This document shows, one piece after another, positions 1 through 64,000 of a stretch of DNA of 64,000 nt (position 1 is the stretch's first letter; the number at the start of each line of letters is the position of its first letter). Origin of the DNA: Alphaproteobacteria bacterium UBA3635 (lineage in GTDB: Bacteria > Pseudomonadota > Alphaproteobacteria > Rs-D84); the NCBI GenBank assembly GCA_002373935.1, contig DFKW01000002.1, forward strand, positions 4,819 to 68,818. The letters run 5' to 3'. The notes beneath the pieces are model-generated. The model was not told the DNA's origin. It ran no database searches and was given only the letters and a program-made list of their open reading frames with translations. The translations under genes were made by a program, and so were the position numbers.

Positions 1-27
1 TAAAACGGCACACATTTTTATAAAAAA

Positions 28-783
28 CTAACGCAGTTTGGCATGCACACGCGGCAAAATCCATGTTCCATTATTAAAATCATCAATTCCCGACACATAT
101 AACGGCATTTGATATTTTTTTGCTAAATCAATACTGCGTTTATGCAAAACCTGACCCCGACCATCCGTCATTAAATCACGCATCCGCGTATAAGATATTT
201 TTTGAAACACAGTCCCGCCGTTTTCTTTATTCGGGTTTTTATCACAAATACCGCCGCCATTTTTGAAAAACCAGCAAAAATCTGCACTGCACGCCGCCGC
301 AACAATCACCGCCGAAATGTCGGACCCCTCGCGTCCCAATGTGGTGATATCGCCGTATTTTGTGACGCCTTGGAATCCCGCCACAACCGGAATCCCATAC
401 AAACGATTTACGTATTCCATTGTTATTTGTTGAACATTTGCCGCACCAAAATTATCATCGGTTTTGATTCCAAATTGCATGGCATTATAACCGCGCGCCG
501 GCACACCAATTGCATTCAATCGCATTGCAACCAACGCCGCAGATTGCATTTCACCCGTCGCCAACAACGCATCCAATTCGCGCGCATCGGGACGCGCCGC
601 AACCGTTTGCGCCATCGCATCCAGATTATTTGTTGCCTTGCCCATCGCCGACACAACCACCGCCCGAATATCATACGCATCCGTCAGTTTTTTTATAACA
701 TTTGCAACACGTCCAACCGCGGCCGTATCAGAAATCACCGAACCACCAAATTTCAACACAACCGATTTATATTTTATATTCAT
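28..783 (-). CDS. lysC: Aspartate kinase-like protein, catalytic amino-acid-kinase domain only (251 aa)
   Basis: Starts at ATG 783 with a GGGGGTGA SD upstream. KFGGSV, VVVSAMGKATN, LLATGEMQSA and TLGREGSD blocks are typical of aspartokinases. The stop at 28-30 comes directly after the catalytic domain, with no ACT domains. The longer track ORF (to 966) overlaps rlmE and was trimmed. Confidence 0.75.
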   Translation of the reverse strand: MNIKYKSVVLKFGGSVISDTAAVGRVANVIKKLTDAYDIRAVVVSAMGKATNNLDAMAQTVAARPDARELDALLATGEMQSAALVAMRLNAIGVPARGYNAMQFGIKTDDNFGAANVQQITMEYVNRLYGIPVVAGFQGVTKYGDITTLGREGSDISAVIVAAACSADFCWFFKNGGGICDKNPNKENGGTVFQKISYTRMRDLMTDGRGQVLHKRSIDLAKKYQMPLYVSGIDDFNNGTWILPRVHAKLR

Positions 784-788
784 AAAAA

Positions 789-1442
789 TCACCCCCGAAA
801 TCCAGTTGCCACAATAAACATTTCGACACTGTCCTTGCGCGATGCAGGTGGCTTTATATGATGAACATCCTGGAAACGTTCTTTGATTTGTTTTAATAAA
901 TCGTTCGTTGTGCCACCGGTAAAAGATTTTGCCACAAACGCCCCACCCGGCTTTAATGCGCGACACGCAAAATCAAACGCATATTCCAACAACACCATTT
1001 GACGCAAGTGGTCGGTTTTTTTATGTCCAACCGTATTCGGTGCCATATCAGACACCACAACATCCACCGTCCCCGATGATGCATTTTCCAAATTTAATTT
1101 ATGAATCAACCAATCAAGAGCCGCATCGGTTGTAAAATCACCCTGGTAAAATTCAACCCCCGGGATTGGTGTAATTTCCAATAAATCCATCGCGAAAATT
1201 TGTGACTTTGGATATGTCCGCGCAATATATTGCGACCATGAACCCGGCGCCGCCCCCAGGTCAACCACAACCTGATTATTTTTCAAGAAATGAAATCTTT
1301 CATCCATTTCAATCAATTTATACGCCGCACGCGCACGATAACCGTCTTTATGTGCACGCGCAACATACGGATCGGCCGCCTGGCGTTGCAACCATGCGAC
1401 CGAAGATTTATGCTGTGCAATTTTTTTATTTAGTATTTTCAT
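789..1442 (-). CDS. rlmE: 23S rRNA (uridine2552-2'-O)-methyltransferase RlmE/FtsJ
   Basis: 217 aa. Carries FtsJ-family blocks AYKLIE, VVDLGAAPGSWSQ (SAM site), DVVVSDMAPN and KPGGAFVAKSF. Confidence 0.9.
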   Translation of the reverse strand: MKILNKKIAQHKSSVAWLQRQAADPYVARAHKDGYRARAAYKLIEMDERFHFLKNNQVVVDLGAAPGSWSQYIARTYPKSQIFAMDLLEITPIPGVEFYQGDFTTDAALDWLIHKLNLENASSGTVDVVVSDMAPNTVGHKKTDHLRQMVLLEYAFDFACRALKPGGAFVAKSFTGGTTNDLLKQIKERFQDVHHIKPPASRKDSVEMFIVATGFRG

Positions 1443-1597
1443 TATTTACCATTTTCTATATTTTCAAGTTGAACCAATTTATCCAACAACTTTTGTCTTT
1501 TTTGCAACGCACGTTTATATCCCCAACCCGATAAATCGCGATATTCATATGCTATGGTTTTGTTTGAATAAAAATACAATGCACTTGGCCATCCCAT
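1442..1597 (-). CDS. Hypothetical small protein (51 aa, MGWPSALYFY...ENIENGK)
   Basis: Hand-translated; below the 60-aa cutoff of the track. ATG at 1595-1597. Its TAA overlaps the rlmE ATG (TAATG). No clear SD. Confidence 0.3.
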   Translation of the reverse strand: MGWPSALYFYSNKTIAYEYRDLSGWGYKRALQKRQKLLDKLVQLENIENGK

Positions 1598-1667
1598 AGG
1601 GGTCACAACTATATATTCAGCATTGTTTATCCATTTTTATTTCTTTCCATCTTTAATATACTTGTTT

Positions 1668-2009
1668 TTATCGTTTATCAAAGTAATTTTTACGACCATG
1701 AAATAGAATATTGAAAAATTCACCTAGCGCCCGTTTATATTCTAAACATGTTGCAATATATTGCTCATTTTTATCATGCATAGGGCAATCCACATTATCA
1801 CATACGCGCTTTTCATCAAAATGTTTGCAATATTTTCTCAATGCTAATGGTATTTCTGGATTACCAGGGTTCCGCTGTTGTATAACATCTTGGATACAGA
1901 CATCATCGTATTCTGTACTCGACAATACGCTTATTTCCGATATCGCATCTTTTTTTGCTTGTTTTGTGGCACGAACATTATTCCATTTTTCTTTCAAAAA
2001 TTTAGACAT
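1668..2009 (-). CDS. Hypothetical Cys-containing protein (113 aa)
   Basis: Uninterrupted ORF co-oriented with its neighbours, ATG at 2007-2009. I recognise no family. It lies inside a segment flanked by a 19-bp direct repeat. Confidence 0.5.
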   Translation of the reverse strand: MSKFLKEKWNNVRATKQAKKDAISEISVLSSTEYDDVCIQDVIQQRNPGNPEIPLALRKYCKHFDEKRVCDNVDCPMHDKNEQYIATCLEYKRALGEFFNILFHGRKNYFDKR

Positions 2010-2038
2010 TTTTCACTTCTTTTATTTAGTATTTTCAT

Positions 2039-2542
2039 TTATTTTGCCCCAGGCACCCCACCCGGCATCGCGCCTGATTGTTGCATACGTTGCATAACGG
2101 CCTCCATCCCGCCCATACGTTGAATCATCGCCATTTGCCGTTTCATATTCAAGTATTGCTTGATAATGTGCTCAACATCACGCACCGTGCAACCTGCGGA
2201 TTCTGCGATACGCGCCTTGGCATTGGCAAAAATTTTTTCCGGGTCCGCGCGTTCTTCGGCGGTCATAGATTCCAAAATTTTAATTTGGGCATCAACACTG
2301 CCGTCTTTAATTTTTTCTTTCATGGCATTTACCGCACCCGACATCCCCGGCACCATTTTCAACAGACCGCTAAAATTACTCATTTTACGAATTTGTTTTA
2401 ATTGTGCCAACATATCGTTCATATCAAATTGACCCGACATCATGCGTTCCGCGGTCTCGCGCATGCCAGATGGCATTTTAACATCATCCGCGGCGGTTGT
2501 ATTTTCAACTGTTTCTTTTTTCTTTTTGCCAAAACCAAACAT
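2039..2542 (-). CDS. Stand-alone SRP54/Ffh M-domain-like protein (167 aa)
   Basis: Strong AAGGAG SD. FDMNDMLAQLKQIRKM..LLKMVPGM and a Met-rich C-terminus match the Ffh M domain. There is no N or GTPase domain in the ORF or upstream; the uvrA stop is 40 nt upstream. Confidence 0.7.
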   Translation of the reverse strand: MFGFGKKKKETVENTTAADDVKMPSGMRETAERMMSGQFDMNDMLAQLKQIRKMSNFSGLLKMVPGMSGAVNAMKEKIKDGSVDAQIKILESMTAEERADPEKIFANAKARIAESAGCTVRDVEHIIKQYLNMKRQMAMIQRMGGMEAVMQRMQQSGAMPGGVPGAK

Positions 2543-2581
2543 TTCTTACTCCTTGTTCTTGAAAATCTTAACAAAATTTTA

Positions 2582-5419
2582 TTATTTATTCAAATATTTC
2601 TTCAGGTATTTCCCCGTCAGCGATTCCGCAACATCGGCAACCTGTTCCGGTGTCCCGGTTGCCACAACGCGACCGCCCGCGTCACCACCGTTTGGTCCCA
2701 AATCAATAATCCAATCCACAGATTTAATAACATCTAAATTATGTTCAATAACGATAACCGTATTACCGGCATCAACCAATTCTTGCAGAACATTTAGCAA
2801 CAATTTTATATCTTCGAAATGCAATCCGGTCGTCGGTTCATCCAAAATATAAATTGTTTGTCCGGTACTGACCGCACTCAATTCCTTGGACAGTTTTATG
2901 CGCTGGGCCTCGCCACCGGATAAGTCCAAAGAACTTTGTCCCAATTTGATATATTCCAACCCAACGCGTTTTAACAATTCCAATTTCCGCGCAATTTTTG
3001 GCACATTGATAAAGAATCGATACGCTTCTTCTACGGTCATATTCAAAACATCTGCGATTGATTTATCTTTGTATTTAACCGCCAATGTTTCATCGTTATA
3101 ACGCGTTCCATGACATTTTTCACATTCAACATAAACATCTGCCAAAAAATTCATTTCAATTTTGATTTGACCGTCGCCCTGACACGCCTCGCATCGACCG
3201 CCTTTGACATTAAAAGAAAATCGTCCCGATGTATAACCGCGGGCCTTGGCCTCGGGCAAATTAGCAAAGAAATCACGAATATCCGAAAACACACCAACGT
3301 ATGTTGCCGGATTACTGCGCGGGCTGCGTCCAATTGGTGATTGGTCAATATCAACAACTTTATCAACATTTTCCATACCACGAATAACATCGTGCGCGCC
3401 AATTTCCAGTTTAGAATTATAAATCGCACGCATTAACGCCGGATATAAAGTATCCAACAACAATGTCGATTTTCCCGACCCCGATACACCGGTCAACGCA
3501 ACAAATTTACCCAATGGGATTTCCACATCAATATTTTTCAAATTGTTCGCGCGTGCGCCCTTGATAACTATGGATTTTCCATTACCCGCACGACGCGTGG
3601 TGGGAACCTCTATACGGCGGGCACCCGATAAATATTGTCCCGTCAAAGAATCCGGATTTTCAATTACCTGTTGTGGTGTCCCCGCCGCTATAATATTACC
3701 GCCATTTATACCCGCACCACGACCAATATCAACCAAAAAATCCGCCGCACGCATTGCGTCTTCGTCATGTTCAACAACAATAACCGTATTATCCTTGTCA
3801 CGCAAAGTTTTTAATGTATCTAACAATTTGTCATTATCACTCTGGTGCAGACCAATCGACGGTTCATCCAACACATACAAAACCCCGGACAAACCCGACC
3901 CAATTTGCGATGCCAATCGAATACGTTGTGCCTCGCCCCCAGACAGGGTTCCCGCCATACGCGACAAAGTTAAATACCCCAACCCAACATTTTCCAAAAA
4001 ATGTAATCTGTCGGTAATTTCACGCAGGACAATTTTCGCAATATCATTTTCCTGAACTGTTAAATGATTCGGCAAATCCCGGAACCAGCGCAACGAATCA
4101 GACACCGATAAATCGCACGCATCAATAATATCAAACCCATTTATTTTTACACACAGCGCATGAATATTTAACCGCTTGCCATGACACATTGGACATTCTG
4201 TTTCAGATTGATATTTACCCAATTCTGTGCGCACCACATCCGAATCAGATTCCCGCAACCGCCGTTCCAGGTTTGGCACCACCCCTTCGAACGGTTTTGA
4301 ATACACAAATCCGTTCCAATTTATCTTTATTTCTTCATCCCCCGTTCCATACAAAATAATATTACGATGTTCCGCACTCAATGTATGCCACGGTTTAGAC
4401 AGCGATATTTTATATTTTTTATGCAACGCCTCAAACAAATGGTCATATTGGGTCAACATCCCGCCACGCGACCATGGCGCAATCGCCCCACCCAATATAG
4501 ATTTTGTTGGGTCCGGAACAACTAAATCCGGTGAAACATTTAATTGCACGCCCAAACCACCACATGTCGGACACGCCCCAATCGGCGCATTAAAAGAAAA
4601 TAATCTGGGTTCGATTTTCGGCACGGTAAAACCACTGACGGGACATGCATAGTTTTGCGAATATAATACATCTTCGTTTGTATCCAACCGCCGCACCAGC
4701 ACCACACCCGGCACCAAACGCAACGAGGCCTCGAACGAAGAATACAGGCGCGATTTGAATTCATCAATATTTGCATCATCCGCCGCCGGCATTTGCAACC
4801 GGTCAACAATAACAAAAATATTATGCTTTTTATTTTTATCCAACTGTGGCGCACTGCCCAAATCGACCAATTCATTATCGATAATTGCACGGGTAAAACC
4901 TTGCTTGACCAAAAAAGCCAATTCTTTTTTATATTCACCCTTGCGATCACGGACCAATGGCGCCATAACATAGAACCGCACATTGACCGGTATTTTCATG
5001 GTCCAATCGACCATTTCTGCAATTGTTTGTGATTTAATTGGCAATCCCGTCACCGGCGAATGAGGCACACCAATCCGCGCCCATAACAAACGCAGGTAAT
5101 CATAAATTTCCGTGACCGTCCCCACAGTTGACCGCGGGTTTTTCGATGTTGTTTTTTGCTCGATAGAAATTGCGGGCGCCAAACCCTCGATAAAATCGAC
5201 ATCTGGCTTTTTCTGCATATCTAAAAATTGCCGTGCATACGACGACAAAGATTCAACATAACGACGTTGCCCCTCGGCATAAATGGTATTAAATGCCAAC
5301 GACGATTTTCCCGACCCCGACACACCGGTAAAAACCACCAATTTGTTTTTTGGTATGTCCAGGTCAATATTTTTAAGATTGTTTTCGCGTGCACCGCGAA
5401 TTTTTATTGTTCCACTCAT
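2582..5419 (-). CDS. uvrA: Excinuclease ABC subunit A
   Basis: 945 aa. Two ABC ATPase modules (GVSGSGKSS and GVSGSGKST) and CxxC zinc-finger pairs, colinear with UvrA. Confidence 0.97.
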
Positions 5420-5501
5420 AGTAACTAAAATATAGAAAATTTATTAAAAAATACAAGGGCGCGACGAAAAAATCATCGCACCCCCGAACTTTAGGATTTT
5501 A

Positions 5502-6341
5502 TTATTTCGCTTTTTTCATCAAAGAATCCGGATTCAGCGATACATCTTTCTTGGATGTTTTGTTTGCGCCAACCTTGGGTGCCAATTCACCGTCCACCCA
5601 AATATCGACACCACCGGCATTACCAAATTTTGCCTTGTATCCTGTCCCATTTGGCACATAGAACACATCCCCTGCGACCAACGAACGGCCAAATATAACC
5701 TTGCCACGTGAATCTTCGACACCAACATAAGAATCTTCGACCGCCTGGATAATGACGTGTGATTTTGCCATATTTTCTTTGCCAAACCGTTCACGCACCG
5801 GGATATTATATACCGGTTCTTCGACATCCACCGCCGCCACAACCGGTGCCGGTGCCGCCACAGGCGTATCCGCCGGCGCACTATTAGACCCACCAAATAT
5901 AATCACAATCAGCATCGCCACAACCAACACGCCCGCGCCGATTGCGAACCACAACCAATGCCGACGAACATAATCCACGGCAACACGAACAAATTCTTGG
6001 ATTTTGGCCTTGTACTCTGCGGTTTTGTCGCGTTCTGCCAAATCTTCGATTGTGACGGGGGTATCATTTTCCGCCTCGATTCCCAATTCAGCTTTAACCT
6101 TGTCCACGATTTCATCCGGATCCAATCCCAATTCCATTGCATAATTACGTGCGAATCCCAACACATACACGATTTCAGGAATTTTTTTATAATCGCCGTT
6201 TTCCAACGCCTCTAAAAAATCTTCAGCAATACACAACTGTTTTGCGATTGTGCCAATTTCGCGTTTTCTGCGCCCCATTGTTCGCGCATTACGCAGAATT
6301 TCACCAACTGTTAAATTTTGCACTGTATTTTCGTCGTTCAT
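5502..6341 (-). CDS. rodZ: RodZ-like helix-turn-helix membrane protein
   Basis: ATG 6341 follows a GGGGG SD; the track TTG start was trimmed. N-terminal XRE-type HTH, one TM helix (WLWFAIGAGVLVVAMLIVIIF) and a beta-rich C-terminal domain. Confidence 0.6.
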   Translation of the reverse strand: MNDENTVQNLTVGEILRNARTMGRRKREIGTIAKQLCIAEDFLEALENGDYKKIPEIVYVLGFARNYAMELGLDPDEIVDKVKAELGIEAENDTPVTIEDLAERDKTAEYKAKIQEFVRVAVDYVRRHWLWFAIGAGVLVVAMLIVIIFGGSNSAPADTPVAAPAPVVAAVDVEEPVYNIPVRERFGKENMAKSHVIIQAVEDSYVGVEDSRGKVIFGRSLVAGDVFYVPNGTGYKAKFGNAGGVDIWVDGELAPKVGANKTSKKDVSLNPDSLMKKAK

Positions 6342-6380
6342 ATTCGCCCCCAATTAAAATTATATATGTTTATGATACCG

Positions 6381-7301
6381 TCATTTTTTGGCAACGCAAC
6401 CCCAAAATTCAGATATTTTATCTTTTAATTCATTTGCGTCCGTGATTTGATTGACGGCGACCCGAAACGCGCCGGCATCCGGCATTCCGGACGAATACCA
6501 CGCGGCATGCTTGCGAAACAAAGGCACGCCACTGCGTTCACCGTAATAATCAATCACCGCATCCAAATGCCGCAACACAATTTCCCCAATATTTTCAGGC
6601 ACGCGCCCCCCGGTTATTTCCGCTATTTTCCACGGCGCCCCCAACATCGCGCGCCCAATCATAACCCCCGCATAGCCCAATTTTTCCATATTCTCTACAT
6701 CCCGCGCGGTTTTAATATCCCCATTTGCAATAATTGGAATCGGTGCACCACCAACATCCGGATTTTCGGCGGCCCCGGTATATCCCGCCGCCCGTGTCCG
6801 CCCATGCAGCGTGACAAATTTAACCCCCGCATCCGCGGCAATATCAACCAATTCGCGCCAATCGACGTGCGCGGCATCCCACCCCAGGCGTGTTTTTATC
6901 GACACCGGAATATCAACCGCACGCACCACGGCACGCATAATATTCCCCGCCAATTTATGGTCGCGCATTAAATGCGCCCCGGCACCGGCGCGGGTTGCAA
7001 CCTTGGGCACGGGACATCCCATATTTATATCAATCCATTTTGCACCCGCGTCCTGTAAAATTCGGGCGGCATCCGCCATCAGTCCGACATCCGCGCCGAA
7101 AATTTGCGCCCCGATATTACCCTCGGCACGATAGTCATCAAAATTCCGCGGACAATTTTTATGTTGTGCAACCAAAGAATGACAAGAAATCATTTCCGTC
7201 ACCAAATTCACATCCGGGGAAAATTCACGCACAATCGTCCGGAACGGTTTATCTGTAATTCCGGCCAGTGGCGCAACAAAAAAATTATTTTTTTCTAACA
7301 T
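6381..7301 (-). CDS. dusB: tRNA-dihydrouridine synthase (Dus family; subfamily uncertain)
   Basis: 306 aa from ATG 7301. Dus TIM-barrel blocks FVAPLAGITDKPFR, INMGCP and LHGRTR. The 5' extension of the track ORF has no homology and overlaps ftsB. Confidence 0.8.
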   Translation of the reverse strand: MLEKNNFFVAPLAGITDKPFRTIVREFSPDVNLVTEMISCHSLVAQHKNCPRNFDDYRAEGNIGAQIFGADVGLMADAARILQDAGAKWIDINMGCPVPKVATRAGAGAHLMRDHKLAGNIMRAVVRAVDIPVSIKTRLGWDAAHVDWRELVDIAADAGVKFVTLHGRTRAAGYTGAAENPDVGGAPIPIIANGDIKTARDVENMEKLGYAGVMIGRAMLGAPWKIAEITGGRVPENIGEIVLRHLDAVIDYYGERSGVPLFRKHAAWYSSGMPDAGAFRVAVNQITDANELKDKISEFWGCVAKK

Positions 7302-7311
7302 TTGTGATATA

Positions 7312-7647
7312 ATGACATGCATGAAGGAAAAAATCAAAAATTTATTTACATTTGTGTCCACTGCATGGACATCGGGTTCACGCGGCAAAATGGGTGTCAT
7401 CATGACGATTGTGGCGATATTTTGGTCGGTGGGGATGTTCACCGGCAAAACCACGATCCAGGGTTTTATTATAAACATATGGCGTTTGAATGCGGCGAAC
7501 GAACAATTGGTATCGGAACAATCGAAATTACATCAATTACAAATGCACATCGATTTGGTCCAAAAAAACAGTCCCGATTACATCGAAGAACTGGGACTGA
7601 AACGGTTAAATATGGGCGATGCCAAAACCAGAATATTAAAAATTTAA
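7312..7647 (+). CDS. ftsB: Cell division protein FtsB/DivIC-family (septum formation initiator)
   Basis: 111 aa. Short N-terminus, one TM helix, then a coiled coil (LVSEQSKLHQLQMHIDLV). A second in-frame ATG at 7321 is possible. Confidence 0.65.
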   Translation: MTCMKEKIKNLFTFVSTAWTSGSRGKMGVIMTIVAIFWSVGMFTGKTTIQGFIINIWRLNAANEQLVSEQSKLHQLQMHIDLVQKNSPDYIEELGLKRLNMGDAKTRILKI

Positions 7648-8126
7648 TTCATACACGCGATAACCCCGTTCAGGTAAAACGCGAACACCAACCACGCGAT
7701 ATATGGCCACACCAGGTAATACGCGGTTTTACTGATATTTTTGAATTCTGCGGCCATATAAATCGACACAATTATTAAACCGAACAACACGAACAAGCCC
7801 AATGTTGCCATGTGCAAACCAAAGAACACATAACTCCATAACGCGTTCAACACCATTTGTGCGAAAAACAGCCACTCTGCGGCACATACGCCACCCTCGC
7901 GCATGCGGCGTTTTGCCCGCCAAATCATAAACAGTGCGATACCCAATAAAGTATATAAAATGGTCCACGCAATACTAAAAACTATTGGTGCCGGGGTCAG
8001 CGTTGAATTTGCCAAAGTATTGAACCACGCGTCCGTGTGTCCCGTGACCGGTGTGAACAACACCCCGATTGCGCCTGGAATAAAAGAAATAAGTATTGCG
8101 GCAATCAAAGTAAAAAAAGATTTCAT
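7644..8126 (-). CDS. tspO: TspO/MBR family tryptophan-rich sensory protein
   Basis: 160 aa. Five predicted TM helices, with the Trp/Tyr-rich pattern typical of TspO. Confidence 0.85.
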   Translation of the reverse strand: MKSFFTLIAAILISFIPGAIGVLFTPVTGHTDAWFNTLANSTLTPAPIVFSIAWTILYTLLGIALFMIWRAKRRMREGGVCAAEWLFFAQMVLNALWSYVFFGLHMATLGLFVLFGLIIVSIYMAAEFKNISKTAYYLVWPYIAWLVFAFYLNGVIACMN

Positions 8127-8227
8127 TTTTCTCTCCTATATTTATATCCGCAATAGTACCACAAATTTCACCCCCCAACCACAGGCAGATTTTCCGCATA
8201 AAAAAACGGGGACGATTCCCCGATTTT

Positions 8228-9697
8228 TTATTTTTTTGTATCTGCATCCGTTCGCAACTTTTCACGCGTTTTCTCTTGGGCTTTTTCTTTTTCGGCATTT
8301 TCCGTTGCAACCGCCGCACGACGATCTTCGACCGTCATTTGTAATTTAGTCATCGCGATAACCATACTGATTCCGCGTTGCAACTGGTAATCACGTGCGT
8401 CTTTTTCCGCGTCGGTCAAATCGTTAAAGTCAATATCTTCTTCGTCGTCGTCATCATCCTTGCGCGATTTAGTGTCATCCGATTTGGTTTTCTTGGTCTT
8501 TTTCGCATCCTCGTTTTTCAGCGAGTTTTTGAACGATGCCTCGGAATATTCACTGTCGCGTTTTTCCAAAACCTTGACCCGGGATTGCAAGACCTGGACA
8601 TCGGGGGTTATCCCCTCGTTTTGAATTGAACGACCACTGGGGGTGAAATACCGCGCGATTGTAATATGAATTGCCGTGCCGTCACCCAATGGTTTTTGCT
8701 GTTGCACACTGCCCTTGCCAAAAGATTGCGAGCCCATCACCAATGCGCGCCCGTTATCCTGCAACGCACCCGCAACAATTTCCGATGCCGATGCCGAACC
8801 ATGATTTATCAAAACCACAATCGGTTTGCCATTTGTTAAATCACCCGGTTTTGCAAAATTGCGTTCGATGTCTGTTTTTTCTTTGCCGCGGGTTGAAACG
8901 ATTTCACCATCATCCAAAAATGCATCCGACACACCAATCGCCGCCGTCAAATAGCCACCCGGATTATTACGCACATCCAATACATAACCGGCAACCTTGT
9001 CTTTTTCTAATTTTTTAATTGCATCCGTCAATTCTTTGACCGTCGTCGCCCCAAATTCAGAAATTCTGATATATCCAATTTTCGGGGAATCTTCATCCAT
9101 ATCCGCCAATTGTACAACACGATATTTCACCGATTTGACCTTGATAATATCGCGTTTCAATGTCAATGTTTTGGTTTCATGATCTTCGTCCACAACCGTC
9201 AGTTTGACCTTGGTTCCGGGGCGGCCCTTCATTTTTTTCACCGCCTGGTTCAATGTCATGTCAAACACCGGTTCATCATCGATTTTCATAATATAGTCGC
9301 CCGCCTTGATACCTGCGCGCGCCGCCGGTGTATCGTCAATCGGCGAAATAACACGAATCGCCCCACGGTCAGATGTGATTTGTATTCCCAAACCACCAAA
9401 TTCGCCCTGGGTTTTATCATTAAAATCTTTGAAATCATCGGTGTTCAAATATGACGAGTGCGGGTCCAATTCCGCCAACATGCCGTTCATTGCGGCCTCT
9501 AACATTTTCTTTTCATCGGCCTCTTCGACAAAATTATCGCGCGCGGTTTCGAACACCAACGCCAATTTTTGCAGTTCGGTATAAATTTCTTCGTCGGTTA
9601 AATGCACCACAGGTTCGGTTTTTTCCGATTTTTTCGCGGCAAAACAATCAACCGCCACGGTCGCCAACACAATAAAACACAGGAATTTTTTCAACAT
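8228..9697 (-). CDS. ctpA: Carboxy-terminal processing protease (S41 family) with charged C-terminal tail
   Basis: 489 aa. Signal peptide, PDZ region and catalytic block INHGSASASEI. The last ~110 aa are Lys/Asp/Glu-rich. Confidence 0.85.
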   Translation of the reverse strand: MLKKFLCFIVLATVAVDCFAAKKSEKTEPVVHLTDEEIYTELQKLALVFETARDNFVEEADEKKMLEAAMNGMLAELDPHSSYLNTDDFKDFNDKTQGEFGGLGIQITSDRGAIRVISPIDDTPAARAGIKAGDYIMKIDDEPVFDMTLNQAVKKMKGRPGTKVKLTVVDEDHETKTLTLKRDIIKVKSVKYRVVQLADMDEDSPKIGYIRISEFGATTVKELTDAIKKLEKDKVAGYVLDVRNNPGGYLTAAIGVSDAFLDDGEIVSTRGKEKTDIERNFAKPGDLTNGKPIVVLINHGSASASEIVAGALQDNGRALVMGSQSFGKGSVQQQKPLGDGTAIHITIARYFTPSGRSIQNEGITPDVQVLQSRVKVLEKRDSEYSEASFKNSLKNEDAKKTKKTKSDDTKSRKDDDDDEEDIDFNDLTDAEKDARDYQLQRGISMVIAMTKLQMTVEDRRAAVATENAEKEKAQEKTREKLRTDADTKK

Positions 9698-9782
9698 AAA
9701 ACGCCCTTTCTCTTTCCTCTATATTATCAAACTCAGCATATTATAAAAAAAGATTTTCTGCAACACGAAATTTCACAGAATT

Positions 9783-10859
9783 TTAATTTTCCTCTTTGAA
9801 TAAACGCGCCGGGTCAACCGCACGATTACCACGACGAACCTCCATATACATTTCGCGTTTATCCGCATGCACGCGACCGATTGGTTCGCCCGCCAAGACC
9901 TCTTGATTTGGGACAACATCCACGCGTCCCATATTTGTGATAACGGTGTTATAACCATTTTTGTGCGACATAATAACAACCCGACCAAAACCACGGAAAG
10001 TATCAGCAAACTTTACCACACCATCGGCGGGCGCCGTCACCAACGCATCACCCGATGTGCGAATCCGCCAACCATCCGATGTCAATCCCAATGCCGTTTT
10101 TTCACCAAACCGCACGACAATCCGCCCCCGCACCGGCAGGTTTAATTTCCGCCGTGAAAAACGTGCATCCGATGACATTTCCGAACTGCCCACGCCGGCG
10201 GACAATTCCGAAATATTTTTTGCACGTTCAGATAATGCCTTTAATTTTTTCTGTAATGCGGCGTGTTCAGTTTTTAATTTTTCATTTTGCGCACTGCGTG
10301 TTTTTAACAGTTTATCCAACGCGTTGCGTTCACGAGTATATTTTTTTGCAGACCTGTCCAATTTTTCTTTTTCGACACTGCGTGCATTACGTATTTTTTC
10401 CAATTCATCCAATTGTTGCGATGCCCGTTGTATTTCGGCATCAAATTGCCCGGTAACGCCGGTCAACACAGACGCAGTTAAAACATAATCACGCATATTT
10501 TGCGCATCAAAACTGGGGCGCATCGCCATATATAAAATTCCCGACACAGAATCCAAAACGCGCGATTTGTTTGCATCTAATTCGCGAGAAATGTCACCCC
10601 GTCGCGCATCCAATTCATCAATTTTATTTTGCATTTTGCCGCGTTGTTCTTCCAAGTCACTCACTCTGTCGGCGGTGCGCACCAAATCTTGTTTTGTTTG
10701 TGCAACGTTTTTATCAGATTGCTTGACCTGTTCGGCCAACTTTTTATTTTTTTGTTCGACCTGTTTAATTTCTGATTGAATACGCGACAATTCACTGGCA
10801 CAAAGTGCCGGCGACATAAATACCACACAACCGATTAAAATAATCAGTATTTTTTTCAT
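9783..10859 (-). CDS. envC: EnvC-like murein hydrolase activator (coiled coil plus degenerate LytM/M23 domain)
   Basis: 358 aa. Signal peptide, long coiled coil and a C-terminal M23-like domain lacking the HLHFE-type metal ligands. Confidence 0.65.
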   Translation of the reverse strand: MKKILIILIGCVVFMSPALCASELSRIQSEIKQVEQKNKKLAEQVKQSDKNVAQTKQDLVRTADRVSDLEEQRGKMQNKIDELDARRGDISRELDANKSRVLDSVSGILYMAMRPSFDAQNMRDYVLTASVLTGVTGQFDAEIQRASQQLDELEKIRNARSVEKEKLDRSAKKYTRERNALDKLLKTRSAQNEKLKTEHAALQKKLKALSERAKNISELSAGVGSSEMSSDARFSRRKLNLPVRGRIVVRFGEKTALGLTSDGWRIRTSGDALVTAPADGVVKFADTFRGFGRVVIMSHKNGYNTVITNMGRVDVVPNQEVLAGEPIGRVHADKREMYMEVRRGNRAVDPARLFKEEN

Positions 10860-10863
10860 TATG

Positions 10864-12075
10864 TTATTTTACAACAACACGCAAAAATGTTTTCTTTCCT
10901 TTCTGAACCATGTGTTCCGCATTTGACACGACGAATTCTTTATCGGTAATTTTTTGTGAATCAATTTGAACACCACCCTGTTCGACATTACGGCGCGCAT
11001 CAGATTTTGAATCAAACAATTTAATCGCAACCAAGAAATCCAAAATTTTCATTGGTTCACGCATTTCTAATTCAACGAAGGGCACATTGGCACTGTTCGC
11101 ACCGCCACCAAACAACGCCGCCGCGGCCGCCTCTGCATCCCGCGCAGCGTCCGTCCCATGCGCAATTTCGGTCGCCGCGTATGCCAGTATTTTTTTAACC
11201 TCGTTCAATTCCGCACCTTGCTTACGTGACAATTCTGCAATTTCTGCCAATGGAATTTCGGTAAAGATTTTCAAAAACTTTTCAACCAACTCGTCCGGCG
11301 TATTGCGGAAATATTGATAGTATTCATAAGGCGTCGTTTTATCTTCGTTCACCCAAACCGCATTACCCGCAGATTTTCCAATTTTATTTCCATTTGAATC
11401 CGTAATCAGCGATGTTGATAACACAAATGCTTCTTTACCTAATTTTTTGCGTATCAATTCCACACCCATAATCGCGTTGCCCCATTGGTCCGCACCACAC
11501 AGTTGCAACACGCAATTATGTTCGCGATAAAGTGTCAAGAAATCAACCGCCTGGAAAGTCATATAATTAAATTCCAAAAATGTCATACCATTTTCCAAAC
11601 GTTTTTTCACACTTTCCATCGACAACATACGCGGAATTGTGAAATCCAAACCATACTGCGCCAAAAAATCCAAATGCGAATATCCGCGCATCCAATCATA
11701 GTTATCAACAATCAACGCGTCCGATGCACCATTACCAAATTTCAAAAATTTAGAATAAGATTTTTTTAACCCCGCGATATTTTTTTGCAAAACATCCTCG
11801 GTCATCATGGGACGACCCGTATCACGGCCCGACGGGTCCCCAATGCGCCCAGTTGCGCCACCAACCAACATCAATGGTTTATGCCCATATTTTTGCAACC
11901 AACGCATCATCATCACCGGCACCAGGTGTCCCACATGCAGCGAATCCGCCGTCGGGTCCGAACCTAAATAAACCGCGATTTGTCCGTTATCCAACAAATC
12001 CGCCACCGCATCCATATTTGAACATTGATTGATAAACCCGCGCTCGCGCAATTCAAACATTAAATTGTTTTTCAT
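10864..12075 (-). CDS. tyrS: Tyrosine--tRNA ligase
   Basis: 403 aa from ATG 12075. HVGHL (HIGH) and KIGKS (KMSKS) motifs and a C-terminal S4-like domain. Confidence 0.95.
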   Translation of the reverse strand: MKNNLMFELRERGFINQCSNMDAVADLLDNGQIAVYLGSDPTADSLHVGHLVPVMMMRWLQKYGHKPLMLVGGATGRIGDPSGRDTGRPMMTEDVLQKNIAGLKKSYSKFLKFGNGASDALIVDNYDWMRGYSHLDFLAQYGLDFTIPRMLSMESVKKRLENGMTFLEFNYMTFQAVDFLTLYREHNCVLQLCGADQWGNAIMGVELIRKKLGKEAFVLSTSLITDSNGNKIGKSAGNAVWVNEDKTTPYEYYQYFRNTPDELVEKFLKIFTEIPLAEIAELSRKQGAELNEVKKILAYAATEIAHGTDAARDAEAAAAALFGGGANSANVPFVELEMREPMKILDFLVAIKLFDSKSDARRNVEQGGVQIDSQKITDKEFVVSNAEHMVQKGKKTFLRVVVK

Positions 12076-12145
12076 CACAAAACCTTTTTCTATATCAGAA
12101 AAAATAATAGCACGAAAAATCGTGCCTTGCAACAAATGATATCAA

Positions 12146-12173
12146 CAAAAAATCCGCCAAGATTTTGGCGGAT
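12146..12173 (-). terminator. Rho-independent terminator after the 58-aa ORF
   Basis: ATCCGCCAAAATCTTGGCGGAT hairpin followed by TTTTTT on the minus strand. Confidence 0.7.
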
Positions 12174-12180
12174 TTAGATT

Positions 12181-12357
12181 TTATCGAATATTCAACAAAC
12201 GTTTCACACGCAGTGTCATTTGTTGCAACACTTCCGCACGTGTGCCGGAAAATTCCTCACGTCCAATTTTAGAATCAAACGCGACATGATAATTTCCGTT
12301 TTTGTCACATAACACGATTGGATTTTGAATTGGATAATTTTCAGTTTTTTTATACAT
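12181..12357 (-). CDS. Hypothetical small protein (58 aa)
   Basis: ATG 12357 with a GGGGG SD. The upstream part of the track ORF lies inside the tsf terminator hairpin and was trimmed. Confidence 0.45.
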   Translation of the reverse strand: MYKKTENYPIQNPIVLCDKNGNYHVAFDSKIGREEFSGTRAEVLQQMTLRVKRLLNIR

Positions 12358-12381
12358 TTTTACCCCCTTTTCGATGGAAAA

Positions 12382-12406
12382 GTCGCACAAATAAAATCTG
12401 TGCGAC
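12382..12406 (-). terminator. tsf terminator hairpin
   Basis: GTCGCACA...TGTGCGAC stem followed by TTTTCC on the minus strand, 30 nt after the tsf stop. Confidence 0.6.
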
Positions 12407-12435
12407 TCTCTCCGTTGTTTTTTATTTATGCAAAA

Positions 12436-13305
12436 CTATTGCAACATTTTTGCAACTTCGTCCGCCAAGTTATCTTCGCGTTTTTGGATACCTTCGCCCA
12501 AAACATAGTATGCAAACCCGGCCAATTTACCACCGGCCTCGGCCACAACTTGTTTCACAGATTTGCTCGGGTCCATAACGAACGGTTGTTCTTCTAAAAC
12601 GGATTCCGCATAGTATTTTTGCAAACGACCCTGGACCATTTTTTCAACGATGTTTTCAGGTTTGCCGTTTGTCGCGCCCGATTCAATGAAAACACGACGT
12701 TCACGTTCAACCGCCACCGGGTCAACATCCGCAATCGTCATATATTCCGGTTTGTTTGCCGCAATGTGCATTGCAATTTTTGGCCCAATTTCATCGATTT
12801 TCGGGTCATTTCCATTGATTGCAACCGCAACACCAATTTGTCCCATACCCGGCACCAATGCATTGTGAATATAAGAATAAATATGGTCGCCATTGACCTT
12901 GGCAATACGGCGCAAGTTCATATTTTCGCCAATTGTGGAAATTGTTGCCGCGATATCATCTTTGACCGCCGCCAATGTGGCATCAAAATCGCCAGACAAT
13001 TCCAATGCTTTGTTTGCGACATCGGCAACCAATTTTTGGAATTTTTCGTTTTTGGCAACGAAATCTGTTTCGGCATTTAATTCCACAACGCATCCCAAGT
13101 TATCGCATTTAACAACGGTCACCAAACCAGATGCCGCAACACGACCGGCCTTGGATGCCGCCTTGACAATACCTTTTTTACGCAACCAGTCAGCCGCCGC
13201 ATCAATATCGCCATTGTTTTCGATTAATGCCTTTTTGCAATCCAACATACCCGCCGCGGTTTTTTCGCGCAGTTCTTGAATCAATTTTGCTGTCACTTCT
13301 GCCAT
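12436..13305 (-). CDS. tsf: Elongation factor Ts
   Basis: 289 aa. N-terminal UBA-like block TAAGMLDCKKAL and the EF-Ts core. Sits downstream of rpsB as usual. Confidence 0.95.
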   Translation of the reverse strand: MAEVTAKLIQELREKTAAGMLDCKKALIENNGDIDAAADWLRKKGIVKAASKAGRVAASGLVTVVKCDNLGCVVELNAETDFVAKNEKFQKLVADVANKALELSGDFDATLAAVKDDIAATISTIGENMNLRRIAKVNGDHIYSYIHNALVPGMGQIGVAVAINGNDPKIDEIGPKIAMHIAANKPEYMTIADVDPVAVERERRVFIESGATNGKPENIVEKMVQGRLQKYYAESVLEEQPFVMDPSKSVKQVVAEAGGKLAGFAYYVLGEGIQKREDNLADEVAKMLQ

Positions 13306-13386
13306 TGTTATTTCCTTTCTTACTTAAATATATAACTGATTAAAAATTCTGCGTTCGGGGACGCATCCCCGAACAGCGTCTAATTT

Positions 13387-14223
13387 TTATTTGTCGGCTT
13401 TCTTTTCACGACGTTCCGCGCGTGAAACAGACGCCTTGGACTTTTCACGGGCCGCAGAATCTTTGGCATCGGCCTCGATATCATCGGCCGCATCCGCGTC
13501 AGCATCCGCCTTTTTGGCCGCCGCACCGCCCAAACGTTTTTCAATACCCGACAAAATTGCATCAACGAACAAATCGCAATACAATTGTGTCGCACGTGCC
13601 GCATCGTCATTACCCGGCACCGGATAGTCAACCATTTCCGGATTCGCGTTTGTATCACAAATTGCGATTGTTGGAATGTCCAAGATTTTTGCCTCGCGCA
13701 CAGCGTTCATTTCACGTGGCACATCGATAACAATCATCGCCTGGGGCGTGCCATGCATTTCCAAAATACCACCGAACACAGAACGCAATTTTTCGACTTC
13801 TTTGGTCATAACACCGACTTCTTTTTTGGTCAATCCCAATTTGTCAGCATTTGCGATGTCATTTTCCATTTTTTTCAAACGACGAATAGATTGCGAAACC
13901 GTTGTCCAGTTTGTCAACATACCACCCAACCAACGATTGTTCACATAGTATTGACCGCAACGTTCGGCCGCATCGCGAACGATATCTTTGGCCTGGTGCT
14001 TGGTTGCGACGAACAAGATTTTACCACCGGCGGCGGCAACGGCCTCTAATGCGACCAATGCACGATGCAACAACGGTGCAGTTTTGTTCAAATTGATAAT
14101 GTGAATTTTATCTTTGACGCCATAAACGTATGGGGTCATCAAAGGGTTCCAACGACGAGTGTGGTGTCCAAAATGAACGCCGGCCTCCATCAATTGTTTC
14201 ATAGTAAATGTAGGCAATGCCAT
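13387..14223 (-). CDS. rpsB: 30S ribosomal protein S2 with charged C-terminal tail
   Basis: 278 aa from ATG 14223. S2 core (VHFGHHTRRWNP...). The last ~45 aa are Ala/Asp/Lys-rich. Confidence 0.95.
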   Translation of the reverse strand: MALPTFTMKQLMEAGVHFGHHTRRWNPLMTPYVYGVKDKIHIINLNKTAPLLHRALVALEAVAAAGGKILFVATKHQAKDIVRDAAERCGQYYVNNRWLGGMLTNWTTVSQSIRRLKKMENDIANADKLGLTKKEVGVMTKEVEKLRSVFGGILEMHGTPQAMIVIDVPREMNAVREAKILDIPTIAICDTNANPEMVDYPVPGNDDAARATQLYCDLFVDAILSGIEKRLGGAAAKKADADADAADDIEADAKDSAAREKSKASVSRAERREKKADK

Positions 14224-14375
14224 AATTTTATCCTTTTTTCTGTTAATTCCTCGTTCCCGTGGATTTAGCCAAAAACAATATGTTATGGACAGAATCAACC
14301 ACGAAAACTGTGTTCTTCGCTAAGACAGCGTGCCCTGATTTTGACACAAAAATATCGGAAAATCAAGTATTTTTA

Positions 14376-14407
14376 TAAAAAAATCCCGCATTTCGCAGGA
14401 TTTTTTA
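14376..14407 (-). terminator. Terminator closing the three-gene small-ORF array
   Basis: ATCCTGCGAAATGCGGGAT hairpin followed by TTTTTTT on the minus strand, 6 nt after the stop at 14413. Confidence 0.65.
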
Positions 14408-14412
14408 CCTTT

Positions 14413-14853
14413 TTATCTTTTGTTTTGTTGTGTTTCGGTAAACACTGAATCTTTGATTTGGTTAAATTTAGCACGTTGCTGTCTGGCCCAGGTACTGTCA
14501 CGATTGTATTGTATAAATGGATAATAAAGTACTTTGTTGCTTTTATACTCATCTTTGTCTGCTTTGACGATTATTGTATCCCCAGGAACCAAATATTTAT
14601 AGTCGCTACTAGCATCATGCATACCAATACCAGTTAAAATTCTTTCTTGTTTGTCGGTACAAATATCACGAACTAATATTTTATCCTTGCTGTTTTTAAC
14701 AACAACATTTTTGTATTCTGATTTTAGACCAAACGTCAGATATATCTCGGCACCGATAAGCCCCGCGACCAGAACACACATCATATAAAGTGGAAAAGAT
14801 GAAGATACATCTTTGTTTTTTTTATTTGTTTGATTTTCGTTTTTTTCTGTCAT
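14413..14853 (-). CDS. Hypothetical membrane-anchored protein (146 aa), array gene 3
   Basis: One N-terminal TM helix (FPLYMMCVLVAGLIGAEIYLTFGL). Ends ...TQQNKR. The start context AAAGGTTCGCAATCATG is shared with array gene 2. Confidence 0.6.
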   Translation of the reverse strand: MTEKNENQTNKKNKDVSSSFPLYMMCVLVAGLIGAEIYLTFGLKSEYKNVVVKNSKDKILVRDICTDKQERILTGIGMHDASSDYKYLVPGDTIIVKADKDEYKSNKVLYYPFIQYNRDSTWARQQRAKFNQIKDSVFTETQQNKR

Positions 14854-14866
14854 GATTGCGAACCTT

Positions 14867-15118
14867 TTATCTTTTGATTTGTTGTGTTCTTTCTTGTAAA
14901 TGTTCTTCCAAAATTGTTTTACACTCTTCTATTTTAGCCACAGACGTGCCTAAAGGAACAATCATAGTTTTTTCACGCTCAGAATATCCTATTTTTATAC
15001 CGCGAATAAAACAAGTTATGGCATCAGGATAACATTTAATCGCACGCAAACCACCAGCGGGTATAGTGCATATATAAGGTGCACTTACAATATCCTTTAC
15101 ATACAATGATTTTGCCAT
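14867..15118 (-). CDS. Hypothetical protein (83 aa), array gene 2
   Basis: Ends ...TQQIKR. Shares the conserved junction with its neighbours. No recognisable family. Confidence 0.55.
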   Translation of the reverse strand: MAKSLYVKDIVSAPYICTIPAGGLRAIKCYPDAITCFIRGIKIGYSEREKTMIVPLGTSVAKIEECKTILEEHLQERTQQIKR

Positions 15119-15132
15119 GATTGCGAACCTTT

Positions 15133-15558
15133 TTATCTTTTATTTGAATGTATTTGATTTACAATTTCGCTATAAAAATCATTTGCCTTTTGTTGCGCAG
15201 ATTTTAATAATCCATCATGAAATTCATATACCGCTTCCCAATATGATTGATAAGGGCTGTTGTCCACATAAATTTCTGCACAATTCGATGCGCGTGGTGG
15301 TTTCATACCCTTGGATTCAGAATTAAACCGAACACGAACGTTATAGTATGTGACAGGTTTATTACCAAATAAACCACCCATTGTACGATAAGGATACACA
15401 TTATAAACATACGTTGGATAAATAGCGGACGTGCTATGAAAATCGCTTTCATGCCATTCTGGATTTTGTTTAACCGGCATTCCTATCTTTGCCCCATACC
15501 CGTTATTATATGTTCCGGGTTTATATTGTCCATATTCATCAAACACACTGTATGACAT
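15133..15558 (-). CDS. Hypothetical Tyr/Asn-rich protein (141 aa), array gene 1
   Basis: Ends ...HSNKR. First gene of the array. No recognisable family. Confidence 0.55.
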   Translation of the reverse strand: MSYSVFDEYGQYKPGTYNNGYGAKIGMPVKQNPEWHESDFHSTSAIYPTYVYNVYPYRTMGGLFGNKPVTYYNVRVRFNSESKGMKPPRASNCAEIYVDNSPYQSYWEAVYEFHDGLLKSAQQKANDFYSEIVNQIHSNKR

Positions 15559-15664
15559 TTTATTACCTTTTTAATCACTATACCCACAGTCAAAATACCA
15601 AAAAAAACGGCAATATCAAGATATTTTGACAAAAAAGCATTTCGCCATCCTGGGGAACTAATCA

Positions 15665-15703
15665 CCCATAAAATTTCAGAATTTTGCGGGGCCCGATATC
15701 GCC
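15665..15703 (+). repeat. Copy 1 of a ~40-bp repeat with core AATTTTGCGGGGCCCG
   Basis: Matches 19167-19206 (about 33 of 40 positions, 16-nt perfect core). Confidence 0.6.
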
Positions 15704-15835
15704 CCTTTGCACAAAAAAAACGACCGTCCACGGAGCCCCGAAAAATTCCAACGAATTTTTTGGGTGGGTTCAGGCGTTTTTATATAACACTACATAAACG
15801 AGCAAACAACCAGCAGATGCGCCGTTATGAATAAT

Positions 15836-16711
15836 TTATTTTTCTGTTGGCAAAGATTCTGCGCGTTTCAAATTAAACTTATTTATATAGTTAAACGACA
15901 AACCAACGGTTGTGTTTGAACCGTAATGTTCTGCGGCACGTGCCAGGGCCCGCCGATAATTCACATACGGACCAAATGTGAAATTCCCCCACAGGTTCGT
16001 ATCCAAACGGGCATTAACACTTAAATCACGGCGAAAATCGGTCGCAACATACCGCGAATAGTCCAAATATTCACGATAGTATCCGTCACTGTTGAATTTG
16101 ACCCCTTCCCTGATTTCGTATTCGGCACGCCATCCGGCCTCGACTGCGAATTTACTGACGGGTTCATGCACATCCGTGAAATCGTTTTCATAAACCGCGG
16201 TTAAATACAATGTCTTGAAAATTTTATGGTCAAATAACGCAATACCGGCAGATGGGCGGACGATTTTACGAATATGCGGATTACCCACAAATTCAGATTC
16301 ATATTCGGCACGAACAATTGGTCCCAACCGCAGATTTTCCCAATCCCACACCGCATACGACAAATCCGATGTAAATAAAATCTTATCCGCCTTTTCATCC
16401 GTCGTCCGCGGTTCGTTATATGGTTTCAGTGTTGTTTTACCATATGTCATAAACAATGAATTATCCCAACGAAACCGGTCAAAACCATATTCCAACGCGG
16501 TATCAAATACACCAACAAAAGAATCCTGGGACGATGCGGTAAACGCAGACACCGGCGAATCTGCATATTCTTCGGCGTGACCGATTTGGGTTTTGGTCCA
16601 ATCAACCCCAATCCGGCGAATATTCAAATCAAATTTAGATTCATGTGGTGTATCCAACGCAAAACCAACCGTTGGCACCAAACACATCAACGCAACTGCA
16701 ATTTTTTTCAT
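15836..16711 (-). CDS. Outer-membrane beta-barrel-like protein
   Basis: 291 aa from ATG 16711, with an AAGGAA SD 9 nt upstream; the track GTG start was trimmed. Signal peptide and an alternating aromatic beta-strand pattern. Confidence 0.6.
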   Translation of the reverse strand: MKKIAVALMCLVPTVGFALDTPHESKFDLNIRRIGVDWTKTQIGHAEEYADSPVSAFTASSQDSFVGVFDTALEYGFDRFRWDNSLFMTYGKTTLKPYNEPRTTDEKADKILFTSDLSYAVWDWENLRLGPIVRAEYESEFVGNPHIRKIVRPSAGIALFDHKIFKTLYLTAVYENDFTDVHEPVSKFAVEAGWRAEYEIREGVKFNSDGYYREYLDYSRYVATDFRRDLSVNARLDTNLWGNFTFGPYVNYRRALARAAEHYGSNTTVGLSFNYINKFNLKRAESLPTEK

Positions 16712-16782
16712 CAGTTTCACTTCCTTTGGTTAAAAAACTACAATGCAACGGTAAAAGATATTAAGAATAAATTCAACCAAAA

Positions 16783-17412
16783 TTATCGGGAAATAACTAT
16801 ACCACCCGCCGAATTTGACACACGCCAACCATTTTCGCGCAATGCACGTGTCAATTTCGACGCGTCCACATCAGGCACAACAAACGACACACGCGACCCA
16901 ATAATATTTTTCGTCGCAATATCGACATCAACCGCCCGCGCCGCCGCATTTAACGCCGCCCAATCATAAATCGGGTTATACAATGTTGCAACCGCAATCA
17001 CCGAATTTTCCGGTGCCACAACCGCGGCCGCATTTGATGACGGCAACGAATTTTCAACAGAATATTTTTCCATCCAACTTTTCGCCGCATCCCCATCAAT
17101 CACAAAAGAAATATTTGCCGTATATGTCGTATCCGACGCACGTTCCCCGGTCACCGCCGACGAAGAAATTATATCCGACAATTCATCATCAGAACTCTGT
17201 TTGATTGCCGCATTTAATTGTTCCACATTGGCGTATGGACGCAATTCGGTTGCGATAACATCGCGTTGTGCCGAATTAAACGCACGCGCCTTGGCCGCCG
17301 CCGCGGTGTCCGCCGTCACATTGACGGGAATCACACCGGTAATTTCAACCGCCCCCGCCGCATAAACCGCAAACGCACAACAAAACGCGAACAAAAATTT
17401 AATTCTGCGCAT
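16783..17412 (-). CDS. Secreted hypothetical protein (209 aa)
   Basis: Signal peptide FAFCCAFAVYAAGA followed by an Ala-rich soluble domain. No recognisable family. Confidence 0.55.
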   Translation of the reverse strand: MRRIKFLFAFCCAFAVYAAGAVEITGVIPVNVTADTAAAAKARAFNSAQRDVIATELRPYANVEQLNAAIKQSSDDELSDIISSSAVTGERASDTTYTANISFVIDGDAAKSWMEKYSVENSLPSSNAAAVVAPENSVIAVATLYNPIYDWAALNAAARAVDVDIATKNIIGSRVSFVVPDVDASKLTRALRENGWRVSNSAGGIVISR

Positions 17413-17431
17413 AAATAGTTATCCTTATATC

Positions 17432-18970
17432 CTAGAATTTGGCCTGGATGCCCAAACGAATACCCAACGATTTATAAATCGATTCGATTTCGTCCGACAT
17501 TTCTTGTTTCCAACCCGCGCCCTGCATTGCGTTTATCGCGGCAATTGTTTCCAAATTTTCCACGTATGTTTGTGCATCTGTCGTGGCACTTGCACCCGTC
17601 CAACTGTTATAATCTGAATTACCGTATGTTGCCTCTAGCGCATTGTTTTCTGCAACCGCCGGATTATAAAAACGTTCCATATAATATGCCGAATTCAAAT
17701 ACGATGTCACATCCGCACCCGACACAGTATAATAATCAAATGTCATACCCAATGTCATCATCACAGAATCCGTAAGCGAGTGCATCCAATTCGCACCAAA
17801 TCCAAAATGATACGCATCACCAAATCCGCCCTTGTCTTCCAAACTTTTTGGATGTTGCCAATCCGGACGATACGGTTGATCCGCCGTCACATTATATGTT
17901 GGCAAACCAAATTCCAACCGCGCATTTACGGCATCATTTTGCGTAATGTCATACATCATATCTAATGCCAAATATGGTCCCGCCCATTCGGCCTCGTAAG
18001 AATGACTGACACCATCTTGATAGTAATAATAGTTGTTTTCGGTACTGACATATTGGGCGCCACTGGGGATGACGACATAATAACTGCTTGCATCGACCGT
18101 TCCCAACGCCGGATTGCCCGACCCGTCAACAAAAACCAAGAACGGCAAACATTGTGTTTCGTCACCACGCGTCACACAATAATTATCCGCACCCGACGCC
18201 GTATCAAAAGACAAACCATAATTTTGTTTCGTTTCCAATTTGTATTTCAAATAACGATACCCGACCGATGGAGTAATCCGAACACCGCCCAAATGCCACA
18301 TATCAACCAAACCGACACCGGCAAACAATCCCATCATATCACCATCACTGGATGTTCCAACCGATAACGCGCGCCCCTGTTGCACCCAAATCTGATCTGC
18401 GACACCATCATTTGTTAAATCAACATTCCAATTTTGCAACGCATAACCACCGGCCGATATATCGTCATCAACCATGGGCGAATCGCCATATTGCATACCA
18501 TATTGACCACCCAATTGCAGGCGCACCAAACTGCGTCCCCAATTAAAGTCATATTTCGCCGCACCATCCAACACGTTCCAATGCAAATTATCATAATGCA
18601 ATTTAGACCCCGCGGTCTTCATTTCAAAATTCCACTCGGCAAATTGGTGTGATAAACCAACATCCAAACCAAAGCCACCATTTTGACGCGTGCTGTTATA
18701 AACCGGCGTTTTTTGTGCCGTGCGTGTTTGTTTTGCCGCGGTTGCCGTATTTTTTGTTGCCGCCCCCGATTTTGCACATGCCGCACCATTACATCCCGAC
18801 GCCACCGCATTTGCATTATTTTCACCGTATGTATAAAACGGATTTGCCGACGAAGTATAATTTCGCTGAACCGTGCCATTATAATTATAATAAGTTCCCG
18901 CCGCATGGGATGCACCACACAGCAACGCGAAAATTGAACAATGTAATAAAACACGCAGATTTCTTGACAT
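17432..18970 (-). CDS. Large outer-membrane beta-barrel protein (512 aa)
   Basis: Signal peptide, Gly/Tyr/Asn-rich strand repeats, and a C-terminal ...LGIQAKF beta-signal with terminal Phe. Confidence 0.65.
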   Translation of the reverse strand: MSRNLRVLLHCSIFALLCGASHAAGTYYNYNGTVQRNYTSSANPFYTYGENNANAVASGCNGAACAKSGAATKNTATAAKQTRTAQKTPVYNSTRQNGGFGLDVGLSHQFAEWNFEMKTAGSKLHYDNLHWNVLDGAAKYDFNWGRSLVRLQLGGQYGMQYGDSPMVDDDISAGGYALQNWNVDLTNDGVADQIWVQQGRALSVGTSSDGDMMGLFAGVGLVDMWHLGGVRITPSVGYRYLKYKLETKQNYGLSFDTASGADNYCVTRGDETQCLPFLVFVDGSGNPALGTVDASSYYVVIPSGAQYVSTENNYYYYQDGVSHSYEAEWAGPYLALDMMYDITQNDAVNARLEFGLPTYNVTADQPYRPDWQHPKSLEDKGGFGDAYHFGFGANWMHSLTDSVMMTLGMTFDYYTVSGADVTSYLNSAYYMERFYNPAVAENNALEATYGNSDYNSWTGASATTDAQTYVENLETIAAINAMQGAGWKQEMSDEIESIYKSLGIRLGIQAKF

Positions 18971-19065
18971 TTCACCTTACCTTTTAATATTATCGCCGTC
19001 ATTATAACATAAAAAACTTGAAAATGGAACATCTTATTGCAAAAATAAATCCGGATTTTGTTCGG

Positions 19066-19150
19066 GCAGCCATGGCGGAATTGGTATACGCGCAGCACTA
19101 AGGATGCTGTGGATAAATCCTTGGGGGTTCAAGTCCCCCTGGCTGCACCA
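19066..19150 (+). tRNA. tRNA-Leu, anticodon AAG (class II, long variable arm, encoded CCA)
   Basis: Hand-folded: acceptor GCAGCCA/TGGCTGC, D arm GCG-GAATTGGTATA-CGC, anticodon stem CAGCA/TGCTG with loop CTAAGGA, T arm GGGGG-TTCAAGT-CCCCC, discriminator A. Confidence 0.85.
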
Positions 19151-19166
19151 TCCGCTTTCGGGTTTA

Positions 19167-19206
19167 CCCACAAAATTTTTCAAATTTTGCGGGGCCCGTT
19201 TTCGCC
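19167..19206 (+). repeat. Copy 2 of the ~40-bp repeat with core AATTTTGCGGGGCCCG
   Basis: Lies 17 nt downstream of tRNA-Leu. Matches 15665-15703. Confidence 0.6.
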
Positions 19207-19313
19207 GCAGCGAGATTACGCCCACAAGCAAATAAACAACAAGCAAATACAATATAAAAATATCCTTGCTCGCCATTTAATTTTTTTGCTAACATTTTAA
19301 CTAAAGAAAGGAA

Positions 19314-22181
19314 ATGAGGGCTCTAAATCTGTTTTTAGCCGTGTTTTTCGCTGTGCCAATCTGTGATGGCGCAGTTGCCGCCGTTGCAAAAAATGCGACA
19401 CGGTCACAAAACACATCGGCACGCACAACCCAAAACATATCAACACGTGGTGCCCAAACAATCCGATCACGAACACAATCAAATACAACGGTGTCATCAC
19501 GCACGGCAACAAATAAAAATATCATATCTCGTCCGGCATCAACCATATCGCGCACGGCAACGGCAACCCGCGCCACAACCGCGCGCACGGCAACGAATAA
19601 ATCCACCACATCACGTGCGGCGGTCCACCCACAATCACGCATATCTCGTACCGGCGTGTCACGTGCGGCAACAACAACCCAAACACGTGATGCGATAATG
19701 TCGCGCGATTTTGGCAAATGTAAAACTGTATTTTTCGATTGTATGGATGAATTTTGCGCTAACAAGGATGCACAACTGAAACGATGCGCATGTTCGACCC
19801 GTGCGAACGAATTCACGGCAACGAAAAAATCATTGGACGATGTCGAAGATAAATTATTAGATTTCAGTCAACGCCTGCTTCGGGTCAACATGGACCCGAA
19901 CGATGCCGCGGTTATAAACCGTGCAACCGAGGGCGAGACGGCATATTACGCAACCGCGGACAAAACCGCATCTAAAAAAACATTGGATGAAATTGCGAAA
20001 AAATTAAATGCCAATTTTGAACAGTCGGGCAACAACATGTCTGCACTGTCATGGTCTTTGGACATTGATTCGGCGTTTGATTCTGTTGACCCATTATCGG
20101 GTGCATCAACAACGGCAAAATCCGGTGTTGCGTTGCGTAATGCGGCACTGCCAATTTGTCGTGAAATGGCGGCCGAGGTTTGTGATGCTACCGACATCAC
20201 ACTGGTTGAAAACAGTTATAATATGGCGATTGAACAAGATTGCAATACGGTCAAAAAATCGTTTGAAACACAAACACAATCGGCACGCACAAAAATATTG
20301 GAATCGGGCGCACTGTTGGACATGACGCGGTTAAATAAATACCAAGAAAACAATGCCGACGACATTTTGACATGCAAATCGAAAATGTTGGATATGTTGA
20401 CCGATACCAATGTATGCGGTACGGATTTAACAAAATGTTTGGATATATCGGGGCGATATATAAACCCAACAACGGGCGCGGCGTTTTTGTCACCGGAACT
20501 GGTGAATATATCGACATTGATTGTGCGACCAACATCTAGCGATTCTTGGGCAAAAATACCGCAAAACGCATCATTTGTGTCATACCTGAATGCCAAGAAA
20601 AAATACATTGAACCTGCAACAAAAAATTGTGAATCTATTGCCGACGATGTATGGGACACATTTATCGACGATGCATTGGCAAAAATAAAATTGGCACAAA
20701 ATGCCAAATTGGAAGAAGTGCGTCAATCATGCACAACATTGTTGACCGAATGCATTGCCAACGCAAACGACAGTTTATCTGAATTTGATTCACGTGCCCT
20801 GTCAACATTTGGTGTAATATCTGACAAAACGGCAAACGCATTGTGCGAAAATGTGCGCGCATCTTGCAACGCGATTATGCAATACAGTCCTGACGACACA
20901 ATCCAAATTGCCACCAACCAAAACGCATGGTCTGACGGCGTTCGCGACATTGCGGCAAGCGAAACATATAATAAAATTATAAACACATGTCGTGAAATTG
21001 GACGCGATTGCATAATAAATTCTTGCAAATCAATCACGGGTAATTTCGGTCTGTGCGAAAGTATAAACGGTTCGGTCAACCGTCATTCGATATTGACACG
21101 TGCGGCATGCTGGAACGAGGTTTATAATTGTGTCGCATCGGCCAGTAACGAAACTATTAAAAATATATACAACATTTTACCAAACGCCGACACCGCACCG
21201 CAAAGTTTGTATGAACAAATGTACAGCCAACAATTGACATCATTGGGCGACAATTCCGTATATGATATATGCCGCGATGGCGAAGGAAAATGCACCCAAC
21301 AATCCGGCACAACCGCCACAGATCGTCCCGACACAGATTGCTATAAATGTCGTATTGCCGAACAAATTTGGGGCAATTGCAAATCCAAACCCGACAACCG
21401 TTCTGAAAATCCAATTTTGACTCCAAACGACCCGGCAACAACAACATTATTATCATGGTTTGCTAAAAATACACATACCGACACCGACAAAAATTCATGT
21501 GCGACATCCATTTGTCCCGCGGGCAGTTTAGATTATACCGTTGGCACATCAATTATGTGTGTCGCACCAAATAACATTGTTCAATGTCCAACACAAAACA
21601 TTTTATGCCAGGAAACATTTACAACCCCAACCGGCACAACAAACTGTTGTCCGACAAATAATTTTGATATTGCCGGCAATTGTTGCATGGATAATATGAT
21701 ATCGCAATACACAGATCATATATCTGATAACACCTATACCGGCGCATACTGCACCAAAACCGGCACATCAAATATGACCCAGGTTGCTCAATACACAACC
21801 AACAACACAACAACGCGCATATTCTGCACCGGGGACGTGACCGGTACGATTGGCGACGAAGCACAGGTAAATTGCAATGGCGATTATATAATTGTTGAAT
21901 GCAACGGGACAACCTGCACATACAAAACCCCAATACCGGCGGGCAACGGGATTGATTATACAGATGATTACAGTGCGAACTATTTCATCAACGCCGACGG
22001 CGCAACGGTGTCCGGCACCGGCGACAATCAAACAATAACCACAATAACCGACAGCGCGGACCTGAGCGCATATTGCCCAACAAACGACGACCACCAACCC
22101 AACCAATGCACCCGCACCACAACCGGCTGGACCGGCAACGGATGTGGTGGCACCGGCGGTCATTGGATGATAAAATTTTAA
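19314..22181 (+). CDS. Very large secreted Cys-rich protein (955 aa) with Ser/Thr/Arg-rich N-terminal low-complexity region
   Basis: AAGGAA SD and signal peptide MRALNLFLAVFFAVPICDGAVAA. Residues ~25-125 are repetitive (SRTAT-type). Many Cys follow, starting at FGKCKTVFFDCMDEFC. Ends ...HWMIKF. Confidence 0.75.
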   Translation: MRALNLFLAVFFAVPICDGAVAAVAKNATRSQNTSARTTQNISTRGAQTIRSRTQSNTTVSSRTATNKNIISRPASTISRTATATRATTARTATNKSTTSRAAVHPQSRISRTGVSRAATTTQTRDAIMSRDFGKCKTVFFDCMDEFCANKDAQLKRCACSTRANEFTATKKSLDDVEDKLLDFSQRLLRVNMDPNDAAVINRATEGETAYYATADKTASKKTLDEIAKKLNANFEQSGNNMSALSWSLDIDSAFDSVDPLSGASTTAKSGVALRNAALPICREMAAEVCDATDITLVENSYNMAIEQDCNTVKKSFETQTQSARTKILESGALLDMTRLNKYQENNADDILTCKSKMLDMLTDTNVCGTDLTKCLDISGRYINPTTGAAFLSPELVNISTLIVRPTSSDSWAKIPQNASFVSYLNAKKKYIEPATKNCESIADDVWDTFIDDALAKIKLAQNAKLEEVRQSCTTLLTECIANANDSLSEFDSRALSTFGVISDKTANALCENVRASCNAIMQYSPDDTIQIATNQNAWSDGVRDIAASETYNKIINTCREIGRDCIINSCKSITGNFGLCESINGSVNRHSILTRAACWNEVYNCVASASNETIKNIYNILPNADTAPQSLYEQMYSQQLTSLGDNSVYDICRDGEGKCTQQSGTTATDRPDTDCYKCRIAEQIWGNCKSKPDNRSENPILTPNDPATTTLLSWFAKNTHTDTDKNSCATSICPAGSLDYTVGTSIMCVAPNNIVQCPTQNILCQETFTTPTGTTNCCPTNNFDIAGNCCMDNMISQYTDHISDNTYTGAYCTKTGTSNMTQVAQYTTNNTTTRIFCTGDVTGTIGDEAQVNCNGDYIIVECNGTTCTYKTPIPAGNGIDYTDDYSANYFINADGATVSGTGDNQTITTITDSADLSAYCPTNDDHQPNQCTRTTTGWTGNGCGGTGGHWMIKF

Positions 22182-22272
22182 AAAATTCTTGGATTTGTTT
22201 CCCAACACTTAATTATTGACAAAACAATTTTTTTATGTCAACATCCATGTATATAAACCTAAGGAGCATTCC

Positions 22273-22692
22273 ATGAAAAAAACAGTTTCTTATAATATTA
22301 AAAAAGTTTTGGCGGGCACAATTTTGGCAACATTACCATTTGCATTTGGCGGCTGTGAAAAAGACCCAGTGAAACCAGACAACAATAAACCAAAAATAGC
22401 AAGATTGGTTTTCGATAAAAATGGTCACCATATTGAATTGGATACAATTCGTTATTATCTGAACCAAGGTTTCGATTCCATTTACATGATTGCAAATCCA
22501 TCTGATATGTTCGTAGAAATTGATAATATACATAACGCTACATTGTTCTTACAGGACCGTGTCAATTTAAGTTCAAAAGTTCGTGGCAAAGACAAATTAG
22601 AAGTAAACAAATATACAAACCCAGCAGACAGACAACAGTTATCAAATATGGGATTCACCGTTGTCGTTAACAATGATATAAAAAGCCGTTAA
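22273..22692 (+). CDS. Lipoprotein, hypothetical (139 aa)
   Basis: ATG 22273 after an AAGGAG SD. Lipobox LPFAFGG-C. Confidence 0.65.
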   Translation: MKKTVSYNIKKVLAGTILATLPFAFGGCEKDPVKPDNNKPKIARLVFDKNGHHIELDTIRYYLNQGFDSIYMIANPSDMFVEIDNIHNATLFLQDRVNLSSKVRGKDKLEVNKYTNPADRQQLSNMGFTVVVNNDIKSR

Positions 22693-22751
22693 CAAATAAA
22701 ACATACAAGTTATACCAAAAAGATGGCAATAAAACCATCTTTTTCATTTGC

Positions 22752-22797
22752 AAAAAAACTTCCTTTTGTTTAACATAAAAACAAAGGAAGTTTTTTT
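22752..22797 (+). terminator. Strong hairpin plus T-run after the lipoprotein gene
   Basis: A-run, CTTCCTTTTGTT...AACAAAGGAAG stem, then TTTTTTT. The 3' arm and T-run contain the SD and TTG start of the next gene. Confidence 0.7.
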
Positions 22798-23524
22798 GCG
22801 TAAATTATTATCTATTTTTTTTGCTATAATATTATCTCCAACCTTTACAATGGCTGATTGCAATCTGAACAGTGAATCAACAGGATGTATTTCTTATAAT
22901 GGTTGCGAATTTAAAGACGAAGGTTTTTCTGGCCAATTCTGTCAAGAATGTTATGCATATAAATTCAATAACTCAACAGAAAATTCAACCTCGTGCAAGA
23001 GTTGTGAAACAGATTATGATTTTGATACAATGAATACAGGAAAACAGTGGGATTCCACAGATGATTCAAGAGGCAATACCGAATGCCCATGGATATGTAC
23101 CGACAATTGGTATAAATCTGGCGATTCTTGCGTTCATTGTCCAACTGGTGCAATCAGCCCCGCTGGCTCTGATGATGTAAACGATTGCATATGTCCAACT
23201 GGCACACACTTGGCATACAACAACGGAACATACTCTTGCGAGCAATGTTCATGCACACCACCAGAAAACAGTTCTTGCACAACCACATACAATGAAACAA
23301 CTGGGTGTCAAACAACAATTACATGTGATGTCGGATATTACAAAACAGAAACATCCGGAACCGTATCATGTACCGCGTGTCCGGCGGGCGCAACAACCGG
23401 CACGGCCGGTGCCACCGCCAAATCTGCGTGCCACATGACCCAAAACACAAAATTCTGTGATGCGAACGGCGAAAATTGCATGAAATTATTATCCGGTCAA
23501 AATCAAAATAGCATAAATCAATAA
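22796..23524 (+). CDS. Secreted Cys-rich repeat protein (furin-like / ephrin-receptor-like CPxG repeats)
   Basis: TTG 22796 gives the signal peptide RKLLSIFFAIILSPTFTMA. The mature part has repeated C..C and CP(T/A)G motifs (CVHCPTGAISPAGS, CTACPAGATTGTAGATAKSAC). Confidence 0.6.
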   Translation: MRKLLSIFFAIILSPTFTMADCNLNSESTGCISYNGCEFKDEGFSGQFCQECYAYKFNNSTENSTSCKSCETDYDFDTMNTGKQWDSTDDSRGNTECPWICTDNWYKSGDSCVHCPTGAISPAGSDDVNDCICPTGTHLAYNNGTYSCEQCSCTPPENSSCTTTYNETTGCQTTITCDVGYYKTETSGTVSCTACPAGATTGTAGATAKSACHMTQNTKFCDANGENCMKLLSGQNQNSINQ

Positions 23525-23539
23525 AATCTTCGGCCTTTG

Positions 23540-23745
23540 ACCATCCCCTTCTTTATGAAAGAAGGGGTGGATGGCGCAGCCAGACGGGGTAATTGTGCAC
23601 GGCGATGTAGTGAAACGAAATCGCCATAAAAAGTTTAAAAAAAATCACAATTACCTCCCCCGCTAACGTGGGTACTCCTTCTTTCATAACCCAGGCCCCA
23701 AACAAACCTGTTTGTTTGGGTGGAAACGAAGGAGACGGGCTAGCG
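23540..23745. repeat. Cluster of GC-rich imperfect palindromes (CCCCTTCTTT / AAAGAAGGGG type)
   Basis: Three nested hairpins read directly in a convergent intergenic region. Related motifs occur at 33037-33084. Confidence 0.5.
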
Positions 23746-23765
23746 CCCGAATAAAAAAGAATTAC

Positions 23766-24284
23766 TTAAATTTTTATCTCTTCAATTGCGGTTTTAATCT
23801 CGCCCAATTGCGCCGGGGAAAATTTTCCCAAAACCCAATCCGCCGGGTCCATCGGGTTTTCAAAATCACGCGGGTGACCGATACCAACCCTGATACGCCG
23901 ATATTCACGTCCCACTGCCGCATCAATTGATTTTATACCGTTGTGACCGGCACTGCCCCCGCCCGTCTTTTCGCGCAATTTACCATTTGGCAAATCCATA
24001 TCGTCATGAATCACAATTAAATTTTCCAGTGGGATTTTATAAAATGTCATCAACGCCAAGACGGCACGGCCACTGTCGTTCATAAATGTTTGTGGTTTTG
24101 CCAAAATTGCCACGCGCCCCGCAACATCCACCCGCGTGGTCAGTGCATTTTTTTCATGTTTCCATAATGCCCCCGCGCCCGCAATTGCATCCACCGCCAT
24201 AAATCCAACATTATGACGCGTCACCGCATATTCCGCCCCGGGATTGCCCAGTCCAACAATCAACAACGGTTTATTTTCTTGCAT
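23766..24284 (-). CDS. pth: Peptidyl-tRNA hydrolase
   Basis: 172 aa with the VGLGNPGAEY..TRHNVGF motif. Confidence 0.93.
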   Translation of the reverse strand: MQENKPLLIVGLGNPGAEYAVTRHNVGFMAVDAIAGAGALWKHEKNALTTRVDVAGRVAILAKPQTFMNDSGRAVLALMTFYKIPLENLIVIHDDMDLPNGKLREKTGGGSAGHNGIKSIDAAVGREYRRIRVGIGHPRDFENPMDPADWVLGKFSPAQLGEIKTAIEEIKI

Positions 24285-24330
24285 ATCTATAACCCTTTTT
24301 TTAATATAATATCATACAAAGGAGAAAAAA

Positions 24331-24879
24331 ATGAAACAAATTTCAAAATTTTTTATAGGCACCGTTTTAACAACCGCTACAATCGGCGCGGCATCGGCAA
24401 ATCCGGTTATTGATGTATATGCCGGCGGCATGTTTGGTGCGGGTGGCGCGGTTGCGTATATGGACCATCATCATAAAAACGACGCGGCCCAATCTTTTGG
24501 CGCCCTGTTTGGTATTGATATTCCGCTTATTCGGGTCGAGGCCGAATATAACCATTTAACAAACGACAGTTTTTCAACCAATGATGCGATGTTGAACGCA
24601 TATTTCAAAATGTTATCAACAATGATTCACCCGTATATTGGTGTGGGTGTCGGTTCGGTATTTGGCGGACATGTATCTGAAAACAATATCAATTACGACA
24701 TCAAATCAACCGTCGCATACCAGGGTATGTTGGGTCTGACATTTGACATTTTGGCATTGCCATTAAAATTCGATGTCGAAGGTCGTGCCCTGTACGCGCC
24801 AAACTTTGCAGAAATCGGCAACAGCAAACCTGATTTCTTGCAATATGATGCGCGTTTGAAATTGCGTTATATATTTTAA
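24331..24879 (+). CDS. Small outer-membrane beta-barrel protein (OmpA-like/Opacity-type barrel)
   Basis: 182 aa. Signal peptide ending ASA, size consistent with an eight-strand barrel, terminal ...LRYIF. Confidence 0.65.
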   Translation: MKQISKFFIGTVLTTATIGAASANPVIDVYAGGMFGAGGAVAYMDHHHKNDAAQSFGALFGIDIPLIRVEAEYNHLTNDSFSTNDAMLNAYFKMLSTMIHPYIGVGVGSVFGGHVSENNINYDIKSTVAYQGMLGLTFDILALPLKFDVEGRALYAPNFAEIGNSKPDFLQYDARLKLRYIF

Positions 24880-24889
24880 TGGATGACGC

Positions 24890-27673
24890 ATGCTGACATT
24901 AATTGACGGAAATTCTTTATTATTTCGTGCATATTACGGTGTGCACACGCGTTTGACGCGGCGGGACGGCAAACCCACCGGGGCGGTTTACGGTTTTCTG
25001 AATATGATTTTGCCCGTTTTGGGTGCGGCAAAACCGGACGATTGCTTTGTGTGCGTTTTCGACGCATCGCGTCAAACTTTCCGTCAAGGAATATATTCTG
25101 CATACAAACAAAATCGCGATGAAACCCCCGCTGATTTAATCGCGCAAAGTTATATGGTGCGCGATTGTATGCGTGCAATCGGTATGCCGGTTTTGTGCAT
25201 CCCCGGGGTCGAGGCCGACGATGTTATCGCAACATTGGCGCGGCGTTTTTGCGACATGCATGACAAAACCCGCATTATTTCCAGTGATAAAGATTTAATG
25301 CAACTGGTGTCTGATTGTGTATTTTTATATGACGGGATGAAACAAACCGAAATTCACGAAACGCAAGTTTTCGAAAAATTTGGTGTCCGCCCAACCCAAG
25401 TTATCGACGCACAAAGTTTAATTGGTGACACATCCGACAATGTGCCGGGCGTTCACGGCATTGGTCCAAAAAAGGCGGCGGAACTGATAACCGAATTTGG
25501 CTCTCTGGACGGCATTTATGAACATATCAATGACATAAAAAATGAACGCGTGCGTAATTTATTGATTGACGGACGCGATGCGGCATATATGTCAAAAAAA
25601 TTGGTCACATTAAAAGATGATGTTGACCTGGCCGATTTAGAAATCACACCGTTTGTGTTTAATACGCCGTCCGCATTAAAATATGTTCGCGATGAAATCG
25701 AAAGTAATTCTCTGGCGGACAAAATTCAGAAATTATTCCCGATTGAAAACTATGACCCGTCCCGTCAAACAGAATTTACATACGCCGGGTCAATTTGTCC
25801 CGCGGCACCCGATGCGCCATGCGACACGCCCGCCGCACCAATTGACGAATTGGCAACTATGCAATTTGAAACAATCAACACAATAAAAAAACTGGATGCA
25901 TTTTTATCACACATAAAAAACATTGTCGCCATTGATACCGAAACAACCGGCGTTGATACAATGACGGCACAAATCGTTGGTATGTCTATCGCATATGATA
26001 AAATACACGGTGCGTATATTCCATTAAATCACGTCAACCCCGACACGAATTTATTTGATACCAACACACGCGCCCCGAACCAGTTAAATATATCTGACGT
26101 TATCGACAAAATCATGCCGATTTTATCAAACGAAAAAATTATCAAAGTTGCCCATAATTTCAAATACGATTTGCACATTTTGGCAAACGCCGGCCTAGAC
26201 ATCACAAAAATAAAAAACATGGACGATACGATGTTGCTGTCTTATATTTTGCACGGCACATTACACGGTCATGGGTTGGATGAATTGGCGTCAAAATACC
26301 TACATCACGAAAATATAAAGTTTTCATCATTGTTCCCGGCAAATGTTTCGGATGCAAATCGCAATTTTGCAACGGTTGATATCGCGCCTGCAACCGATTA
26401 TGCCGGCGAAGACGCGGTTGTTTGCTTTGCGTTATACGAAAAATTCCGCCACGAATTGGACTCAAACGAGAAATTAAAAAATTTATATGAAACATGCGAT
26501 CGACCATTGATGCCAATTTTAACAGATATGGAACGCAACGGGGTTTTGGTAAATCGCAATGGATTACAAAATTTATCATCGGTGTTTCATGTGCAACTGG
26601 AAAATTTACAGCGCGAAATTTGGGATTTGTCCGGGCACGAATTTAATATCGCCAGTCCGAAACAACTGGGCACGGTTTTGTTCGATGAATTAAAATTACC
26701 CAGTAACAAAAAACGTTCCACCGATGCAGAGGCATTAAACGCACTGAGCGAAGAACACCCAATAATTGAAAAAATCCTGAATTGGCGCAGCATATCAAAA
26801 TTGGCGGGCACATACGCGGACGCATTACCAAAACAAATTGCCGCCGATGGGCGCATCCACACAACATATATGCAAACATCAACAAATACCGGACGATTGT
26901 CCAGTCGCGATCCAAACCTGCAAAACATACCCATCCGCACAGAATTAGGCACCGAAATCCGTCGTTGTTTTGTCGCGCCCGCGGGTCGCGTTTTGATATC
27001 GGTTGACTATTCACAAATTCAACTCAGGTTATTGGCGGATGTTGCGCATATAAAAACATTTTGCGACACATTTAATGCCGGGACCGACATTCACGAACAA
27101 ACGGCACGAAAAATATTTAACATTGGTGCAAACACACCCGTTTCAAAATCACAACGTCGTGCGGCCAAAACGGTGAACTTTTCAATCATATACGGCATTT
27201 CATCATTTGGATTGGCGGCGCAACTGGGGCTCTCGCGGGGCGACGCAAAACAAATCATCGACGCGTATATGGCGGGCCTGCCCGAGATAAAAAAATACAT
27301 CGACGACACACGGGAATTCGCCACCAAAAACGCATGTGTTTATACACCATGGGGTCGCCGAATTGAATTACCGGAAATAAAAACCCCACGGCTGCGGCAA
27401 TATGCAATCCGCGCCGCAATCAACGCCCCAATCCAGGGATTCGAGGCCGATTTAATGCGTTGCGCGATGGTGAAAATTGCCAACGACATCGTGCGCCCTA
27501 ACGCGGACAAAATCAAAATGATTCTCCAGGTTCACGACGAAATCATATTTGAATGCGACGCCGACGCGGCCGACAAATTTGCCACCCAGATAAAATCAAC
27601 AATGGAAAACATCACGAAACTGTCCGTGCCATTGGTCGCCGAAAGCGTCATCGGTGACACGTGGGATAAATAA
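24890..27673 (+). CDS. polA: DNA polymerase I
   Basis: 927 aa. N-terminal 5'-3' exonuclease, central exo-like domain, and Pol A motifs VDYSQIQLR, RRAAKTVNFSIIYG and LQVHDEIIFE. Confidence 0.97.
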   Translation: MLTLIDGNSLLFRAYYGVHTRLTRRDGKPTGAVYGFLNMILPVLGAAKPDDCFVCVFDASRQTFRQGIYSAYKQNRDETPADLIAQSYMVRDCMRAIGMPVLCIPGVEADDVIATLARRFCDMHDKTRIISSDKDLMQLVSDCVFLYDGMKQTEIHETQVFEKFGVRPTQVIDAQSLIGDTSDNVPGVHGIGPKKAAELITEFGSLDGIYEHINDIKNERVRNLLIDGRDAAYMSKKLVTLKDDVDLADLEITPFVFNTPSALKYVRDEIESNSLADKIQKLFPIENYDPSRQTEFTYAGSICPAAPDAPCDTPAAPIDELATMQFETINTIKKLDAFLSHIKNIVAIDTETTGVDTMTAQIVGMSIAYDKIHGAYIPLNHVNPDTNLFDTNTRAPNQLNISDVIDKIMPILSNEKIIKVAHNFKYDLHILANAGLDITKIKNMDDTMLLSYILHGTLHGHGLDELASKYLHHENIKFSSLFPANVSDANRNFATVDIAPATDYAGEDAVVCFALYEKFRHELDSNEKLKNLYETCDRPLMPILTDMERNGVLVNRNGLQNLSSVFHVQLENLQREIWDLSGHEFNIASPKQLGTVLFDELKLPSNKKRSTDAEALNALSEEHPIIEKILNWRSISKLAGTYADALPKQIAADGRIHTTYMQTSTNTGRLSSRDPNLQNIPIRTELGTEIRRCFVAPAGRVLISVDYSQIQLRLLADVAHIKTFCDTFNAGTDIHEQTARKIFNIGANTPVSKSQRRAAKTVNFSIIYGISSFGLAAQLGLSRGDAKQIIDAYMAGLPEIKKYIDDTREFATKNACVYTPWGRRIELPEIKTPRLRQYAIRAAINAPIQGFEADLMRCAMVKIANDIVRPNADKIKMILQVHDEIIFECDADAADKFATQIKSTMENITKLSVPLVAESVIGDTWDK

Positions 27674-27676
27674 ATG

Positions 27677-27704
27677 TTGATTTTTACCCTACTCTTTTTA
27701 TAAT
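27677..27704 (+). promoter_or_regulatory. Candidate sigma70 promoter for tRNA-Arg(CCG)
   Basis: TTGATT, 16-nt spacer, TATAAT. The -10 ends 10 nt before the tRNA 5' end. Confidence 0.5.
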
Positions 27705-27714
27705 GCACACATAT

Positions 27715-27791
27715 GCACCCGTGGCTCAACTGGATAAAGCACCACCCTCCGAAGGTGGGGATTGCGCGTTCGAATCGCGCCGGGTGCGCCA
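27715..27791 (+). tRNA. tRNA-Arg, anticodon CCG
   Basis: Acceptor GCACCCG/CGGGTGC, anticodon stem CCACC/GGTGG with loop CTCCGAA, T arm GCGCG-TTCGAAT-CGCGC, encoded CCA. Confidence 0.9.
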
Positions 27792-27795
27792 CCAA

Positions 27796-27825
27796 TTTTC
27801 GTTATTGCGCGTGAAACGCACAATT
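27796..27825 (+). repeat. Perfect 30-bp direct repeat, copy 1 (TTTTCGTTATTGCGCGTGAAACGCACAATT)
   Basis: Identical to 27913-27942. Contains the hairpin that follows the tRNA. Confidence 0.9.
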
Positions 27826-27899
27826 AAGAAAATTGAGTGCCACGCCGTAGCTATGCATAACCTGGGAAATATATTTCAGATTTATCGGCGAAGGCGGGC
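27826..27899 (+). repeat. 76-nt repeat family, copy A
   Basis: AAGAAAATTGAGTGCCACGCCGTAGC ... TATCGGCGAAGGCGGGC. Same end blocks as copies B-E. Confidence 0.8.
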
Positions 27900-27912
27900 T
27901 AAACAAATCGAT

Positions 27913-27942
27913 TTTTCGTTATTGCGCGTGAAACGCACAATT
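27913..27942 (+). repeat. Perfect 30-bp direct repeat, copy 2
   Basis: Identical to 27796-27825. Confidence 0.9.
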
Positions 27943-27958
27943 CAAGGACTTTTATAAT

Positions 27959-28420
27959 ATGTTTCGCTTTATCATCATTTTATCTGTAATTTTGCCACTG
28001 ACCGCATGCAACAGCGTTTATGTCAAACCAAATTCATTGGACACTTCACAAAAGATTTATGTTCCCGTTGGCGGTTATTCTATGAAACGCTCTATCAAGG
28101 TTGCCATGCAAAACCGCGGATATAACATCCGCACCGGCGCATTGATAAAAACCCACGATACCGCCGATGATTCAAATGATTTTGACCTGGAAACATATCA
28201 GATTCCATCTGGCACAAAATATTCCGTTCGCGTCCGTGAACGCAGTGAAATTTTCCGTCCCATTTGGTGCATGTTTAACGGATTTTGGTGGTGGAATTTT
28301 AATGTATCCATCGTTGAACAAAAAACCGGCACAGAAATTTTATCCTGGCGCGGCCGCGGTTGCCAAAACAGCTCCCTGCGCAAATTGGACGAATTACTGG
28401 AAACAATGGAAATAAAATAA
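27959..28420 (+). CDS. Lipoprotein, hypothetical (153 aa)
   Basis: Lipobox ILPLTA-C. No recognisable family. Confidence 0.6.
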   Translation: MFRFIIILSVILPLTACNSVYVKPNSLDTSQKIYVPVGGYSMKRSIKVAMQNRGYNIRTGALIKTHDTADDSNDFDLETYQIPSGTKYSVRVRERSEIFRPIWCMFNGFWWWNFNVSIVEQKTGTEILSWRGRGCQNSSLRKLDELLETMEIK

Positions 28421-28429
28421 CGAAATTTC

Positions 28430-28457
28430 TTGCATTTTTCAAAATATTACTATAAAA
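28430..28457 (+). promoter_or_regulatory. Candidate promoter of the rpsA leader
   Basis: TTGCAT, 15-16 nt spacer, TATAAAAT. Confidence 0.4.
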
Positions 28458-28600
28458 TGGACCTGATTTTCGCGGGTGGGCGCGGAAATCATCCGACAAA
28501 CCCCACAAGTCCTTACAAATGTGCCCGGCACATTTGTTAAAGTGCAATTTGCAAAGTGCAAAGTACAAATAATGCAGTGCAACAAAGTTGCACACAAAAA

Positions 28601-28635
28601 TTGAACTTTGAACTTTGAACTTTGAACTTTGAAAA
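28601..28635 (+). repeat. Tandem heptamer (TTGAACT) x4 plus a partial unit
   Basis: Read directly, 48 nt upstream of the rpsA ATG. Confidence 0.9.
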
Positions 28636-28682
28636 ATCGCCCTGCGATTTTTTAATGGCAAACTTTGTTTAATTCTAAAAAT

Positions 28683-30371
28683 ATGAAAGATTTATCCAAA
28701 GGTTTATTTAATCCGGTGGCAAACGAAGATTTCGTTGCCATGTTTGACAAAAATTACGGCACCCAGGAAACACTTCAGGGTTTCGCAACCAAGGGCACGG
28801 TCAAAGACATCCGTGGCGATTTCGTTTTGGTTGATGTGGGCCTGAAATCCGAGGGTCGCGTTCCATTAAAAGAATTCGGCGCATCTGTCCCCGCCGTTGG
28901 TGACATCATTGATGTTTTCGTTGAAAGATACGAATCTCGCGAGGGTACCGCCGTTTTATCTTATGCCAAGGCACGCGCCGAAAAGGCATGGAAAGATTTG
29001 GAAAAAATTGTTGCCGAAGGCATCGACCCAACCGGCACAATTATCGATGTTGTCCGTGGTGGTTATACCGTCGACATCAATGGCGTATTTGCATTTATGC
29101 CGTCATCTCAAATTGACCACAAACCTGTTCGCGATGCGAAATCTATGATTGGTTTGACCGACAAATTCCGTGTTTTGAAAATGGATGCGTTGCGTACAAA
29201 CGCGATTGTTTCCCGTCGTGCAATCCAGGCCGACACAATCGCCGCCCAACAAAAAGAGGCGATGAAAAACATCGAATTGGGCGCCGTTTTGGAAGGTACC
29301 GTCAAAAACATCACCGATTATGGTGTCTTTGTTGATTTGGGCGGAATCGATGGTTTGTTGCATGTGACGGACTTGTCATGGAAACGCGTCAATCACCCAC
29401 GTGAATTGGTTCATGTTGGCGACAAGATAAAGGTCAAAGTTATCCAATTCGACCCGGAAACACACCGTATTTCATTGGGCGCAAAACAATTAGAAGACGA
29501 CCCATGGGAAACAGCGTCCCGCGCATTTAATGTTGGCGATACCGTTTCCGGCCGTGTTGCATCCATCACCGATTACGGCGCATTTATCGATTTGGGCAAT
29601 AATATCGAGGGCCTGGTCCACATGTCTGAATTGTCATGGACAAACAAAAACATCCACCCCAGCAAGGTTTTATCCGTTGGCCAGGATGTTAATGTTGTAG
29701 TTTTGGACATTGACCAAGAAAAACGTCGTATTTCGTTGGGTTATAAACAATTACAACCAAACCCGTGGAAACAATTTGCCGAAACACACAATGTTGGCGA
29801 TATTGTGACGGGTCCAATTAAAAACACGACTGAATTTGGTTTGTTTATTGCATTGACACCTGATTTAGACGGTATGGTTCACATTTCCGACCTGTCTTGG
29901 AATAAATTGGACGAAGAAGAATTGAAAAAATTCGTTCGTGGCCAAGAAGTGACGGCGAAAATTTTGGACATCAATCCGGACAAAGAACGTGTCACATTGG
30001 GCATTAAACAATTAACCGAAAGTGCGGAAAACAATAACATCGCAATCAAGAAAGGCGCGGTTGTATCGGGCACAGTTTCCGAAATCACACCGGACGAATT
30101 GATTGTGAAATTGGCGGGCGATGCGCGTGGCGTTATCCGTCGCACGGACCTGTCGCGTGTTAAATCCGAACAAGATACATCCAAATACAATGTTGGCGAC
30201 ACTGTCGAGGCATCGGTTGTATCCGTCGAAGATAACACGGTCAAATTGTCCATCCGTCACTTACAGGTGACATTGGAAAAACAAGCGGTCAAAGAATTCG
30301 CGAACGAGGCCGATTCTGGTTCTGTCTTGGGCGACATCTTGGGCGCTGCCATTGAAAACAGCAAGAAATAA
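28683..30371 (+). CDS. rpsA: 30S ribosomal protein S1
   Basis: 562 aa from ATG 28683; the track TTG 18 nt upstream is less likely. Six S1 OB-fold repeats. Confidence 0.95.
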   Translation: MKDLSKGLFNPVANEDFVAMFDKNYGTQETLQGFATKGTVKDIRGDFVLVDVGLKSEGRVPLKEFGASVPAVGDIIDVFVERYESREGTAVLSYAKARAEKAWKDLEKIVAEGIDPTGTIIDVVRGGYTVDINGVFAFMPSSQIDHKPVRDAKSMIGLTDKFRVLKMDALRTNAIVSRRAIQADTIAAQQKEAMKNIELGAVLEGTVKNITDYGVFVDLGGIDGLLHVTDLSWKRVNHPRELVHVGDKIKVKVIQFDPETHRISLGAKQLEDDPWETASRAFNVGDTVSGRVASITDYGAFIDLGNNIEGLVHMSELSWTNKNIHPSKVLSVGQDVNVVVLDIDQEKRRISLGYKQLQPNPWKQFAETHNVGDIVTGPIKNTTEFGLFIALTPDLDGMVHISDLSWNKLDEEELKKFVRGQEVTAKILDINPDKERVTLGIKQLTESAENNNIAIKKGAVVSGTVSEITPDELIVKLAGDARGVIRRTDLSRVKSEQDTSKYNVGDTVEASVVSVEDNTVKLSIRHLQVTLEKQAVKEFANEADSGSVLGDILGAAIENSKK

Positions 30372-30390
30372 TTTTATATCTCTTGCACAT

Positions 30391-30424
30391 AAAAAATCCC
30401 GGTAATTTTATCGGGATTTTTTTT
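30391..30424 (+). terminator. rpsA terminator
   Basis: ATCCCG...CGGGAT hairpin followed by a T-run of eight or more. Confidence 0.8.
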
Positions 30425-30507
30425 ACCGCCACTTTCCGGACATTTATCTTTACCGCGCCCCCTCGGACATTCCCCGTCGCCAATTTTTACCGAGGTAAAA
30501 CCGAGGA

Positions 30508-30583
30508 TAAAAAATTGAGCGCCGCGCCGTAGCATTGTTCGTTTTTTAAGAAAAAAACTTTACTGTTATCGGCGAAGGCGGGC
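30508..30583 (+). repeat. 76-nt repeat family, copy B
   Basis: Identical to the reverse complement of copy E (54342-54417). Confidence 0.85.
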
Positions 30584-30627
30584 AAACCATCACGTCAGCG
30601 AAACAGACGGGACAGTGCAAAAAAATA

Positions 30628-30657
30628 TTGCACACGCAAAAAATTTTTTTCTATAAT
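30628..30657 (+). promoter_or_regulatory. Candidate sigma70 promoter of the modular-protein gene
   Basis: TTGCAC, 18-nt spacer, TATAAT. The paralogous leader has the same architecture (TTGCAA-18-TATAAT). Confidence 0.6.
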
Positions 30658-30978
30658 GCAAATGTGAATCCAAAAAAAACTAAGGGAGTTGGATTCCGGT
30701 GGCTTTAGCAGGCCTGTATATCCGGTGCAAGATTTGCATCGTGACTCTCCCACACTCGCCCGATTCGATTCGGCGGGGTTGTGTTTGTCGCATTTCATTT
30801 TTTGCACCGACATTTATTTATCGTCGGTAAAAAAAAATTACCCGGATTTATAAATGCAGATTTTTCCCATGTGATAACCCCTGAAGCGAAATTATGTTTC
30901 GTCGGGGTGCCGCGGTGTCGGATAAAAACGCCCGTGGAATCATTGATATACTGATTTGCTAACACCCCGGCCGTATTC

Positions 30979-31009
30979 CCGTTGGATTCCCAGCGGTTTT
31001 TTTATTTTT
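30979..31009 (+). terminator. Terminator-like hairpin plus T-run inside the leader (candidate attenuator)
   Basis: CCGTTGG-ATTC-CCAGCGG then TTTTTTTATTTTT, about 50 nt before the ATG. The T-run block is conserved in the paralogous leader. Confidence 0.45.
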
Positions 31010-31060
31010 GCAATCGCGAAAATAGAAAAACGCAGAACCAAAAGAACGGGGAGAAAAGTT

Positions 31061-32863
31061 ATGAGAAAAATTTTATTGGGATTGGTTGGGGTTGTCTGTG
31101 CATTATTCGCGGTGCCGGCGCACGCCGCATTACCTGGTGGATATACTGAATTAGAGTATATCGAAAGCACCGGGACACAGTATTTGGATTTGGATACCGG
31201 TACACAAACAGGTGTGTTCAAAATTATTGCCGATGTGTATGCAGCGGGTTCTACAAGTTGGCAATATTTATTTGGTTATTCAACAGATACTGGTGGCAGC
31301 CCTTTAGGTGTTTGGGTTTCAAACAACAAGATAAAAGAAACTTTTGCAGCTGGGAACGGAAATGTTATCGCAGATGTGAACAAATGGGAACATATAGATA
31401 TAACTAATTCGGACACTGTCACGATATCTGATTTTTATATATTTCATGTAAATCCGACCGGTATTACAAGTTATACAATTAATCCTGGAAGGATTAAATA
31501 TTTACAATTAAAAAAAGATGGAGACACTATTCGCGATATGGTCTCGGCGAAACGGAACAGCGACGGCGCGATTGGTATGTACGACACGGTTGGCGGGCGG
31601 TTTTATACCAATGCCGGGACTGGCACTTTCATTGCCGGCCCCGAAACAACAGGCCCATGTGCGAATATGTTTAATTTATCAATCATAACACAGGGGCTAA
31701 TAAATTCTAAAAACGGTGAATTCTCAGCAACGGAAGAACTTTATTATTCAACTGATTACGTGTCTATTACAGCAAATACAGCATATGTTTTATCGCCTGC
31801 AAAACTAGGTTCGTCTCTTTATGGTTTGGCTTGGTTCAATTCAAATAAACAATATATTTCTGGAAGTTTATACAGTGGTGAAAATTCACAAAAGTTTGTT
31901 GCACCAAATAACGCAAAATACGTAAGGTTTAGTGTGTACGAACCTTATGCGACAGAAACATCTTTCAAACCCGCGTCATGTGTCGAGATTCAGGTTGCGA
32001 CGACGAAATATGTTGAAACGCAGTTTAGTGATTTAGGGACACGGTTGGCGGCGGCGGTCGCGACGGTGAACACCGTTGTCACGAACACTATCAATCAGGC
32101 GGCGAGTATTGCGACACTGCAATCGGGGAAGCAAACCCGCCCAGCGAACGACACCTGTCCCGCCGGCAAGAAATGCCTGCTGGTCACCGACGAAAATAAT
32201 GTTCCCCACTGGTACGAAATATTCGACCCGATAAACCGCTGGATGGAGGCATTTTTCAAAACAAACCCGGACGGACAATATGTCGATGGTGGCGCAGATT
32301 TCCGCCGGTGGCAGGGCAACCCAGATTTCCGCAAAACATATATTGATGGTTCAACATCTGTCTATGTTCGGCAATGGACGGAGGCGTCGCCCGTACGCAC
32401 GGTTGGCGGCATGTATCAAACTTTGCCCGCGGGTGATATTGAAAACGCGGGTTCTTGGGCGGTTGAATGGGATGGGACCGAGGGCGACATCGACGCGGGC
32501 GCGGTGTACGGTATTGCAAAATGCACGTCTGTGGCGGGGACATTTGCCAATAAATTGACATCGGCGAACGAGAGCGCGTTCTATGAATTGCCGGCACCGG
32601 TGGGTCAAACGGACCGCACGGGATATGAACGGGAAAACTTTAAACAGTGCTGGTGCAAGATGACGGCGGTTGGTGTCCCTGGCGAGGATGGAACGGCTGC
32701 AAACGGGGATGTTTACCCTGTAAACCAGTCGTCCTCTGCGTGGGTCTTCGCCGACACGTACGGTTCGGCCGCCAATTGTGCGAACATCTGTGCGTACGAC
32801 TGCGCGGACCGCGTCCGTCTTAGCGCGTCGTTTCGGTCTGCGGTGTTTGGATTATCGGAGTGA
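31061..32863 (+). CDS. Large secreted modular protein, paralog 1 (600 aa; module order A-B-C-D)
   Basis: ATG 31061 after a GGGGAGAAAAG SD; the track start 30956 lies in the leader hairpin. Signal peptide MRKILLGLVGVVCALFAVPAHA. Shares the GYTELEYIESTGTQY, RNSDGAIGMYDTV..TNAGTGTF and ATTKY..IATLQSGKQTRPANDTCP..PHWYEI modules with 51408-53537. Confidence 0.8.
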   Translation: MRKILLGLVGVVCALFAVPAHAALPGGYTELEYIESTGTQYLDLDTGTQTGVFKIIADVYAAGSTSWQYLFGYSTDTGGSPLGVWVSNNKIKETFAAGNGNVIADVNKWEHIDITNSDTVTISDFYIFHVNPTGITSYTINPGRIKYLQLKKDGDTIRDMVSAKRNSDGAIGMYDTVGGRFYTNAGTGTFIAGPETTGPCANMFNLSIITQGLINSKNGEFSATEELYYSTDYVSITANTAYVLSPAKLGSSLYGLAWFNSNKQYISGSLYSGENSQKFVAPNNAKYVRFSVYEPYATETSFKPASCVEIQVATTKYVETQFSDLGTRLAAAVATVNTVVTNTINQAASIATLQSGKQTRPANDTCPAGKKCLLVTDENNVPHWYEIFDPINRWMEAFFKTNPDGQYVDGGADFRRWQGNPDFRKTYIDGSTSVYVRQWTEASPVRTVGGMYQTLPAGDIENAGSWAVEWDGTEGDIDAGAVYGIAKCTSVAGTFANKLTSANESAFYELPAPVGQTDRTGYERENFKQCWCKMTAVGVPGEDGTAANGDVYPVNQSSSAWVFADTYGSAANCANICAYDCADRVRLSASFRSAVFGLSE

Positions 32864-32944
32864 TATTCGATTAATGCCTTTTGATTTTATTTGGTGGCCC
32901 CGAAACCAACTCCCAATCAGAAAAAGGCCTTGCCAGATAAAATC

Positions 32945-32978
32945 AAAAAAACACCCCGATAACTCGGGGTGTTTTTTG
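32945..32978 (+). terminator. Terminator of paralog 1
   Basis: ACACCCCG-ATAACT-CGGGGTGT followed by TTTTT. Confidence 0.8.
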
Positions 32979-33005
32979 TACAACGGCGCGATGCGCCGGG
33001 ATGAC

Positions 33006-33084
33006 GAACTGCCCCGTCTTGCGACTTTGTCGCAATCCACCCCTTCTTTTTGTGCTGACGCACAGAAAAGACGGGGAATGTCCG
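33006..33084 (+). repeat. Partial third copy of the distal leader segment (GAACTGCCCCGTCT ... GACGGGGAATGTCC)
   Basis: Both motifs are identical to 54307-54320 and 54446-54459, but spaced ~50 nt apart instead of ~125 nt. Inverted relative to 30465-30611. Confidence 0.6.
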
Positions 33085-33153
33085 GGAGAAGGCACTGGTG
33101 AATTCGTCGCCGGCCCAACCCTCCGGCAGAAGGGGGAACTTGCCCGTTTTTTT

Positions 33154-34416
33154 TTACAATACAATAAACATATTCGGATGGGATGATAAATATTCTATGC
33201 CATCATCCAATGCGCGCCGATATTCCAAAAACCGCTTTTTATTCGCATCGTCCAAATTATTTATCGCCGGTAATTTCACCGTCAACGGATTTACGTGTTT
33301 GCCATCCTTGATTATTTCATAATGCAAATGTGGCCCCGTTGACAATCCCGTCGAACCCGAATATCCGATAATCTGACCCTGTTTTACAACGGTGCCAACA
33401 TTTACCCCCTTGGCAAATCGGGACATATGCGCGTACAAAGTTTCAAACGAACCATTATGACGGATGCGCACGAAATTACCATGACCACTGTTATATCCGC
33501 GTTTCACGACGCGTCCCGCCCCGGCGGATGGAATTGGTGTTCCGGTTGGCGCACGGAAATCAACACCCTTGTGTGCGCGGGTGAACCCCAGCACGGGATG
33601 TTTACGCCGGGTTTGAAAACTGCTGGTGACTTTGGCATTATTGATTGGGGTTCGCTTTAACGATTTAATTGCACCATCGCCCTTTTCATTATAAAATCCA
33701 ACACTGCCATCTTTTTTCTTGAACCGATACATTTTCACATTTCCGCGCAGTGCATCAAAAGATACCGCCAAAATATGCCCGTTATCAACATGCGTGCCAG
33801 ATGAAAAATTTTCTTCGTATAATACCGAAAACCGCTGACCGGCACGAACATCGCGCTCAAAGTCCATTTCAAATGCCAGCAAATCATACACATCCGCCAA
33901 TACCCCCGCCGGAATTCCCGCACGCATGCCCGCCAAATAAAAACTGTCCCCGTCCAAAATCACACCCGATTTATACACCGCACGCGTATCGCGTTCCACA
34001 TCCACCGTATTGCATTTCCACGCACCGGTATCATCGCAAGTCAATTCAACCATACGCCATGGGGACGGAATAACCACAATTTTATTCACCGGCGATTCGG
34101 CCGTCGCACGTACAAACTCGATTTTATCGCGATCCGCACGTAATCCCGACACACCATTAGATTTTAACACCCGCACAATTTCATTTATCTGCGTGTGCGA
34201 CAACCCCTGTTTCGACAACAGTCCCGACAAAGTGTCGCCCGACGCCACAACAACAACCGTTTTACATGTGTCAGCCGACACGACATTTTTTTCCGCCGCA
34301 CCCGGCGCACGATGGGACACAACAACAAAACACGCAACCAAGGTCAGCAATACCGCCAACGCAATAATAATCTTGGTCAAAACTGATGGATTCAGATATT
34401 CTTTTACTTTTTTCAT
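33154..34416 (-). CDS. M23-family peptidoglycan DD-metalloendopeptidase (MepM-like)
   Basis: 420 aa from ATG 34416. N-terminal TM anchor and an active-type M23 domain (AHKGVDFRAPTGTPI, GPHLHYEI). Confidence 0.85.
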   Translation of the reverse strand: MKKVKEYLNPSVLTKIIIALAVLLTLVACFVVVSHRAPGAAEKNVVSADTCKTVVVVASGDTLSGLLSKQGLSHTQINEIVRVLKSNGVSGLRADRDKIEFVRATAESPVNKIVVIPSPWRMVELTCDDTGAWKCNTVDVERDTRAVYKSGVILDGDSFYLAGMRAGIPAGVLADVYDLLAFEMDFERDVRAGQRFSVLYEENFSSGTHVDNGHILAVSFDALRGNVKMYRFKKKDGSVGFYNEKGDGAIKSLKRTPINNAKVTSSFQTRRKHPVLGFTRAHKGVDFRAPTGTPIPSAGAGRVVKRGYNSGHGNFVRIRHNGSFETLYAHMSRFAKGVNVGTVVKQGQIIGYSGSTGLSTGPHLHYEIIKDGKHVNPLTVKLPAINNLDDANKKRFLEYRRALDDGIEYLSSHPNMFIVL

Positions 34417-34437
34417 GTTGCATATTATAATCGATTT

Positions 34438-35211
34438 ATGACAACAAATCAAGCGTTCAAGATTTTATCAAATATCGCCGGACCGCATGTTGCACGCATA
34501 ATAACCGATGCCATGCCAAATATGGGGTGTCTGCAATTATTTCGCGTGTCGTGCGCGTTGCGACGCGGCGTGCCTGTTGCAAAAATCATACACAACAAAT
34601 GGTTTTACGGATTAAAATTTTATACAAACAAACACACATTGGACCCGCGCCCAGATACCGAAACCTTGGTTGATGCCGTGTTAACTGATTACGCGGGCGC
34701 AAAAAATTTCACCATTGCCGATATAGGCACCGGTACGGGGTGCATAATTTGTGCTATTGCAAAAAACGCGCCCGCCACCGGCATCGCAATTGATAAATCG
34801 CGCGCGGCATTACGCGTTGCACGCAAAAATGTATGTGAACTGGGGTTGGGCGACAAAATATCTGTGCGACATGGCGATTTTAATCGAGTGTCGGCTTTGC
34901 CAGAAAAATCAGTTGATGTAATTGTGTCAAACCCGCCCTATATTGCACACGGCGACACACGTGTTGATACGGGCGCAATGCATGATCCGAAAATGGCACT
35001 GTTTGCAAAAAACAATGGCACGGCGGCATATATGGCAATCGCAAAAAATGGAAAACAATGGATTCGCGACAACGGACGCATTTATGTTGAAATTGGAATT
35101 GGTATGGAACATGATGTTAAAAAAATTTTCGAAGATGCCGGTTGGCGATTTATTAAACACGCAACCGATTTAGGCGACGTTATTCGCGTTCTGTGTTTTG
35201 GGATGAAATAA
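34438..35211 (+). CDS. prmC: Release-factor glutamine N5-methyltransferase
   Basis: 257 aa. DIGTGTGCI SAM motif, NPPY, and LDPRPDTE. Confidence 0.85.
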   Translation: MTTNQAFKILSNIAGPHVARIITDAMPNMGCLQLFRVSCALRRGVPVAKIIHNKWFYGLKFYTNKHTLDPRPDTETLVDAVLTDYAGAKNFTIADIGTGTGCIICAIAKNAPATGIAIDKSRAALRVARKNVCELGLGDKISVRHGDFNRVSALPEKSVDVIVSNPPYIAHGDTRVDTGAMHDPKMALFAKNNGTAAYMAIAKNGKQWIRDNGRIYVEIGIGMEHDVKKIFEDAGWRFIKHATDLGDVIRVLCFGMK

Positions 35212-35818
35212 ACCACGGGTTATTTTGACGCAGCCACCCAATCGTCGTATGCATACCATGCCCATGAATTACCGTCACATCATCCGCCAAATTCATATCA
35301 TATAAACGACGGATGGATTCAAATAACTGTTTCGCATCCCCACCCGGCAAATCATATCGACCCACAGATTCTTGGAAAATTGTATCCCCAACCAACAATA
35401 CTTTATATTCTGCAAACCAAAACATCACGCCACCCGGCGTATGACCCGGCGCGGGAATAATCTGCATTTTTACCCCTGTCAAAATTTCAACTTCGCCCGT
35501 CGGCATCGGCACAGGTCGTTTATAATCGGGCGCAATATGCGGCAAATGGAACATATCCAAAAAATCATTTGCACCACGAATTAAAAAATTATCATCACGC
35601 GACAAAAACCAATCAACACCCCCATCAAGCGCCAATCCAGGTGCCGCCGATATATGATCGGGATGCCCATGCGTTGCATATATCGCACGCAGATTTAATC
35701 CGCGTTCTTGCAACATATCGCGCCATGCGTCCGCCTCCCCCCACGCGTCAAACACGACACAATCCGCGCCACGTGACACCAATACAGAATTAGTGTTTTC
35801 TGGCGCCATCATCAGCAT
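35180..35818 (-). CDS. MBL-fold metallo-hydrolase (glyoxalase II-like)
   Basis: 212 aa from ATG 35818. THGHPDH metal motif. The upstream part of the track ORF overlaps ftsH and was trimmed. Confidence 0.8.
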   Translation of the reverse strand: MLMMAPENTNSVLVSRGADCVVFDAWGEADAWRDMLQERGLNLRAIYATHGHPDHISAAPGLALDGGVDWFLSRDDNFLIRGANDFLDMFHLPHIAPDYKRPVPMPTGEVEILTGVKMQIIPAPGHTPGGVMFWFAEYKVLLVGDTIFQESVGRYDLPGGDAKQLFESIRRLYDMNLADDVTVIHGHGMHTTIGWLRQNNPWFISSQNTERE

Positions 35819-35825
35819 TTCAAAT

Positions 35826-37763
35826 TTAATCGGCGGATTTTTTTGATTTTTTATGTTCACGCAAAACACGTTTTGCACCTTTGGTTGCCGTATCAGTTTT
35901 TTCCACAGATTTTGCCGATTTTTTACCAAATATAATTTCGCGGATTTCATCCCCGGTCAATGTTTCGCGTTTCAACAATTCATCCGCCAGGCGCGCCACG
36001 GTCTTTTTATTTTTTGTTAAAATTTTGACCGCGTCTTTATACGCCACATCCAACCAAGAACGAACCTCGGTATCAACTAACTCGGCGGTTTTTTCCGACG
36101 CCGTTTCCAATTGCGAACGCGTACCAAAAGATGTCACCTGCTTTACCGCAACCATACCCAGTTTTGGTGACAATCCCGCCGTTGCAATCGCATACCGTGC
36201 CAGGCGCGTTGCCTGGTCAATATCGCTTTCGGCACCCGTCGTGATTTTGTCCGCACCAAAAAATATTTGTTCCGCCGCACGCCCCGCCAAAGACACCGCC
36301 AAATCGGCACGAACCTCGGCCACGGTCATGGAAACTTTGTCATCCACCGGCAAATGTTGCACCATCCCCAGCGCACGTCCACGCGGAATAATTGTCGCCT
36401 TTAAAATAGGATCGGTCACATCGGCATACATCATACTGACGAACGCGTGTCCGGCCTCGTGATGGGCGGCCAATTTGATGTCCGCGGGTCGCATTTTACG
36501 ATTTTTCTTGGGCCCCATTAAAATTTTATCGCGTGCCTCGTCCAGGTCAGATTGTTCCACCGATTTATGTCCCGCACGCACCGCATGCAACGCGCCCTCG
36601 TTCAACAGGTTTTCCAAATCTGCGCCCGAAAAACCGGTTGTGCCGCGCGCGACATTATGCATATCAACATCCCCAGATATTTTGAATTTTTTCGCATGTA
36701 ATTGCAAAATCGCGTCACGTCCCGCCAAATCAGGCAATTCAATTTGCACCTGGCGATCGAAACGTCCCGGACGCAATAATGCCGCATCCAACATATCCGG
36801 ACGATTTGTTGCACCAATTACAATAATCCCGGTTTCGTTTGCAAACCCATCCATTTCAATCAACAACTGATTCAGTGTTTGTTCGCGGTCTTGGTCGTTC
36901 AGCGAATGCGAACTGCGTTTTTGTCCAATAGCATCGATTTCATCAATAAACAAAATACACGGCGCATTGCGTTTTGCCATTTCAAACATTTCTTTGATTT
37001 TCGCAACGCCCAGCCCAACGATAATTCCGGAAAAATCACTGCCCGATGTGGCAAAGAACGGAACATTTGCCTCGCCTGCGATGGCACGCGCCAACAATGT
37101 TTTACCCGTTCCCGGTTCACCCGACAACAACACGCCACGCGGCACACGCGCGCCCAGCGCACGGAATTTATCTTTATTTTTCAAAAACTCGACAATTTCC
37201 ATCAATTCTTGTTTTTCAGAATCAATTCCCGCGACATCTGCAAATGTAGTTTTTGGTTTGCCGGTCGTGACCTTGGTCGGGTTTTGCGCCAACAGTGTCC
37301 GATTTAATCCGCCCGCACCACCGCGCAGCCCACGAAACAGCCAAAATATAAACAACAACGAAAACAGTATCGGCAACCATATTCCCAACACATCCAACAC
37401 ACCACGTGATGCATCAATCGAAACAGTTGCACCTTTATCCGATAAATTTTTCAAAAATTCAGTGTCCGAATTGACGGTCGCGGTAAATTTTGTTCCGTCT
37501 TTTAATACGCCGGTGGCATCCGTCCCACGCACCGTCACACTTTTAATATCACCCGCACGACGCAACACATCCGAAAAAGACAACACAACGGGTTTATCAC
37601 TGACCACGACAGGCGCGGCATCCACCAACGATGTATTTTCTGTATTTAATACCATATTCGATGCGCGTTCCCCAACAAAAGTGCGCACAATCAAAACCGC
37701 AAACAAAACCACAAACAGTATTAAAAACAGCCAAGATTTATCATTTATTTTTACTTTTTTCAT
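35826..37763 (-). CDS. ftsH: ATP-dependent zinc metalloprotease FtsH
   Basis: 645 aa. Two TM helices, Walker A GEPGTGKT and zinc site HEAGH. Confidence 0.97.
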   Translation of the reverse strand: MKKVKINDKSWLFLILFVVLFAVLIVRTFVGERASNMVLNTENTSLVDAAPVVVSDKPVVLSFSDVLRRAGDIKSVTVRGTDATGVLKDGTKFTATVNSDTEFLKNLSDKGATVSIDASRGVLDVLGIWLPILFSLLFIFWLFRGLRGGAGGLNRTLLAQNPTKVTTGKPKTTFADVAGIDSEKQELMEIVEFLKNKDKFRALGARVPRGVLLSGEPGTGKTLLARAIAGEANVPFFATSGSDFSGIIVGLGVAKIKEMFEMAKRNAPCILFIDEIDAIGQKRSSHSLNDQDREQTLNQLLIEMDGFANETGIIVIGATNRPDMLDAALLRPGRFDRQVQIELPDLAGRDAILQLHAKKFKISGDVDMHNVARGTTGFSGADLENLLNEGALHAVRAGHKSVEQSDLDEARDKILMGPKKNRKMRPADIKLAAHHEAGHAFVSMMYADVTDPILKATIIPRGRALGMVQHLPVDDKVSMTVAEVRADLAVSLAGRAAEQIFFGADKITTGAESDIDQATRLARYAIATAGLSPKLGMVAVKQVTSFGTRSQLETASEKTAELVDTEVRSWLDVAYKDAVKILTKNKKTVARLADELLKRETLTGDEIREIIFGKKSAKSVEKTDTATKGAKRVLREHKKSKKSAD

Positions 37764-38718
37764 GTCTTTTCTTCCTAAATGTTGTTTTGGCGCCCTCGGG
37801 TACGACCAAAATTTTATTATTCAATCGACGCAACACGCAATGTCCCAATGTAAATTTGCAATCGCCGCGCAATTTATCCAATGCATTTGTCAAAGAATTC
37901 AACCGCGGTGGATATTTATCACCACCAATTTTTTGAATCAATGTGCCGATGAATTTTAATCGAACATCCCCATCCAGGTCAAACAGAAAAACATCCAAAA
38001 ACATCGCACGTCCATCTTCTATAACCGTATCAACCAATTCCGACACATCGCGTTCGATTTTATCGCGCAACCGCCCCAGGTTTTGAATTGCCAACAAAAT
38101 GCGCGCATCACTGATACCCAACTTTTCATCCATTAAATGCCGATTTTGGCGAATTTTCACACGCGTATAGTGTGGATCATGATTCATTTCATCAATAAAA
38201 TATTTAACATTATTCGCATCGCACCACTCACGCAGTTCGCGCCGCGACACATCTAACAACGGCCGCACGATTTTGACCCCGTCACGAACGGTTTCGCGTC
38301 GCATCGCCGCCAATCCATACAACCCACTGCCCCTAGCCAAATTCATCAAAAAAGTTTCGATTTGGTCATCGGCCTGGTGCGCGACAAACAACGCATCAAT
38401 ATTATTTTGTTTGCAAAAATCCGTCATAAATTTATACCGCGCATCACGTGCCGCACTTTCCAGTCCCGGCATATTTTTATCCCCCGCCCAATAAAAAATA
38501 TGGCACGGCACATGCAGCGCATCGCACAAATCGCGCACATATTGTGTTTCCACATCGGCAACCGCGCGCAATCCGTGATTTACATGCAACGCCACCACAT
38601 CCAAGCCCGCATCAACACACCAATGCACCAGGCAAACCGAATCCACACCACCACTGACCGCGACGGCGATTTTTTTACCACGGAAATTTTCAACAAAATG
38701 CAAAAAATTACTATTCAT
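37741..38718 (-). CDS. tilS: tRNA(Ile)-lysidine synthetase
   Basis: 325 aa. PP-loop VAVSGGVDS. Sits upstream of ftsH in the usual synteny, overlapping it by 23 nt. Confidence 0.9.
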   Translation of the reverse strand: MNSNFLHFVENFRGKKIAVAVSGGVDSVCLVHWCVDAGLDVVALHVNHGLRAVADVETQYVRDLCDALHVPCHIFYWAGDKNMPGLESAARDARYKFMTDFCKQNNIDALFVAHQADDQIETFLMNLARGSGLYGLAAMRRETVRDGVKIVRPLLDVSRRELREWCDANNVKYFIDEMNHDPHYTRVKIRQNRHLMDEKLGISDARILLAIQNLGRLRDKIERDVSELVDTVIEDGRAMFLDVFLFDLDGDVRLKFIGTLIQKIGGDKYPPRLNSLTNALDKLRGDCKFTLGHCVLRRLNNKILVVPEGAKTTFRKKRHEKSKNK

Positions 38719-38767
38719 AACACACGCATTTTATGATATAATTTCGAAAAATAAAGGAAAAACATAA

Positions 38768-39334
38768 ATGAAACAACGAATAAAATCTGCGGCGGTATAT
38801 TGTGGACACGAATTTGGTAACGACCCGAAATTTGCGCGTGATGCGGCACGGGTGGGGGAATTATTGGCAAAACATAAAATCAAATTGATATTTGGCGGTG
38901 GCGATGTTGGTTTAATGGGGACGGTGTGCCGTGCGACATTGGACAACGGCGGTGCGGTCTTGGGTGTCACAACCGAACACATTATTGCCCGCCAAGAACC
39001 GGCACACACCGGCATTGAATTACGCATGAAAAATTCAATAAACGCACGAAAAACCGAAATGTTTAATGAATCCGATGCATTTATAATTTTACCTGGGGGA
39101 TTGGGGACATTAAACGAATTGACCGACATCATGACGATGCAGCAAATTGGTGAAACGCAAAAGCCACTGTTTTTCTTGGACACATCGCATTTTTGGCATC
39201 CGTTTTCACGCCTGTTTATACACATGCAAAATTGCGGATTTATCGAAGATGTGCATCACTATAAAATCTATGGCGCCCGCACCCCGGACGAGTTAATGAA
39301 AAAAATATTAAATTATTCCGCAACAGAATACTAA
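38768..39334 (+). CDS. LOG-family (TIGR00730-type) nucleotide phosphoribohydrolase
   Basis: 188 aa with the PGGLGTLNEL motif and GGGDVGLMG. Confidence 0.85.
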   Translation: MKQRIKSAAVYCGHEFGNDPKFARDAARVGELLAKHKIKLIFGGGDVGLMGTVCRATLDNGGAVLGVTTEHIIARQEPAHTGIELRMKNSINARKTEMFNESDAFIILPGGLGTLNELTDIMTMQQIGETQKPLFFLDTSHFWHPFSRLFIHMQNCGFIEDVHHYKIYGARTPDELMKKILNYSATEY

Positions 39335-39356
39335 CATCACAACACGCAATTCGGAT

Positions 39357-39387
39357 AAAAAAAATCCCGCAAAAGCGGGATTTTTTA
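39357..39387. terminator. Bidirectional terminator between the LOG gene and tig
   Basis: A-run, TCCCGC-AAAA-GCGGGA, T-run. Confidence 0.8.
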
Positions 39388-40683
39388 TTTCACATCGGCC
39401 TGTTGAAACAATTCCGTTGCCGGAACCTTTTTGTCACGTGTTTTGACATTTTTCAACATTTCATCCAACGCCTTGCGTTCAAACAGCATGCCACGCAACA
39501 TCGCCATCGCATTTTGATTTTTGTTATAAAATTCAAAAATCTGTTTCGGATCCGGATAACGTGATGCCTCGGCCCAAATTGCCTGCTGCATATCGTCACG
39601 GGTGACCGCAACTTTGTTTTTGTTGCCCCACTCTGCCAAAATCAGACCCAATTTTACACGACGTTCCGCCTCTTTCTTTTCGGATTTTTCATCCCATTTG
39701 TGCTCGTGACCGTGTTCAGCGTTATGGTGTTCGTGTTCTTGACGCGCCATCGCCAATTCTTGTTCAACCAATGTTGCCGGCAAATCCATTTTGACTTTAT
39801 CCGCCAACACATCCAACAATTCGTTGCGCATTGCGCGTTGGGATGCATCCGCATATTGTTCGTTCAAAATGTCACGGATGTGCGCACGCAATTTTTCAAC
39901 AGAATCAAATCCAACCGTTTTCGCCAATTCGTCATTTAATTCCGGCAAAATGTGTTTGCGAACCTCGTGCAAGACGGTTGCAAAGCGCGCCTTTTTACCC
40001 GCCAAATTTTCTGCATGGTAATCGGCCGGGAATTTGACATTTACATCAAATTTGTCGCCCGATTTGTGCCCGATGATTTGGTCTTCGAATCCCGGAATAA
40101 AAGAACCCGAACCCAAAACCAGATGATGTTTCGTCGCCGCACCACCTTCGAACGCATCGTCACCAATGAACCCGGTGAAATCAATCACCGCGGTATCGCC
40201 ATTTTGTGCCGCGTATGCGTCATCTTGTTTTTCGGCCGTGCTGCGCGAACGACGGATGTTTTCGATGGCCTTTTCAACCTCGGTTTCATCCAGTTCGGCA
40301 ACCGGTTTTGTGACGGTAATTTTACCTAAATCGATTTCCGGCAATTCCGGCAGAATATCAAATTCCAATGTGTATTCGGCATCTTTGCCCATTTCCCATT
40401 TCGGCAAATCCGCACGTGGCGCCGCCGCCAGACGAATATGTTTTTCATCCAAATACGCGTTCAAATCGCGGTTCATCAATTTATCAATCGCGTCCGCCGT
40501 TGCATTTGCATTGAATTTCTGGCGCAACACAGATAATGGAATATGTCCCGCACGAAATCCCGGCATTTTCGCCGTTTTGCCATATTCTGATAAAATTTCG
40601 TCCGCCGCCGCCTGGATGTCCGCCGCCGTGATAACGCCATTTACAGAATAATGTAAATCTTTGACTTTTTCTTTCTTTATCAT
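39385..40683 (-). CDS. tig: Trigger factor
   Basis: 432 aa from ATG 40683. Ribosome-binding PGFRAGHIP motif, central FKBP-like domain and a helical C-domain. Confidence 0.93.
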   Translation of the reverse strand: MIKKEKVKDLHYSVNGVITAADIQAAADEILSEYGKTAKMPGFRAGHIPLSVLRQKFNANATADAIDKLMNRDLNAYLDEKHIRLAAAPRADLPKWEMGKDAEYTLEFDILPELPEIDLGKITVTKPVAELDETEVEKAIENIRRSRSTAEKQDDAYAAQNGDTAVIDFTGFIGDDAFEGGAATKHHLVLGSGSFIPGFEDQIIGHKSGDKFDVNVKFPADYHAENLAGKKARFATVLHEVRKHILPELNDELAKTVGFDSVEKLRAHIRDILNEQYADASQRAMRNELLDVLADKVKMDLPATLVEQELAMARQEHEHHNAEHGHEHKWDEKSEKKEAERRVKLGLILAEWGNKNKVAVTRDDMQQAIWAEASRYPDPKQIFEFYNKNQNAMAMLRGMLFERKALDEMLKNVKTRDKKVPATELFQQADVK

Positions 40684-40754
40684 ATGTGTATCTCCATAAA
40701 AATCAGAAAATTTTCCCCGCCACATATTGCGGGGAAAATAGGTATAAAGTTGGT

Positions 40755-41297
40755 TTAACGTTTGCTGAACTGTGTCGAACGACGCGCCTTGCGCACACCA
40801 TAGTGTTTACGTTCAACGACACGACTATCGCGGGTCAAGAACCCGGCCGATTTCAACGCCGCACGCAATTCAGGTTCGCGTTTTTCCAATGCCTTGGAAA
40901 TACCATGTTTAACCGCACCGGCCTGGCCCGACAAACCACCGCCCATCACGAACGCGACAATGTCGTATTCGGTTTCGCGACGCGTCACACCAAACGGTTG
41001 CGCAATAATCATTTGCAACACCGGACGACGGAAATATTCCACCATCGAAACACCATTCACCGTGATATTACCATGACCCGGCAATAAATATACACGTGCC
41101 ACAGAATCCTTGCGTTTGCCGGTTGCATATGTTGCACCCGTCAATTTCACATTTGCAGTTGCCACTGCGGTTTTTGCCGCCGCCTTGACTGTTGTGGTTT
41201 TCGTTGCAGTTTTGGTTGCGGCCTTGGTCGCAGTTGTTTTTTTCGCAACAGTTTTTTTCGCTGTTGTTTTTGCAGTTGTCTTTTTTGCTTCTGTCAT
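40755..41297 (-). CDS. rpsI: 30S ribosomal protein S9 with ~50-aa Lys/Thr/Ala-rich N-terminal extension
   Basis: The C-terminal ~125 aa is S9 ([10 protein letters not shown] ... [12 protein letters not shown]). The N-terminus is [18 protein letters not shown]-type repeats. Confidence 0.93.
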
Positions 41298-41300
41298 AAC

Positions 41301-41771
41301 TTATCCTCTTTTATTTTTGGGATTCAGGCCTGCAAAATCGATTACAACTGGATTTTGCGCACTGTGTTTGTGTTCCGCACCGGCATACACATGCAATTTG
41401 GTCAAACGTTTGTCCGCCAATGCAACCGTTGTGCGACGTCCCATCATGCGTTTCACCGCGTTTTTAACCAACAAAGTCGGTTTTTCCGCACGCATTTGAC
41501 CCAATGTGCGTTCTTTTAATCCGCCGGTCCACGCCGAATGCCAATAAAATTTATCTTTATCGGCCTTGTGCCCAGACAATGCAATTTTGTCAGCATTAAT
41601 AATGATAACATGATCACCACAATCCAAATTCGGTGTCCATGTTGGTTTGTTTTTCCCGCGCAAGATGTTTGCCGTAAACGCCGCCAAACGTCCCAATGTG
41701 CAGTCAGTCGCGTCAATCAGATACCATTTGGCCTCTAACTCGCAACCCTTTAAAGATTTTGTTGCTACCAT
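41301..41771 (-). CDS. rplM: 50S ribosomal protein L13
   Basis: 156 aa. L13 core, upstream of rpsI as usual. Confidence 0.95.
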   Translation of the reverse strand: MVATKSLKGCELEAKWYLIDATDCTLGRLAAFTANILRGKNKPTWTPNLDCGDHVIIINADKIALSGHKADKDKFYWHSAWTGGLKERTLGQMRAEKPTLLVKNAVKRMMGRRTTVALADKRLTKLHVYAGAEHKHSAQNPVVIDFAGLNPKNKRG

Positions 41772-41893
41772 ATTTTAACCCTTTGTTTAATATGAACGAC
41801 ACGATTATGCCGCACACCCGCCAAAAAGTCAAGAAAAATCAATACGGTATTATTATACCGCAAATTTTGGTTATTGTTTGTGCAAACAAACAA

Positions 41894-41969
41894 TTAAGAA
41901 AATTTAGCGTCACGCCGTAGCATTGCACAAAAATTGAAAACAACCTTTGTTTTATCAGCGTAGGCGGAC
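41894..41969 (+). repeat. 76-nt repeat family, copy C (most diverged)
   Basis: TTAAGAAAATTTAGCGTCACGCCGTAGCATTG ... TATCAGCGTAGGCGGAC. Confidence 0.7.
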
Positions 41970-41992
41970 AAAATTTTTATCAAATAAAATTC

Positions 41993-42490
41993 TCAATATT
42001 TTATTTTTTTCAATATCAAATAAAAATCAGGAACCTGTTTTGGTGCCATACCATTTAACAAACCGACCAAACCGACCGAACCAAACGGCGCATAAAAATT
42101 ACCATCAAAATTGTAATATTCACGCACAGCATCATTTATTTTTTTATCTAATTCAGACATTTGCATATGAATCATCATATCCCAAACTTTTTCTTGGATT
42201 TCATCATATTTATAATCGCCAAACCTGTAATTATCCCAAAAATAAGACAAAATTTGTTCTGCTTGTTTTTTGTTCAAATCCCGAATGTGTTTTGGAAAAT
42301 TATAACGCGGATGCGCCGCACGATACATATCCAACTTTTCTTGATTCACACCATAAGTATTTTTATATGCCAGATTAGCATTTTGTGTTGGTTTTTCGTA
42401 TTCTAAAACATCTGCTATAAAATTTGATGCCCTATCTGCAAAAGAAACCACAGGTGCCAACAGCGCAAATATAAATACAATTTTTTTCAT
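41993..42490 (-). CDS. Secreted paralog of the GH108-like domain (165 aa)
   Basis: ATG 42490 and signal peptide MKKIVFIFALLAPVVSFA. NTYGVNQEKLDMYRAAHPRYNFPKHIRDLNKKQAEQI parallels NAGITQPALDVYNADHPNFNFPYKVKDLNGDQAQQI of the upstream gene. Confidence 0.65.
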   Translation of the reverse strand: MKKIVFIFALLAPVVSFADRASNFIADVLEYEKPTQNANLAYKNTYGVNQEKLDMYRAAHPRYNFPKHIRDLNKKQAEQILSYFWDNYRFGDYKYDEIQEKVWDMMIHMQMSELDKKINDAVREYYNFDGNFYAPFGSVGLVGLLNGMAPKQVPDFYLILKKIKY

Positions 42491-42521
42491 ACAGCGATTA
42501 TAAAAATATTTATTTATAAAA

Positions 42522-43376
42522 TCAATATCTGTTCGTTCGATTTGTCCAACCACGACCATATTTGCCCCAACCAGATAAACCACGCAGATATTTAATTCTG
42601 TTTTCTTTTAAATCTTGCATAAAATCAACAATTTTATTGTATGGTATACTATTCAAAGCATCGATGGTATTAGTCCCAATTTTACCATCTATTTTTAGAT
42701 TTGTGCCGATTGAATTATTCAATGTTTCTTGAACAATTTTTCCAACATTGTTAAAATTACTCATAACACCCATATCAAAAACAGCAAACGCGATACGATC
42801 ATTGGCAATTTTATCAATACCACGTTCATCATAGTAATCCTCGCTATAAATTTGTTGTGCCTGATCGCCGTTCAAATCTTTTACCTTATATGGAAAATTA
42901 AAATTCGGATGGTCTGCATTATACACATCTAATGCCGGTTGGGTTATACCTGCATTTGTTGGTTGGTCTATCTGTTCTGGATCATCGGCATAACCACCTT
43001 CGTTCGCCATAGTTTTACGAATAATGCTTTGTTTGCGCTTATCTGCAACAGGTTTATCTTTGTCGTCTAATTCCTGTTCTTCTATCCAACAACGACAATT
43101 ATCGTGATGTGGATTATCTGGAATATCCGCCTCGTTTTCATAAATAGTCCCAGAAAATTTCAAACACTCATCACAAGTTTTCTCATCTATCTCAGCCCGC
43201 CAAACCCATACTTTTCTAACAGTTATATTTCGCCCGGTTATATCCGTTATGCTATCGCTATACTTATGTTCAAAATAAGTTTGTACCTGTTTGGAAACAT
43301 CTATATGATTTGGATTACTAGAATTTACATACGCATCACTTTGCATTAAATTTAATATCTCATTTGGTGTTTTCAT
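42522..43376 (-). CDS. Fusion protein: MuF-like C-terminal motif + GH108-type lysozyme + PG_binding_3-like domain (284 aa)
   Basis: ATG 43376 after an AAAGGAG SD. W..AEIDEKTCDECLKFSGTIY...PHHDNCRC matches the Phage_Mu_F/SPP1 gp7 motif. ANEGGYADDP...NAGITQ matches GH108. The tail ends GWGKYGRGWTNR. Confidence 0.7.
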   Translation of the reverse strand: MKTPNEILNLMQSDAYVNSSNPNHIDVSKQVQTYFEHKYSDSITDITGRNITVRKVWVWRAEIDEKTCDECLKFSGTIYENEADIPDNPHHDNCRCWIEEQELDDKDKPVADKRKQSIIRKTMANEGGYADDPEQIDQPTNAGITQPALDVYNADHPNFNFPYKVKDLNGDQAQQIYSEDYYDERGIDKIANDRIAFAVFDMGVMSNFNNVGKIVQETLNNSIGTNLKIDGKIGTNTIDALNSIPYNKIVDFMQDLKENRIKYLRGLSGWGKYGRGWTNRTNRY

Positions 43377-43394
43377 AATATTTCTCCTTTTATT

Positions 43395-43424
43395 AAAATA
43401 AAAATCCGCCGAAAACGCGGCGGA
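43395..43424 (-). terminator. Leader hairpin T3 upstream of the MuF-GH108 gene
   Basis: TCCGCCG-CGTTTT-CGGCGGA followed by TTTTTATTTT on the minus strand. Confidence 0.55.
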
Positions 43425-43427
43425 AAT

Positions 43428-43454
43428 AAAAAAACAGGCGACAAAATGTCGCCC
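43428..43454 (-). terminator. Leader hairpin T2
   Basis: GGCGAC-ATTTT-GTCGCC followed by TGTTTTTTT on the minus strand. Confidence 0.55.
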
Positions 43455-43489
43455 ACCAAGATATACATATATTATATCACAAAACACCC

Positions 43490-43523
43490 AAAAAATCAAT
43501 CAAAACCCGCCAAAATGGCGGGT
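43490..43523 (-). terminator. Terminator T1 after the Nudix gene
   Basis: CCCGCC-ATTTT-GGCGGG followed by TTTTGATTGATTTTTT on the minus strand. Confidence 0.65.
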
Positions 43524-43566
43524 AAACTTCCAGACAACAAGGAATCTCGTTGCGAATCTCTAATAA

Positions 43567-44172
43567 CTAAACAAGTAAGTTTTGTTGAATAATACTTTGC
43601 AAAACAAAACCATATTTGATTATTGGCGTTTCATCGGGCGCGACCAGAAAATCGTTTTTTGCAATATTTACATCAATCGTTTTATCAATTGTAATTTTTG
43701 TTGCCCCAACAGAGGCTTTTTTATCTGTTAATAAATCCAAACAATCTTTTGCGTTTATACGAACCAAACCAGTTACTTCGGATTCTTGAAAACTAAAATT
43801 GGAAAAACCAACAGGCAATTTATTCTTATATACATGCGCAAAGGCGCGATCATGCCAATTTTTTTGTGGTTTATCTTGTCGCCAGAATACAATTTCCAAA
43901 GGAATCGCATCAGCCCCATCTATATTCAATCCAATTTCTTCATAAATTTCACGTTGGAACGCGTCACGTACCGTCTCAGCCGCCAACACATGCCCTGATG
44001 CGGTCGTATACAATTTTCCAGAATCTGCACGAATTTGAAAATATACATTTCCGTCCTCATCGTATATCCAACAATGAACCGTCTTGTGCCACAAACCACG
44101 TTCGTGCACAGTTTGACGCGATTCTGTCCCTATTTTATTCATATATTCGTCATAGATATCTAGTTTTTCCAT
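43567..44172 (-). CDS. Nudix hydrolase
   Basis: 201 aa with the Nudix box GHVLAAETVRDAFQREIYEEIGL. Confidence 0.85.
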   Translation of the reverse strand: MEKLDIYDEYMNKIGTESRQTVHERGLWHKTVHCWIYDEDGNVYFQIRADSGKLYTTASGHVLAAETVRDAFQREIYEEIGLNIDGADAIPLEIVFWRQDKPQKNWHDRAFAHVYKNKLPVGFSNFSFQESEVTGLVRINAKDCLDLLTDKKASVGATKITIDKTIDVNIAKNDFLVAPDETPIIKYGFVLQSIIQQNLLV

Positions 44173-44271
44173 AATTTGTTCCTTTCACACAACATAATAT
44201 CAAACCATATAAATTTTGAAAAGCCAAAAAATTACCCCGCCACTTTGGCGGTTTTGATAAACGAAAATTGG

Positions 44272-44347
44272 TGGCTACGACGGGGGATTCCCTCGGTCGG
44301 CTTTGCCGACACTGCGGGGAAACCGTGACGATTTGATTGCAATGCGC
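44272..44347 (-). pseudogene. Degenerate tRNA-Ser(CGA)-like relic ending in ...GCCACCA
   Basis: Aligns to the 3' two-thirds of the adjacent tRNA, with a T-loop deletion, a changed acceptor and an inserted hairpin. Followed by a 37/39 copy of the tRNA downstream terminator. Confidence 0.6.
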
Positions 44348-44368
44348 TTATCAAAAAAATATAATTTT

Positions 44369-44446
44369 GCCCGCCTACGCCGACAAAAACAAAGTATTTT
44401 TTCCAGATTACGAACAATGCTACGGCGCGGCACTCAATTTTCTTAA
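44369..44446 (-). repeat. 76-nt repeat family, copy D
   Basis: The reverse complement reads TTAAGAAAATTGAGTGCCGCGCCGTAGCATTG ... TGTCGGCGTAGGCGGGC. Confidence 0.8.
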
Positions 44447-44489
44447 ATCAAAAACCGCCATATTGGCGGTTTTGATAAACGAAAATTGG

Positions 44490-44580
44490 TGGCGGAGATA
44501 GGGGGATTCGAACCCTCGATACGGTCGCCCGTATACACGATTTCGAGTCGTGCGCATTCAACCAGCTCTGCCATATCTCC
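44490..44580 (-). tRNA. tRNA-Ser, anticodon CGA (class II)
   Basis: Acceptor GGAGATA/TATCTCC, anticodon stem CACGA/TCGTG with loop CTCGAAA, long variable arm, T arm GAGGG-TTCGAAT-CCCCC, encoded CCA. Confidence 0.9.
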
Positions 44581-44629
44581 TAGAAACCGACGAACCTGAT
44601 TATATTCATTTCTTTTTATTTTTCAACAA

Positions 44630-45778
44630 TTAAACATCAAAATTATAATTTTTCACAGATTTCACAATCGCACGCACCAATTTATTCTGATGCGAATCCG
44701 ATTTCAGCAGTTTTTCCTCCGTCGCGTTTGACAAATGCCCCAATTCAATCAACGCCCCCGGCACCGTCGAACGCAGTACCGCAAACGGCGCATGTCGAAT
44801 ACTGGGGCCCGGCAATTTTGCAATTGATGCATTATCCATTGCACGTGAACATTTTGTTGCATATTCTTCGGATAATTCGGCAACCGCCCGTTGTTGCAGT
44901 GCCGATAACGCAACGCGTATTTCTTTGGAAAACTTTTCAAATCCCGACACACCTATTTTATCCACCGCGTTTTCGGTTTCCGCTAACTTTTGCGCCTCTT
45001 CGTCTGATGCCTTTTCAGACAATGTATAAACCGAATACCCGCGGGTTTGGCGACTGGGGTTGGCATTTGCGTGCAACGATAAAAACAAATCTGCGTGCCG
45101 CTTTTCCGCGATTTCCGCGCGTTCTGCCAATTTCAAAAATGTATCGTCACTGCGGGTCAGGTATGTTTTAAACCCGGCCGCATCCAACTCTTTTTTTAAC
45201 TTTTTTGCGACCGACAATACAACTGTTTTTTCTTTTGTTCCGCCCCGCCCGATGCATCCGGGATCTTTACCCCCGTGTCCCGCATCAATCACAATAATAT
45301 ATTTTTTATCCGCCACGGATTTTGTTGTTGTGGCACCACCACCCCCGTTCGCCAAACCCGCACCCGCGGCAAAATCAAACACCAAACGATATTCGTTATC
45401 ACCATTTGGATTCAAAACCATCACACTTGATTTATCAATCGGCGCAATAGATTTTCGCAAATCCGCAACCAAATTTAACCTGTCACCATTTTGAATACTG
45501 GAAATATTTTTAATCAGTGTTCCATCCGCCAATTTCGGACTAAACGCGCCCGCCCCCGTATTAGGCAAAGATATCATCAACTGATTTTGTGAATACGAAA
45601 TGTCATACGACGGTCGCGCGGATGTTTCAATAACCAATCGCGTTTTGCCCCCCGGTTGCACGCCCGTCCGCACAGACAACACCGAATTTTTTGCCGCAAA
45701 CGCCACGCGCGGCATCATGGCAAATGTCGCAATTCCCACACCCGACATCTGTAAAAGTGTGCGTCTTGATACTTTCAT
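44630..45778 (-). CDS. amiC: N-acetylmuramoyl-L-alanine amidase (AmiC-like, Tat signal)
   Basis: 382 aa from ATG 45778. Twin-arginine signal SRRTLLQMSGVGIATFA, AMIN-like N-domain and an Amidase_3 block IVIDAGHGGKDPG. Confidence 0.8.
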   Translation of the reverse strand: MKVSRRTLLQMSGVGIATFAMMPRVAFAAKNSVLSVRTGVQPGGKTRLVIETSARPSYDISYSQNQLMISLPNTGAGAFSPKLADGTLIKNISSIQNGDRLNLVADLRKSIAPIDKSSVMVLNPNGDNEYRLVFDFAAGAGLANGGGGATTTKSVADKKYIIVIDAGHGGKDPGCIGRGGTKEKTVVLSVAKKLKKELDAAGFKTYLTRSDDTFLKLAERAEIAEKRHADLFLSLHANANPSRQTRGYSVYTLSEKASDEEAQKLAETENAVDKIGVSGFEKFSKEIRVALSALQQRAVAELSEEYATKCSRAMDNASIAKLPGPSIRHAPFAVLRSTVPGALIELGHLSNATEEKLLKSDSHQNKLVRAIVKSVKNYNFDV

Positions 45779-45876
45779 TTCACCCCACATTATATCAAAA
45801 AACAAGAATAAAAACAAGTTTACATCATAAAAAAAATACCGCGCATTTTACGCGCGGCATCACGAATCAATTTTTA

Positions 45877-47124
45877 TCAGTTTCGGCAATTTGAAAATTG
45901 CGATGCAATCAATGTTGCCTCGGCATCGGTCAATGTTTGCACCGGCACGATATAGCAACGGGTTGTATCACGAATAATAAATACCTTGGTACCTTTTTTA
46001 TATGCCTCTTGCATTTGCGACATTTGAGAACTTGTTAAAAATGCATTTGCCGTCAGCACAGAATTTGTTAAACCCGCATTTACAACCTGGGTTGCAGTGG
46101 CGCTATCAATTAAATTACCGTTGGATAAAACCTCCATCCAAAAATTTGAATACGCACCCGGCGTCACGGCATTTTTTGCAACCGTCGCCGCATCCGGCAA
46201 TTTCTTATCGCCTGTTAATAAAGACGCCGCAACCAACAACCCGGCGGTCCCTGTTGTTGAAACCGTTGCCGCACTTGGGTTCATTTGTAAATTATCTCCA
46301 CATGCCAAATTCATACGATTTGTATATCCCGCCAACACATTATCAACCGCCGATTGCCAATCTGCGCCCTTGGCATTGACATCCAAACCAACGATTTTTT
46401 CGGCCCATCCCCAAACATTCGCGCCGACATTACCGGCATTTACAAAACGCGACACCATTTCGGCCGACCCGCCCGGCACACCCGACCCACAATAATCCGT
46501 CAATTGTGCGGTCAATTTACTGGTTGTGTCATTACCATACGCCAACGCCACCGAATGACAAGACATCGCGGCATTTAATTCCTGGCGCCGTTGAATACAT
46601 AAATCCGAACTGGACCGGGACAATTTATCCGCCATATTTGCCATAGACAACCATGTCATCAAATTTTCCTGGACATATGCCGGACATAACCGCGCCGCGG
46701 TATTCATCGCACCCGTACTGTATTTAGTATTCACATTATATTGTGGCAACAGTTGCGAATTATCTTTCTGCAGACACAACAATGCATAATTATACAAATC
46801 ATTTTGCGATACATACGCACACTTATTTTGAACAATTCCTCCCGCAACAGTTGTTCCATCGCAATATTCGTTCAAACATTGCATAATGCGTTCAGAACAC
46901 GCGGTTCCAACATCCAATTGAGTTGCCATATAATAATTTGCCAACTGATTTTGTTTATATGCGTTTGCAATTCCCGCCATACCGCGCAAACCATTACCAT
47001 TTGCATTTGATACCAACGCACGATTGGCATTTGATGTCGCGACCGTCCCCGCAGACACCGCCATCGCACCGTTCGCGCCAAACACAATTGCAACCAGGCC
47101 ACATAACGCAACAAATCTTTTCAT
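45877..47124 (-). CDS. Secreted Cys-containing hypothetical protein (415 aa)
   Basis: Signal peptide MKRFVALCGLVAIVFGANGAMA. The CSERIMQCLNEYC motif resembles CKTVFFDCMDEFC of the 955-aa protein. Confidence 0.65.
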   Translation of the reverse strand: MKRFVALCGLVAIVFGANGAMAVSAGTVATSNANRALVSNANGNGLRGMAGIANAYKQNQLANYYMATQLDVGTACSERIMQCLNEYCDGTTVAGGIVQNKCAYVSQNDLYNYALLCLQKDNSQLLPQYNVNTKYSTGAMNTAARLCPAYVQENLMTWLSMANMADKLSRSSSDLCIQRRQELNAAMSCHSVALAYGNDTTSKLTAQLTDYCGSGVPGGSAEMVSRFVNAGNVGANVWGWAEKIVGLDVNAKGADWQSAVDNVLAGYTNRMNLACGDNLQMNPSAATVSTTGTAGLLVAASLLTGDKKLPDAATVAKNAVTPGAYSNFWMEVLSNGNLIDSATATQVVNAGLTNSVLTANAFLTSSQMSQMQEAYKKGTKVFIIRDTTRCYIVPVQTLTDAEATLIASQFSNCRN

Positions 47125-47222
47125 ATAAAAAACCTCTCTCGCTTATGCTAAATTTTATCATATTTATACACCCAATGCAATTATTTATTGATTTAGCAAA
47201 CAAAATCATTATCATAATCGGT

Positions 47223-48297
47223 ATGATTACACAAAACGAAATCTTGTCCGAAATTCAAAACGATATTTTATCGCTAAGGGGGTTTCTTTGACCCGGACAA
47301 ACTAGAATCCGAGATAGCCGAATTAAACGCCCGTGCGGCGGATGAAAACTTGTGGTCGGATGCGGATGCCGCGCGCACATTGTTGCAAAAAAAATCAAAC
47401 CTGGAAAAAACATTGGCTGATTTTAATGCATTGGAATCTGATTATAAAAACCTGAGCGATTTATATCAAATTGCGCCCGAAGATGCGGATGTTTTATCCG
47501 CCATTGAATCTTTATCAAAACGCACCAAGCGCGCAAAATTCATAACACTGTTCAACGGGCCAAACGACGACAACAACGCATTTATATTTATCCAGGCCGG
47601 CGCCGGCGGGACCGAGGCGATGGATTGGGCACAAATGTTGACCCGCATGTACACCCGTTGGGCGGAACGGCACGGTTTTTCTTGTGAAGTTGTTGATGAA
47701 CACCCGGGCGATGTTGCCGGGATAAAAAGTATCACAATGAAAATCGACGGCACGCGCGCGTATGGCTGGCTGCGGTCCGAGATTGGGGTCCACCGCTTGG
47801 TTCGCATATCGCCGTTTAATGCCAATGGCAAACGCCAGACCAGTTTTGCATCGGTTGATGTTTGGCCGGACATTGACGACAGCATTGAAATCGAAATCAA
47901 TGAAAAAGATTTACGCATCGACACATATCGCTCGTCCGGCGCGGGTGGACAACACGTCAACAAAACCGACAGTGCGGTTCGTATAACACACATTCCAACA
48001 AACACCGTCGTCACATGCCAAAACGAACGCAGTCAATTTCAAAACAAAGATATGGCAATGAAAATCTTGCGCGTCCGTCTGTATGAATTGGAATTAAAAA
48101 AACGTGCCGACGCCGATGCCGCTGCCAAATCCGCCCAGAAAAAGATTGAGTGGGGCAGTCAAATCCGAAACTATGTCCTGTACCCGTATCAATTGATTAA
48201 AGATGTCCGCACCAATGTCGAAAAAACGGATTCAGACGCGGTTTTGGACGGTGATTTGGACGATTTCATGTTGGCATATTTGGAACAGTATAAATAA
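47223..48297 (+). CDS. prfB: Peptide chain release factor 2, with programmed +1 frameshift at 47286-47292
   Basis: Frame 0 reads MITQNEILSEIQNDILSLRGFL then TGA. The SD-like AGGGGG and CTT TGA C slippery site are conserved. The +1 frame continues DPDKLESE... into the 315-aa track ORF, which carries the SPF-type and GGQ (SGAGGQHVN) motifs. Confidence 0.93.
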
Positions 48298-48307
48298 AGA
48301 ACGAAAT

Positions 48308-49579
48308 TTATTCTGCGTTCATAAAATCCAAAACGCGTTTATCAAAAATCACATCACGCGGACGCAGCGGTGACGCCACATGCATATCCGCCGCGCTGCG
48401 CGTGCGCGACAACGCGACATATGTTTGCCCGTGCGCAAACGCGCCACGCGAAATATCAACCACCACCGCATCCAGTGTTTTACCCTGGGCCTTGTGAATT
48501 GTCATTGCATACCCCAGATTCAGTGGGAATTGTTTATAAGACCCGATTTCATGTTCTTGCAATCTGTCGTTTTCATCGCGAATATATTCGATTTTTTCCC
48601 ATTTTTCCGGTTTAACATTTACAAGCGTCCGCGCCGCATTTAATAGTTCAACTTTCAACCCATGCACACCCATATCGACAATTCGCCCCATCGAACCATT
48701 GTGCCATTTATCGCCATTTTTCACGAACACCACCAGCGCACCAATTTTCAGGTTTAATTTCATCGGCGCCGGCACATCTTTTTCAGAAAAATTTCCCTCC
48801 AACACACCAACAAAAGAAATTTCCGGTGCATTTATTGCACGCAGCCGCGCCGCATTTATATATTCGGCCTGTTGCCGATATGGCGTAATTAAAACCGCAT
48901 TTGCGCGCCGCGCCGCATCCGTAATTTTGCATTTATTAAAAAAATCCAACGCGCCCACATCACCCCCACGCAACCGCACCAGGTTATCCAACAATTCCCC
49001 ATCGTTTTGTCGATAAACCCTGTCAAAAGAAAACCGCACAAAATCGGACCGCGCATACACATGGCTATCAAAAAAATAAGAATTTTCGAAACCATATTCT
49101 TGCCTGTAATAATCCACCGCATCATTTGTGATAACCGGCGGCAATTGAAATAAATCACCGATGGCGACAATTTGAATTCCACCAAACGGGTCGTTATTCC
49201 GCCGTGCCTGACGTGCCAATAAATCCATCGCATCCAATAAATCGGGCGCAACCATAGAAACCTCGTCAATAATCAAGACATCGGTTGCCGTCAAAATATT
49301 GCGTGTTTTTGCCTTTAACTTTAAAAATTCAGGCATAATAAAATCGCGCGGTTGGATTTGAAACAAACTGTGAATTGTTTGTCCCCCGATATTCAGCGCA
49401 CTGACCGCGGTCGGACATGCACACACAATACGTTTTTTCGATGCACTTTTCAGATAATTGATAAATGTAGATTTTCCGGTTCCGGCCTGGCCCATGATTA
49501 AAACATTTTGATGCGTGCGTTCAATAGTATCGAACGCCAACTTTTGCACATCACTTAAAATCTGAACCAATTCTGTCAT
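48308..49579 (-). CDS. SF1 RecD/Pif1-like ATP-dependent DNA helicase
   Basis: 423 aa. Walker A GQAGTGKST, LIIDEVSM, and a C-terminal YAMTIHKAQGKT block. Confidence 0.75.
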   Translation of the reverse strand: MTELVQILSDVQKLAFDTIERTHQNVLIMGQAGTGKSTFINYLKSASKKRIVCACPTAVSALNIGGQTIHSLFQIQPRDFIMPEFLKLKAKTRNILTATDVLIIDEVSMVAPDLLDAMDLLARQARRNNDPFGGIQIVAIGDLFQLPPVITNDAVDYYRQEYGFENSYFFDSHVYARSDFVRFSFDRVYRQNDGELLDNLVRLRGGDVGALDFFNKCKITDAARRANAVLITPYRQQAEYINAARLRAINAPEISFVGVLEGNFSEKDVPAPMKLNLKIGALVVFVKNGDKWHNGSMGRIVDMGVHGLKVELLNAARTLVNVKPEKWEKIEYIRDENDRLQEHEIGSYKQFPLNLGYAMTIHKAQGKTLDAVVVDISRGAFAHGQTYVALSRTRSAADMHVASPLRPRDVIFDKRVLDFMNAE

Positions 49580-49632
49580 GGCCCAATTTTGGCATAAATC
49601 CGCATGAAAAGAAAGCGTTTTTATTTTTTAAC

Positions 49633-49661
49633 TTGCACACCCCAAAAAAAGGTGCAATAAT
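49633..49661 (+). promoter_or_regulatory. Candidate promoter of tRNA-CAT
   Basis: TTGCAC, 17-nt spacer, AATAAT, ending 9 nt before the tRNA. Confidence 0.45.
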
Positions 49662-49670
49662 CACCCCCGT

Positions 49671-49747
49671 GGGTTATTAGCTCAGTTGGTTAGAGCGGAG
49701 CGCTCATAACGCTTTGGTCGTGGGTTCGAGTCCTACATAACCCACCA
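49671..49747 (+). tRNA. tRNA with anticodon CAT (elongator Met or lysidine-modified Ile2; not an initiator)
   Basis: Acceptor GGGTTAT/ATAACCC with a paired 1:72 position, anticodon loop CTCATAA, T arm GTGGG-TTCGAGT-CCTAC, encoded CCA. Confidence 0.85.
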
Positions 49748-49857
49748 CAACGTCGTTTCATTTATCAAAACACATAATATACAGACGCACAATTTTGTGC
49801 GTATTTTTTATTTCGCCCTAACTTGCCACCCGGGAAAAAATAATATACAATAAAATT

Positions 49858-51006
49858 ATGCAAGAATTTGACATCATCATAATTGGGGCGGGTGCGTCCG
49901 GTTTGTTTGCCGCCGCGCGCGCCGCGCATGCGCACAAATCGGTGTGTATTTTGGACATGGGAACAACACCCGCACGGCGCGTTGCAATATCCGGCGGTGG
50001 AAAAAGCAATTTTACAAATATGCACGCCGACACATCACACTATTTTGGCGAAAACCCGAATTTCACACGTTCGGCCCTGACGCGATTTAGTCCAACTGAC
50101 ACAATAAATTGGGTTAAATCACACAACATCCCGATTCATGAAAAAGCACCTGGTCAGTTTTTCGCCGACGACGCGCAACACATTATTGACGCATTGTTAT
50201 CAGATACACGCGGGGTAAAAATATTTCAAAACACAACCGTCACCGCGGTTCAAAAATCGAACGATAAATTCATCATCACAACCGATAAAAACAAAAAATT
50301 CACATCCACAAAATTAGTTGTCGCCACCGGTGGCATATCTTATGCAGGATTGGGCATATCGGACATTGGATACAAAATCGCAAAACAATTTGGACATAAA
50401 ATCATACCGCCCCGCCCTGGTTTGTGCGGAATCAAGACAAAAATTTTTGATGCCGCGCTGTCCGGTATATCAATTCCGGTTGAAATCACAATCGGACGGG
50501 AAAAAATTTTTGACGATATGTTGTTCACGCATTTTGGCATTGGTGGTCCGGCGATATATCGTGCGACGGTGCGCGATTGTATGAACGGATTTACAATAAA
50601 CCTGATGCCAAACATTAATGCATACGATTGGTTGCGTGAACAAAAAAAACGAAACGGCGGACGACGGCTAAAAACGATATTGGCAACGAAATTACCAAAT
50701 AAATTGGCGGAATTTTTAACCAACGACACGCGCAACATCGCCGACATCCGGGATTCAGAATTAAAATCATTGGCCGCCCACATCCAAAACATCAAATTAA
50801 ACCACGACGATTTTTCATTATTTGGCTTTGCCATTGCCGAGGTCACCCGTGGTGGTGTTTCAACGGCACAGATATCATCCAAAACAATGGAATCGAAATT
50901 ATGTCCGGGATTATATTTTATTGGCGAGGTTTTAGACATCGCGGGCGATTTGGGCGGATATAACCTGCAATGGGCATGGGCATCCGGTGCCGCCATCGAT
51001 TTGTGA
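49858..51006 (+). CDS. BaiN/HI0933-family FAD-dependent oxidoreductase
   Basis: 382 aa. N-terminal IIGAGASGLFAA dinucleotide-binding motif, ISGGGKSNFTN, and length and layout typical of the family. Confidence 0.8.
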   Translation: MQEFDIIIIGAGASGLFAAARAAHAHKSVCILDMGTTPARRVAISGGGKSNFTNMHADTSHYFGENPNFTRSALTRFSPTDTINWVKSHNIPIHEKAPGQFFADDAQHIIDALLSDTRGVKIFQNTTVTAVQKSNDKFIITTDKNKKFTSTKLVVATGGISYAGLGISDIGYKIAKQFGHKIIPPRPGLCGIKTKIFDAALSGISIPVEITIGREKIFDDMLFTHFGIGGPAIYRATVRDCMNGFTINLMPNINAYDWLREQKKRNGGRRLKTILATKLPNKLAEFLTNDTRNIADIRDSELKSLAAHIQNIKLNHDDFSLFGFAIAEVTRGGVSTAQISSKTMESKLCPGLYFIGEVLDIAGDLGGYNLQWAWASGAAIDL

Positions 51007-51070
51007 TATACAAAACCGCCGAAATGGCGGTTTGAATTTCTGGCGCCTGTGCCACGAAGCCTTGGCGAAG

Positions 51071-51128
51071 TGGCGCGCCCAGCAGGACTCCCTCGCTCGG
51101 CACTCTGTGCCGGCTGTGGGGCATTCGT
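51071..51128 (-). other. Displaced 20-nt tRNA-Arg(TCT) 3' end fused to the conserved arm motif
   Basis: 51071-51090 is identical to 51274-51293. The minus strand reads ACGAATGCCCCACAG-CCGGCACAGAGTGCCG-AGCGAGG then GAGTCCTGCTGGGCGCGCCA. Confidence 0.75.
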
Positions 51129-51232
51129 TAGCACTCAAACTGCGCTATTGCTCGTTTTCGCTTACTCATTGTCGAACCAGACAACAATATTATTGTTGGC
51201 GATTGATTCTCGTCAATCCACTGAACACGACA

Positions 51233-51268
51233 AATAAAAAAACGCCACCTGAACGGTGGCGTTTTTTT
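51233..51268. terminator. Hairpin with flanking A- and T-runs directly 3' of tRNA-Arg(TCT)
   Basis: CGCCACC-TGAAC-GGTGGCG with an A-run upstream and a T-run downstream. Confidence 0.7.
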
Positions 51269-51273
51269 ATTTC

Positions 51274-51350
51274 TGGCGCGCCCAGCAGGACTCGAACCTG
51301 CAACCCACAGATTAGAAATCTGTTGCTCTATCCAATTGAGCCATGGGCGC
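51274..51350 (-). tRNA. tRNA-Arg, anticodon TCT
   Basis: Acceptor GCGCCCA/TGGGCGC, anticodon stem ACAGA/TCTGT with loop TTTCTAA, T arm GCAGG-TTCGAGT-CCTGC, encoded CCA. Confidence 0.9.
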
Positions 51351-51407
51351 CTGCCGGCACATTTTAAATCAAACATATTTCAATTTCAAGTTTGTTTTTT
51401 CGACACA

Positions 51408-53537
51408 TCACATCCCAAGCAACACAGAACGGACGGTTCCATGCTCGCGAACGTAAGTCGCGCAGCGGTACGCACAGTGGGTCGCACACTCAGTCGTTGA
51501 ATCGTATGGGCTGGAAAACACCCACAAATCCGAAGACGGCGCGACATTGTATTCCCCACCAACGGTTAATCCTGACACTTTGCACCAACACCCTGTCCCT
51601 GTTGTATTCCAATTCGCATTACTTAATTGACTCGATGTTGCGGCGGTCGCATATGTCCCACTTACCCCATTACACAACCCCTCGCCATACACTGTGCCGG
51701 CGCTGATACCATTGCTGGCATTGGCGGTCCAAGTCGCAGTCCAAGTCGGGTTCGCCGGAACATCGGTATTCGCAACGGTCGGTCCCGCGGTGAATGTGCC
51801 TGTGCCCGCATTGGTAAAGAAAGTTTTCGTGACGGTATCATACATCCCAATCGCACCGTCGCTGTTGCGACGCACAGGAATCATATTGCGGATCAGGGTA
51901 CCACTGGTATTTTTATGTTGATACGAATATATACGTGCTTTTGTTAAATAATTACCAGCAAAGAACAAATACATATGACCAGAAGTTTGAAAATCTGTTG
52001 ATAAAGCCTCCACAGCAACAACATCATCAAACGATAGCTTTCCTTGACCCATTGTAATCACATGCGACAAACCATCATCAGTTGGAGGTGTAGCAAATTC
52101 AATCCATGCGCTTGTGTCATAAAACAGAGTTCCTCCTGTGGGATACATGTTATAAAAACTTACCGTTGCCGACTTACCATTGCTGGAAAAATAACCAAAT
52201 AGCATATGACTTCCGCTTTCACGTGTTATATTGGAATATTTAACGGTAACCAAGTCAGTTCCTGAAAACGCAACCCCCGTATCAATATATTGTGTTCCGG
52301 TGGATTCAATGTATTCCAGCTGAGTATAACCCTGGGTGGATGTTGATGATGCCGCGTTGACATTATTCGCGATGATGGGGGCGACGAAATCCCGGAACGG
52401 GTCGGTGATTTCGTACCAGTGTGGAACACCTTGCTCATCCTCAACCAACAAACATTGTTTATACGCCGGGCAAGTGTCGTTCGCAGGGCGGGTTTGCTTG
52501 CCACTCTGCAAAGTCGCAATACTGGCGGCCTGGGCAATCGTTCGCGACACCACACTGTCCACCACACTAATCGCATTTTGCAGCGCCGTATTCAGCGGAT
52601 TAAACACCGTCTCGGTGTATTTTGTGGTTGCAATTTTTATCTTTGTTTCATGACATCCTGGATGATACGGCACATACGCCGTGGCGGTCGAACCCAATTC
52701 CAATTGAGGGTTTGCGTTTATAACATCTTGGACGGACAACTCAGAATTATCAGGTTTTTGTAATGAGAATCGCATATATCTTGCATTTTCGGGAACGGTT
52801 GCATTGAACTGATTTGTTGAGGACATTAACAGGAAAGATTTATTTTCATCGTAAAAATATGAACCATGAACAATGATATTACTATTGCTGGATGAAAACA
52901 CATATTTTTGCCCCGGGGTGACGGGAATATATTCCGACATCGCGACACGGTGTGTCATTGTTCCTGCATTTGTGCCAGTATCATCTTGAATTCCTATCTG
53001 TTGTAGCAAATTTGGGTCTAACAAATTCTTACACCGTTCCATACATGTTGCATCGTATGGCGTGTATGGTGTTGCGGTGGAACCTTGTTCGATCATCGGT
53101 CTGACCACAAGGTTATTTGCAGTGTATCCGCGCATAATGCGAATTGCGTACATACCAAGTCGCCATTCTGATGTTGCTGTACGCCTAATTGGGTCACCGG
53201 TTCTTGTGTCAAAAAAATCTGAAGTTGCATTACCACTTATATAGCCCCCATATAAATCCAAAATGTATGTTGAAGATGAGCCACCCGTTATGCCAGAAAT
53301 AGTATATGTGCCCGCAGGTAGCACCAAGTTATTTGCAGAATTAGCAACTATATAATTTGCATACTCAGAATCATCGTTTACAGAACCGTTGATAATTATT
53401 GAACCATCCGGTTGTGGTGTAAATGTAACGCCGTGCACTGTAACTGGTGATGTGTTATAAACCGGCAGCAAATTGCAATTTGCAAAACTTGGTATCGTGA
53501 ATAACAACCCGATTATTGCACATAATATTTTTCTCAT
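51408..53537 (-). CDS. Large secreted modular protein, paralog 2 (709 aa; module order B'-B-C-A-D)
   Basis: ATG 53537 after an AAGGA SD; the track start 53645 lies in a non-coding leader insert. Signal peptide MRKILCAIIGLLFTIPSFA. Shares modules with 31061-32863 in a different order. Confidence 0.8.
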   Translation of the reverse strand: MRKILCAIIGLLFTIPSFANCNLLPVYNTSPVTVHGVTFTPQPDGSIIINGSVNDDSEYANYIVANSANNLVLPAGTYTISGITGGSSSTYILDLYGGYISGNATSDFFDTRTGDPIRRTATSEWRLGMYAIRIMRGYTANNLVVRPMIEQGSTATPYTPYDATCMERCKNLLDPNLLQQIGIQDDTGTNAGTMTHRVAMSEYIPVTPGQKYVFSSSNSNIIVHGSYFYDENKSFLLMSSTNQFNATVPENARYMRFSLQKPDNSELSVQDVINANPQLELGSTATAYVPYHPGCHETKIKIATTKYTETVFNPLNTALQNAISVVDSVVSRTIAQAASIATLQSGKQTRPANDTCPAYKQCLLVEDEQGVPHWYEITDPFRDFVAPIIANNVNAASSTSTQGYTQLEYIESTGTQYIDTGVAFSGTDLVTVKYSNITRESGSHMLFGYFSSNGKSATVSFYNMYPTGGTLFYDTSAWIEFATPPTDDGLSHVITMGQGKLSFDDVVAVEALSTDFQTSGHMYLFFAGNYLTKARIYSYQHKNTSGTLIRNMIPVRRNSDGAIGMYDTVTKTFFTNAGTGTFTAGPTVANTDVPANPTWTATWTANASNGISAGTVYGEGLCNGVSGTYATAATSSQLSNANWNTTGTGCWCKVSGLTVGGEYNVAPSSDLWVFSSPYDSTTECATHCAYRCATYVREHGTVRSVLLGM

Positions 53538-53590
53538 TTTTCCCGTCCTTTTCTTTTCGATTTGTGTTTCACACAACGGTGAAACCGTTG

Positions 53591-53768
53591 TGTCATCCCG
53601 AGGGAGCAAAACCTGCGATGTCGCGCATTCGCAGTTTTGCGACACGTGGGGATCCAGGTCTATTAAAGTGTCGGCACAGCCGACGGCTTTATTATTAACT
53701 GGATTGCCACGCGTCGTTTTTACGTTCTTGGCGTTCCGCCAAGGTGTAAAAACTCCCTCGCAATGACA
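53591..53768. repeat. 178-bp segment bounded by 16-bp imperfect inverted repeats (TGTCATCCCGAGGGAG / CTCCCTCGCAATGACA)
   Basis: 14 of 16 positions are complementary. Lies inside a 355-bp stretch that is absent from the paralogous leader. Confidence 0.6.
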
Positions 53769-54266
53769 AAGTGCGTTGCACTTTGTCCGGAATCTTTGCG
53801 GTGGATGTGTTTTGTATGCCGGGACTTTTATGGCCTTAGCAGATTTTTACAGGGAATTGAGTTCGAGTCGAAAACCCCGGCAAAACAAAACGTCCGTTTT
53901 TCTATTTTCGCGTTCGCGAAAAATAAAAAAACCGCCAAATCCTATGGGAAAAATGGCAGGGGTGTTAGAAAAATCAAAAACGCAATGATCCCGCAAGTAT
54001 TTCTACAGGCGGCACCCCGCCAAACACCAAATGTTTTGGGGGCTTTCAATCATATTGGGAAAAATATCTATTTATAAATCGTGAATAAACACCGACGATA
54101 AATAAATATCGGTGCAAAAAGTGAATTGTCACACAAAGCCACCCCCGATACGAATCGAATCGGGTATGATGGAACCTTTGGGGTAACGATGCAGGTTTTG
54201 CACCGGCGTTTTTGGGCTTTTCTAAAGACCCTGTTGAATCCAACTCCCATCAGGATTCACATTTGC

Positions 54267-54296
54267 ATTATAGAAAATGAAATTTATTTATTGCAA
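54267..54296 (-). promoter_or_regulatory. Candidate sigma70 promoter of paralog 2
   Basis: The minus strand reads TTGCAA, 18-nt spacer, TATAAT, at the same position as in copy 1. Confidence 0.6.
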
Positions 54297-54341
54297 GAAT
54301 ATTTTTGAACTGCCCCGTCTGTTTCGCTGACGTGATGGTTT

Positions 54342-54417
54342 GCCCGCCTTCGCCGATAACAGTAAAGTTTTTTTCTTAAAAAACGAACAATGCTACGGCG
54401 CGGCGCTCAATTTTTTA
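54342..54417 (-). repeat. 76-nt repeat family, copy E
   Basis: Identical to the reverse complement of copy B. Confidence 0.85.
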
Positions 54418-54576
54418 TCCTCGCGTTGCTTCGGTAAAAATTGGCGACGGGGAATGTCCAGAATAATAATTATTCATCAACCACAGTCGCGGCTCTGCGA
54501 CAGCAGAGACGGATGAACTCTGCCTGCGCCCCATAGCCCAACGGGCGACGGGGTGAACTCTGAAAACTGAACACTG

Positions 54577-54607
54577 AAAAAAACCGGCATACGCCGGTTT
54601 TTTTTTA
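54577..54607 (-). terminator. carD terminator
   Basis: CCGGC-GTAT-GCCGG hairpin with a T-run on the minus strand, immediately after the carD stop. Confidence 0.75.
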
Positions 54608-55177
54608 TTCCGTTGTGTCGGATGTGTCTTCGTCGCCATCGTCGTCGTCAACATCAACCGCGTTCAGGTCGATTTCTTTGGGCACACCCAATATATCTTC
54701 AATCTTTTCAGATGCCGCGTCCACATCCATTTTATGCAATACCGCAAATTCTTGGGCCATACGTTCCAACGCACGCAGGTATAACTGACGCGCAGAAAAT
54801 GTCATTGTGTCCGTCGGATTGCGCCGTTGCAAATCTCGTACAACCTCGGCCAATTTCATGGGGTCGCCCGAATTTATGTTTTCTTCGTATTGGGCGGCAC
54901 GACGCGACCAAATCATGCGTTTCGAACCCGCACGACCCTTGGCGGATGTGATTGCCTCGTCCATTTTTTTGGCAGATGTCAACGGGCGCAGGCCCGAAAT
55001 TTCCGCACGTTCCAATGGCACACGCAATGTCATGTGCGAAGATTCAAAATCAATAACCAATAACTTTACGGATTGGCCGGCGATAACCTGTTCCTCGATA
55101 CGTTGCAGACGACCCACACCCTGGGTCGGATACACAACATATTGACCGGTTTTAAAATCTAATTTCTTGCTTGGCAT
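54605..55177 (-). CDS. carD: CarD/CdnL-family transcription regulator with acidic C-terminal tail
   Basis: 190 aa from ATG 55177. N-terminal FKTGQYVVYPTQGVGRL Tudor-like block. Tail VDVDDDDGDEDTSDTTE. Confidence 0.85.
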   Translation of the reverse strand: MPSKKLDFKTGQYVVYPTQGVGRLQRIEEQVIAGQSVKLLVIDFESSHMTLRVPLERAEISGLRPLTSAKKMDEAITSAKGRAGSKRMIWSRRAAQYEENINSGDPMKLAEVVRDLQRRNPTDTMTFSARQLYLRALERMAQEFAVLHKMDVDAASEKIEDILGVPKEIDLNAVDVDDDDGDEDTSDTTE

Positions 55178-55272
55178 ACCATGTAACCTTTCGAGTTGCC
55201 ATTCCCTCTCGCTTGCTGTCTGCATTATAGCACAGAAAAACCAAAAAAACAAATTTTTATTTGGTTTTGGCG

Positions 55273-55704
55273 TTATTGACCCATGCCCGCCGGCGAAAAA
55301 CGTCCAATGTTGTTAAATAATTCCTGGATTGCATTTAACTCTATGGCCGCCGGTATTTCGGTTTCATCGTCGTCCATCGCAATTTGGGGCAAATCCGCAT
55401 CGTGCAAAACAGTTGTTTTTACAACATTATTGCCACGCACCGTTGCCAGCAACACCGTTTTGTTGTCGTATGTGTGCGGTAATGGCCCGCGATAGTTTTC
55501 ATCCATACCGTAATAAATCCAAACCTCGTCCCCATAGACCGTGCGCGCCAATGGGTCGCCAATTTCGTTTTGTAATTGGGTCGTGGTTTTAATTTTCGCA
55601 ACCCGCGATTCCAAATCGGCCGGAAACACGTATCCGCGATGCTTGGTCTGGAAAGTGCAACCCGCCATTATTACACAAACACATAAAATCAGTATCTTTT
55701 TCAT
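55273..55704 (-). CDS. bamE: Outer membrane protein assembly factor BamE-like lipoprotein
   Basis: 143 aa. Lipobox VIMAG-C. Layout of the SmpA/OmlA type (GY.F....L..I..G...). Confidence 0.65.
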   Translation of the reverse strand: MKKILILCVCVIMAGCTFQTKHRGYVFPADLESRVAKIKTTTQLQNEIGDPLARTVYGDEVWIYYGMDENYRGPLPHTYDNKTVLLATVRGNNVVKTTVLHDADLPQIAMDDDETEIPAAIELNAIQELFNNIGRFSPAGMGQ

Positions 55705-58700
55705 TTATTATCCCCATCGTCGTTATGCATTGCAAAATGCGCAATATATTTTTTCAGGTCTGTTTTATATTTATTGTTCGCCGTCGCACGTTCAATCAAT
55801 TTATCAAAATCAGGATTCGCCGAACGCGCCGCGCCAAAACGCGATTCTGTCTTGACAAATTCCGCCAATGGCGACACATTATCAACATCAGAATCCAATG
55901 TCAATGGATAGTGACCATCCGCAATCAGGCGCGGATCAAACCGATACAATGGCCACGCACCCGTTTTAACCAGGTTTTGTTGATGTTCCGGCCCGTTTTG
56001 CAGTGCAAACCCATGCGCGATACATGGCGCATACGCCAAAATAATCGATGGACCGTTGAAACTGGATGCCTCTTGGAAAGCACGCATAGATTGCGCCGGA
56101 TTCGCACCCAGTGCAATTTGTGCAACATACGCGCCCGACATCATGGCAATCATGCCCAAATCTTTTTTCGCATGTTCGCGTCCACCAATCGCAAATTTCA
56201 TAGATGCGCCGAACGGTGTGGCCTTGGACTGTTGCCCGCCGGTGTTGGAATAACCCTCGGTATCTAATATCAATACATTTACATTTTCGCCACTGTGCAA
56301 AATGTGGTCCAGGCCGCCGTATCCGATATCGTATGCCCAACCGTCACCGCCGATAATCCATAATGATTTATCAACAATGTTGTCAACCAAACTTTCCGCC
56401 AGGCGTGCCCGCGGGGACGGATTTTTCGCCAAAATCTCGCGCAATTTTTGTTCGTATTCGCGTTGGGCGTCAATGTTGGTCTCGGCAAACATTTCGTCCA
56501 CATTTGGAATATTCAATTCGTGCAATAATGCGTTCAGGTTTTTGCGTTTCTGGTTCAATGCAATTCGCATCCCCAGGCCGTATTCGGCATTATCTTCGAA
56601 CAAAGAATTTGACCATGCCGGCCCACGACCCGCCGCGTCCGTTGTCCATGGCGTTGTCGGCAAATTCGCCCCATAAATCGACGAACACCCCGTCGCATTT
56701 GCCACAATCATATGGTCACCAAACAGGTGCGCCAACAATTTAATATATGGCGTTTCACCACAACCGGCGCATGCACCCGGAAACTCGAAATAATGGGGCA
56801 ATAATTCAACATGTTTTGGAATATTCAAATTCAGTTTTGAACGCGGCAAATCCGGAATTTTCTGTGCGGCATCAAATCGTTCCTGGGCATTTCCGGCGTC
56901 GCGCGCGTTTATCATTGCCAACGCATGTACCGGGCAATTTTTAACACACACGCCACATCCCGTACAATCAGCGGGCGAGATGTTTAATGTGTAATACATA
57001 TCCGGTCCCAATTCAGGCGTCTTCATCGGAACCACAATCACACCCGATTTGCGTGCCGCGTCGGCATCAGCCGCCGTCATGGCGCGAATGCGAATTGCCG
57101 CGTGTGGACACAACATGGAACATTTTCCGCACTGGATACATTTTTCTAAATCAACAGATGCCACGCGAGGCGATATTCCACGCTTTTCATACTTTGATGT
57201 GCCAACCGGATATTCGCCGGCGGCAAAATCACCACCCGCACGGAATCGCGACACCGGAATCGCATCGCCACGCCCCGCCGCCATTTCACCCAATGTGCCG
57301 GCGATAATTGCAGGGGCGTCCGCCGTCATGGCCGGAATAAAATCAGGCGCATTTTTTGACACACTGCCCGGCAATTTATATTCGCGCAAATATTTGGACG
57401 CCATATCAACCGCCGCCCAGTTCGCATGCACAACATCCATACCCTTCTTTTTATATGTCTTTTCAATTGCGTCACGCGCAGATTTCGCCGCGACAGACGG
57501 GTCAATAATGCGCATCAAATTAAAGAAGTTTATCATAATAAATGTGTTGATACGGTTGCCCAACCCCAATTCCGCCGCCGCCGTGTTTGCATCCAAAAAA
57601 TACACGCGCGCACGCATCCGTATCAGTTGTTCTTGGGCGTCACGCGGCAGGTTTGCAAATGCCTCGTCGGGCGATTGAGATGTGTTTATCATAACAATTC
57701 CGCCCGCGCGTAATGCACGAAATACATCATATCGCGTGGCAATCATGAAATTTGACACACCGATAAAATCCGCCGATTCAACCAAATATTGACTTTTAAT
57801 TGGACGCGGGGAAAACCGGATGTGCGATGTGGTAAGGCCACCCGATTTTTTTGAATCATATACCGCATAAGATTGCGGATATAAATCAGAATTTTCGCCG
57901 ACAATTTTTACAATATTTTTAACCGCGCCAACCGTGCCATCGGACCCAATGCCGTATAACAACGCGGTTTTGACATCCGGTGTTTCAATCGCAAATGTCG
58001 GATCGGTCTGTAATGATAACCCGGATAAATCGTCGTCTATTCCAACCGTAAAATTGTGGTGCATCGTGCCCAAAATCATATTTTCATAAATCGCCTTGAC
58101 ATCGCGCGGGGCAAATTCCTTGCTGCCCAAACCATAGCGACCGCCAAACACAGATACGCCCGCCGGCGCGATTGATGCAACATCGGTGTATAACGGTTCA
58201 CCAATGGAACCCGGTTCCTTGGTCCGGTCCAAAACCGCGATTTGTTTTACCGACTTTGGCAGGGCCGCCAAAAACGCATCCACCGGGAAAGGCCGATACA
58301 AATGAATCTTTAACAATCCACATTTTTTCGGCATAAATGGCAAAGATTCCTCTATCGTTTCGCACGCAGAACCCATCGCAACAATTACAAATTCGGCATC
58401 TTTATCACCAACATATTCCACCAAATGATATTGCCGAGAGGTTAAATTTGCCAATTCATCCATACAACCCTGCACGATTTCCGGCAATTTTTGATACAGC
58501 GGGTTGACGGCCTCGCGTCCCTGAAAATAAACATCGGGGTTTTGTGCGGTACCGCGAATCGTCGGGTGTTCCGGCGACATGCCACGGGCGCGATTTTCCA
58601 AAACATAAGCGTCAGGAATCATTTCACGCAACACATCGTCCGATATGCGGGTCAAACGCGATTCCTCGTGCGAGGTGCGAAACCCATCAAAAAAATGCAA

Positions 58701-59195
58701 AAAAGGAACACGTGCGCGCAATGTTGCCGCATGCGCAACGGCCGCCAAATCATGCGCCTGTTGTACATTGTGCGATGACAACATCGCAAATCCCGTCGAA
58801 CGCACAGACATAACATCACTGTGGTCGCCAAAAATCGACAGCGCATGTGTTGCCAATGCGCGCGCCGCGACATGCATAACAAAAGGCGTTTGTTCACCGG
58901 CAATTTTATACATGTTTGGAATCATTAATAATAAACCCTGGGATGCGGTAAAAGTTGTTGCCAACGCACCCATTTGCAACGCACCGTGCATTGCGCCGGC
59001 AGCACCACCCTCGGATTCCATTTCGATAATTTCCGGGATTGCACCCCAGATGTTTTTTTTATGCTGAAACGCCCATGCGTCCGCCAATTCACCCATAGTG
59101 CTGCTGGGGGTGATGGGGTAAATTGCCGCAAAATCAACACAACGATACGCGACATCTGCCGCCGCCCAGTTTCCATCAACGATTAAATTTGCCAT
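55701..59195 (-). CDS. nifJ: Pyruvate:ferredoxin (flavodoxin) oxidoreductase
   Basis: 1164 aa. Single-chain PFOR layout, two ferredoxin-type clusters (CIQCGKCSMLCP, CTGCGVCVKNCP) and a TPP-binding GGDGWAYDIG block. Confidence 0.95.
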   Translation of the reverse strand: MANLIVDGNWAAADVAYRCVDFAAIYPITPSSTMGELADAWAFQHKKNIWGAIPEIIEMESEGGAAGAMHGALQMGALATTFTASQGLLLMIPNMYKIAGEQTPFVMHVAARALATHALSIFGDHSDVMSVRSTGFAMLSSHNVQQAHDLAAVAHAATLRARVPFLHFFDGFRTSHEESRLTRISDDVLREMIPDAYVLENRARGMSPEHPTIRGTAQNPDVYFQGREAVNPLYQKLPEIVQGCMDELANLTSRQYHLVEYVGDKDAEFVIVAMGSACETIEESLPFMPKKCGLLKIHLYRPFPVDAFLAALPKSVKQIAVLDRTKEPGSIGEPLYTDVASIAPAGVSVFGGRYGLGSKEFAPRDVKAIYENMILGTMHHNFTVGIDDDLSGLSLQTDPTFAIETPDVKTALLYGIGSDGTVGAVKNIVKIVGENSDLYPQSYAVYDSKKSGGLTTSHIRFSPRPIKSQYLVESADFIGVSNFMIATRYDVFRALRAGGIVMINTSQSPDEAFANLPRDAQEQLIRMRARVYFLDANTAAAELGLGNRINTFIMINFFNLMRIIDPSVAAKSARDAIEKTYKKKGMDVVHANWAAVDMASKYLREYKLPGSVSKNAPDFIPAMTADAPAIIAGTLGEMAAGRGDAIPVSRFRAGGDFAAGEYPVGTSKYEKRGISPRVASVDLEKCIQCGKCSMLCPHAAIRIRAMTAADADAARKSGVIVVPMKTPELGPDMYYTLNISPADCTGCGVCVKNCPVHALAMINARDAGNAQERFDAAQKIPDLPRSKLNLNIPKHVELLPHYFEFPGACAGCGETPYIKLLAHLFGDHMIVANATGCSSIYGANLPTTPWTTDAAGRGPAWSNSLFEDNAEYGLGMRIALNQKRKNLNALLHELNIPNVDEMFAETNIDAQREYEQKLREILAKNPSPRARLAESLVDNIVDKSLWIIGGDGWAYDIGYGGLDHILHSGENVNVLILDTEGYSNTGGQQSKATPFGASMKFAIGGREHAKKDLGMIAMMSGAYVAQIALGANPAQSMRAFQEASSFNGPSIILAYAPCIAHGFALQNGPEHQQNLVKTGAWPLYRFDPRLIADGHYPLTLDSDVDNVSPLAEFVKTESRFGAARSANPDFDKLIERATANNKYKTDLKKYIAHFAMHNDDGDNK

Positions 59196-59313
59196 ATCTT
59201 TTTCGTCCCTTTGAATTTTTATCCCCTAAATCATAGCCACATTTGCAAATATTATCAAGCCCAAAGTTCCCCGCCAAATTCTACCACAGCAACGCGTGCA
59301 TTAAAAAAAACAT

Positions 59314-59532
59314 AGGATTCAAACCAATCGACACAGTATAAAAATAAAATCGGCATAAATGCCGATTTGAAAATTCGCAACGCGTCAATGCCGATAATCG
59401 CGGCTTTGCCTGCGGCAAAGACGGATGGCGGAGCGTGTAGGATTTGAACCTACGGACCGCGTTACCACGGTCACGGATTAGCAATCCGCTGCATTTACCC
59501 CTCTGCCAACGCTCCGGATGGTTGGTATTATA
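59314..59532. repeat. 219-bp direct repeat, copy 1 (tRNA-Ser(GCT) plus 112-nt tail plus 17 nt upstream)
   Basis: Differs from 60290-60508 at a single position (59516 G versus 60492 T). Confidence 0.95.
59426..59515 (-). tRNA. tRNA-Ser, anticodon GCT, copy 1
   Basis: Acceptor GGAGCGT/ACGCTCC, anticodon stem GCGGA/TCCGT with loop TTGCTAA, long variable arm, T arm GTAGG-TTCAAAT-CCTAC, encoded CCA. Confidence 0.9.
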
Positions 59533-59548
59533 TATTTTTTTGCACCTT

Positions 59549-60049
59549 TTATTTATTTTTCAGGTATATTGATTGTTCGTGGTGTACAAATGCAGCCATA
59601 ATCTTGGAAATATCAAGGTTAGGATATCTTTCAATTTGTTGTTTTCGGTTTTGATTAAATTCTGCTATCGCACGCTCAAACATTTCATCCAAACTGATTG
59701 GATTTAATATTTCAATTTTATTTGCACCGCATTGATAAATTCCTATCCCGTCCATGCAACGTTCTTTGAATACATTGGTCAGGGGTTGTATTTCGTATAT
59801 TGTATGTTGTTGATATTCGGTGTTGTCCCAAATTAACATACTTTGCCACAACATAGTATCAAAAGCACCCTCGGCAAAATGCAGAACGGCTTTTTTTATG
59901 CCCTTATAATCTTTTGTTATATTTGGAATGCTTGCTGTATATTTTGTTCCATACTGTATTTTTGACGAGTCTGTAATATGATAAGCACTCCAAAAAAGGG
60001 ATGGGAGTGCAATAATTTTATAATATATTGGTTTAAACTCGTTTGCCAT
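59549..60049 (-). CDS. Hypothetical protein (166 aa), the only gene between the two tRNA-Ser(GCT) copies
   Basis: ATG 60049 after an AAGGAAG SD. Has its own strong promoter. No recognisable family. Confidence 0.65.
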   Translation of the reverse strand: MANEFKPIYYKIIALPSLFWSAYHITDSSKIQYGTKYTASIPNITKDYKGIKKAVLHFAEGAFDTMLWQSMLIWDNTEYQQHTIYEIQPLTNVFKERCMDGIGIYQCGANKIEILNPISLDEMFERAIAEFNQNRKQQIERYPNLDISKIMAAFVHHEQSIYLKNK

Positions 60050-60071
60050 TTTTTACTTCCTTTATGCCAAT

Positions 60072-60099
60072 AATATAACACAAAAATAAAAAATGTCAA
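60072..60099 (-). promoter_or_regulatory. Candidate sigma70 promoter of the 166-aa gene
   Basis: The minus strand reads TTGACA, 16-nt spacer, TATATT. Confidence 0.6.
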
Positions 60100-60164
60100 A
60101 TTTTATTACGATGCTTTTTTGTGGAATATAAATTAAAACCGACCAACAGGTCGGTTTAAATTTG

Positions 60165-60219
60165 TGGCGGAGCGTGTAGGAGTTCGCTCGACACATAAAT
60201 GTGTCTGTGCGGCATTCGT
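60165..60219 (-). other. Displaced 17-nt tRNA-Ser(GCT) 3' end fused to the conserved arm motif
   Basis: 60165-60181 is identical to the tRNA 3' end. The minus strand reads ACGAATGCCGCACAG-ACACATTTATGTGT-CGAGCGAAC then TCCTACACGCTCCGCCA. Confidence 0.75.
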
Positions 60220-60289
60220 ATTGTGTTTATTACACTGCCGTTTATAAACACAAACTCATAGTGAACCAAGGGACAACGATGTTGTCCAC

Positions 60290-60508
60290 AGGATTCAAAC
60301 CAATCGACACAGTATAAAAATAAAATCGGCATAAATGCCGATTTGAAAATTCGCAACGCGTCAATGCCGATAATCGCGGCTTTGCCTGCGGCAAAGACGG
60401 ATGGCGGAGCGTGTAGGATTTGAACCTACGGACCGCGTTACCACGGTCACGGATTAGCAATCCGCTGCATTTACCCCTCTGCCAACGCTCCTGATGGTTG
60501 GTATTATA
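60290..60508. repeat. 219-bp direct repeat, copy 2
   Basis: See 59314-59532. The repeat period is 976 bp. Confidence 0.95.
60402..60491 (-). tRNA. tRNA-Ser, anticodon GCT, copy 2
   Basis: Identical to copy 1. Confidence 0.9.
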
Positions 60509-60536
60509 CTGTTTTTTTTATCAAACACAAGTCAAA

Positions 60537-62324
60537 TTATTTCACGTGTTTATCGGTTTTGAACTGCATATCATACAGGACTTTATATGCACCGTTTTCG
60601 TTCTGCAATAATTCTTCGTGCGTGCCGGATTCAACAATTACACCCTGGTTGATAACCATAATTTTATTTGCGTTTTTAATTGTCGATAAACGGTGCGCAA
60701 TCACAAATACCGTTTTATCCCGCATCAGGTTTTCAATCGCACGTTGCACCACGGCCTCGGATTTATTATCCAGGGCGGATGTCGCCTCGTCCAGAACCAA
60801 AATCGGGGCATTTTTCAAAAATGCACGCGCAATCGCAACACGTTGTTTTTGTCCACCCGACAGCAACACCCCGCGTTCGCCAATTTGCGCGTCCAATCCA
60901 CCCGGTATCGTTTTTATAAAATCGTCCAGGCACGCCATTTCGACCGCGCGTTCTAAATCCGCCGCAGTGGCATTTTCATTGCCCATCATGATGTTTTCGC
61001 GGATTGTGCCACTGAACAAGAAATTGTCTTGGAATACGACGCCGATATTTGCACGCAAAGATTTTAATGTAATATCACGGACGTCCACACCATCAATCAA
61101 AACCGCGCCAGATGTCACATCGTAAAATCGGGGCAATAAACTTACCACCGTGGATTTACCACCCCCCGAATTACCAACAAAAGCGATTGTTTCACCGCGT
61201 TTGACCCGGAAATTTATGTCGCGCAAAACTGGCACGCCCGGCGTATATTCAAAGTTTACATTTTTAAATTCAATTTCATGGATATCCGGTGACATGTCGC
61301 GCGCGCCCGGATTATCTGTGATGGCGGGTTTTGCATCCAAAATATCAAACACGCGTTCGATTGCCAAAAACGACATCAATACCGAATTATATGTTCCACC
61401 AATTGATTTAATCGGGGTGTATAACATAATCAATGCAGTCAAAAACGACACAAAACTACCCGCGGTGATTATGCCATGCAAAATCAAATACGAACCAAAC
61501 CAAATTGCCAAACCAATACCAACCGATAAAATCACATGCATAACCGGCGTCAGCCAGCGTGTGCGTTGCAACATCTTCATACGCAGGCGAAATACCCCAT
61601 CCAACACACGTTCAAATTTATTGCGTTGATTCCCGTCCAGGTTATATGAAATAATCGTTTTGTTTCCATTATATGTTTCGTTATACGCGGTCAACAAAGC
61701 CGAATCCGCAACAATCGTTTGATTCATAATACTGTTTATTTTTTTGCGAACCAATGTCATCGGCATCATTGACAACAACATAATCGCAACACAGACCAAT
61801 GCCAATTGCCACGAATTATAAAACAACACCGCAATCAACGATACCGCCGTGAAAAATTTTTGAACAAAAGATTTCAAATTATTCAACAGTCCCGAACACG
61901 CCATTTCGGCATTATTATTGAACATGAAAATCACATCGCCGGAATTTTTCTTGTTAAAAAATTCCGTTTCAAATGCCAGCATTTTTTTATACAAATCCAG
62001 TTTTAATAAATTCGTAGTTTTTGCACCAACCCATGTATTCAAATATTCCGCCATGTAACGCAGGACACCCTGGACAATAGTAAAACCGATAATCATCAAC
62101 GGAATATACCACGCCGTTTGCAGGTTTTTATCAATCATAACCACATCCATGTATGGTTTTAACGATAATGCAATTACCGCGTCCAATGAACCAACCGGTA
62201 TCGCAACCAACACCGATAACAATGCACGAAACCAAAACGGTTTCATATACGGCCACATGCGTTTGTAATTTTCAACAAACATATTATGCAAAATTTTATC
62301 GCGAATATCTTTGGTCAGTTTCAT
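60537..62324 (-). CDS. msbA: ABC exporter, fused permease/ATPase (MsbA-like)
   Basis: 595 aa. Six-TM exporter domain plus an NBD (GNSGGGKST, LSGGQKQR, LVLDEATSALD). Substrate is not determinable from sequence. Confidence 0.75.
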   Translation of the reverse strand: MKLTKDIRDKILHNMFVENYKRMWPYMKPFWFRALLSVLVAIPVGSLDAVIALSLKPYMDVVMIDKNLQTAWYIPLMIIGFTIVQGVLRYMAEYLNTWVGAKTTNLLKLDLYKKMLAFETEFFNKKNSGDVIFMFNNNAEMACSGLLNNLKSFVQKFFTAVSLIAVLFYNSWQLALVCVAIMLLSMMPMTLVRKKINSIMNQTIVADSALLTAYNETYNGNKTIISYNLDGNQRNKFERVLDGVFRLRMKMLQRTRWLTPVMHVILSVGIGLAIWFGSYLILHGIITAGSFVSFLTALIMLYTPIKSIGGTYNSVLMSFLAIERVFDILDAKPAITDNPGARDMSPDIHEIEFKNVNFEYTPGVPVLRDINFRVKRGETIAFVGNSGGGKSTVVSLLPRFYDVTSGAVLIDGVDVRDITLKSLRANIGVVFQDNFLFSGTIRENIMMGNENATAADLERAVEMACLDDFIKTIPGGLDAQIGERGVLLSGGQKQRVAIARAFLKNAPILVLDEATSALDNKSEAVVQRAIENLMRDKTVFVIAHRLSTIKNANKIMVINQGVIVESGTHEELLQNENGAYKVLYDMQFKTDKHVK

Positions 62325-62341
62325 TTATGACATCCCTTTTA

Positions 62342-64000
62342 TTATTCTTCCACCGGTTCAGGTTGATAAATTTCAACATCGCGTGTCATTGATATAAATT
62401 TATCGGCACGGCGCGCCGGCAATTCATCCACCGGAATATCACGTAAAGACACCAACGCATCGGTCACAGATGCGGCAACCAATTCCATTGTTGTTTGCCA
62501 ATCTGTATGCGCCCCGCCCGCCGGTTCCGATATAATTCCATCGATTACACCCATTGCCGCCATATCGCGCGCCGTCAATTTCATTGCCGCCGCCGCCGTT
62601 GCACGGAATTTGTTATCGCGCCATAATATTGACGCACATGATTCAGGTGCAATCACAGAATAAATCGCGTTTTCCATCATTAAAACCCGGTCCGCCGTTC
62701 CAATCGCAATCGCACCACCGGATCCGCCCTGGCCCACATTGACGGCAACATACGGTGTTTTTATGGCCAAACCCGTTGAAATCGCGTTGGCTACCGCCTG
62801 GGACTGGCCACGTTCTTCGCTTTCGCGGCCGGCGTTCGCGCCCGCCGTATCAAACAAAGATATTAATGGTAAACCAAAACGTTCCGCCAAACGCATCATA
62901 CGCACGGCCTTGCGATAACCGTCGGGGTTCGCCATACCAAAACGATGTTTTTGCCGTGTTTCAATCGTGCGACCCGCCTCTTGCCCAATGATGACCGCCG
63001 GTATCCCGCGCCAAAAACCAATACCGGATGCCATCGCCGGATCCTCGCCATAACAACGGTCACCCGCCAGATATGTCCAATCGTCCACAATGCCATGTAT
63101 ATAATCCAAAAAGTGCGGACGATTTTCATGACGCGCCAATAAAACCTTGTCATATGCGTCGGTTTCACCCATACCACGGATTTTTTTGTCGTGGTCGTTT
63201 TTCGGTGTTTGGACATTTATAACGTGCGGTTCAATCGTTTGATGTGTTAAAACACGCAATATCCGCGCAACATTATCATGCAAATCGGCACGCGCAGACA
63301 CAATGTCAACCATACCATGTTCATACAGGTAATCCGCCGTCTGGAAATTAGATGGCAATTTTTCACGGATATTTTGTTCAATAACACGACGACCGGCAAA
63401 GCCAATACGCGCGCCGGATTCCGCAATATGAATATCGCCCAACATCGCAAAAGACGCGGTCACACCACCAAATGTCGGGTCGGTTAAAATAACAATGTAT
63501 GGGATTTTTTTCTCGTGCAATTTATTGACCGCAACCGTAGTGCGCGCCATCTGCATCAATGCCAAAATATTTTCTTGCATACGGGCGCCACCACTGGATG
63601 TGACCATGATAAACGGTTGGTTTAATTCAATCGCGTGTTCCATCGCAGATATAATTCCATCACCCGCCGCACGGCCCATAGACCCCATCATAAAAAAGCC
63701 GTTCAAAACACAAATGGTCGTATCAATACCACCAATTTTTCCATCCGCCGCCACAACCGCGTCCCACTCACCGGTGTCATCACGGGCCGCCGCCAAACGG
63801 TCGGCATAACTTTCCCGGTCAACAAATTCCAACGGATCGTCGGTGCATGTTGGTAAATTTAATTTTTTCCAATTCGCATCATCAAACAGCAAGTTAAACC
63901 GTTGCTTTGGCGACATGATAAACACATGCCCACAACGCGGACACACATAATGATTATCCTTGTAATCACGGTAATACACCAATTTTCCGCATGATTCACA
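62342..64000 (-). CDS. accD: Acetyl-CoA carboxylase carboxyltransferase, fused beta (AccD) and alpha (AccA) subunits; 5' end runs off the window
   Basis: The reading frame stays open to position 64000, where a zinc ribbon (CESCGK...CPRCGH) begins. The AccD core (GGARMQE, TDPTFGGVTASFA) is followed in the same ORF by an AccA core (DTAGANAGRESEERGQ, GQGGSGGA). Confidence 0.85.
   Translation of the reverse strand, partial: CESCGKLVYYRDYKDNHYVCPRCGHVFIMSPKQRFNLLFDDANWKKLNLPTCTDDPLEFVDRESYADRLAAARDDTGEWDAVVAADGKIGGIDTTICVLNGFFMMGSMGRAAGDGIISAMEHAIELNQPFIMVTSSGGARMQENILALMQMARTTVAVNKLHEKKIPYIVILTDPTFGGVTASFAMLGDIHIAESGARIGFAGRRVIEQNIREKLPSNFQTADYLYEHGMVDIVSARADLHDNVARILRVLTHQTIEPHVINVQTPKNDHDKKIRGMGETDAYDKVLLARHENRPHFLDYIHGIVDDWTYLAGDRCYGEDPAMASGIGFWRGIPAVIIGQEAGRTIETRQKHRFGMANPDGYRKAVRMMRLAERFGLPLISLFDTAGANAGRESEERGQSQAVANAISTGLAIKTPYVAVNVGQGGSGGAIAIGTADRVLMMENAIYSVIAPESCASILWRDNKFRATAAAAMKLTARDMAAMGVIDGIISEPAGGAHTDWQTTMELVAASVTDALVSLRDIPVDELPARRADKFISMTRDVEIYQPEPVEE

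Follow-up and report, generated by a model that had tools for sequence, protein, structure and literature searches.

A structured leader RNA ending in a terminator-like hairpin precedes one family of secreted-protein genes in Alphaproteobacteria bacterium UBA3635 and its relatives

Introduction

c-di-GMP-I (GEMM-I) riboswitches often precede genes for pilins, adhesins, or secreted proteins, and they occur in many copies per genome. The capsular-polysaccharide loci of Bacteroides carry long 5′ leaders that are read through with locus-specific NusG-like UpxY proteins, and further examples of factor-dependent antitermination are the LoaP targets and the BglG/SacY RAT elements. Conserved 5′ regions are also found in families of variable surface-protein genes, such as the sap homologues of Campylobacter fetus and the vsp/vlp genes of Mycoplasma.

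In the order Rs-D84, to which Ca. Enterousia belongs, genomes are smaller than about 1 Mb and most biosynthetic pathways are missing, and its members are believed to obtain what they need from partner cells (PMC12306168). Here, we analyzed 64,000 nucleotides (hereafter the window; contig DFKW01000002.1, positions 4,819 to 68,818) from Alphaproteobacteria bacterium UBA3635, a member of this lineage. An earlier note, made from the letters alone, had proposed that a conserved ~570-bp leader shared by two paralogous surface-protein genes is a family-specific cis-regulatory RNA of the attenuator or riboswitch-like kind. We found that the leader exists as a defined unit, is specific to one protein family, folds as sense-strand RNA, and ends in a terminator-like hairpin. 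It probably decides whether RNA polymerase reads on into the secreted-protein genes, with both termination and read-through being inferred.

Results

Comparison of the window with itself aligned positions 30465-31032 with the reverse complement of 53893-54460, bearing out the ~570-bp repeat ahead of the two genes. Copy 1 and its gene lie on the forward strand, and copy 2 and its gene on the reverse strand, so that the two leaders are inverted, 23 kb apart; a 125-nt stretch (30502-30626) is 98% identical between them, and the remainder aligns only block-wise. The repeat is a composite of a separate ~155-nt 5′ repeat and one conserved unit (30628-31032; reverse complement of 53895-54296), which holds, from 5′ to 3′, a sigma-70 promoter, an RNA of ~340 nt, an intrinsic terminator, and a run of A complementary to the U-run of the terminator. 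The extent first proposed for the leader (30465-31032) stands from 30628 onward and fails for the first ~155 nt (30465-30617), which are a separable repeat upstream of the promoter. In nhmmer searches, the window copies scored E-values of 2e-130 and 2e-115, partly by construction, as the profile was made from the four leader copies then known, both window copies included.

The upstream repeat, which we call module A, lies outside the leader RNA at 30465-30617 beside copy 1 and at 54309-54460, on the reverse strand, beside copy 2. It is a two-hairpin intergenic repeat with the ends GGACATTCCCCGTC and GACGGGACAGT, present in five copies in the 64-kb window, where none is expected by chance; its contexts differ, with tRNA 3′ ends directly adjoining two of the five copies, and the two-hairpin fold is common to all five. 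Module A is absent upstream of the leader in relative locus L002 and sits between leader and gene in loci L001 and L029, and because its place relative to the leader varies in this way, it is its own separable repeat, unrelated to the leader. Being short, non-coding, multi-copy, hairpin-capable, and variable in context, module A (30465-30617 only) meets the criteria for MITE/REP-like elements, and mobility was not shown.

Gene 1 (31061-32863, forward strand), preceded by the Shine-Dalgarno sequence GGGGAG at 31048-31053, encodes a 600-aa secreted protein, and gene 2 (51408-53537, reverse strand) encodes a paralogue of 709 aa in which the same modules are rearranged. The paralogy claimed for the two genes was thereby confirmed, with shuffled modules and signal peptides in both proteins. 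The downstream protein had no sequence match in Pfam, NCBIfam, or PDB. Its AlphaFold model consists of beta-sandwich modules and a long helix (mean pLDDT 70.6), and a Foldseek search with this model returned no match at E ≤ 0.001. At the level of single domains, the model-based search gave hints of LamG-like or lectin-like beta-sandwiches and of a phage tail fibre. Between copy 2 and the ATG of gene 2 lie 357 nt (53538-53894) of other, unrelated small intergenic repeats that are missing in copy 1, and pieces of this insertion match relative locus L001 at 1741-1873 and 2810-2878. The neighboring genes differ among the loci examined (rpsA, carD, tyrS, and a secretin gene), and no gene for an antiterminator protein was linked in these loci.

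We collected 60 leader copies, 55 of them unique, from at least six rumen or gut MAGs and from metagenomes. In six MAGs, 31 copies lie upstream of family genes, always on the strand of the gene and nowhere else in 560 kb. One MAG has at least 11 copies. A scan of metagenomes with a DNA pattern, blind to genes, yielded the 29 further copies; 23 had a match to the family HMM downstream, two were followed by a family signal peptide where the contig ended, and four left no room for a gene. The leader is specific to the front of one secreted-protein family, on the same strand. The relatives bearing it include a Ca. Enterousia MAG, and on this basis the window organism probably belongs to a Ca. Enterousia-related group.

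The -35/-10 pairs that had been read in both copies with equal 18-nt spacing were found at 30628-30657 (TTGCAC and TATAAT) and 54296-54267 (TTGCAA and TATAAT), and each was the top sigma-70-like site of its region (10 of 12 positions). This spacing is kept across relatives, as TTGCNN-TANNNT occurs in 52 of the 55 unique copies, with a spacer of 18 nt in 50 and of 17 nt in 2, and the first hairpin, P1, begins 7-8 nt past the -10 box in 46 of these 52 promoter-bearing copies. For copy 1, a transcription start is inferred near 30664-30666. The start codons at 31061 and 53537 imply 5′ UTRs of ~396 nt and ~720 nt, so the long UTRs foreseen for both genes are retained, on start sites that are inferred and unmapped.

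Two leaders had fold z-scores of -5.9 and -4.9, the latter being that of copy 2 (53919-54258, P1 through the U-run). Covariation was scored in anchored sub-alignments because the full MAFFT alignment misaligned the variable hairpins; on the full alignment, RNAalifold recovered only P1, P3, P5, part of P7, and LR1. P1 (30666-30696; GAAUCCA/UGGAUUC around the conserved loop GGGAGUU) is paired in 95.8% of cells, and three of its six pairs change on both sides. P3 (30723-30741; CGGUGCA/UGCAUCG) is highly conserved, with 99.6-99.7% of cells paired, and G-U is the most frequent pair at one of its positions, indicating sense-strand RNA. P5 (30806-30828; ACCGAC/GUCGGU after an invariant UUUUGCA) has 87.5% of cells paired and changes on both sides at four of seven pairs; in another clade, it is trailed by a run of 6-8 U. 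P6 (30878-30907) consists of an outer CCCC/GGGG stem and a variable inner hairpin (79% paired by column count) and is predicted in all copies with differing inner stems. All six inner pairs of P7 (30910-30937) change on both sides, and in most relatives the hairpin is capped by a GNRA tetraloop (GCGA, GUAA, GAAA, or GCAA). For P1, P3, P5, the inner helix of P6, P7, and the long-range helix LR1, none of 500 shuffles reached the observed covariation score in any of three alignments. Two further hairpins are less secure. P2 (30701-30714; GGC...GCC), for which a compensatory GGC/GCC versus GGG/CCC change had been put forward, is paired in 88% of cells and shows little covariation, making it a weak example, and P4 (30757-30778), with a conserved CGAUUCG motif, was assigned by inspection of the 55 copies and left unscored, the alignment being unreliable there.

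LR1 pairs GUAUAUC at 30716-30722 with GAUAUAC at 30945-30951 and, in copy 2, AAAAACGC at 54206-54213 with GCGUUUUU at 53976-53983. It was described as joining positions ~300 nt apart, and its arms flank ~220 nt. The helix is 7-9 bp long and different in nearly every copy (34 distinct 5′ strands), both strands vary in all seven pairs, and pairing holds in 94% of cells, compared with 23-51% when the partner is slid. Its covariation score was 0.591, compared with 0.194 in shuffles (0 of 500 reached it), and the uninterrupted duplex has a median of 9 bp within a copy and 2.0 bp between copies, a test that is decisive for LR1 and uninformative for helices of conserved sequence (AT, T, LR2, and the outer stem of P6). 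Across the leader, the 5′ domain is 89.8% paired and the 3′ domain 80.4% (0 of 500 shuffles in each case). G-U cells outnumber A-C cells by about 3:1 (317 and 105), which argues that it is the sense-strand RNA that folds.

Two other tertiary or long-range contacts probably form, with only moderate support from the aligned copies. The tentative LR2 would pair AUCAU(U), which directly precedes the LR1 3′ strand (both within 30939-30951), with 30871-30875 (79.5% paired, covariation only partial), and the tentative loop pseudoknot PK1 would pair GGGA of the P1 loop with UCCC/CUCCC after P3 (87% paired). P1, P3, P5, P6, P7, LR1, and the terminator stem are supported by covariation or pairing. A lack of covariation in a larger alignment had been named beforehand as a refutation of the structured leader; across 55 unique copies, covariation is strong, and it extends to the 7-9 bp of LR1.

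Another reading takes the arms of LR1 for the inverted repeats of an inverton, an invertible DNA switch by which part of the upstream region would be flipped; in its favor, a stretch of ~220 nt ahead of a surface-protein gene is bounded by short perfect inverted repeats. However, the arms are just 7-9 bp and differ in nearly every copy, leaving no conserved recombinase site, the promoter lies outside the segment they flank, and LR1 contains G-U pairs. Joints in the DNA runs were only of the "skip" kind, linking paralogues, and strand-changing joints were absent from four DNA runs for the window and from two probable DNA runs, of unrecorded library type, for relative locus L035. With hypervariable arms and no inversion joints, we rejected the inverton, to which we give almost no credence.

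That a small leader peptide or another small, unannotated protein accounts for the conservation is just as hard to credit. Mechanical ORFs of 43-57 aa do overlap the region, but neither ORF starts nor frames are conserved, indel lengths are not divisible by three, and the commonest ATG-ORF position occurs in only 12 of the 55 copies, where length and sequence vary and the peptides are unrelated. A conserved small ORF was rejected, and the absence of a shared ORF noted between the two window copies extends to all 55.

It is also conceivable, though quite improbable in our judgment, that the block is conserved as DNA, serving as a homology tract for recombination or gene conversion that shuffles paralogue cassettes in the manner of variable surface-protein systems, with the RNA fold being incidental. 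The paralogues do have shuffled modules, the leaders are mosaics in which identical terminator or P7 variants are joined to differing LR1 sequences, assembly graphs connect paralogous leaders, and the inverted window copies share their near-identical 125 nt. Nevertheless, homology alone does not explain two-sided compensatory changes ~300 nt apart, nor the excess of G-U over A-C, nor the conserved promoter and terminator. Recombination may well act in addition to the RNA constraint, without accounting for the structure.

A 7-bp hairpin with a U-run had been noted shortly before the ATG of copy 1, and it is present at 30979-31009 as an intrinsic terminator (CCGUUGG/CCAGCGG followed by U7AU5); in copy 2, the stem is at 53932-53958 and the U-run at 53919-53931. 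All 55 unique anchored copies have the hairpin and a run of at least four U, except one cut by a contig end, and the run is U5-9 with three exceptions. Pairing in the stem reaches 93%, with compensatory changes. As also stated at the outset for a final block of the repeat, the U-run is complementary to a downstream A-rich run in both window copies (30997-31032; 53895-53931), the A-run lying at 31015-31032 in copy 1 and 53895-53912 in copy 2. Within a copy, the uninterrupted duplex of the two has a median of 12 bp, and the A-run covaries with the U-run, e.g., UUUUGUGUUUU with AAAACACAAAA. This duplex could form only in read-through transcripts.

The distance from terminator to ATG is 10-46 nt in most copies. 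There is no room for a second promoter in this gap, and none was detected when the window regions were scanned for sigma-70-like sites; therefore, the gene is inferred to depend on read-through of the leader. This bears on the idea that the leader might be a gene of its own for a structured, stand-alone small RNA, acting in trans or as part of an RNP and co-duplicated with the family genes. The unit is indeed self-contained and conserved from promoter to hairpin and U-run, in its long-range pairings and GNRA-capped helix it is like large non-coding RNAs, and insertions between leader and gene are tolerated, with inserted repeats of 135-470 nt parting terminator from ATG in roughly one third of copies, window copy 2 included. 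In addition, metatranscriptome contigs match exactly inside the leader of one relative in two runs, with leader fragments in further runs, and these RNA contigs cover the leader interior and not the CDS. This evidence consists of assembled contigs only, at low depth, and gives no transcript ends and no reliable leader:CDS ratio; DNA carry-over cannot be excluded, and the absent CDS coverage may reflect strain differences. Against a stand-alone RNA, most genes would need read-through across the short gap, one leader stands before each gene in constant orientation in 60 of 60 cases, which points to cis action, and at least 10 divergent copies per genome would be unusual for a trans-acting RNA. 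We consider a stand-alone RNA unlikely.

A candidate antiterminator was also recognized. Its 3′ strand, CACCCCGGC at 30963-30971, would pair with GUCGGGGUG at 30901-30909, which the 3′ strand of P6 overlaps. Complementarity between the strands extends to nearly all copies (a median of 10 bp, one bulge included; 84% paired), and when folded without the 3′ arm of the terminator, 44 of 55 copies have this helix in their minimum-energy fold. Of 54 copies, 39 have it overlapping the terminator 5′ arm by at least 3 nt, among them window copy 2 (3′ strand at 53954-53964); in the other 15, including window copy 1, it does not overlap the terminator stem as drawn. The core is invariant, and column covariation of the helix did not exceed that of shuffles (173 of 500 reached it). 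The antiterminator remains a hypothesis without covariation support.

The earlier note had been unable to place the leader in a known class, and the Rfam scan it called for found no match beyond chance-level noise. At gathering thresholds, Rfam reported seven tRNAs and no leader match in the whole window. Permissive scans against Rfam 15 (with copy 1 at E ≤ 10, and copy 2 and the divergent relative L035 at E ≤ 1) gave only sub-threshold noise, the best hit having 25.8 bits against a threshold of 52, and no family was reached, including T-box, GEMM-I/II, cobalamin, ROOL, GOLLD, raiA, OLE, and HEARO. A T-box leader was rejected, as there was no RF00230 match, the downstream genes encode secreted proteins of unknown function, and GGGGUGCCGC resembles the T-box motif only loosely. 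The leader is a previously undescribed, unclassified, and well-supported structured RNA.

Discussion

Two generic marks of a riboswitch, a covarying structured sensor domain and a terminator just upstream of the gene, are met by the leader. Along with the covariation, the promoter and terminator, the lack of a conserved ORF, and the lack of an Rfam match support the cis-regulatory, attenuator or riboswitch-like reading with which the analysis began, its regulatory action being inferred. We favor, with moderate confidence, a transcription attenuator that acts in cis in the way of riboswitch or antitermination leaders, in which the transcription start, termination, read-through, the antiterminator, and a trans factor are all inferred. 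In the leader RNA, LR1 clamps the 5′ and 3′ halves together. By default, RNA polymerase would halt at the leader terminator. A shared factor, be it a small molecule, a protein, or an RNA, would recognize the conserved folded domain and shift the balance between P6 plus the terminator and the alternative helix GG(U)CGGGGUG:CACCCCG(A)CC, which would take the terminator 5′ arm and let polymerase read into the gene. Because the same leader precedes many paralogues per genome, one signal could gate the whole leader-bearing subfamily. A point against an attenuator is that the genes it would regulate are not metabolic, and the ligand or factor is unidentified.

These small genomes keep many paralogues of one secreted family, and in the leader-bearing subfamily each has an ~420-bp unit of promoter, leader, and terminator. 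Such an outlay is heavy for a small genome. It suggests that regulation of these secreted proteins is central to the way of life of the organisms. Taken further, the leader could represent a new class of ~300-nt ligand- or factor-sensing RNA switch that serves as master gate of a lectin-like secreted subfamily in genome-reduced, probably partner-dependent gut Alphaproteobacteria (Rs-D84/Ca. Enterousia relatives), a proposal that we regard as possible and put forward only tentatively. If it is true, a single signal derived from host or partner would decide which surface proteins get made, or, alternatively, a copy-selective mechanism would exploit the unique LR1 "address" helix of each leader. 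As a candidate new riboswitch or antitermination class, the leader offers a concrete and testable entry into gene regulation of an uncultured lineage, and the signal it responds to could tell what these bacteria perceive in the gut or on partner cells.

Among the systems described so far, the leader shares with GEMM-I and T-box attenuators a promoter-proximal structured 5′ leader, a terminator just before the start codon, a candidate alternative helix set against that terminator, and many copies before surface or secreted-protein genes. However, its folded part, ~300 nt with long-range helices, is far larger than GEMM-I, and it has no T-box sequence, specifier loop, or aaRS context; unlike known riboswitch and attenuator leaders, it has neither an Rfam match nor a known ligand, and its antiterminator is without covariation support. 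As with the UpxY-type leaders, related long leaders that need read-through stand at each member of a family of surface-structure loci, and this likeness would imply that variable surface products of a gut bacterium are controlled coordinately or in a hierarchy. In contrast to RAT or ops-like elements, the leader RNA is folded far more elaborately, and it has no linked antiterminator protein gene. ROOL, GOLLD, raiA, OLE, and HEARO are also several hundred nucleotides long, with long-range helices and GNRA tetraloops, and occur with function unknown in uncultured or host-associated bacteria, but most of them are genes in their own right and each is covered by an Rfam model, whereas the leader matches none of these and is strictly 5′ of one protein family. 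Finally, the sap and vsp/vlp families likewise combine a multigene secreted family, mosaic coding regions, a shared upstream block, and inverted copies in one genome. Their shared block serves DNA recombination or promoter sharing, whereas each copy of the leader has its own promoter and terminator and is constrained as RNA secondary structure.

Two copies of the leader and a separate intergenic repeat

The interval 30465-31032 aligned to the reverse complement of 53893-54460, confirming the two-copy block with one inverted copy that the earlier note had claimed, although its boundaries had to be corrected, as the interval is composite and its first, near-identical part is a separate element (module A). 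A repeat finder returned a 125-nt arm with 98% complementarity (30502-30626 with 54299-54423), followed by block-wise similarity. The −35/−10 pair with an 18-nt spacer described for both copies is present at 30628-30657 (copy 1) and 54296-54267 (copy 2), the best sigma-70-like site of each region, and we also found the 7-bp hairpin and T-run of copy 1 (30979-31009) and, in both copies, the claimed complementarity between T-run and A-run. The genes that follow start at 31061 and 53537 and encode paralogous proteins of 600 aa and 709 aa, each with a signal peptide and differing in module order. In copy 2, the conserved block is separated from the ATG by 357 additional nt (53538-53894, − strand), a mosaic of small palindromic repeats, pieces of which match 1741-1873 and 2810-2878 of the related locus L001.

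Module A follows the pattern CCAATTTT, variable hairpin, AAAATTGAGYGCCRCGCCGTAGC and, further on, GCGWAGGCGGGC, with two hairpins in ~115-150 nt. The window holds five copies, at 27790-27905, 30465-30617 and 41860-41975 on the + strand and 44366-44495 and 54309-54460 on the − strand, against none expected by chance, and two of them start precisely where tRNA-Arg(CCG) and tRNA-Ser(CGA) end in CCA. Related loci, ~705 kb in total, yielded just 2 further copies. Candidate identities for module A are a small RNA, a trailer linked to tRNAs and a mobile repeat. It is not tied to the leader in relatives: the leader of locus L002, which shares 94% identity with copy 1 beginning at 30609, lacks it, and in L001 and L029 it lies between leader and gene. 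As module A is separable, the real unit (module B) begins at the promoter.

The intergenic regions of this lineage, those of L001 and L002 among them, are crowded with several families of small palindromic repeats, such as CCCCTTCTTTATGAAAGAAGGGG and GGACATTCCCCGTC...GACGGGGCAGT. The rpsA terminator hairpin (30361-30425) lies directly upstream of module A, and the closest metatranscriptome strain diverges right after the rpsA stop codon (30371), so this intergenic region is strain-variable. A 231-nt direct repeat with 98% identity (59311-59541 and 60287-60517, 976 nt apart) duplicates tRNA-Ser(GCT) and its flanks. A short repeated motif immediately past the carD terminator (54520-54578) is matched by metatranscriptome contigs of 387-448 nt at depths of 57-112, compared with ~9 for rpsA in the same runs; the RNA carrying it is abundant and unidentified.

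The leader is specific to one family of secreted proteins

The window is a bacterial chromosome segment with polA, rpsA, carD, a pyruvate:ferredoxin oxidoreductase gene and seven tRNA genes, and DNA of the locus is present in ruminant gut metagenomes. More than 970 homologues of the downstream protein were found, and every one that carries a source name is labelled a hypothetical protein from an uncultured alphaproteobacterium of the gut or rumen. Scanning species-representative genomes at the protein level yielded 60 loci, with many paralogues per genome, from the rumen MAGs RUG13375, RUG13827, RUG13870, RUG14746 and RGIG3440, one other uncultured alphaproteobacterial MAG and Candidatus Enterousia onthequi. 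Enterousia and the order Rs-D84 are described as having genomes smaller than 1 Mb, lacking most biosynthetic pathways and being probably partner-dependent (PMC12306168). No match to the protein was found in Pfam, NCBIfam or PDB sequences; its AlphaFold model (mean pLDDT 70.6) combines beta-sandwich modules with a helix of 40 residues and a C-terminal domain predicted with confidence, and its resemblance to LamG-like/lectin domains and a phage tail fibre is only weak and at domain level.

A profile built from four leader copies and run on the genome loci detected module B in ~31 of them, always upstream and always on the strand of the gene, and found none elsewhere in 560 kb. Single MAGs carry several leaders (at least 11 in RUG14746, 8 in RUG13827, 4 in RUG13870 and 3 in RUG13375). 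As a gene-independent control, we scanned metagenome contigs with a degenerate leader DNA pattern; nhmmer recognized 29 of the 120 returned stretches as true leaders, and the downstream gene matched the family HMM in 23 of these, was cut by the contig end but had the family signal peptide in 2, and had no space on the contig in the remaining 4. The leader is thus specific to this protein family. Leaderless members form a subfamily recognizable by another signal peptide, MS[VAI]K[RC]..FF (loci L010, L014, L031, L034, L038, L050, L053, L054 and L057), and have their own, different conserved region of ~240 nt upstream of the ATG, in which two AAAAAACCTAGGTTT boxes with a palindromic CCTAGG core look like operator sites.

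One family member was also seen in a phage-type setting. The 10.6-kb IMG/VR contig L188 carries a leader (2-373) and a 289-aa family gene (404-1273), the same gene as in locus L111, next to a T7-like scaffold, a capsid protein (PF19821), a weak terminase-N match, an HTH regulator and DnaB. This raises the possibility that some members travel on a phage or prophage; alternatively, L188 may just be a chromosome-prophage junction.

The leader folds as a sense-strand RNA

The TTGCNN-(18 nt)-TANNNT promoter is present in 52 of 55 unique leader copies, and hairpin P1 begins 7-8 nt past the −10 box in 46 of these 52, where transcription would be expected to start. RNAalifold, run on 31 copies, paired the bases just 5′ of P3 with those just 3′ of GGGAUCAUU, ~220-300 nt downstream. 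This long-range helix, LR1, has 7-9 bp and differs in nearly every copy (GUAUAUC/GAUAUAC in copy 1, AAAAACGC/GCGUUUUU in copy 2 and ACAAAAGUC/GACUUUUGU in locus L042), with 34 distinct 5′ strands among the 55 copies. The median uninterrupted duplex was 9 bp within a copy versus 2.0 bp between copies, both sides vary in all 7 pairs of a mini-alignment, and pairing holds in 94% of cells versus 23-51% when the partner is slid.

The earlier note had proposed a covariation test on a larger alignment, and here the LR1 score was 0.591 versus 0.194 for shuffled alignments; none of 500 shuffles reached it, nor the scores of the 5′ domain (P1, P2, P3, P5 and a possible P1-loop pseudoknot; 89.8% paired) or the 3′ domain (LR2, P6, P7 and the terminator; 80.4% paired). 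In P3, 99.6% of cells are paired and one position has G-U as its most frequent pair; P7, capped by a GNRA tetraloop in most copies, has compensatory changes in six of six inner pairs. Across all annotated pairs we counted 317 G-U cells versus 105 A-C cells, an excess indicating that the sense strand folds, and both window leaders are far more stable than shuffled sequence (z = −5.9 and −4.9). We are all but certain that the leader is a functional sense-strand RNA structure. The block probably also serves as a DNA homology tract for cassette recombination, since leaders and proteins are both mosaics, but such a tract leaves the compensatory changes and the G-U excess unexplained. An inverton was rejected, as the LR1 arms are hypervariable and the promoter lies outside them; no inversion joints were found in four DNA runs against the window or in two probable DNA runs against locus L035. 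A leader peptide was also rejected, as no ORF is conserved among the copies, in line with the earlier claim.

In the RUG14746/RUG13870 clade (L026, L035, L042, L043, L045, L055 and relatives; alignment columns 209-255), P5 is an 8-12-bp GC-containing hairpin with U6-8 directly after it, a second, internal terminator-like site mid-leader; the window copies have an A-run there.

Evidence for transcription of the leader is weak, and consists only of assembled metatranscriptome contigs, from which transcript ends cannot be read. Two RNA runs each contained one contig that is an exact match to internal sequence of the L035 leader (248 nt and 151 nt), and neither had a contig over the unique coding part of that gene. 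This part was also missing from two runs that are probably DNA but whose library type is unrecorded, and the missing coverage could therefore reflect strain differences. Fragments of related leaders were found in four other RNA runs.

A proposed attenuation switch

A hairpin directly before a U-run of at least four ends all 55 unique anchored copies except one that is cut by the contig end; the run is U5-9 in all but three copies, and the stems vary compensatorily. From leader end to ATG there are usually 10-46 nt, with 135-470 nt inserted in about one-third of copies. As this gap usually leaves no room for a promoter, transcription of the genes must rely on read-through from the leader promoter, making the terminator an obligatory checkpoint with the logic of an attenuator. 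A stand-alone structured sRNA cannot be excluded, but it is a poor fit to the lack of promoter space and to the strict layout of one leader per gene on the same strand. Attenuation in cis remains our preferred reading. Past the U-run lies an A-run that is complementary to it and covaries with it (median duplex 12 bp); this duplex would be possible in read-through transcripts only.

We hypothesize that GG(U)CGGGGUG, on the 3′ side of P6, forms an antiterminator with its complement CACCCCG(A)CC, which immediately precedes the terminator. When the 3′ platform was folded without the 3′ arm of the terminator, this helix was in the minimum-energy structure of 44 of the 55 copies, enclosing P7 together with a small AUCA/UGAU hairpin that has the 3′ strand of LR1 as its loop. 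With one bulge allowed, the helix has a median of 10 bp and overlaps at least 3 nt of the 5′ arm of the terminator in 39 of 54 copies; window copy 2 is among these, window copy 1 is not. Its core is invariant, so covariation cannot confirm it. LR1 and LR2 occupy the AUCAUUG-plus-address segment that otherwise forms the AUCA/UGAU hairpin and its loop, suggesting that the long-range and local folds may be two states of a switch, selected by a metabolite, protein or RNA of unknown identity.

Taken together, the leader is a new, family-specific, elaborately folded RNA that ends in an intrinsic terminator. Family specificity, covariation and the terminator support the attenuator or riboswitch-like cis-regulatory RNA originally proposed, and no Rfam family matches it; that it acts by regulated termination is an inference that we favor with moderate confidence. 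A cis-acting attenuation switch most likely gates this multigene secreted-protein family in genome-reduced gut Alphaproteobacteria. The inner hairpin of P6 clearly covaries, and P6 would compete with the antiterminator for the same G-run, so that anti-antiterminator, antiterminator and terminator would together form the three-part scheme typical of attenuators.

Follow-up and report, generated by a model that had tools for sequence, protein, structure and literature searches.

The window, by which we mean the whole 64,000-nucleotide stretch of DNA analyzed here, contains seven tRNA genes detected with ARAGORN, which are those for tRNA-Arg(tct) and tRNA-Ser(cga), two for tRNA-Ser(gct), and three others. 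Directly behind tRNA-Arg(tct), tRNA-Ser(gct), and tRNA-Ser(cga) lie three copies of a conserved core sequence. A core profile built from related copies and searched with nhmmer matches the window only at these three sites (E = 4.7e-20, 2.7e-14, and 5.8e-4, respectively). The unit behind tRNA-Arg(tct), termed unit 1, is made up as follows.

51274..51350, minus strand: intact tRNA-Arg(tct), the host gene of unit 1 (ARAGORN; Rfam tRNA, 72.1 bits)
51232..51273, minus strand: proximal trailer and terminator-like hairpin with T-run (GCCACC..GGTGGC + T7), recognized by eye; a simple terminator scan gave no call
51182..51231, minus strand: leader, a degenerate antisense copy of the tRNA 3' third, which the minimum free energy (MFE) fold pairs with the 3' copy and the T5' segment
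51172..51181, minus strand: T5' mimic TCTGGTTCGA, the sense T-stem 5' strand and T-loop to A58, which tracks the host tRNA across the family
51091..51171, minus strand: a-type core of 81 nt, consisting of CAATGAGTA, hairpin P2, ACGAATGCCCCACAG, hairpin P3, and CGAGCGAGG (nhmmer E = 4.7e-20; 81/81 in locus L241)
51071..51090, minus strand: U2, which repeats 20 nt of the tRNA-Arg(tct) 3' end exactly and in sense orientation, from T-loop G57 to CCA
51041..51070, minus strand: "Y," a 30-nt insert CTTCGCCAAGGCTTCGTGGCACAGGCGCCA ending in another degenerate tRNA-end copy
51011..51040, minus strand: distal trailer GAAATTCAAACC and terminator hairpin (CCGCC..GGCGG + T-run), compared with L243

The leader of unit 1 carries the conserved motif GACGAGAAT, an antisense T-loop in which TCGAA is changed to GAGAA, and an inner hairpin, CAACAAT-AAT-ATTGTTG. 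The same T-loop change is conserved in leaders of the family. The Y insert is also present in L243, L078, and L199, and the distal trailer resembles the one that follows the intact tRNA-Arg(tct). A promoter-like match (TTGACG..AATAAT) in the window unit was not counted as a promoter because it coincides with the conserved arm motif GACGAGAA.

Units 2 and 3 and their host genes comprise the following features.

60402..60491, minus strand: intact tRNA-Ser(gct) #1, the host gene of unit 2 (ARAGORN, Rfam)
60263..60401, minus strand: unit 2 trailer, terminator, antisense-arm leader (..GTGTCGATTGGTTTGAATCCT), inner hairpin, and T5' mimic CTTGGTTCA
60184..60261, minus strand: unit 2 core, consisting of CTATGAGTT, P2, ACGAATGCCGCACAG, P3 ACACATTTATGTGT, and CGAGCGA (nhmmer E = 2.7e-14)
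60165..60183, minus strand: unit 2 U2, which repeats the 3' end of tRNA-Ser(gct), with 17 nt exact
59426..59515, minus strand: second tRNA-Ser(gct) gene (ARAGORN), absent from the initial annotation
44490..44580, minus strand: intact tRNA-Ser(cga), the host gene of unit 3 (ARAGORN, Rfam)
44366..44441, minus strand: MITE-like "D2" repeat, with an 83% copy at 54339-54414
44291..44363, minus strand: unit 3 core, 5'-truncated, consisting of a P2 remnant, ACGGTTTCCCCGCAG, P3 TGTCGGCAAAGCCGA, and CCGAGG (nhmmer E = 5.8e-4)
44232..44290, minus strand: unit 3 U2, consisting of GAATCCCCC, an acceptor strand that has diverged, and CCA; the tRNA trailer/terminator is repeated after it

Unit 2 has a "Z" motif in its trailer (60372-60401), the inner hairpin GGACAAC-ATC-GTTGTCC, and, after U2, its own trailer and terminator at 60123-60164. 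The second tRNA-Ser(gct) gene is inside a direct repeat of 231 nt (59311-59541 / 60287-60517), as is the beginning of the antisense arm. The truncated core of unit 3 matches model positions 23-89, and the D2 repeat stands where the leader and 5' part of this unit would be. L242 and L243 have the core subtype of unit 3 at their Arg(tct) locus. The duplicated trailer/terminator of unit 3 forms a 50-nt repeat of 86% identity (44237-44286 / 44455-44504).

The displaced tRNA 3' ends recorded in the initial annotation are present as described. The copy past tRNA-Arg(tct) is exact over its 20 nt at 51071-51090, 183 nt beyond the gene, and the one past tRNA-Ser(gct) (60165-60184; 17 nt exact, 19/20 overall) lies 217-220 nt beyond the gene. 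The copy past tRNA-Ser(cga), at 44272-44290, is degenerate, as had been stated, with the degeneracy in its acceptor part; it lies ~199 nt past the gene rather than the ~180 nt given. In all three copies, identity begins inside the T-loop and extends to CCA. The arms proposed to be common to the three sites do align, and the longer core profile finds exactly these three places. Chance as the source of the displaced ends is ruled out by the exact 3'-end copies and the profile E-values. The 15-mer ACGAATGCCSCACAG, which matches the window exactly at 51114-51128 and 60205-60219, is not above chance when taken alone with three mismatches allowed (3 matches versus 4.06 expected).

The motif first noted at 51091-51128 corresponds to the 3' half of the 81-nt core. 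Across the family, the conserved core is roughly 81-89 nt long and has the layout GAC(A/T)ATGAGT, hairpin, ACGAATGCC(G/C)CRCAG, hairpin, CGAGCGA(GG). The junction sequences are near-invariant, and the two hairpins are variable in sequence and conserved in structure. P2 and P3 are unlike each other, and both are highly variable. For P3, 85 distinct sequences contain 342 Watson-Crick pairs versus 14 non-Watson-Crick pairs, and compensatory double changes occur at 5/5 predicted pairs of P2. The core X-Y pair also covaries, being C-G in 20/20 cases versus G-C or G-T otherwise. RNAalifold, applied to a MAFFT alignment of cores, recovered P2 only in part because the hairpins vary in length.

Compensatory changes are abundant by this structured-RNA test, but strand bias is absent. 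Pairs in the core hairpins are Watson-Crick with few exceptions, and G:U pairs favor neither strand, which fits palindromes at the DNA level. Folding energies and G:U counts on both strands gave no signal of RNA-level selection for either strand, in the core or in the arms. Likenesses to hammerhead ribozymes, box C/D RNAs, and bulge-helix-bulge motifs were dropped by eye because the core positions do not fit.

The units are noncoding, 150-210 nt in size, and placed directly behind a tRNA gene. Read on the tRNA strand, the tRNA with its trailer and terminator comes first and is followed by an antisense arm that copies the 3' third of the tRNA. Next come the T5' piece, which repeats the T-stem and T-loop in sense orientation as far as A58 (tRNA positions about 49-58), and then the core. 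A second sense copy, running from the T-loop to CCA (positions 57/59-76) and often carrying the trailer and terminator as well, closes the full unit. Because the sense 5' half of the T-stem and T-loop directly precedes the core, the core interrupts a partial tRNA copy at nucleotide 58/59, with junctions of the form GGTTCGA/core/GTCC or core..GAGG/GAGTCC. An intron in the T-loop of a working tRNA was rejected, as 0/123 cores restore an ARAGORN tRNA across the spliced junction.

The arms match the host tRNA. Duplexes of leader and 3' copy have an energy of -14.3 kcal/mol for cognate and -9.6 kcal/mol for noncognate combinations (p = 1.5e-11). Across the family, the T5' segment matches the host tRNA at 7.66 versus 6.68 of 10 positions (p = 3.6e-9), and it follows rare host T-loops, for example Met GGTCCGA and Val GGTTTGA. 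MFE folds predict a 12-bp closing helix that resembles the acceptor/T-stem and is followed by NCCA. In these models, both sense pieces can base-pair with the antisense arm, which gives a long hairpin with the core as a predicted side branch where the T-loop would be. Nearly all units are followed by a terminator-like hairpin, including c-type cores that have no tRNA end. At many loci, the host-specific trailer and terminator are duplicated too, and the duplicated segment ranges from 17 to over 60 nt.

Public metagenomes and metagenome-assembled genomes contain at least 138 distinct core copies in 122 loci. A same-strand tRNA lies within 1.5 kb upstream of 93 of the 138 distinct copies, and a sense copy of the last 16 nt of the tRNA is found downstream of 66/109 tRNAs with a core versus 5/32 without, although these association figures are biased upward because the core motif itself served to collect the loci. 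Other or divergent cores are present at the five tRNAs of the latter group that have the sense copy and at one further locus with an antisense copy alone. The same tRNA-derived frame is occupied by at least four cores that are unrelated to one another. The proposal of one family of miniature, noncoding, non-autonomous elements at the T-loop junction holds, and in the loci fetched its cores are hosted by 22 tRNA species. Nearly all labeled hosts belong to uncultured Alphaproteobacteria of the gut that have reduced genomes (Candidatus Enterousia, order Rs-D84). Host genomes are <1 Mb, with a coding density of about 90% (PMC12306168).

Searches for partner genes were made in the window and around the loci. 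Pfam analysis of about 50 window ORFs returned housekeeping genes only, with no integrase, transposase, or reverse transcriptase, which bears out the earlier statement that the window is free of an integrase. All-against-all clustering of 626 neighboring ORFs revealed no recurring neighbor gene, only locus-specific synteny and a surface-repeat protein family. By a crude box-II motif test, 0/943 ORFs in the 122 loci are integrase-like. The units have no pattern match in viral contigs and no blastn match in phage or plasmid collections.

These data bear on the initial reading of the displaced ends as a tyrosine-integrase footprint. According to this explanation, the units are remnants or miniature versions of integrase elements, the tRNA copy is attR, and the motif is an arm-type or core-type integrase site. 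The direct repeat of the tRNA 3' end beginning in the T-loop agrees with it, as do the third, older remnant behind the Arg unit and the proximal and distal trailers that differ at some loci as if element-borne (for example in L025). However, the 3' copy belongs to an inverted repeat derived from the tRNA, of which it forms one arm, and because the displaced end pairs with the upstream antisense arm, it is not an att scar. The core is flanked by this antisense arm and the T5' copy, its paired hairpins are variable, and there is no recurring integrase-like gene, or full-length element with the same arm and an integrase, near the 122 loci. Moreover, cores closely related to one another are found at 22 tRNA species, the duplication often extends to the host-specific trailer and terminator, and the core alone is swapped between near-identical strains. 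We regard an integrase origin, including a CIME, as very improbable. The notion of recurrent scars of one element likewise gives way to the presence of unrelated cores in the same frame, tandem arrays, and cassette exchange.

At the gathering score, Rfam 15 matches only tRNAs in the window, and Rfam searches with units of nine loci at E <= 10 / E <= 1 gave only tRNAs and noise. The IS605-orfB and HEARO families have no match, and ARAGORN detects no tmRNA. Literature searches for a description of such elements returned nothing relevant, in agreement with the earlier impression that the element type is undescribed. The GTAG-type REP head is absent from the units, and the Y1_Tnp domain is absent from window ORFs. 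MITEs were rejected, as the inverted arms are local tRNA copies that differ between loci and the duplicated segment is variable in length. Integron attC sites were also rejected; the R''/R' boxes (RYYYAAC...GTTRRRY) are not visible by eye in printed units, and the window has no IntI-like ORF.

The conserved scaffold is followed at once by 17-20 nt identical to the tRNA end, as might be expected of a guide RNA (TnpB omega-RNA or homing crRNA) or a retroelement template whose tRNA copy serves as guide or primer-binding sequence. GGTTC, which is the same in all tRNAs, stands just before the target, and the tRNA copy of some units ends at CCA. Nevertheless, a free 3' guide of the omega-RNA kind was rejected because the matching upstream antisense arm pairs with it, and the copy often takes in the trailer and terminator as well, sequence that only the precursor contains. 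Genes for TnpB, IscB, Cas proteins, or reverse transcriptase are absent from the window and none recurs near the loci, and there are no Rfam matches to omega-RNA, HEARO, or IS605-orfB. An IS200/IS605 PATE was set aside along with the omega-RNA, given that P2 and P3 are dissimilar, the "guide" is paired with the leader, and tnpA/tnpB are missing. Guides or templates thus seem a most unlikely identity for these units.

Turnover of the units is apparent among related assemblies. Four assemblies share an identical neighboring protein; three have a d-type core and one, L241, has an a-type core. The limits of this swap are exact, between GGTTCGA and GAGGGA(A/G)TCC, and in the two longer assemblies of the set ~6 kb around the core is almost entirely identical. 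The window core is 81/81 identical to the a-type core of L241, whereas the adjacent gene is only 83.2% identical. An assembly chimera is an unlikely source of the swap, as the a-type core of L241 has lineage-specific bases within 10 nt, and the GAATCC junction of L241 is absent from both putative parents. Other relatives have a truncated, d-type, or b-type core, or none, at the same Arg(tct) locus. The sole empty site seen is in a distant relative (L246, 68% amino acid identity), and no insertion into a previously empty tRNA locus was seen among near-identical strains. More generally, truncated cores are tolerated, and a given tRNA can have the element in one genome and lack it in another. Tandem unit arrays occur in L094, L025, L125, L208, L225, and L152, and there are nested inserts. 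The repeat in L210 is circularly permuted, L138 and L134 have the core reversed in orientation inside a tRNA-Pro copy, and the proximal and distal trailers of L025 differ.

We tentatively favor the view that the units are non-autonomous, selfish mobile cassettes with tRNA-derived arms. By analogy, we infer a lifestyle that would be comparable to that of Rickettsia palindromic elements or REPINs. The core would be copied into, and exchanged between, T-loop-like sites bounded by tRNA-derived arms, perhaps by recombination or template switching on folded single strands via a putative function encoded elsewhere in the genome. Units would multiply in tandem through their own direct repeats, and gene conversion would keep the 3' copy like the adjacent tRNA. 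Read-through from the tRNA may yield a putative hairpin RNA with a tRNA-like end. Several points stand against a mobile cassette. Ordinary homologous replacement of one allele by another, or gene conversion among paralogous copies, could account for the core swap, and the cassette model does not account for the match of the antisense arm to each new tRNA. The conserved GAGAA change and near-invariant junction sequences point to selection on function, and junk is usually purged from genomes that are <1 Mb and ~90% coding. Also, no mobilizing enzyme was found among window ORFs or the neighbors of the 122 loci.

The main rival, which is possible but doubtful, is that the unit is a putative functional small RNA, or a cis-acting RNA device, built on a scaffold like the acceptor/T-stem minihelix of tRNA. 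It would be transcribed with or after the tRNA, and the exchanges would be ordinary gene conversion among paralogues. The predicted 12-bp helix of leader and 3' copy, followed by NCCA, would be a substrate for RNase P and 3' maturation, so that the core would be delivered as a stable RNA. In a variant of this explanation, the antisense arm would switch partners, pairing either with the 3' end of the tRNA itself or with the decoy copy, and thereby tune tRNA maturation. Most cores are co-oriented with and directly behind a tRNA, terminator-like hairpins follow nearly every unit (also where c-type cores lack the tRNA end), and the junctions and GAGAA change are conserved. T-loop motifs tolerate insertions after A58, which is where the core sits. 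The units also persist in genomes of <1 Mb (PMC12306168), and the core is 100% conserved beside a gene that is 83% identical. However, a consensus scan of L094 detected no consensus promoter between terminator and unit, and the tRNA strand has neither G:U enrichment nor a folding-energy advantage in core or arms. One locus family has the core reversed inside the tRNA-derived arms, truncated cores are accommodated, four unrelated cores occupy the same frame, and presence for the same tRNA varies between genomes.

The perfect Watson-Crick stems and absence of strand bias are also compatible with a structure-specific recombination substrate, in which folded single-stranded DNA arms would mimic the double-stranded T-arm/acceptor target. 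By analogy with CTX-phage attP, integron attC, and REPIN/RAYT systems, a tyrosine recombinase or HUH enzyme would act in trans. In favor of this, the target is represented as an inverted repeat by the arms, and the core branches from the junction, which is precise (T-loop nucleotide 58/59); the core is also found in both orientations. Circularly permuted tandem units are likewise expected from integration of a circle of ~180-210 nt. Yet the window and the surroundings of the 122 loci revealed no gene for a recombinase or HUH enzyme, attC R-box and dif-like motifs are absent, and the hairpin stems are too variable to be sequence-specific protein sites. A new target tRNA would also require joint change of both arms. 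Such a substrate appears unlikely.

A further reading, which we consider possible although more doubtful than the mobile cassette, is that the units reflect a new insertion or maintenance mechanism that copies the target tRNA end, or a natural tRNA-minihelix scaffold in this lineage. If the target is copied, different small cassettes would be inserted into a copy of the tRNA 3' end at its T-loop position. Both the direct and the inverted copies would be templated by this very process, which presumably would be T-arm-specific and RNA- or structure-programmed. If the frame is a scaffold, several unrelated small RNAs may be matured on the minihelix, or the tRNA end, the antisense arm, and the decoy may pair in alternative ways and so gate tRNA maturation.

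The mobile cassette that we favor can be compared with several known systems. Rickettsia palindromic elements and REP/REPIN repeats are small (about 100-200 nt), noncoding, hairpin-forming, multicopy, lineage-specific, and non-autonomous. The units are like them in all these respects and in their occurrence in small alphaproteobacterial genomes. However, the units are tied to tRNA genes, have arms that are local tRNA 3' copies rather than element-specific repeats, and possess a conserved branched core, and no RAYT-like gene or GTAG-type head was seen. With tRNA-targeting integrase islands and CIMEs, the units share a tRNA 3' direct repeat from the T-loop and an intact tRNA on one side. They differ in their size of 150-210 nt, lack of an integrase, antisense arm and T5' copy, a core family spread over 22 tRNA species, duplicated trailer/terminator, and swapped cassettes. 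CTX-phage attP(+) and integron attC resemble the units in combining conserved structure with variable sequence, and in having a hairpin that partners with the target and cassette arrays. The units have no Xer/dif or R-box sites and no integron integrase; their target is the tRNA T-loop, and their arms are derived from the target at each locus.

A predicted CCA-ended helix joined to a foreign domain is common to the units, tmRNA, YrlA, viral tRNA-like structures, mascRNA, and synthetic "tRNA scaffold" RNAs. In the units, this helix is copied from the next-door tRNA, the domain is at the T-loop, there are many copies, and processing is only predicted. Noncanonical tRNA introns of Thermoproteales archaea are, like the units, short sequences inserted at precise tRNA positions, among them positions in the T-arm, and they transpose from one tRNA gene to another. 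In contrast, the tRNA interrupted by a unit is never a full gene (0/123), the hosts are bacteria, and there is no bulge-helix-bulge. The Mauriceville retroplasmid of Neurospora has a tRNA-like 3' end, and its variants gain tRNA sequence and integrate at a tRNA gene by homology. As with the units, a tRNA-derived CCA end lies beside the matching tRNA gene and gives tRNA repeats. However, no reverse transcriptase was seen with the units, which are 100 times smaller and often include a copy of precursor-only trailer.

If the units are mobile, they would be site-specific, protein-less elements with target-copied arms that occupy >20 tRNA species in genomes of <1 Mb. The question then would be what activity, of the host or acting in trans, moves them and how inverted arms come to match the target. 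If instead they are RNAs, they would represent natural tRNA-end scaffolding, or control of tRNA maturation, in an uncultured gut lineage. Because the units resemble integrase att scars, island finders that use tRNA 3' repeats would miscall them. The units also break metagenome assemblies at tRNA loci.

Seven tRNA genes were identified in the window by ARAGORN. As the initial annotation had claimed, displaced copies of the tRNA 3' end lie behind three of them, and a shared motif resides directly 5' of all three copies on the tRNA strand. The distances that it gave between gene and copy are correct for two loci, but about 20 nt too short for the third. The relevant features are as follows.

51274-51350, minus strand: tRNA-Arg(tct), with an exact 20-nt copy of its 3' end downstream at 51071-51090
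60402-60491: tRNA-Ser(gct), with a 3'-end copy downstream at 60165-60184 (19 of 20 nt identical)
44490-44580: tRNA-Ser(cga), with a copy downstream at 44272-44290 whose acceptor part has diverged and in which trailer and terminator are repeated
59426-59515: a second tRNA-Ser(gct) gene, absent from the initial annotation

The 15-mer of the motif, taken alone and with mismatches allowed, shows no excess over chance in the window. The motif makes up the 3' half of a conserved core about 81 nt long, and a profile of this core matches the window only at the three tRNA-copy sites (E = 4.7e-20, 2.7e-14 and 5.8e-4). The original finding is real and is not an ordinary one. The window sequence is also present in metagenome assembly AUXO01 and run SRR873603.

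A gapped motif pattern was scanned against public metagenome contigs (at least 120 stretches) and species-representative genomes (at least 118 stretches). About half of the listed pattern matches are chance occurrences in GC-rich genes; the remainder have the whole core and upstream sequence. Over all collected loci (numbered with the prefix L), the core profile gives at least 146 matches in 122 loci, 135 of them full length and 138 distinct. Among the matches listed, 93 of the 138 distinct copies lie no more than 1.5 kb downstream of a tRNA on the same strand, and the tRNAs with units comprise at least 22 anticodon species.

The units are spread over one bacterial lineage. Named hosts are uncultured gut Alphaproteobacteria: Ca. 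Enterousia, rumen MAGs (RUG, RGIG), MAGs from horse and sheep gut, and termite-gut MAGs carrying a Rickettsiales label. Ca. Enterousia belongs to the order Rs-D84, whose members mostly have genomes below 1 Mb (PMC12306168). A single MAG can contribute several contigs, as SRR873606_bin.9 does (L137, L158, L190, L208, L225). Four contigs binned as Muribaculaceae (Bacteroidota; L148, L170, L173, L200) have units of the usual kind downstream of Arg and Met tRNAs, and represent either mis-binned alphaproteobacterial DNA or a broader host range. Public contigs from close relatives (L243, L244, L245) end in or beside the unit behind tRNA-Arg(tct), and the unit repeat appears to break short-read assemblies.

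Lining up each tRNA through the end of its unit revealed a constant order: tRNA, trailer with terminator-like hairpin, leader, T5' segment, core and sense tRNA copy. The leader derives from the 3' third of the tRNA as a degenerate antisense copy, and its antisense T-loop carries a conserved change of TCGAA to GAGAA (motifs such as GGACGAGAACC). The T5' segment briefly repeats, in sense orientation, the 5' strand of the T-stem and the T-loop through A58 (nnGGTTCGA). The terminal sense copy starts at T-loop nucleotide 57 or 59 and extends to CCA. Short-form cores end in three bases, CGA, that coincide with T-loop C56-A58, and tRNA identity then covers 21-24 nt; in the long form, for example the window Arg unit, the core ends with CGAGCGAGG and GAGTCC follows. 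In many loci (L022, L023, L046, L094, L103, L117) the copy extends through the tRNA's own trailer and terminator; in others, among them L025 and both the Arg and the Ser(gct) unit of the window, proximal and distal trailers are unlike.

Both direct and inverted arms are derived from the target tRNA. Leaders pair better with the cognate tRNA 3' end than with those of other tRNA species (-14.3 versus -9.6 kcal/mol, p = 1.5e-11), and the T5' segment tracks its host tRNA (7.66 versus 6.68 identities of 10, p = 3.6e-9), mirroring even rare T-loops such as GGTCCGA in tRNA-Met. In minimum-free-energy folds, the leader pairs with the 3' copy and T5' segment in 11 of 11 units. The unit is thus predicted to be a long hairpin, with a base like the acceptor/T-stem stack and CCA tail of the neighbouring tRNA, and with the core branching at the T-loop position. 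A free-guide role for the tRNA copy is precluded by its pairing with the matching arm. In silico removal of the core restores a full tRNA in 0 of 123 cases, which rules the core out as an intron interrupting a functional gene.

The core consists of near-invariant single-stranded stretches and two hairpins, P2 and P3, whose pairing is kept while sequence and length vary. Across 85 distinct versions of P3, the oppositions comprise 342 Watson-Crick, 4 G-T and 10 A-C. Where X is C in the pair GCC[X]C / GAG[Y], the pair is C-G in 20 of 20; where X is G, it is mostly G-C or G-T. P2 has double compensatory changes at all five pairs called by RNAalifold, and its region separates subfamilies a, b, c and d, of which d is shorter and ends in CGAGG. 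Neither a strand difference in folding nor G:U enrichment on the tRNA strand was seen for core or arms; sequence alone is therefore silent on whether the structures act in RNA or in single-stranded DNA.

The main rival explanation is that the unit is a functional RNA matured via its tRNA-like end, or a device gating tRNA maturation by alternative pairing among tRNA end, antisense arm and decoy copy. Junctions that do not vary, the conserved change in the arm and the survival of units in very small genomes argue for this explanation, whereas the lack of strand bias, the lack of a consensus promoter in the scanned locus L094 and the occurrence of truncated and inverted copies argue against it. 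On balance we consider it rather unlikely.

Searches with permissive thresholds included gave no Rfam match to the units, ARAGORN found no tmRNA, viral contigs, phage genomes and plasmids had no match, and no described family was found that fits. The initial annotation likened the repeats to the footprint of tyrosine-integrase elements, while observing that the window lacks an integrase. The latter holds: the window ORFs are housekeeping genes, and none has a domain of an integrase, transposase, RT or TnpB. A crude tyrosine-recombinase motif occurs in 0 of 943 neighbouring ORFs, and no protein family recurs beside units in other loci; no linked enzyme gene was found. With the T-loop-to-CCA repeat as its sole remaining support, the integrase proposal is very improbable.

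Orthologous tRNA-Arg(tct) loci of relatives were collected via the adjacent HI0933-like gene. That gene is 83.2% identical in DNA between L241 and the window, whereas their a-type cores are identical at 81 of 81 positions; both flanking trailers are unlike. The protein P0002 is identical in four independent assemblies, of which three have a d-type core and one (L241, equal to L249) an a-type core. The two longer of these assemblies are essentially identical over the surrounding 6 kb, with the core swapped exactly between GGTTCGA and GAGGGA(A/G)TCC; cores are exchanged between near-identical genomes. Elsewhere the locus has a 5'-truncated d-type (L243), d-type (L244) or b-type (L248) core. A more distant relative, L246, has only the tRNA and terminator; among close strains, no insertion into a previously empty site was seen. 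Presence also varies per tRNA species: Arg(ccg) has no unit in the window but has one in L046, L078 and L185.

Units occur in tandem arrays (L094, with a period of 181 nt, L125, L208, L225), and in L025 the array mixes subfamilies. In L152 core directly abuts core; in L210 the repeat continues through leader and T5' segment, giving a circularly permuted unit. A core in reverse orientation lies within a copy of the tRNA-Pro 3' end in L138 and L134.

Behind tRNAs with a 3'-end copy and no detectable core, the interval from antisense arm to tRNA copy is occupied by other inserts. This frame is shared by four or more unrelated cores, and further small elements lie nearby.

'M' family, a long hairpin: L201, L175, L063, L055; nested in L004, L006, L158
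Second core type: L196, L084, L160
Third core type: L230, L215
One further core: L149
'Y' insert, 30 nt, CTTCGCCAAGGCTTCGTGGCACAGGCGCCA, directly after CCA of the displaced copy: window 51041-51070; L243, L078, L199
'Z' motif, TCCGTCT-hairpin-GCCGCGATT: window 60372-60401, 59396-59425, 19151-19215, ~54485-54513; L032, L241, L248, L149
MITE-like repeat, ~75 nt, TGCCGCGCCGTAGC ... GGCGAAGGCGGGCAAA: window 44366-44441, 54339-54414, ~27829-27899; L241 ~4640-4700

Our preferred reading, plausible yet somewhat short of probable, is that the units are non-autonomous selfish cassettes. Cores would be transferred or converted from one T-loop-like site to another, each site framed by tRNA-derived arms, units would amplify in tandem, and mobility would depend on a function encoded elsewhere. 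We prefer this reading because of the cassette swap, the complete core identity over an 83% background, the occasional inverted orientation and the single frame common to unrelated cores. Its weak points are the missing enzyme, the lack of empty-site insertions among close strains and the source of a matching antisense arm at a new tRNA. That arm might arise by quasi-palindrome correction through template switching, or by gene conversion from the adjacent tRNA. There is a fair chance, though less than even, that the target-copied arms arise by a new mechanism.

In these genomes the surroundings of tRNA 3' ends serve small structured sequences as a general landing zone. The 'Y' insert is found at three different Arg tRNA species, and its end is a short degenerate tRNA-end copy. 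The 'Z' motif begins right after the CCA end of various tRNAs and tRNA copies, including the window Ser(gct) trailers, and seems to be one more small, structured module, either an insert or a trailer. Behind tRNA-Arg(ccg), the MITE-like repeat has on its two sides the copies of a 31-nt direct repeat of trailer and terminator (27795-27825 and 27912-27942); in the Ser(cga) unit it replaces the leader together with the core's 5' part. Cores of c-type without a tRNA end occur in L013 (433-600, 1275-1425) and L061, as direct repeats of about 150 nt on either side of a small ORF, which in L013 encodes 135 aa; the first of the copies separates the stop codon of a gene from that gene's terminator.

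In the window, a 231-nt direct repeat (59311-59541 and 60287-60517; 98% identical, 976 nt spacing) contains the promoter part, tRNA-Ser(gct), the trailer and the beginning of the antisense arm. Between its copies lie the Ser(gct) unit and a 166-aa ORF (59549-60049) without a Pfam match, a 48% identical homologue of which adjoins the Ser(gct) unit of L210. Large ORFs without a Pfam family are found at 51408-53645 (745 aa, directly upstream of tRNA-Arg(tct)), 19314-22181 (955 aa), 30956-32863 (635 aa) and 45877-47124 (415 aa). A PIF1-like helicase gene (48308-49579) adjoins tRNA-Met(cat), a position kept in all relatives fetched (L241-L248).
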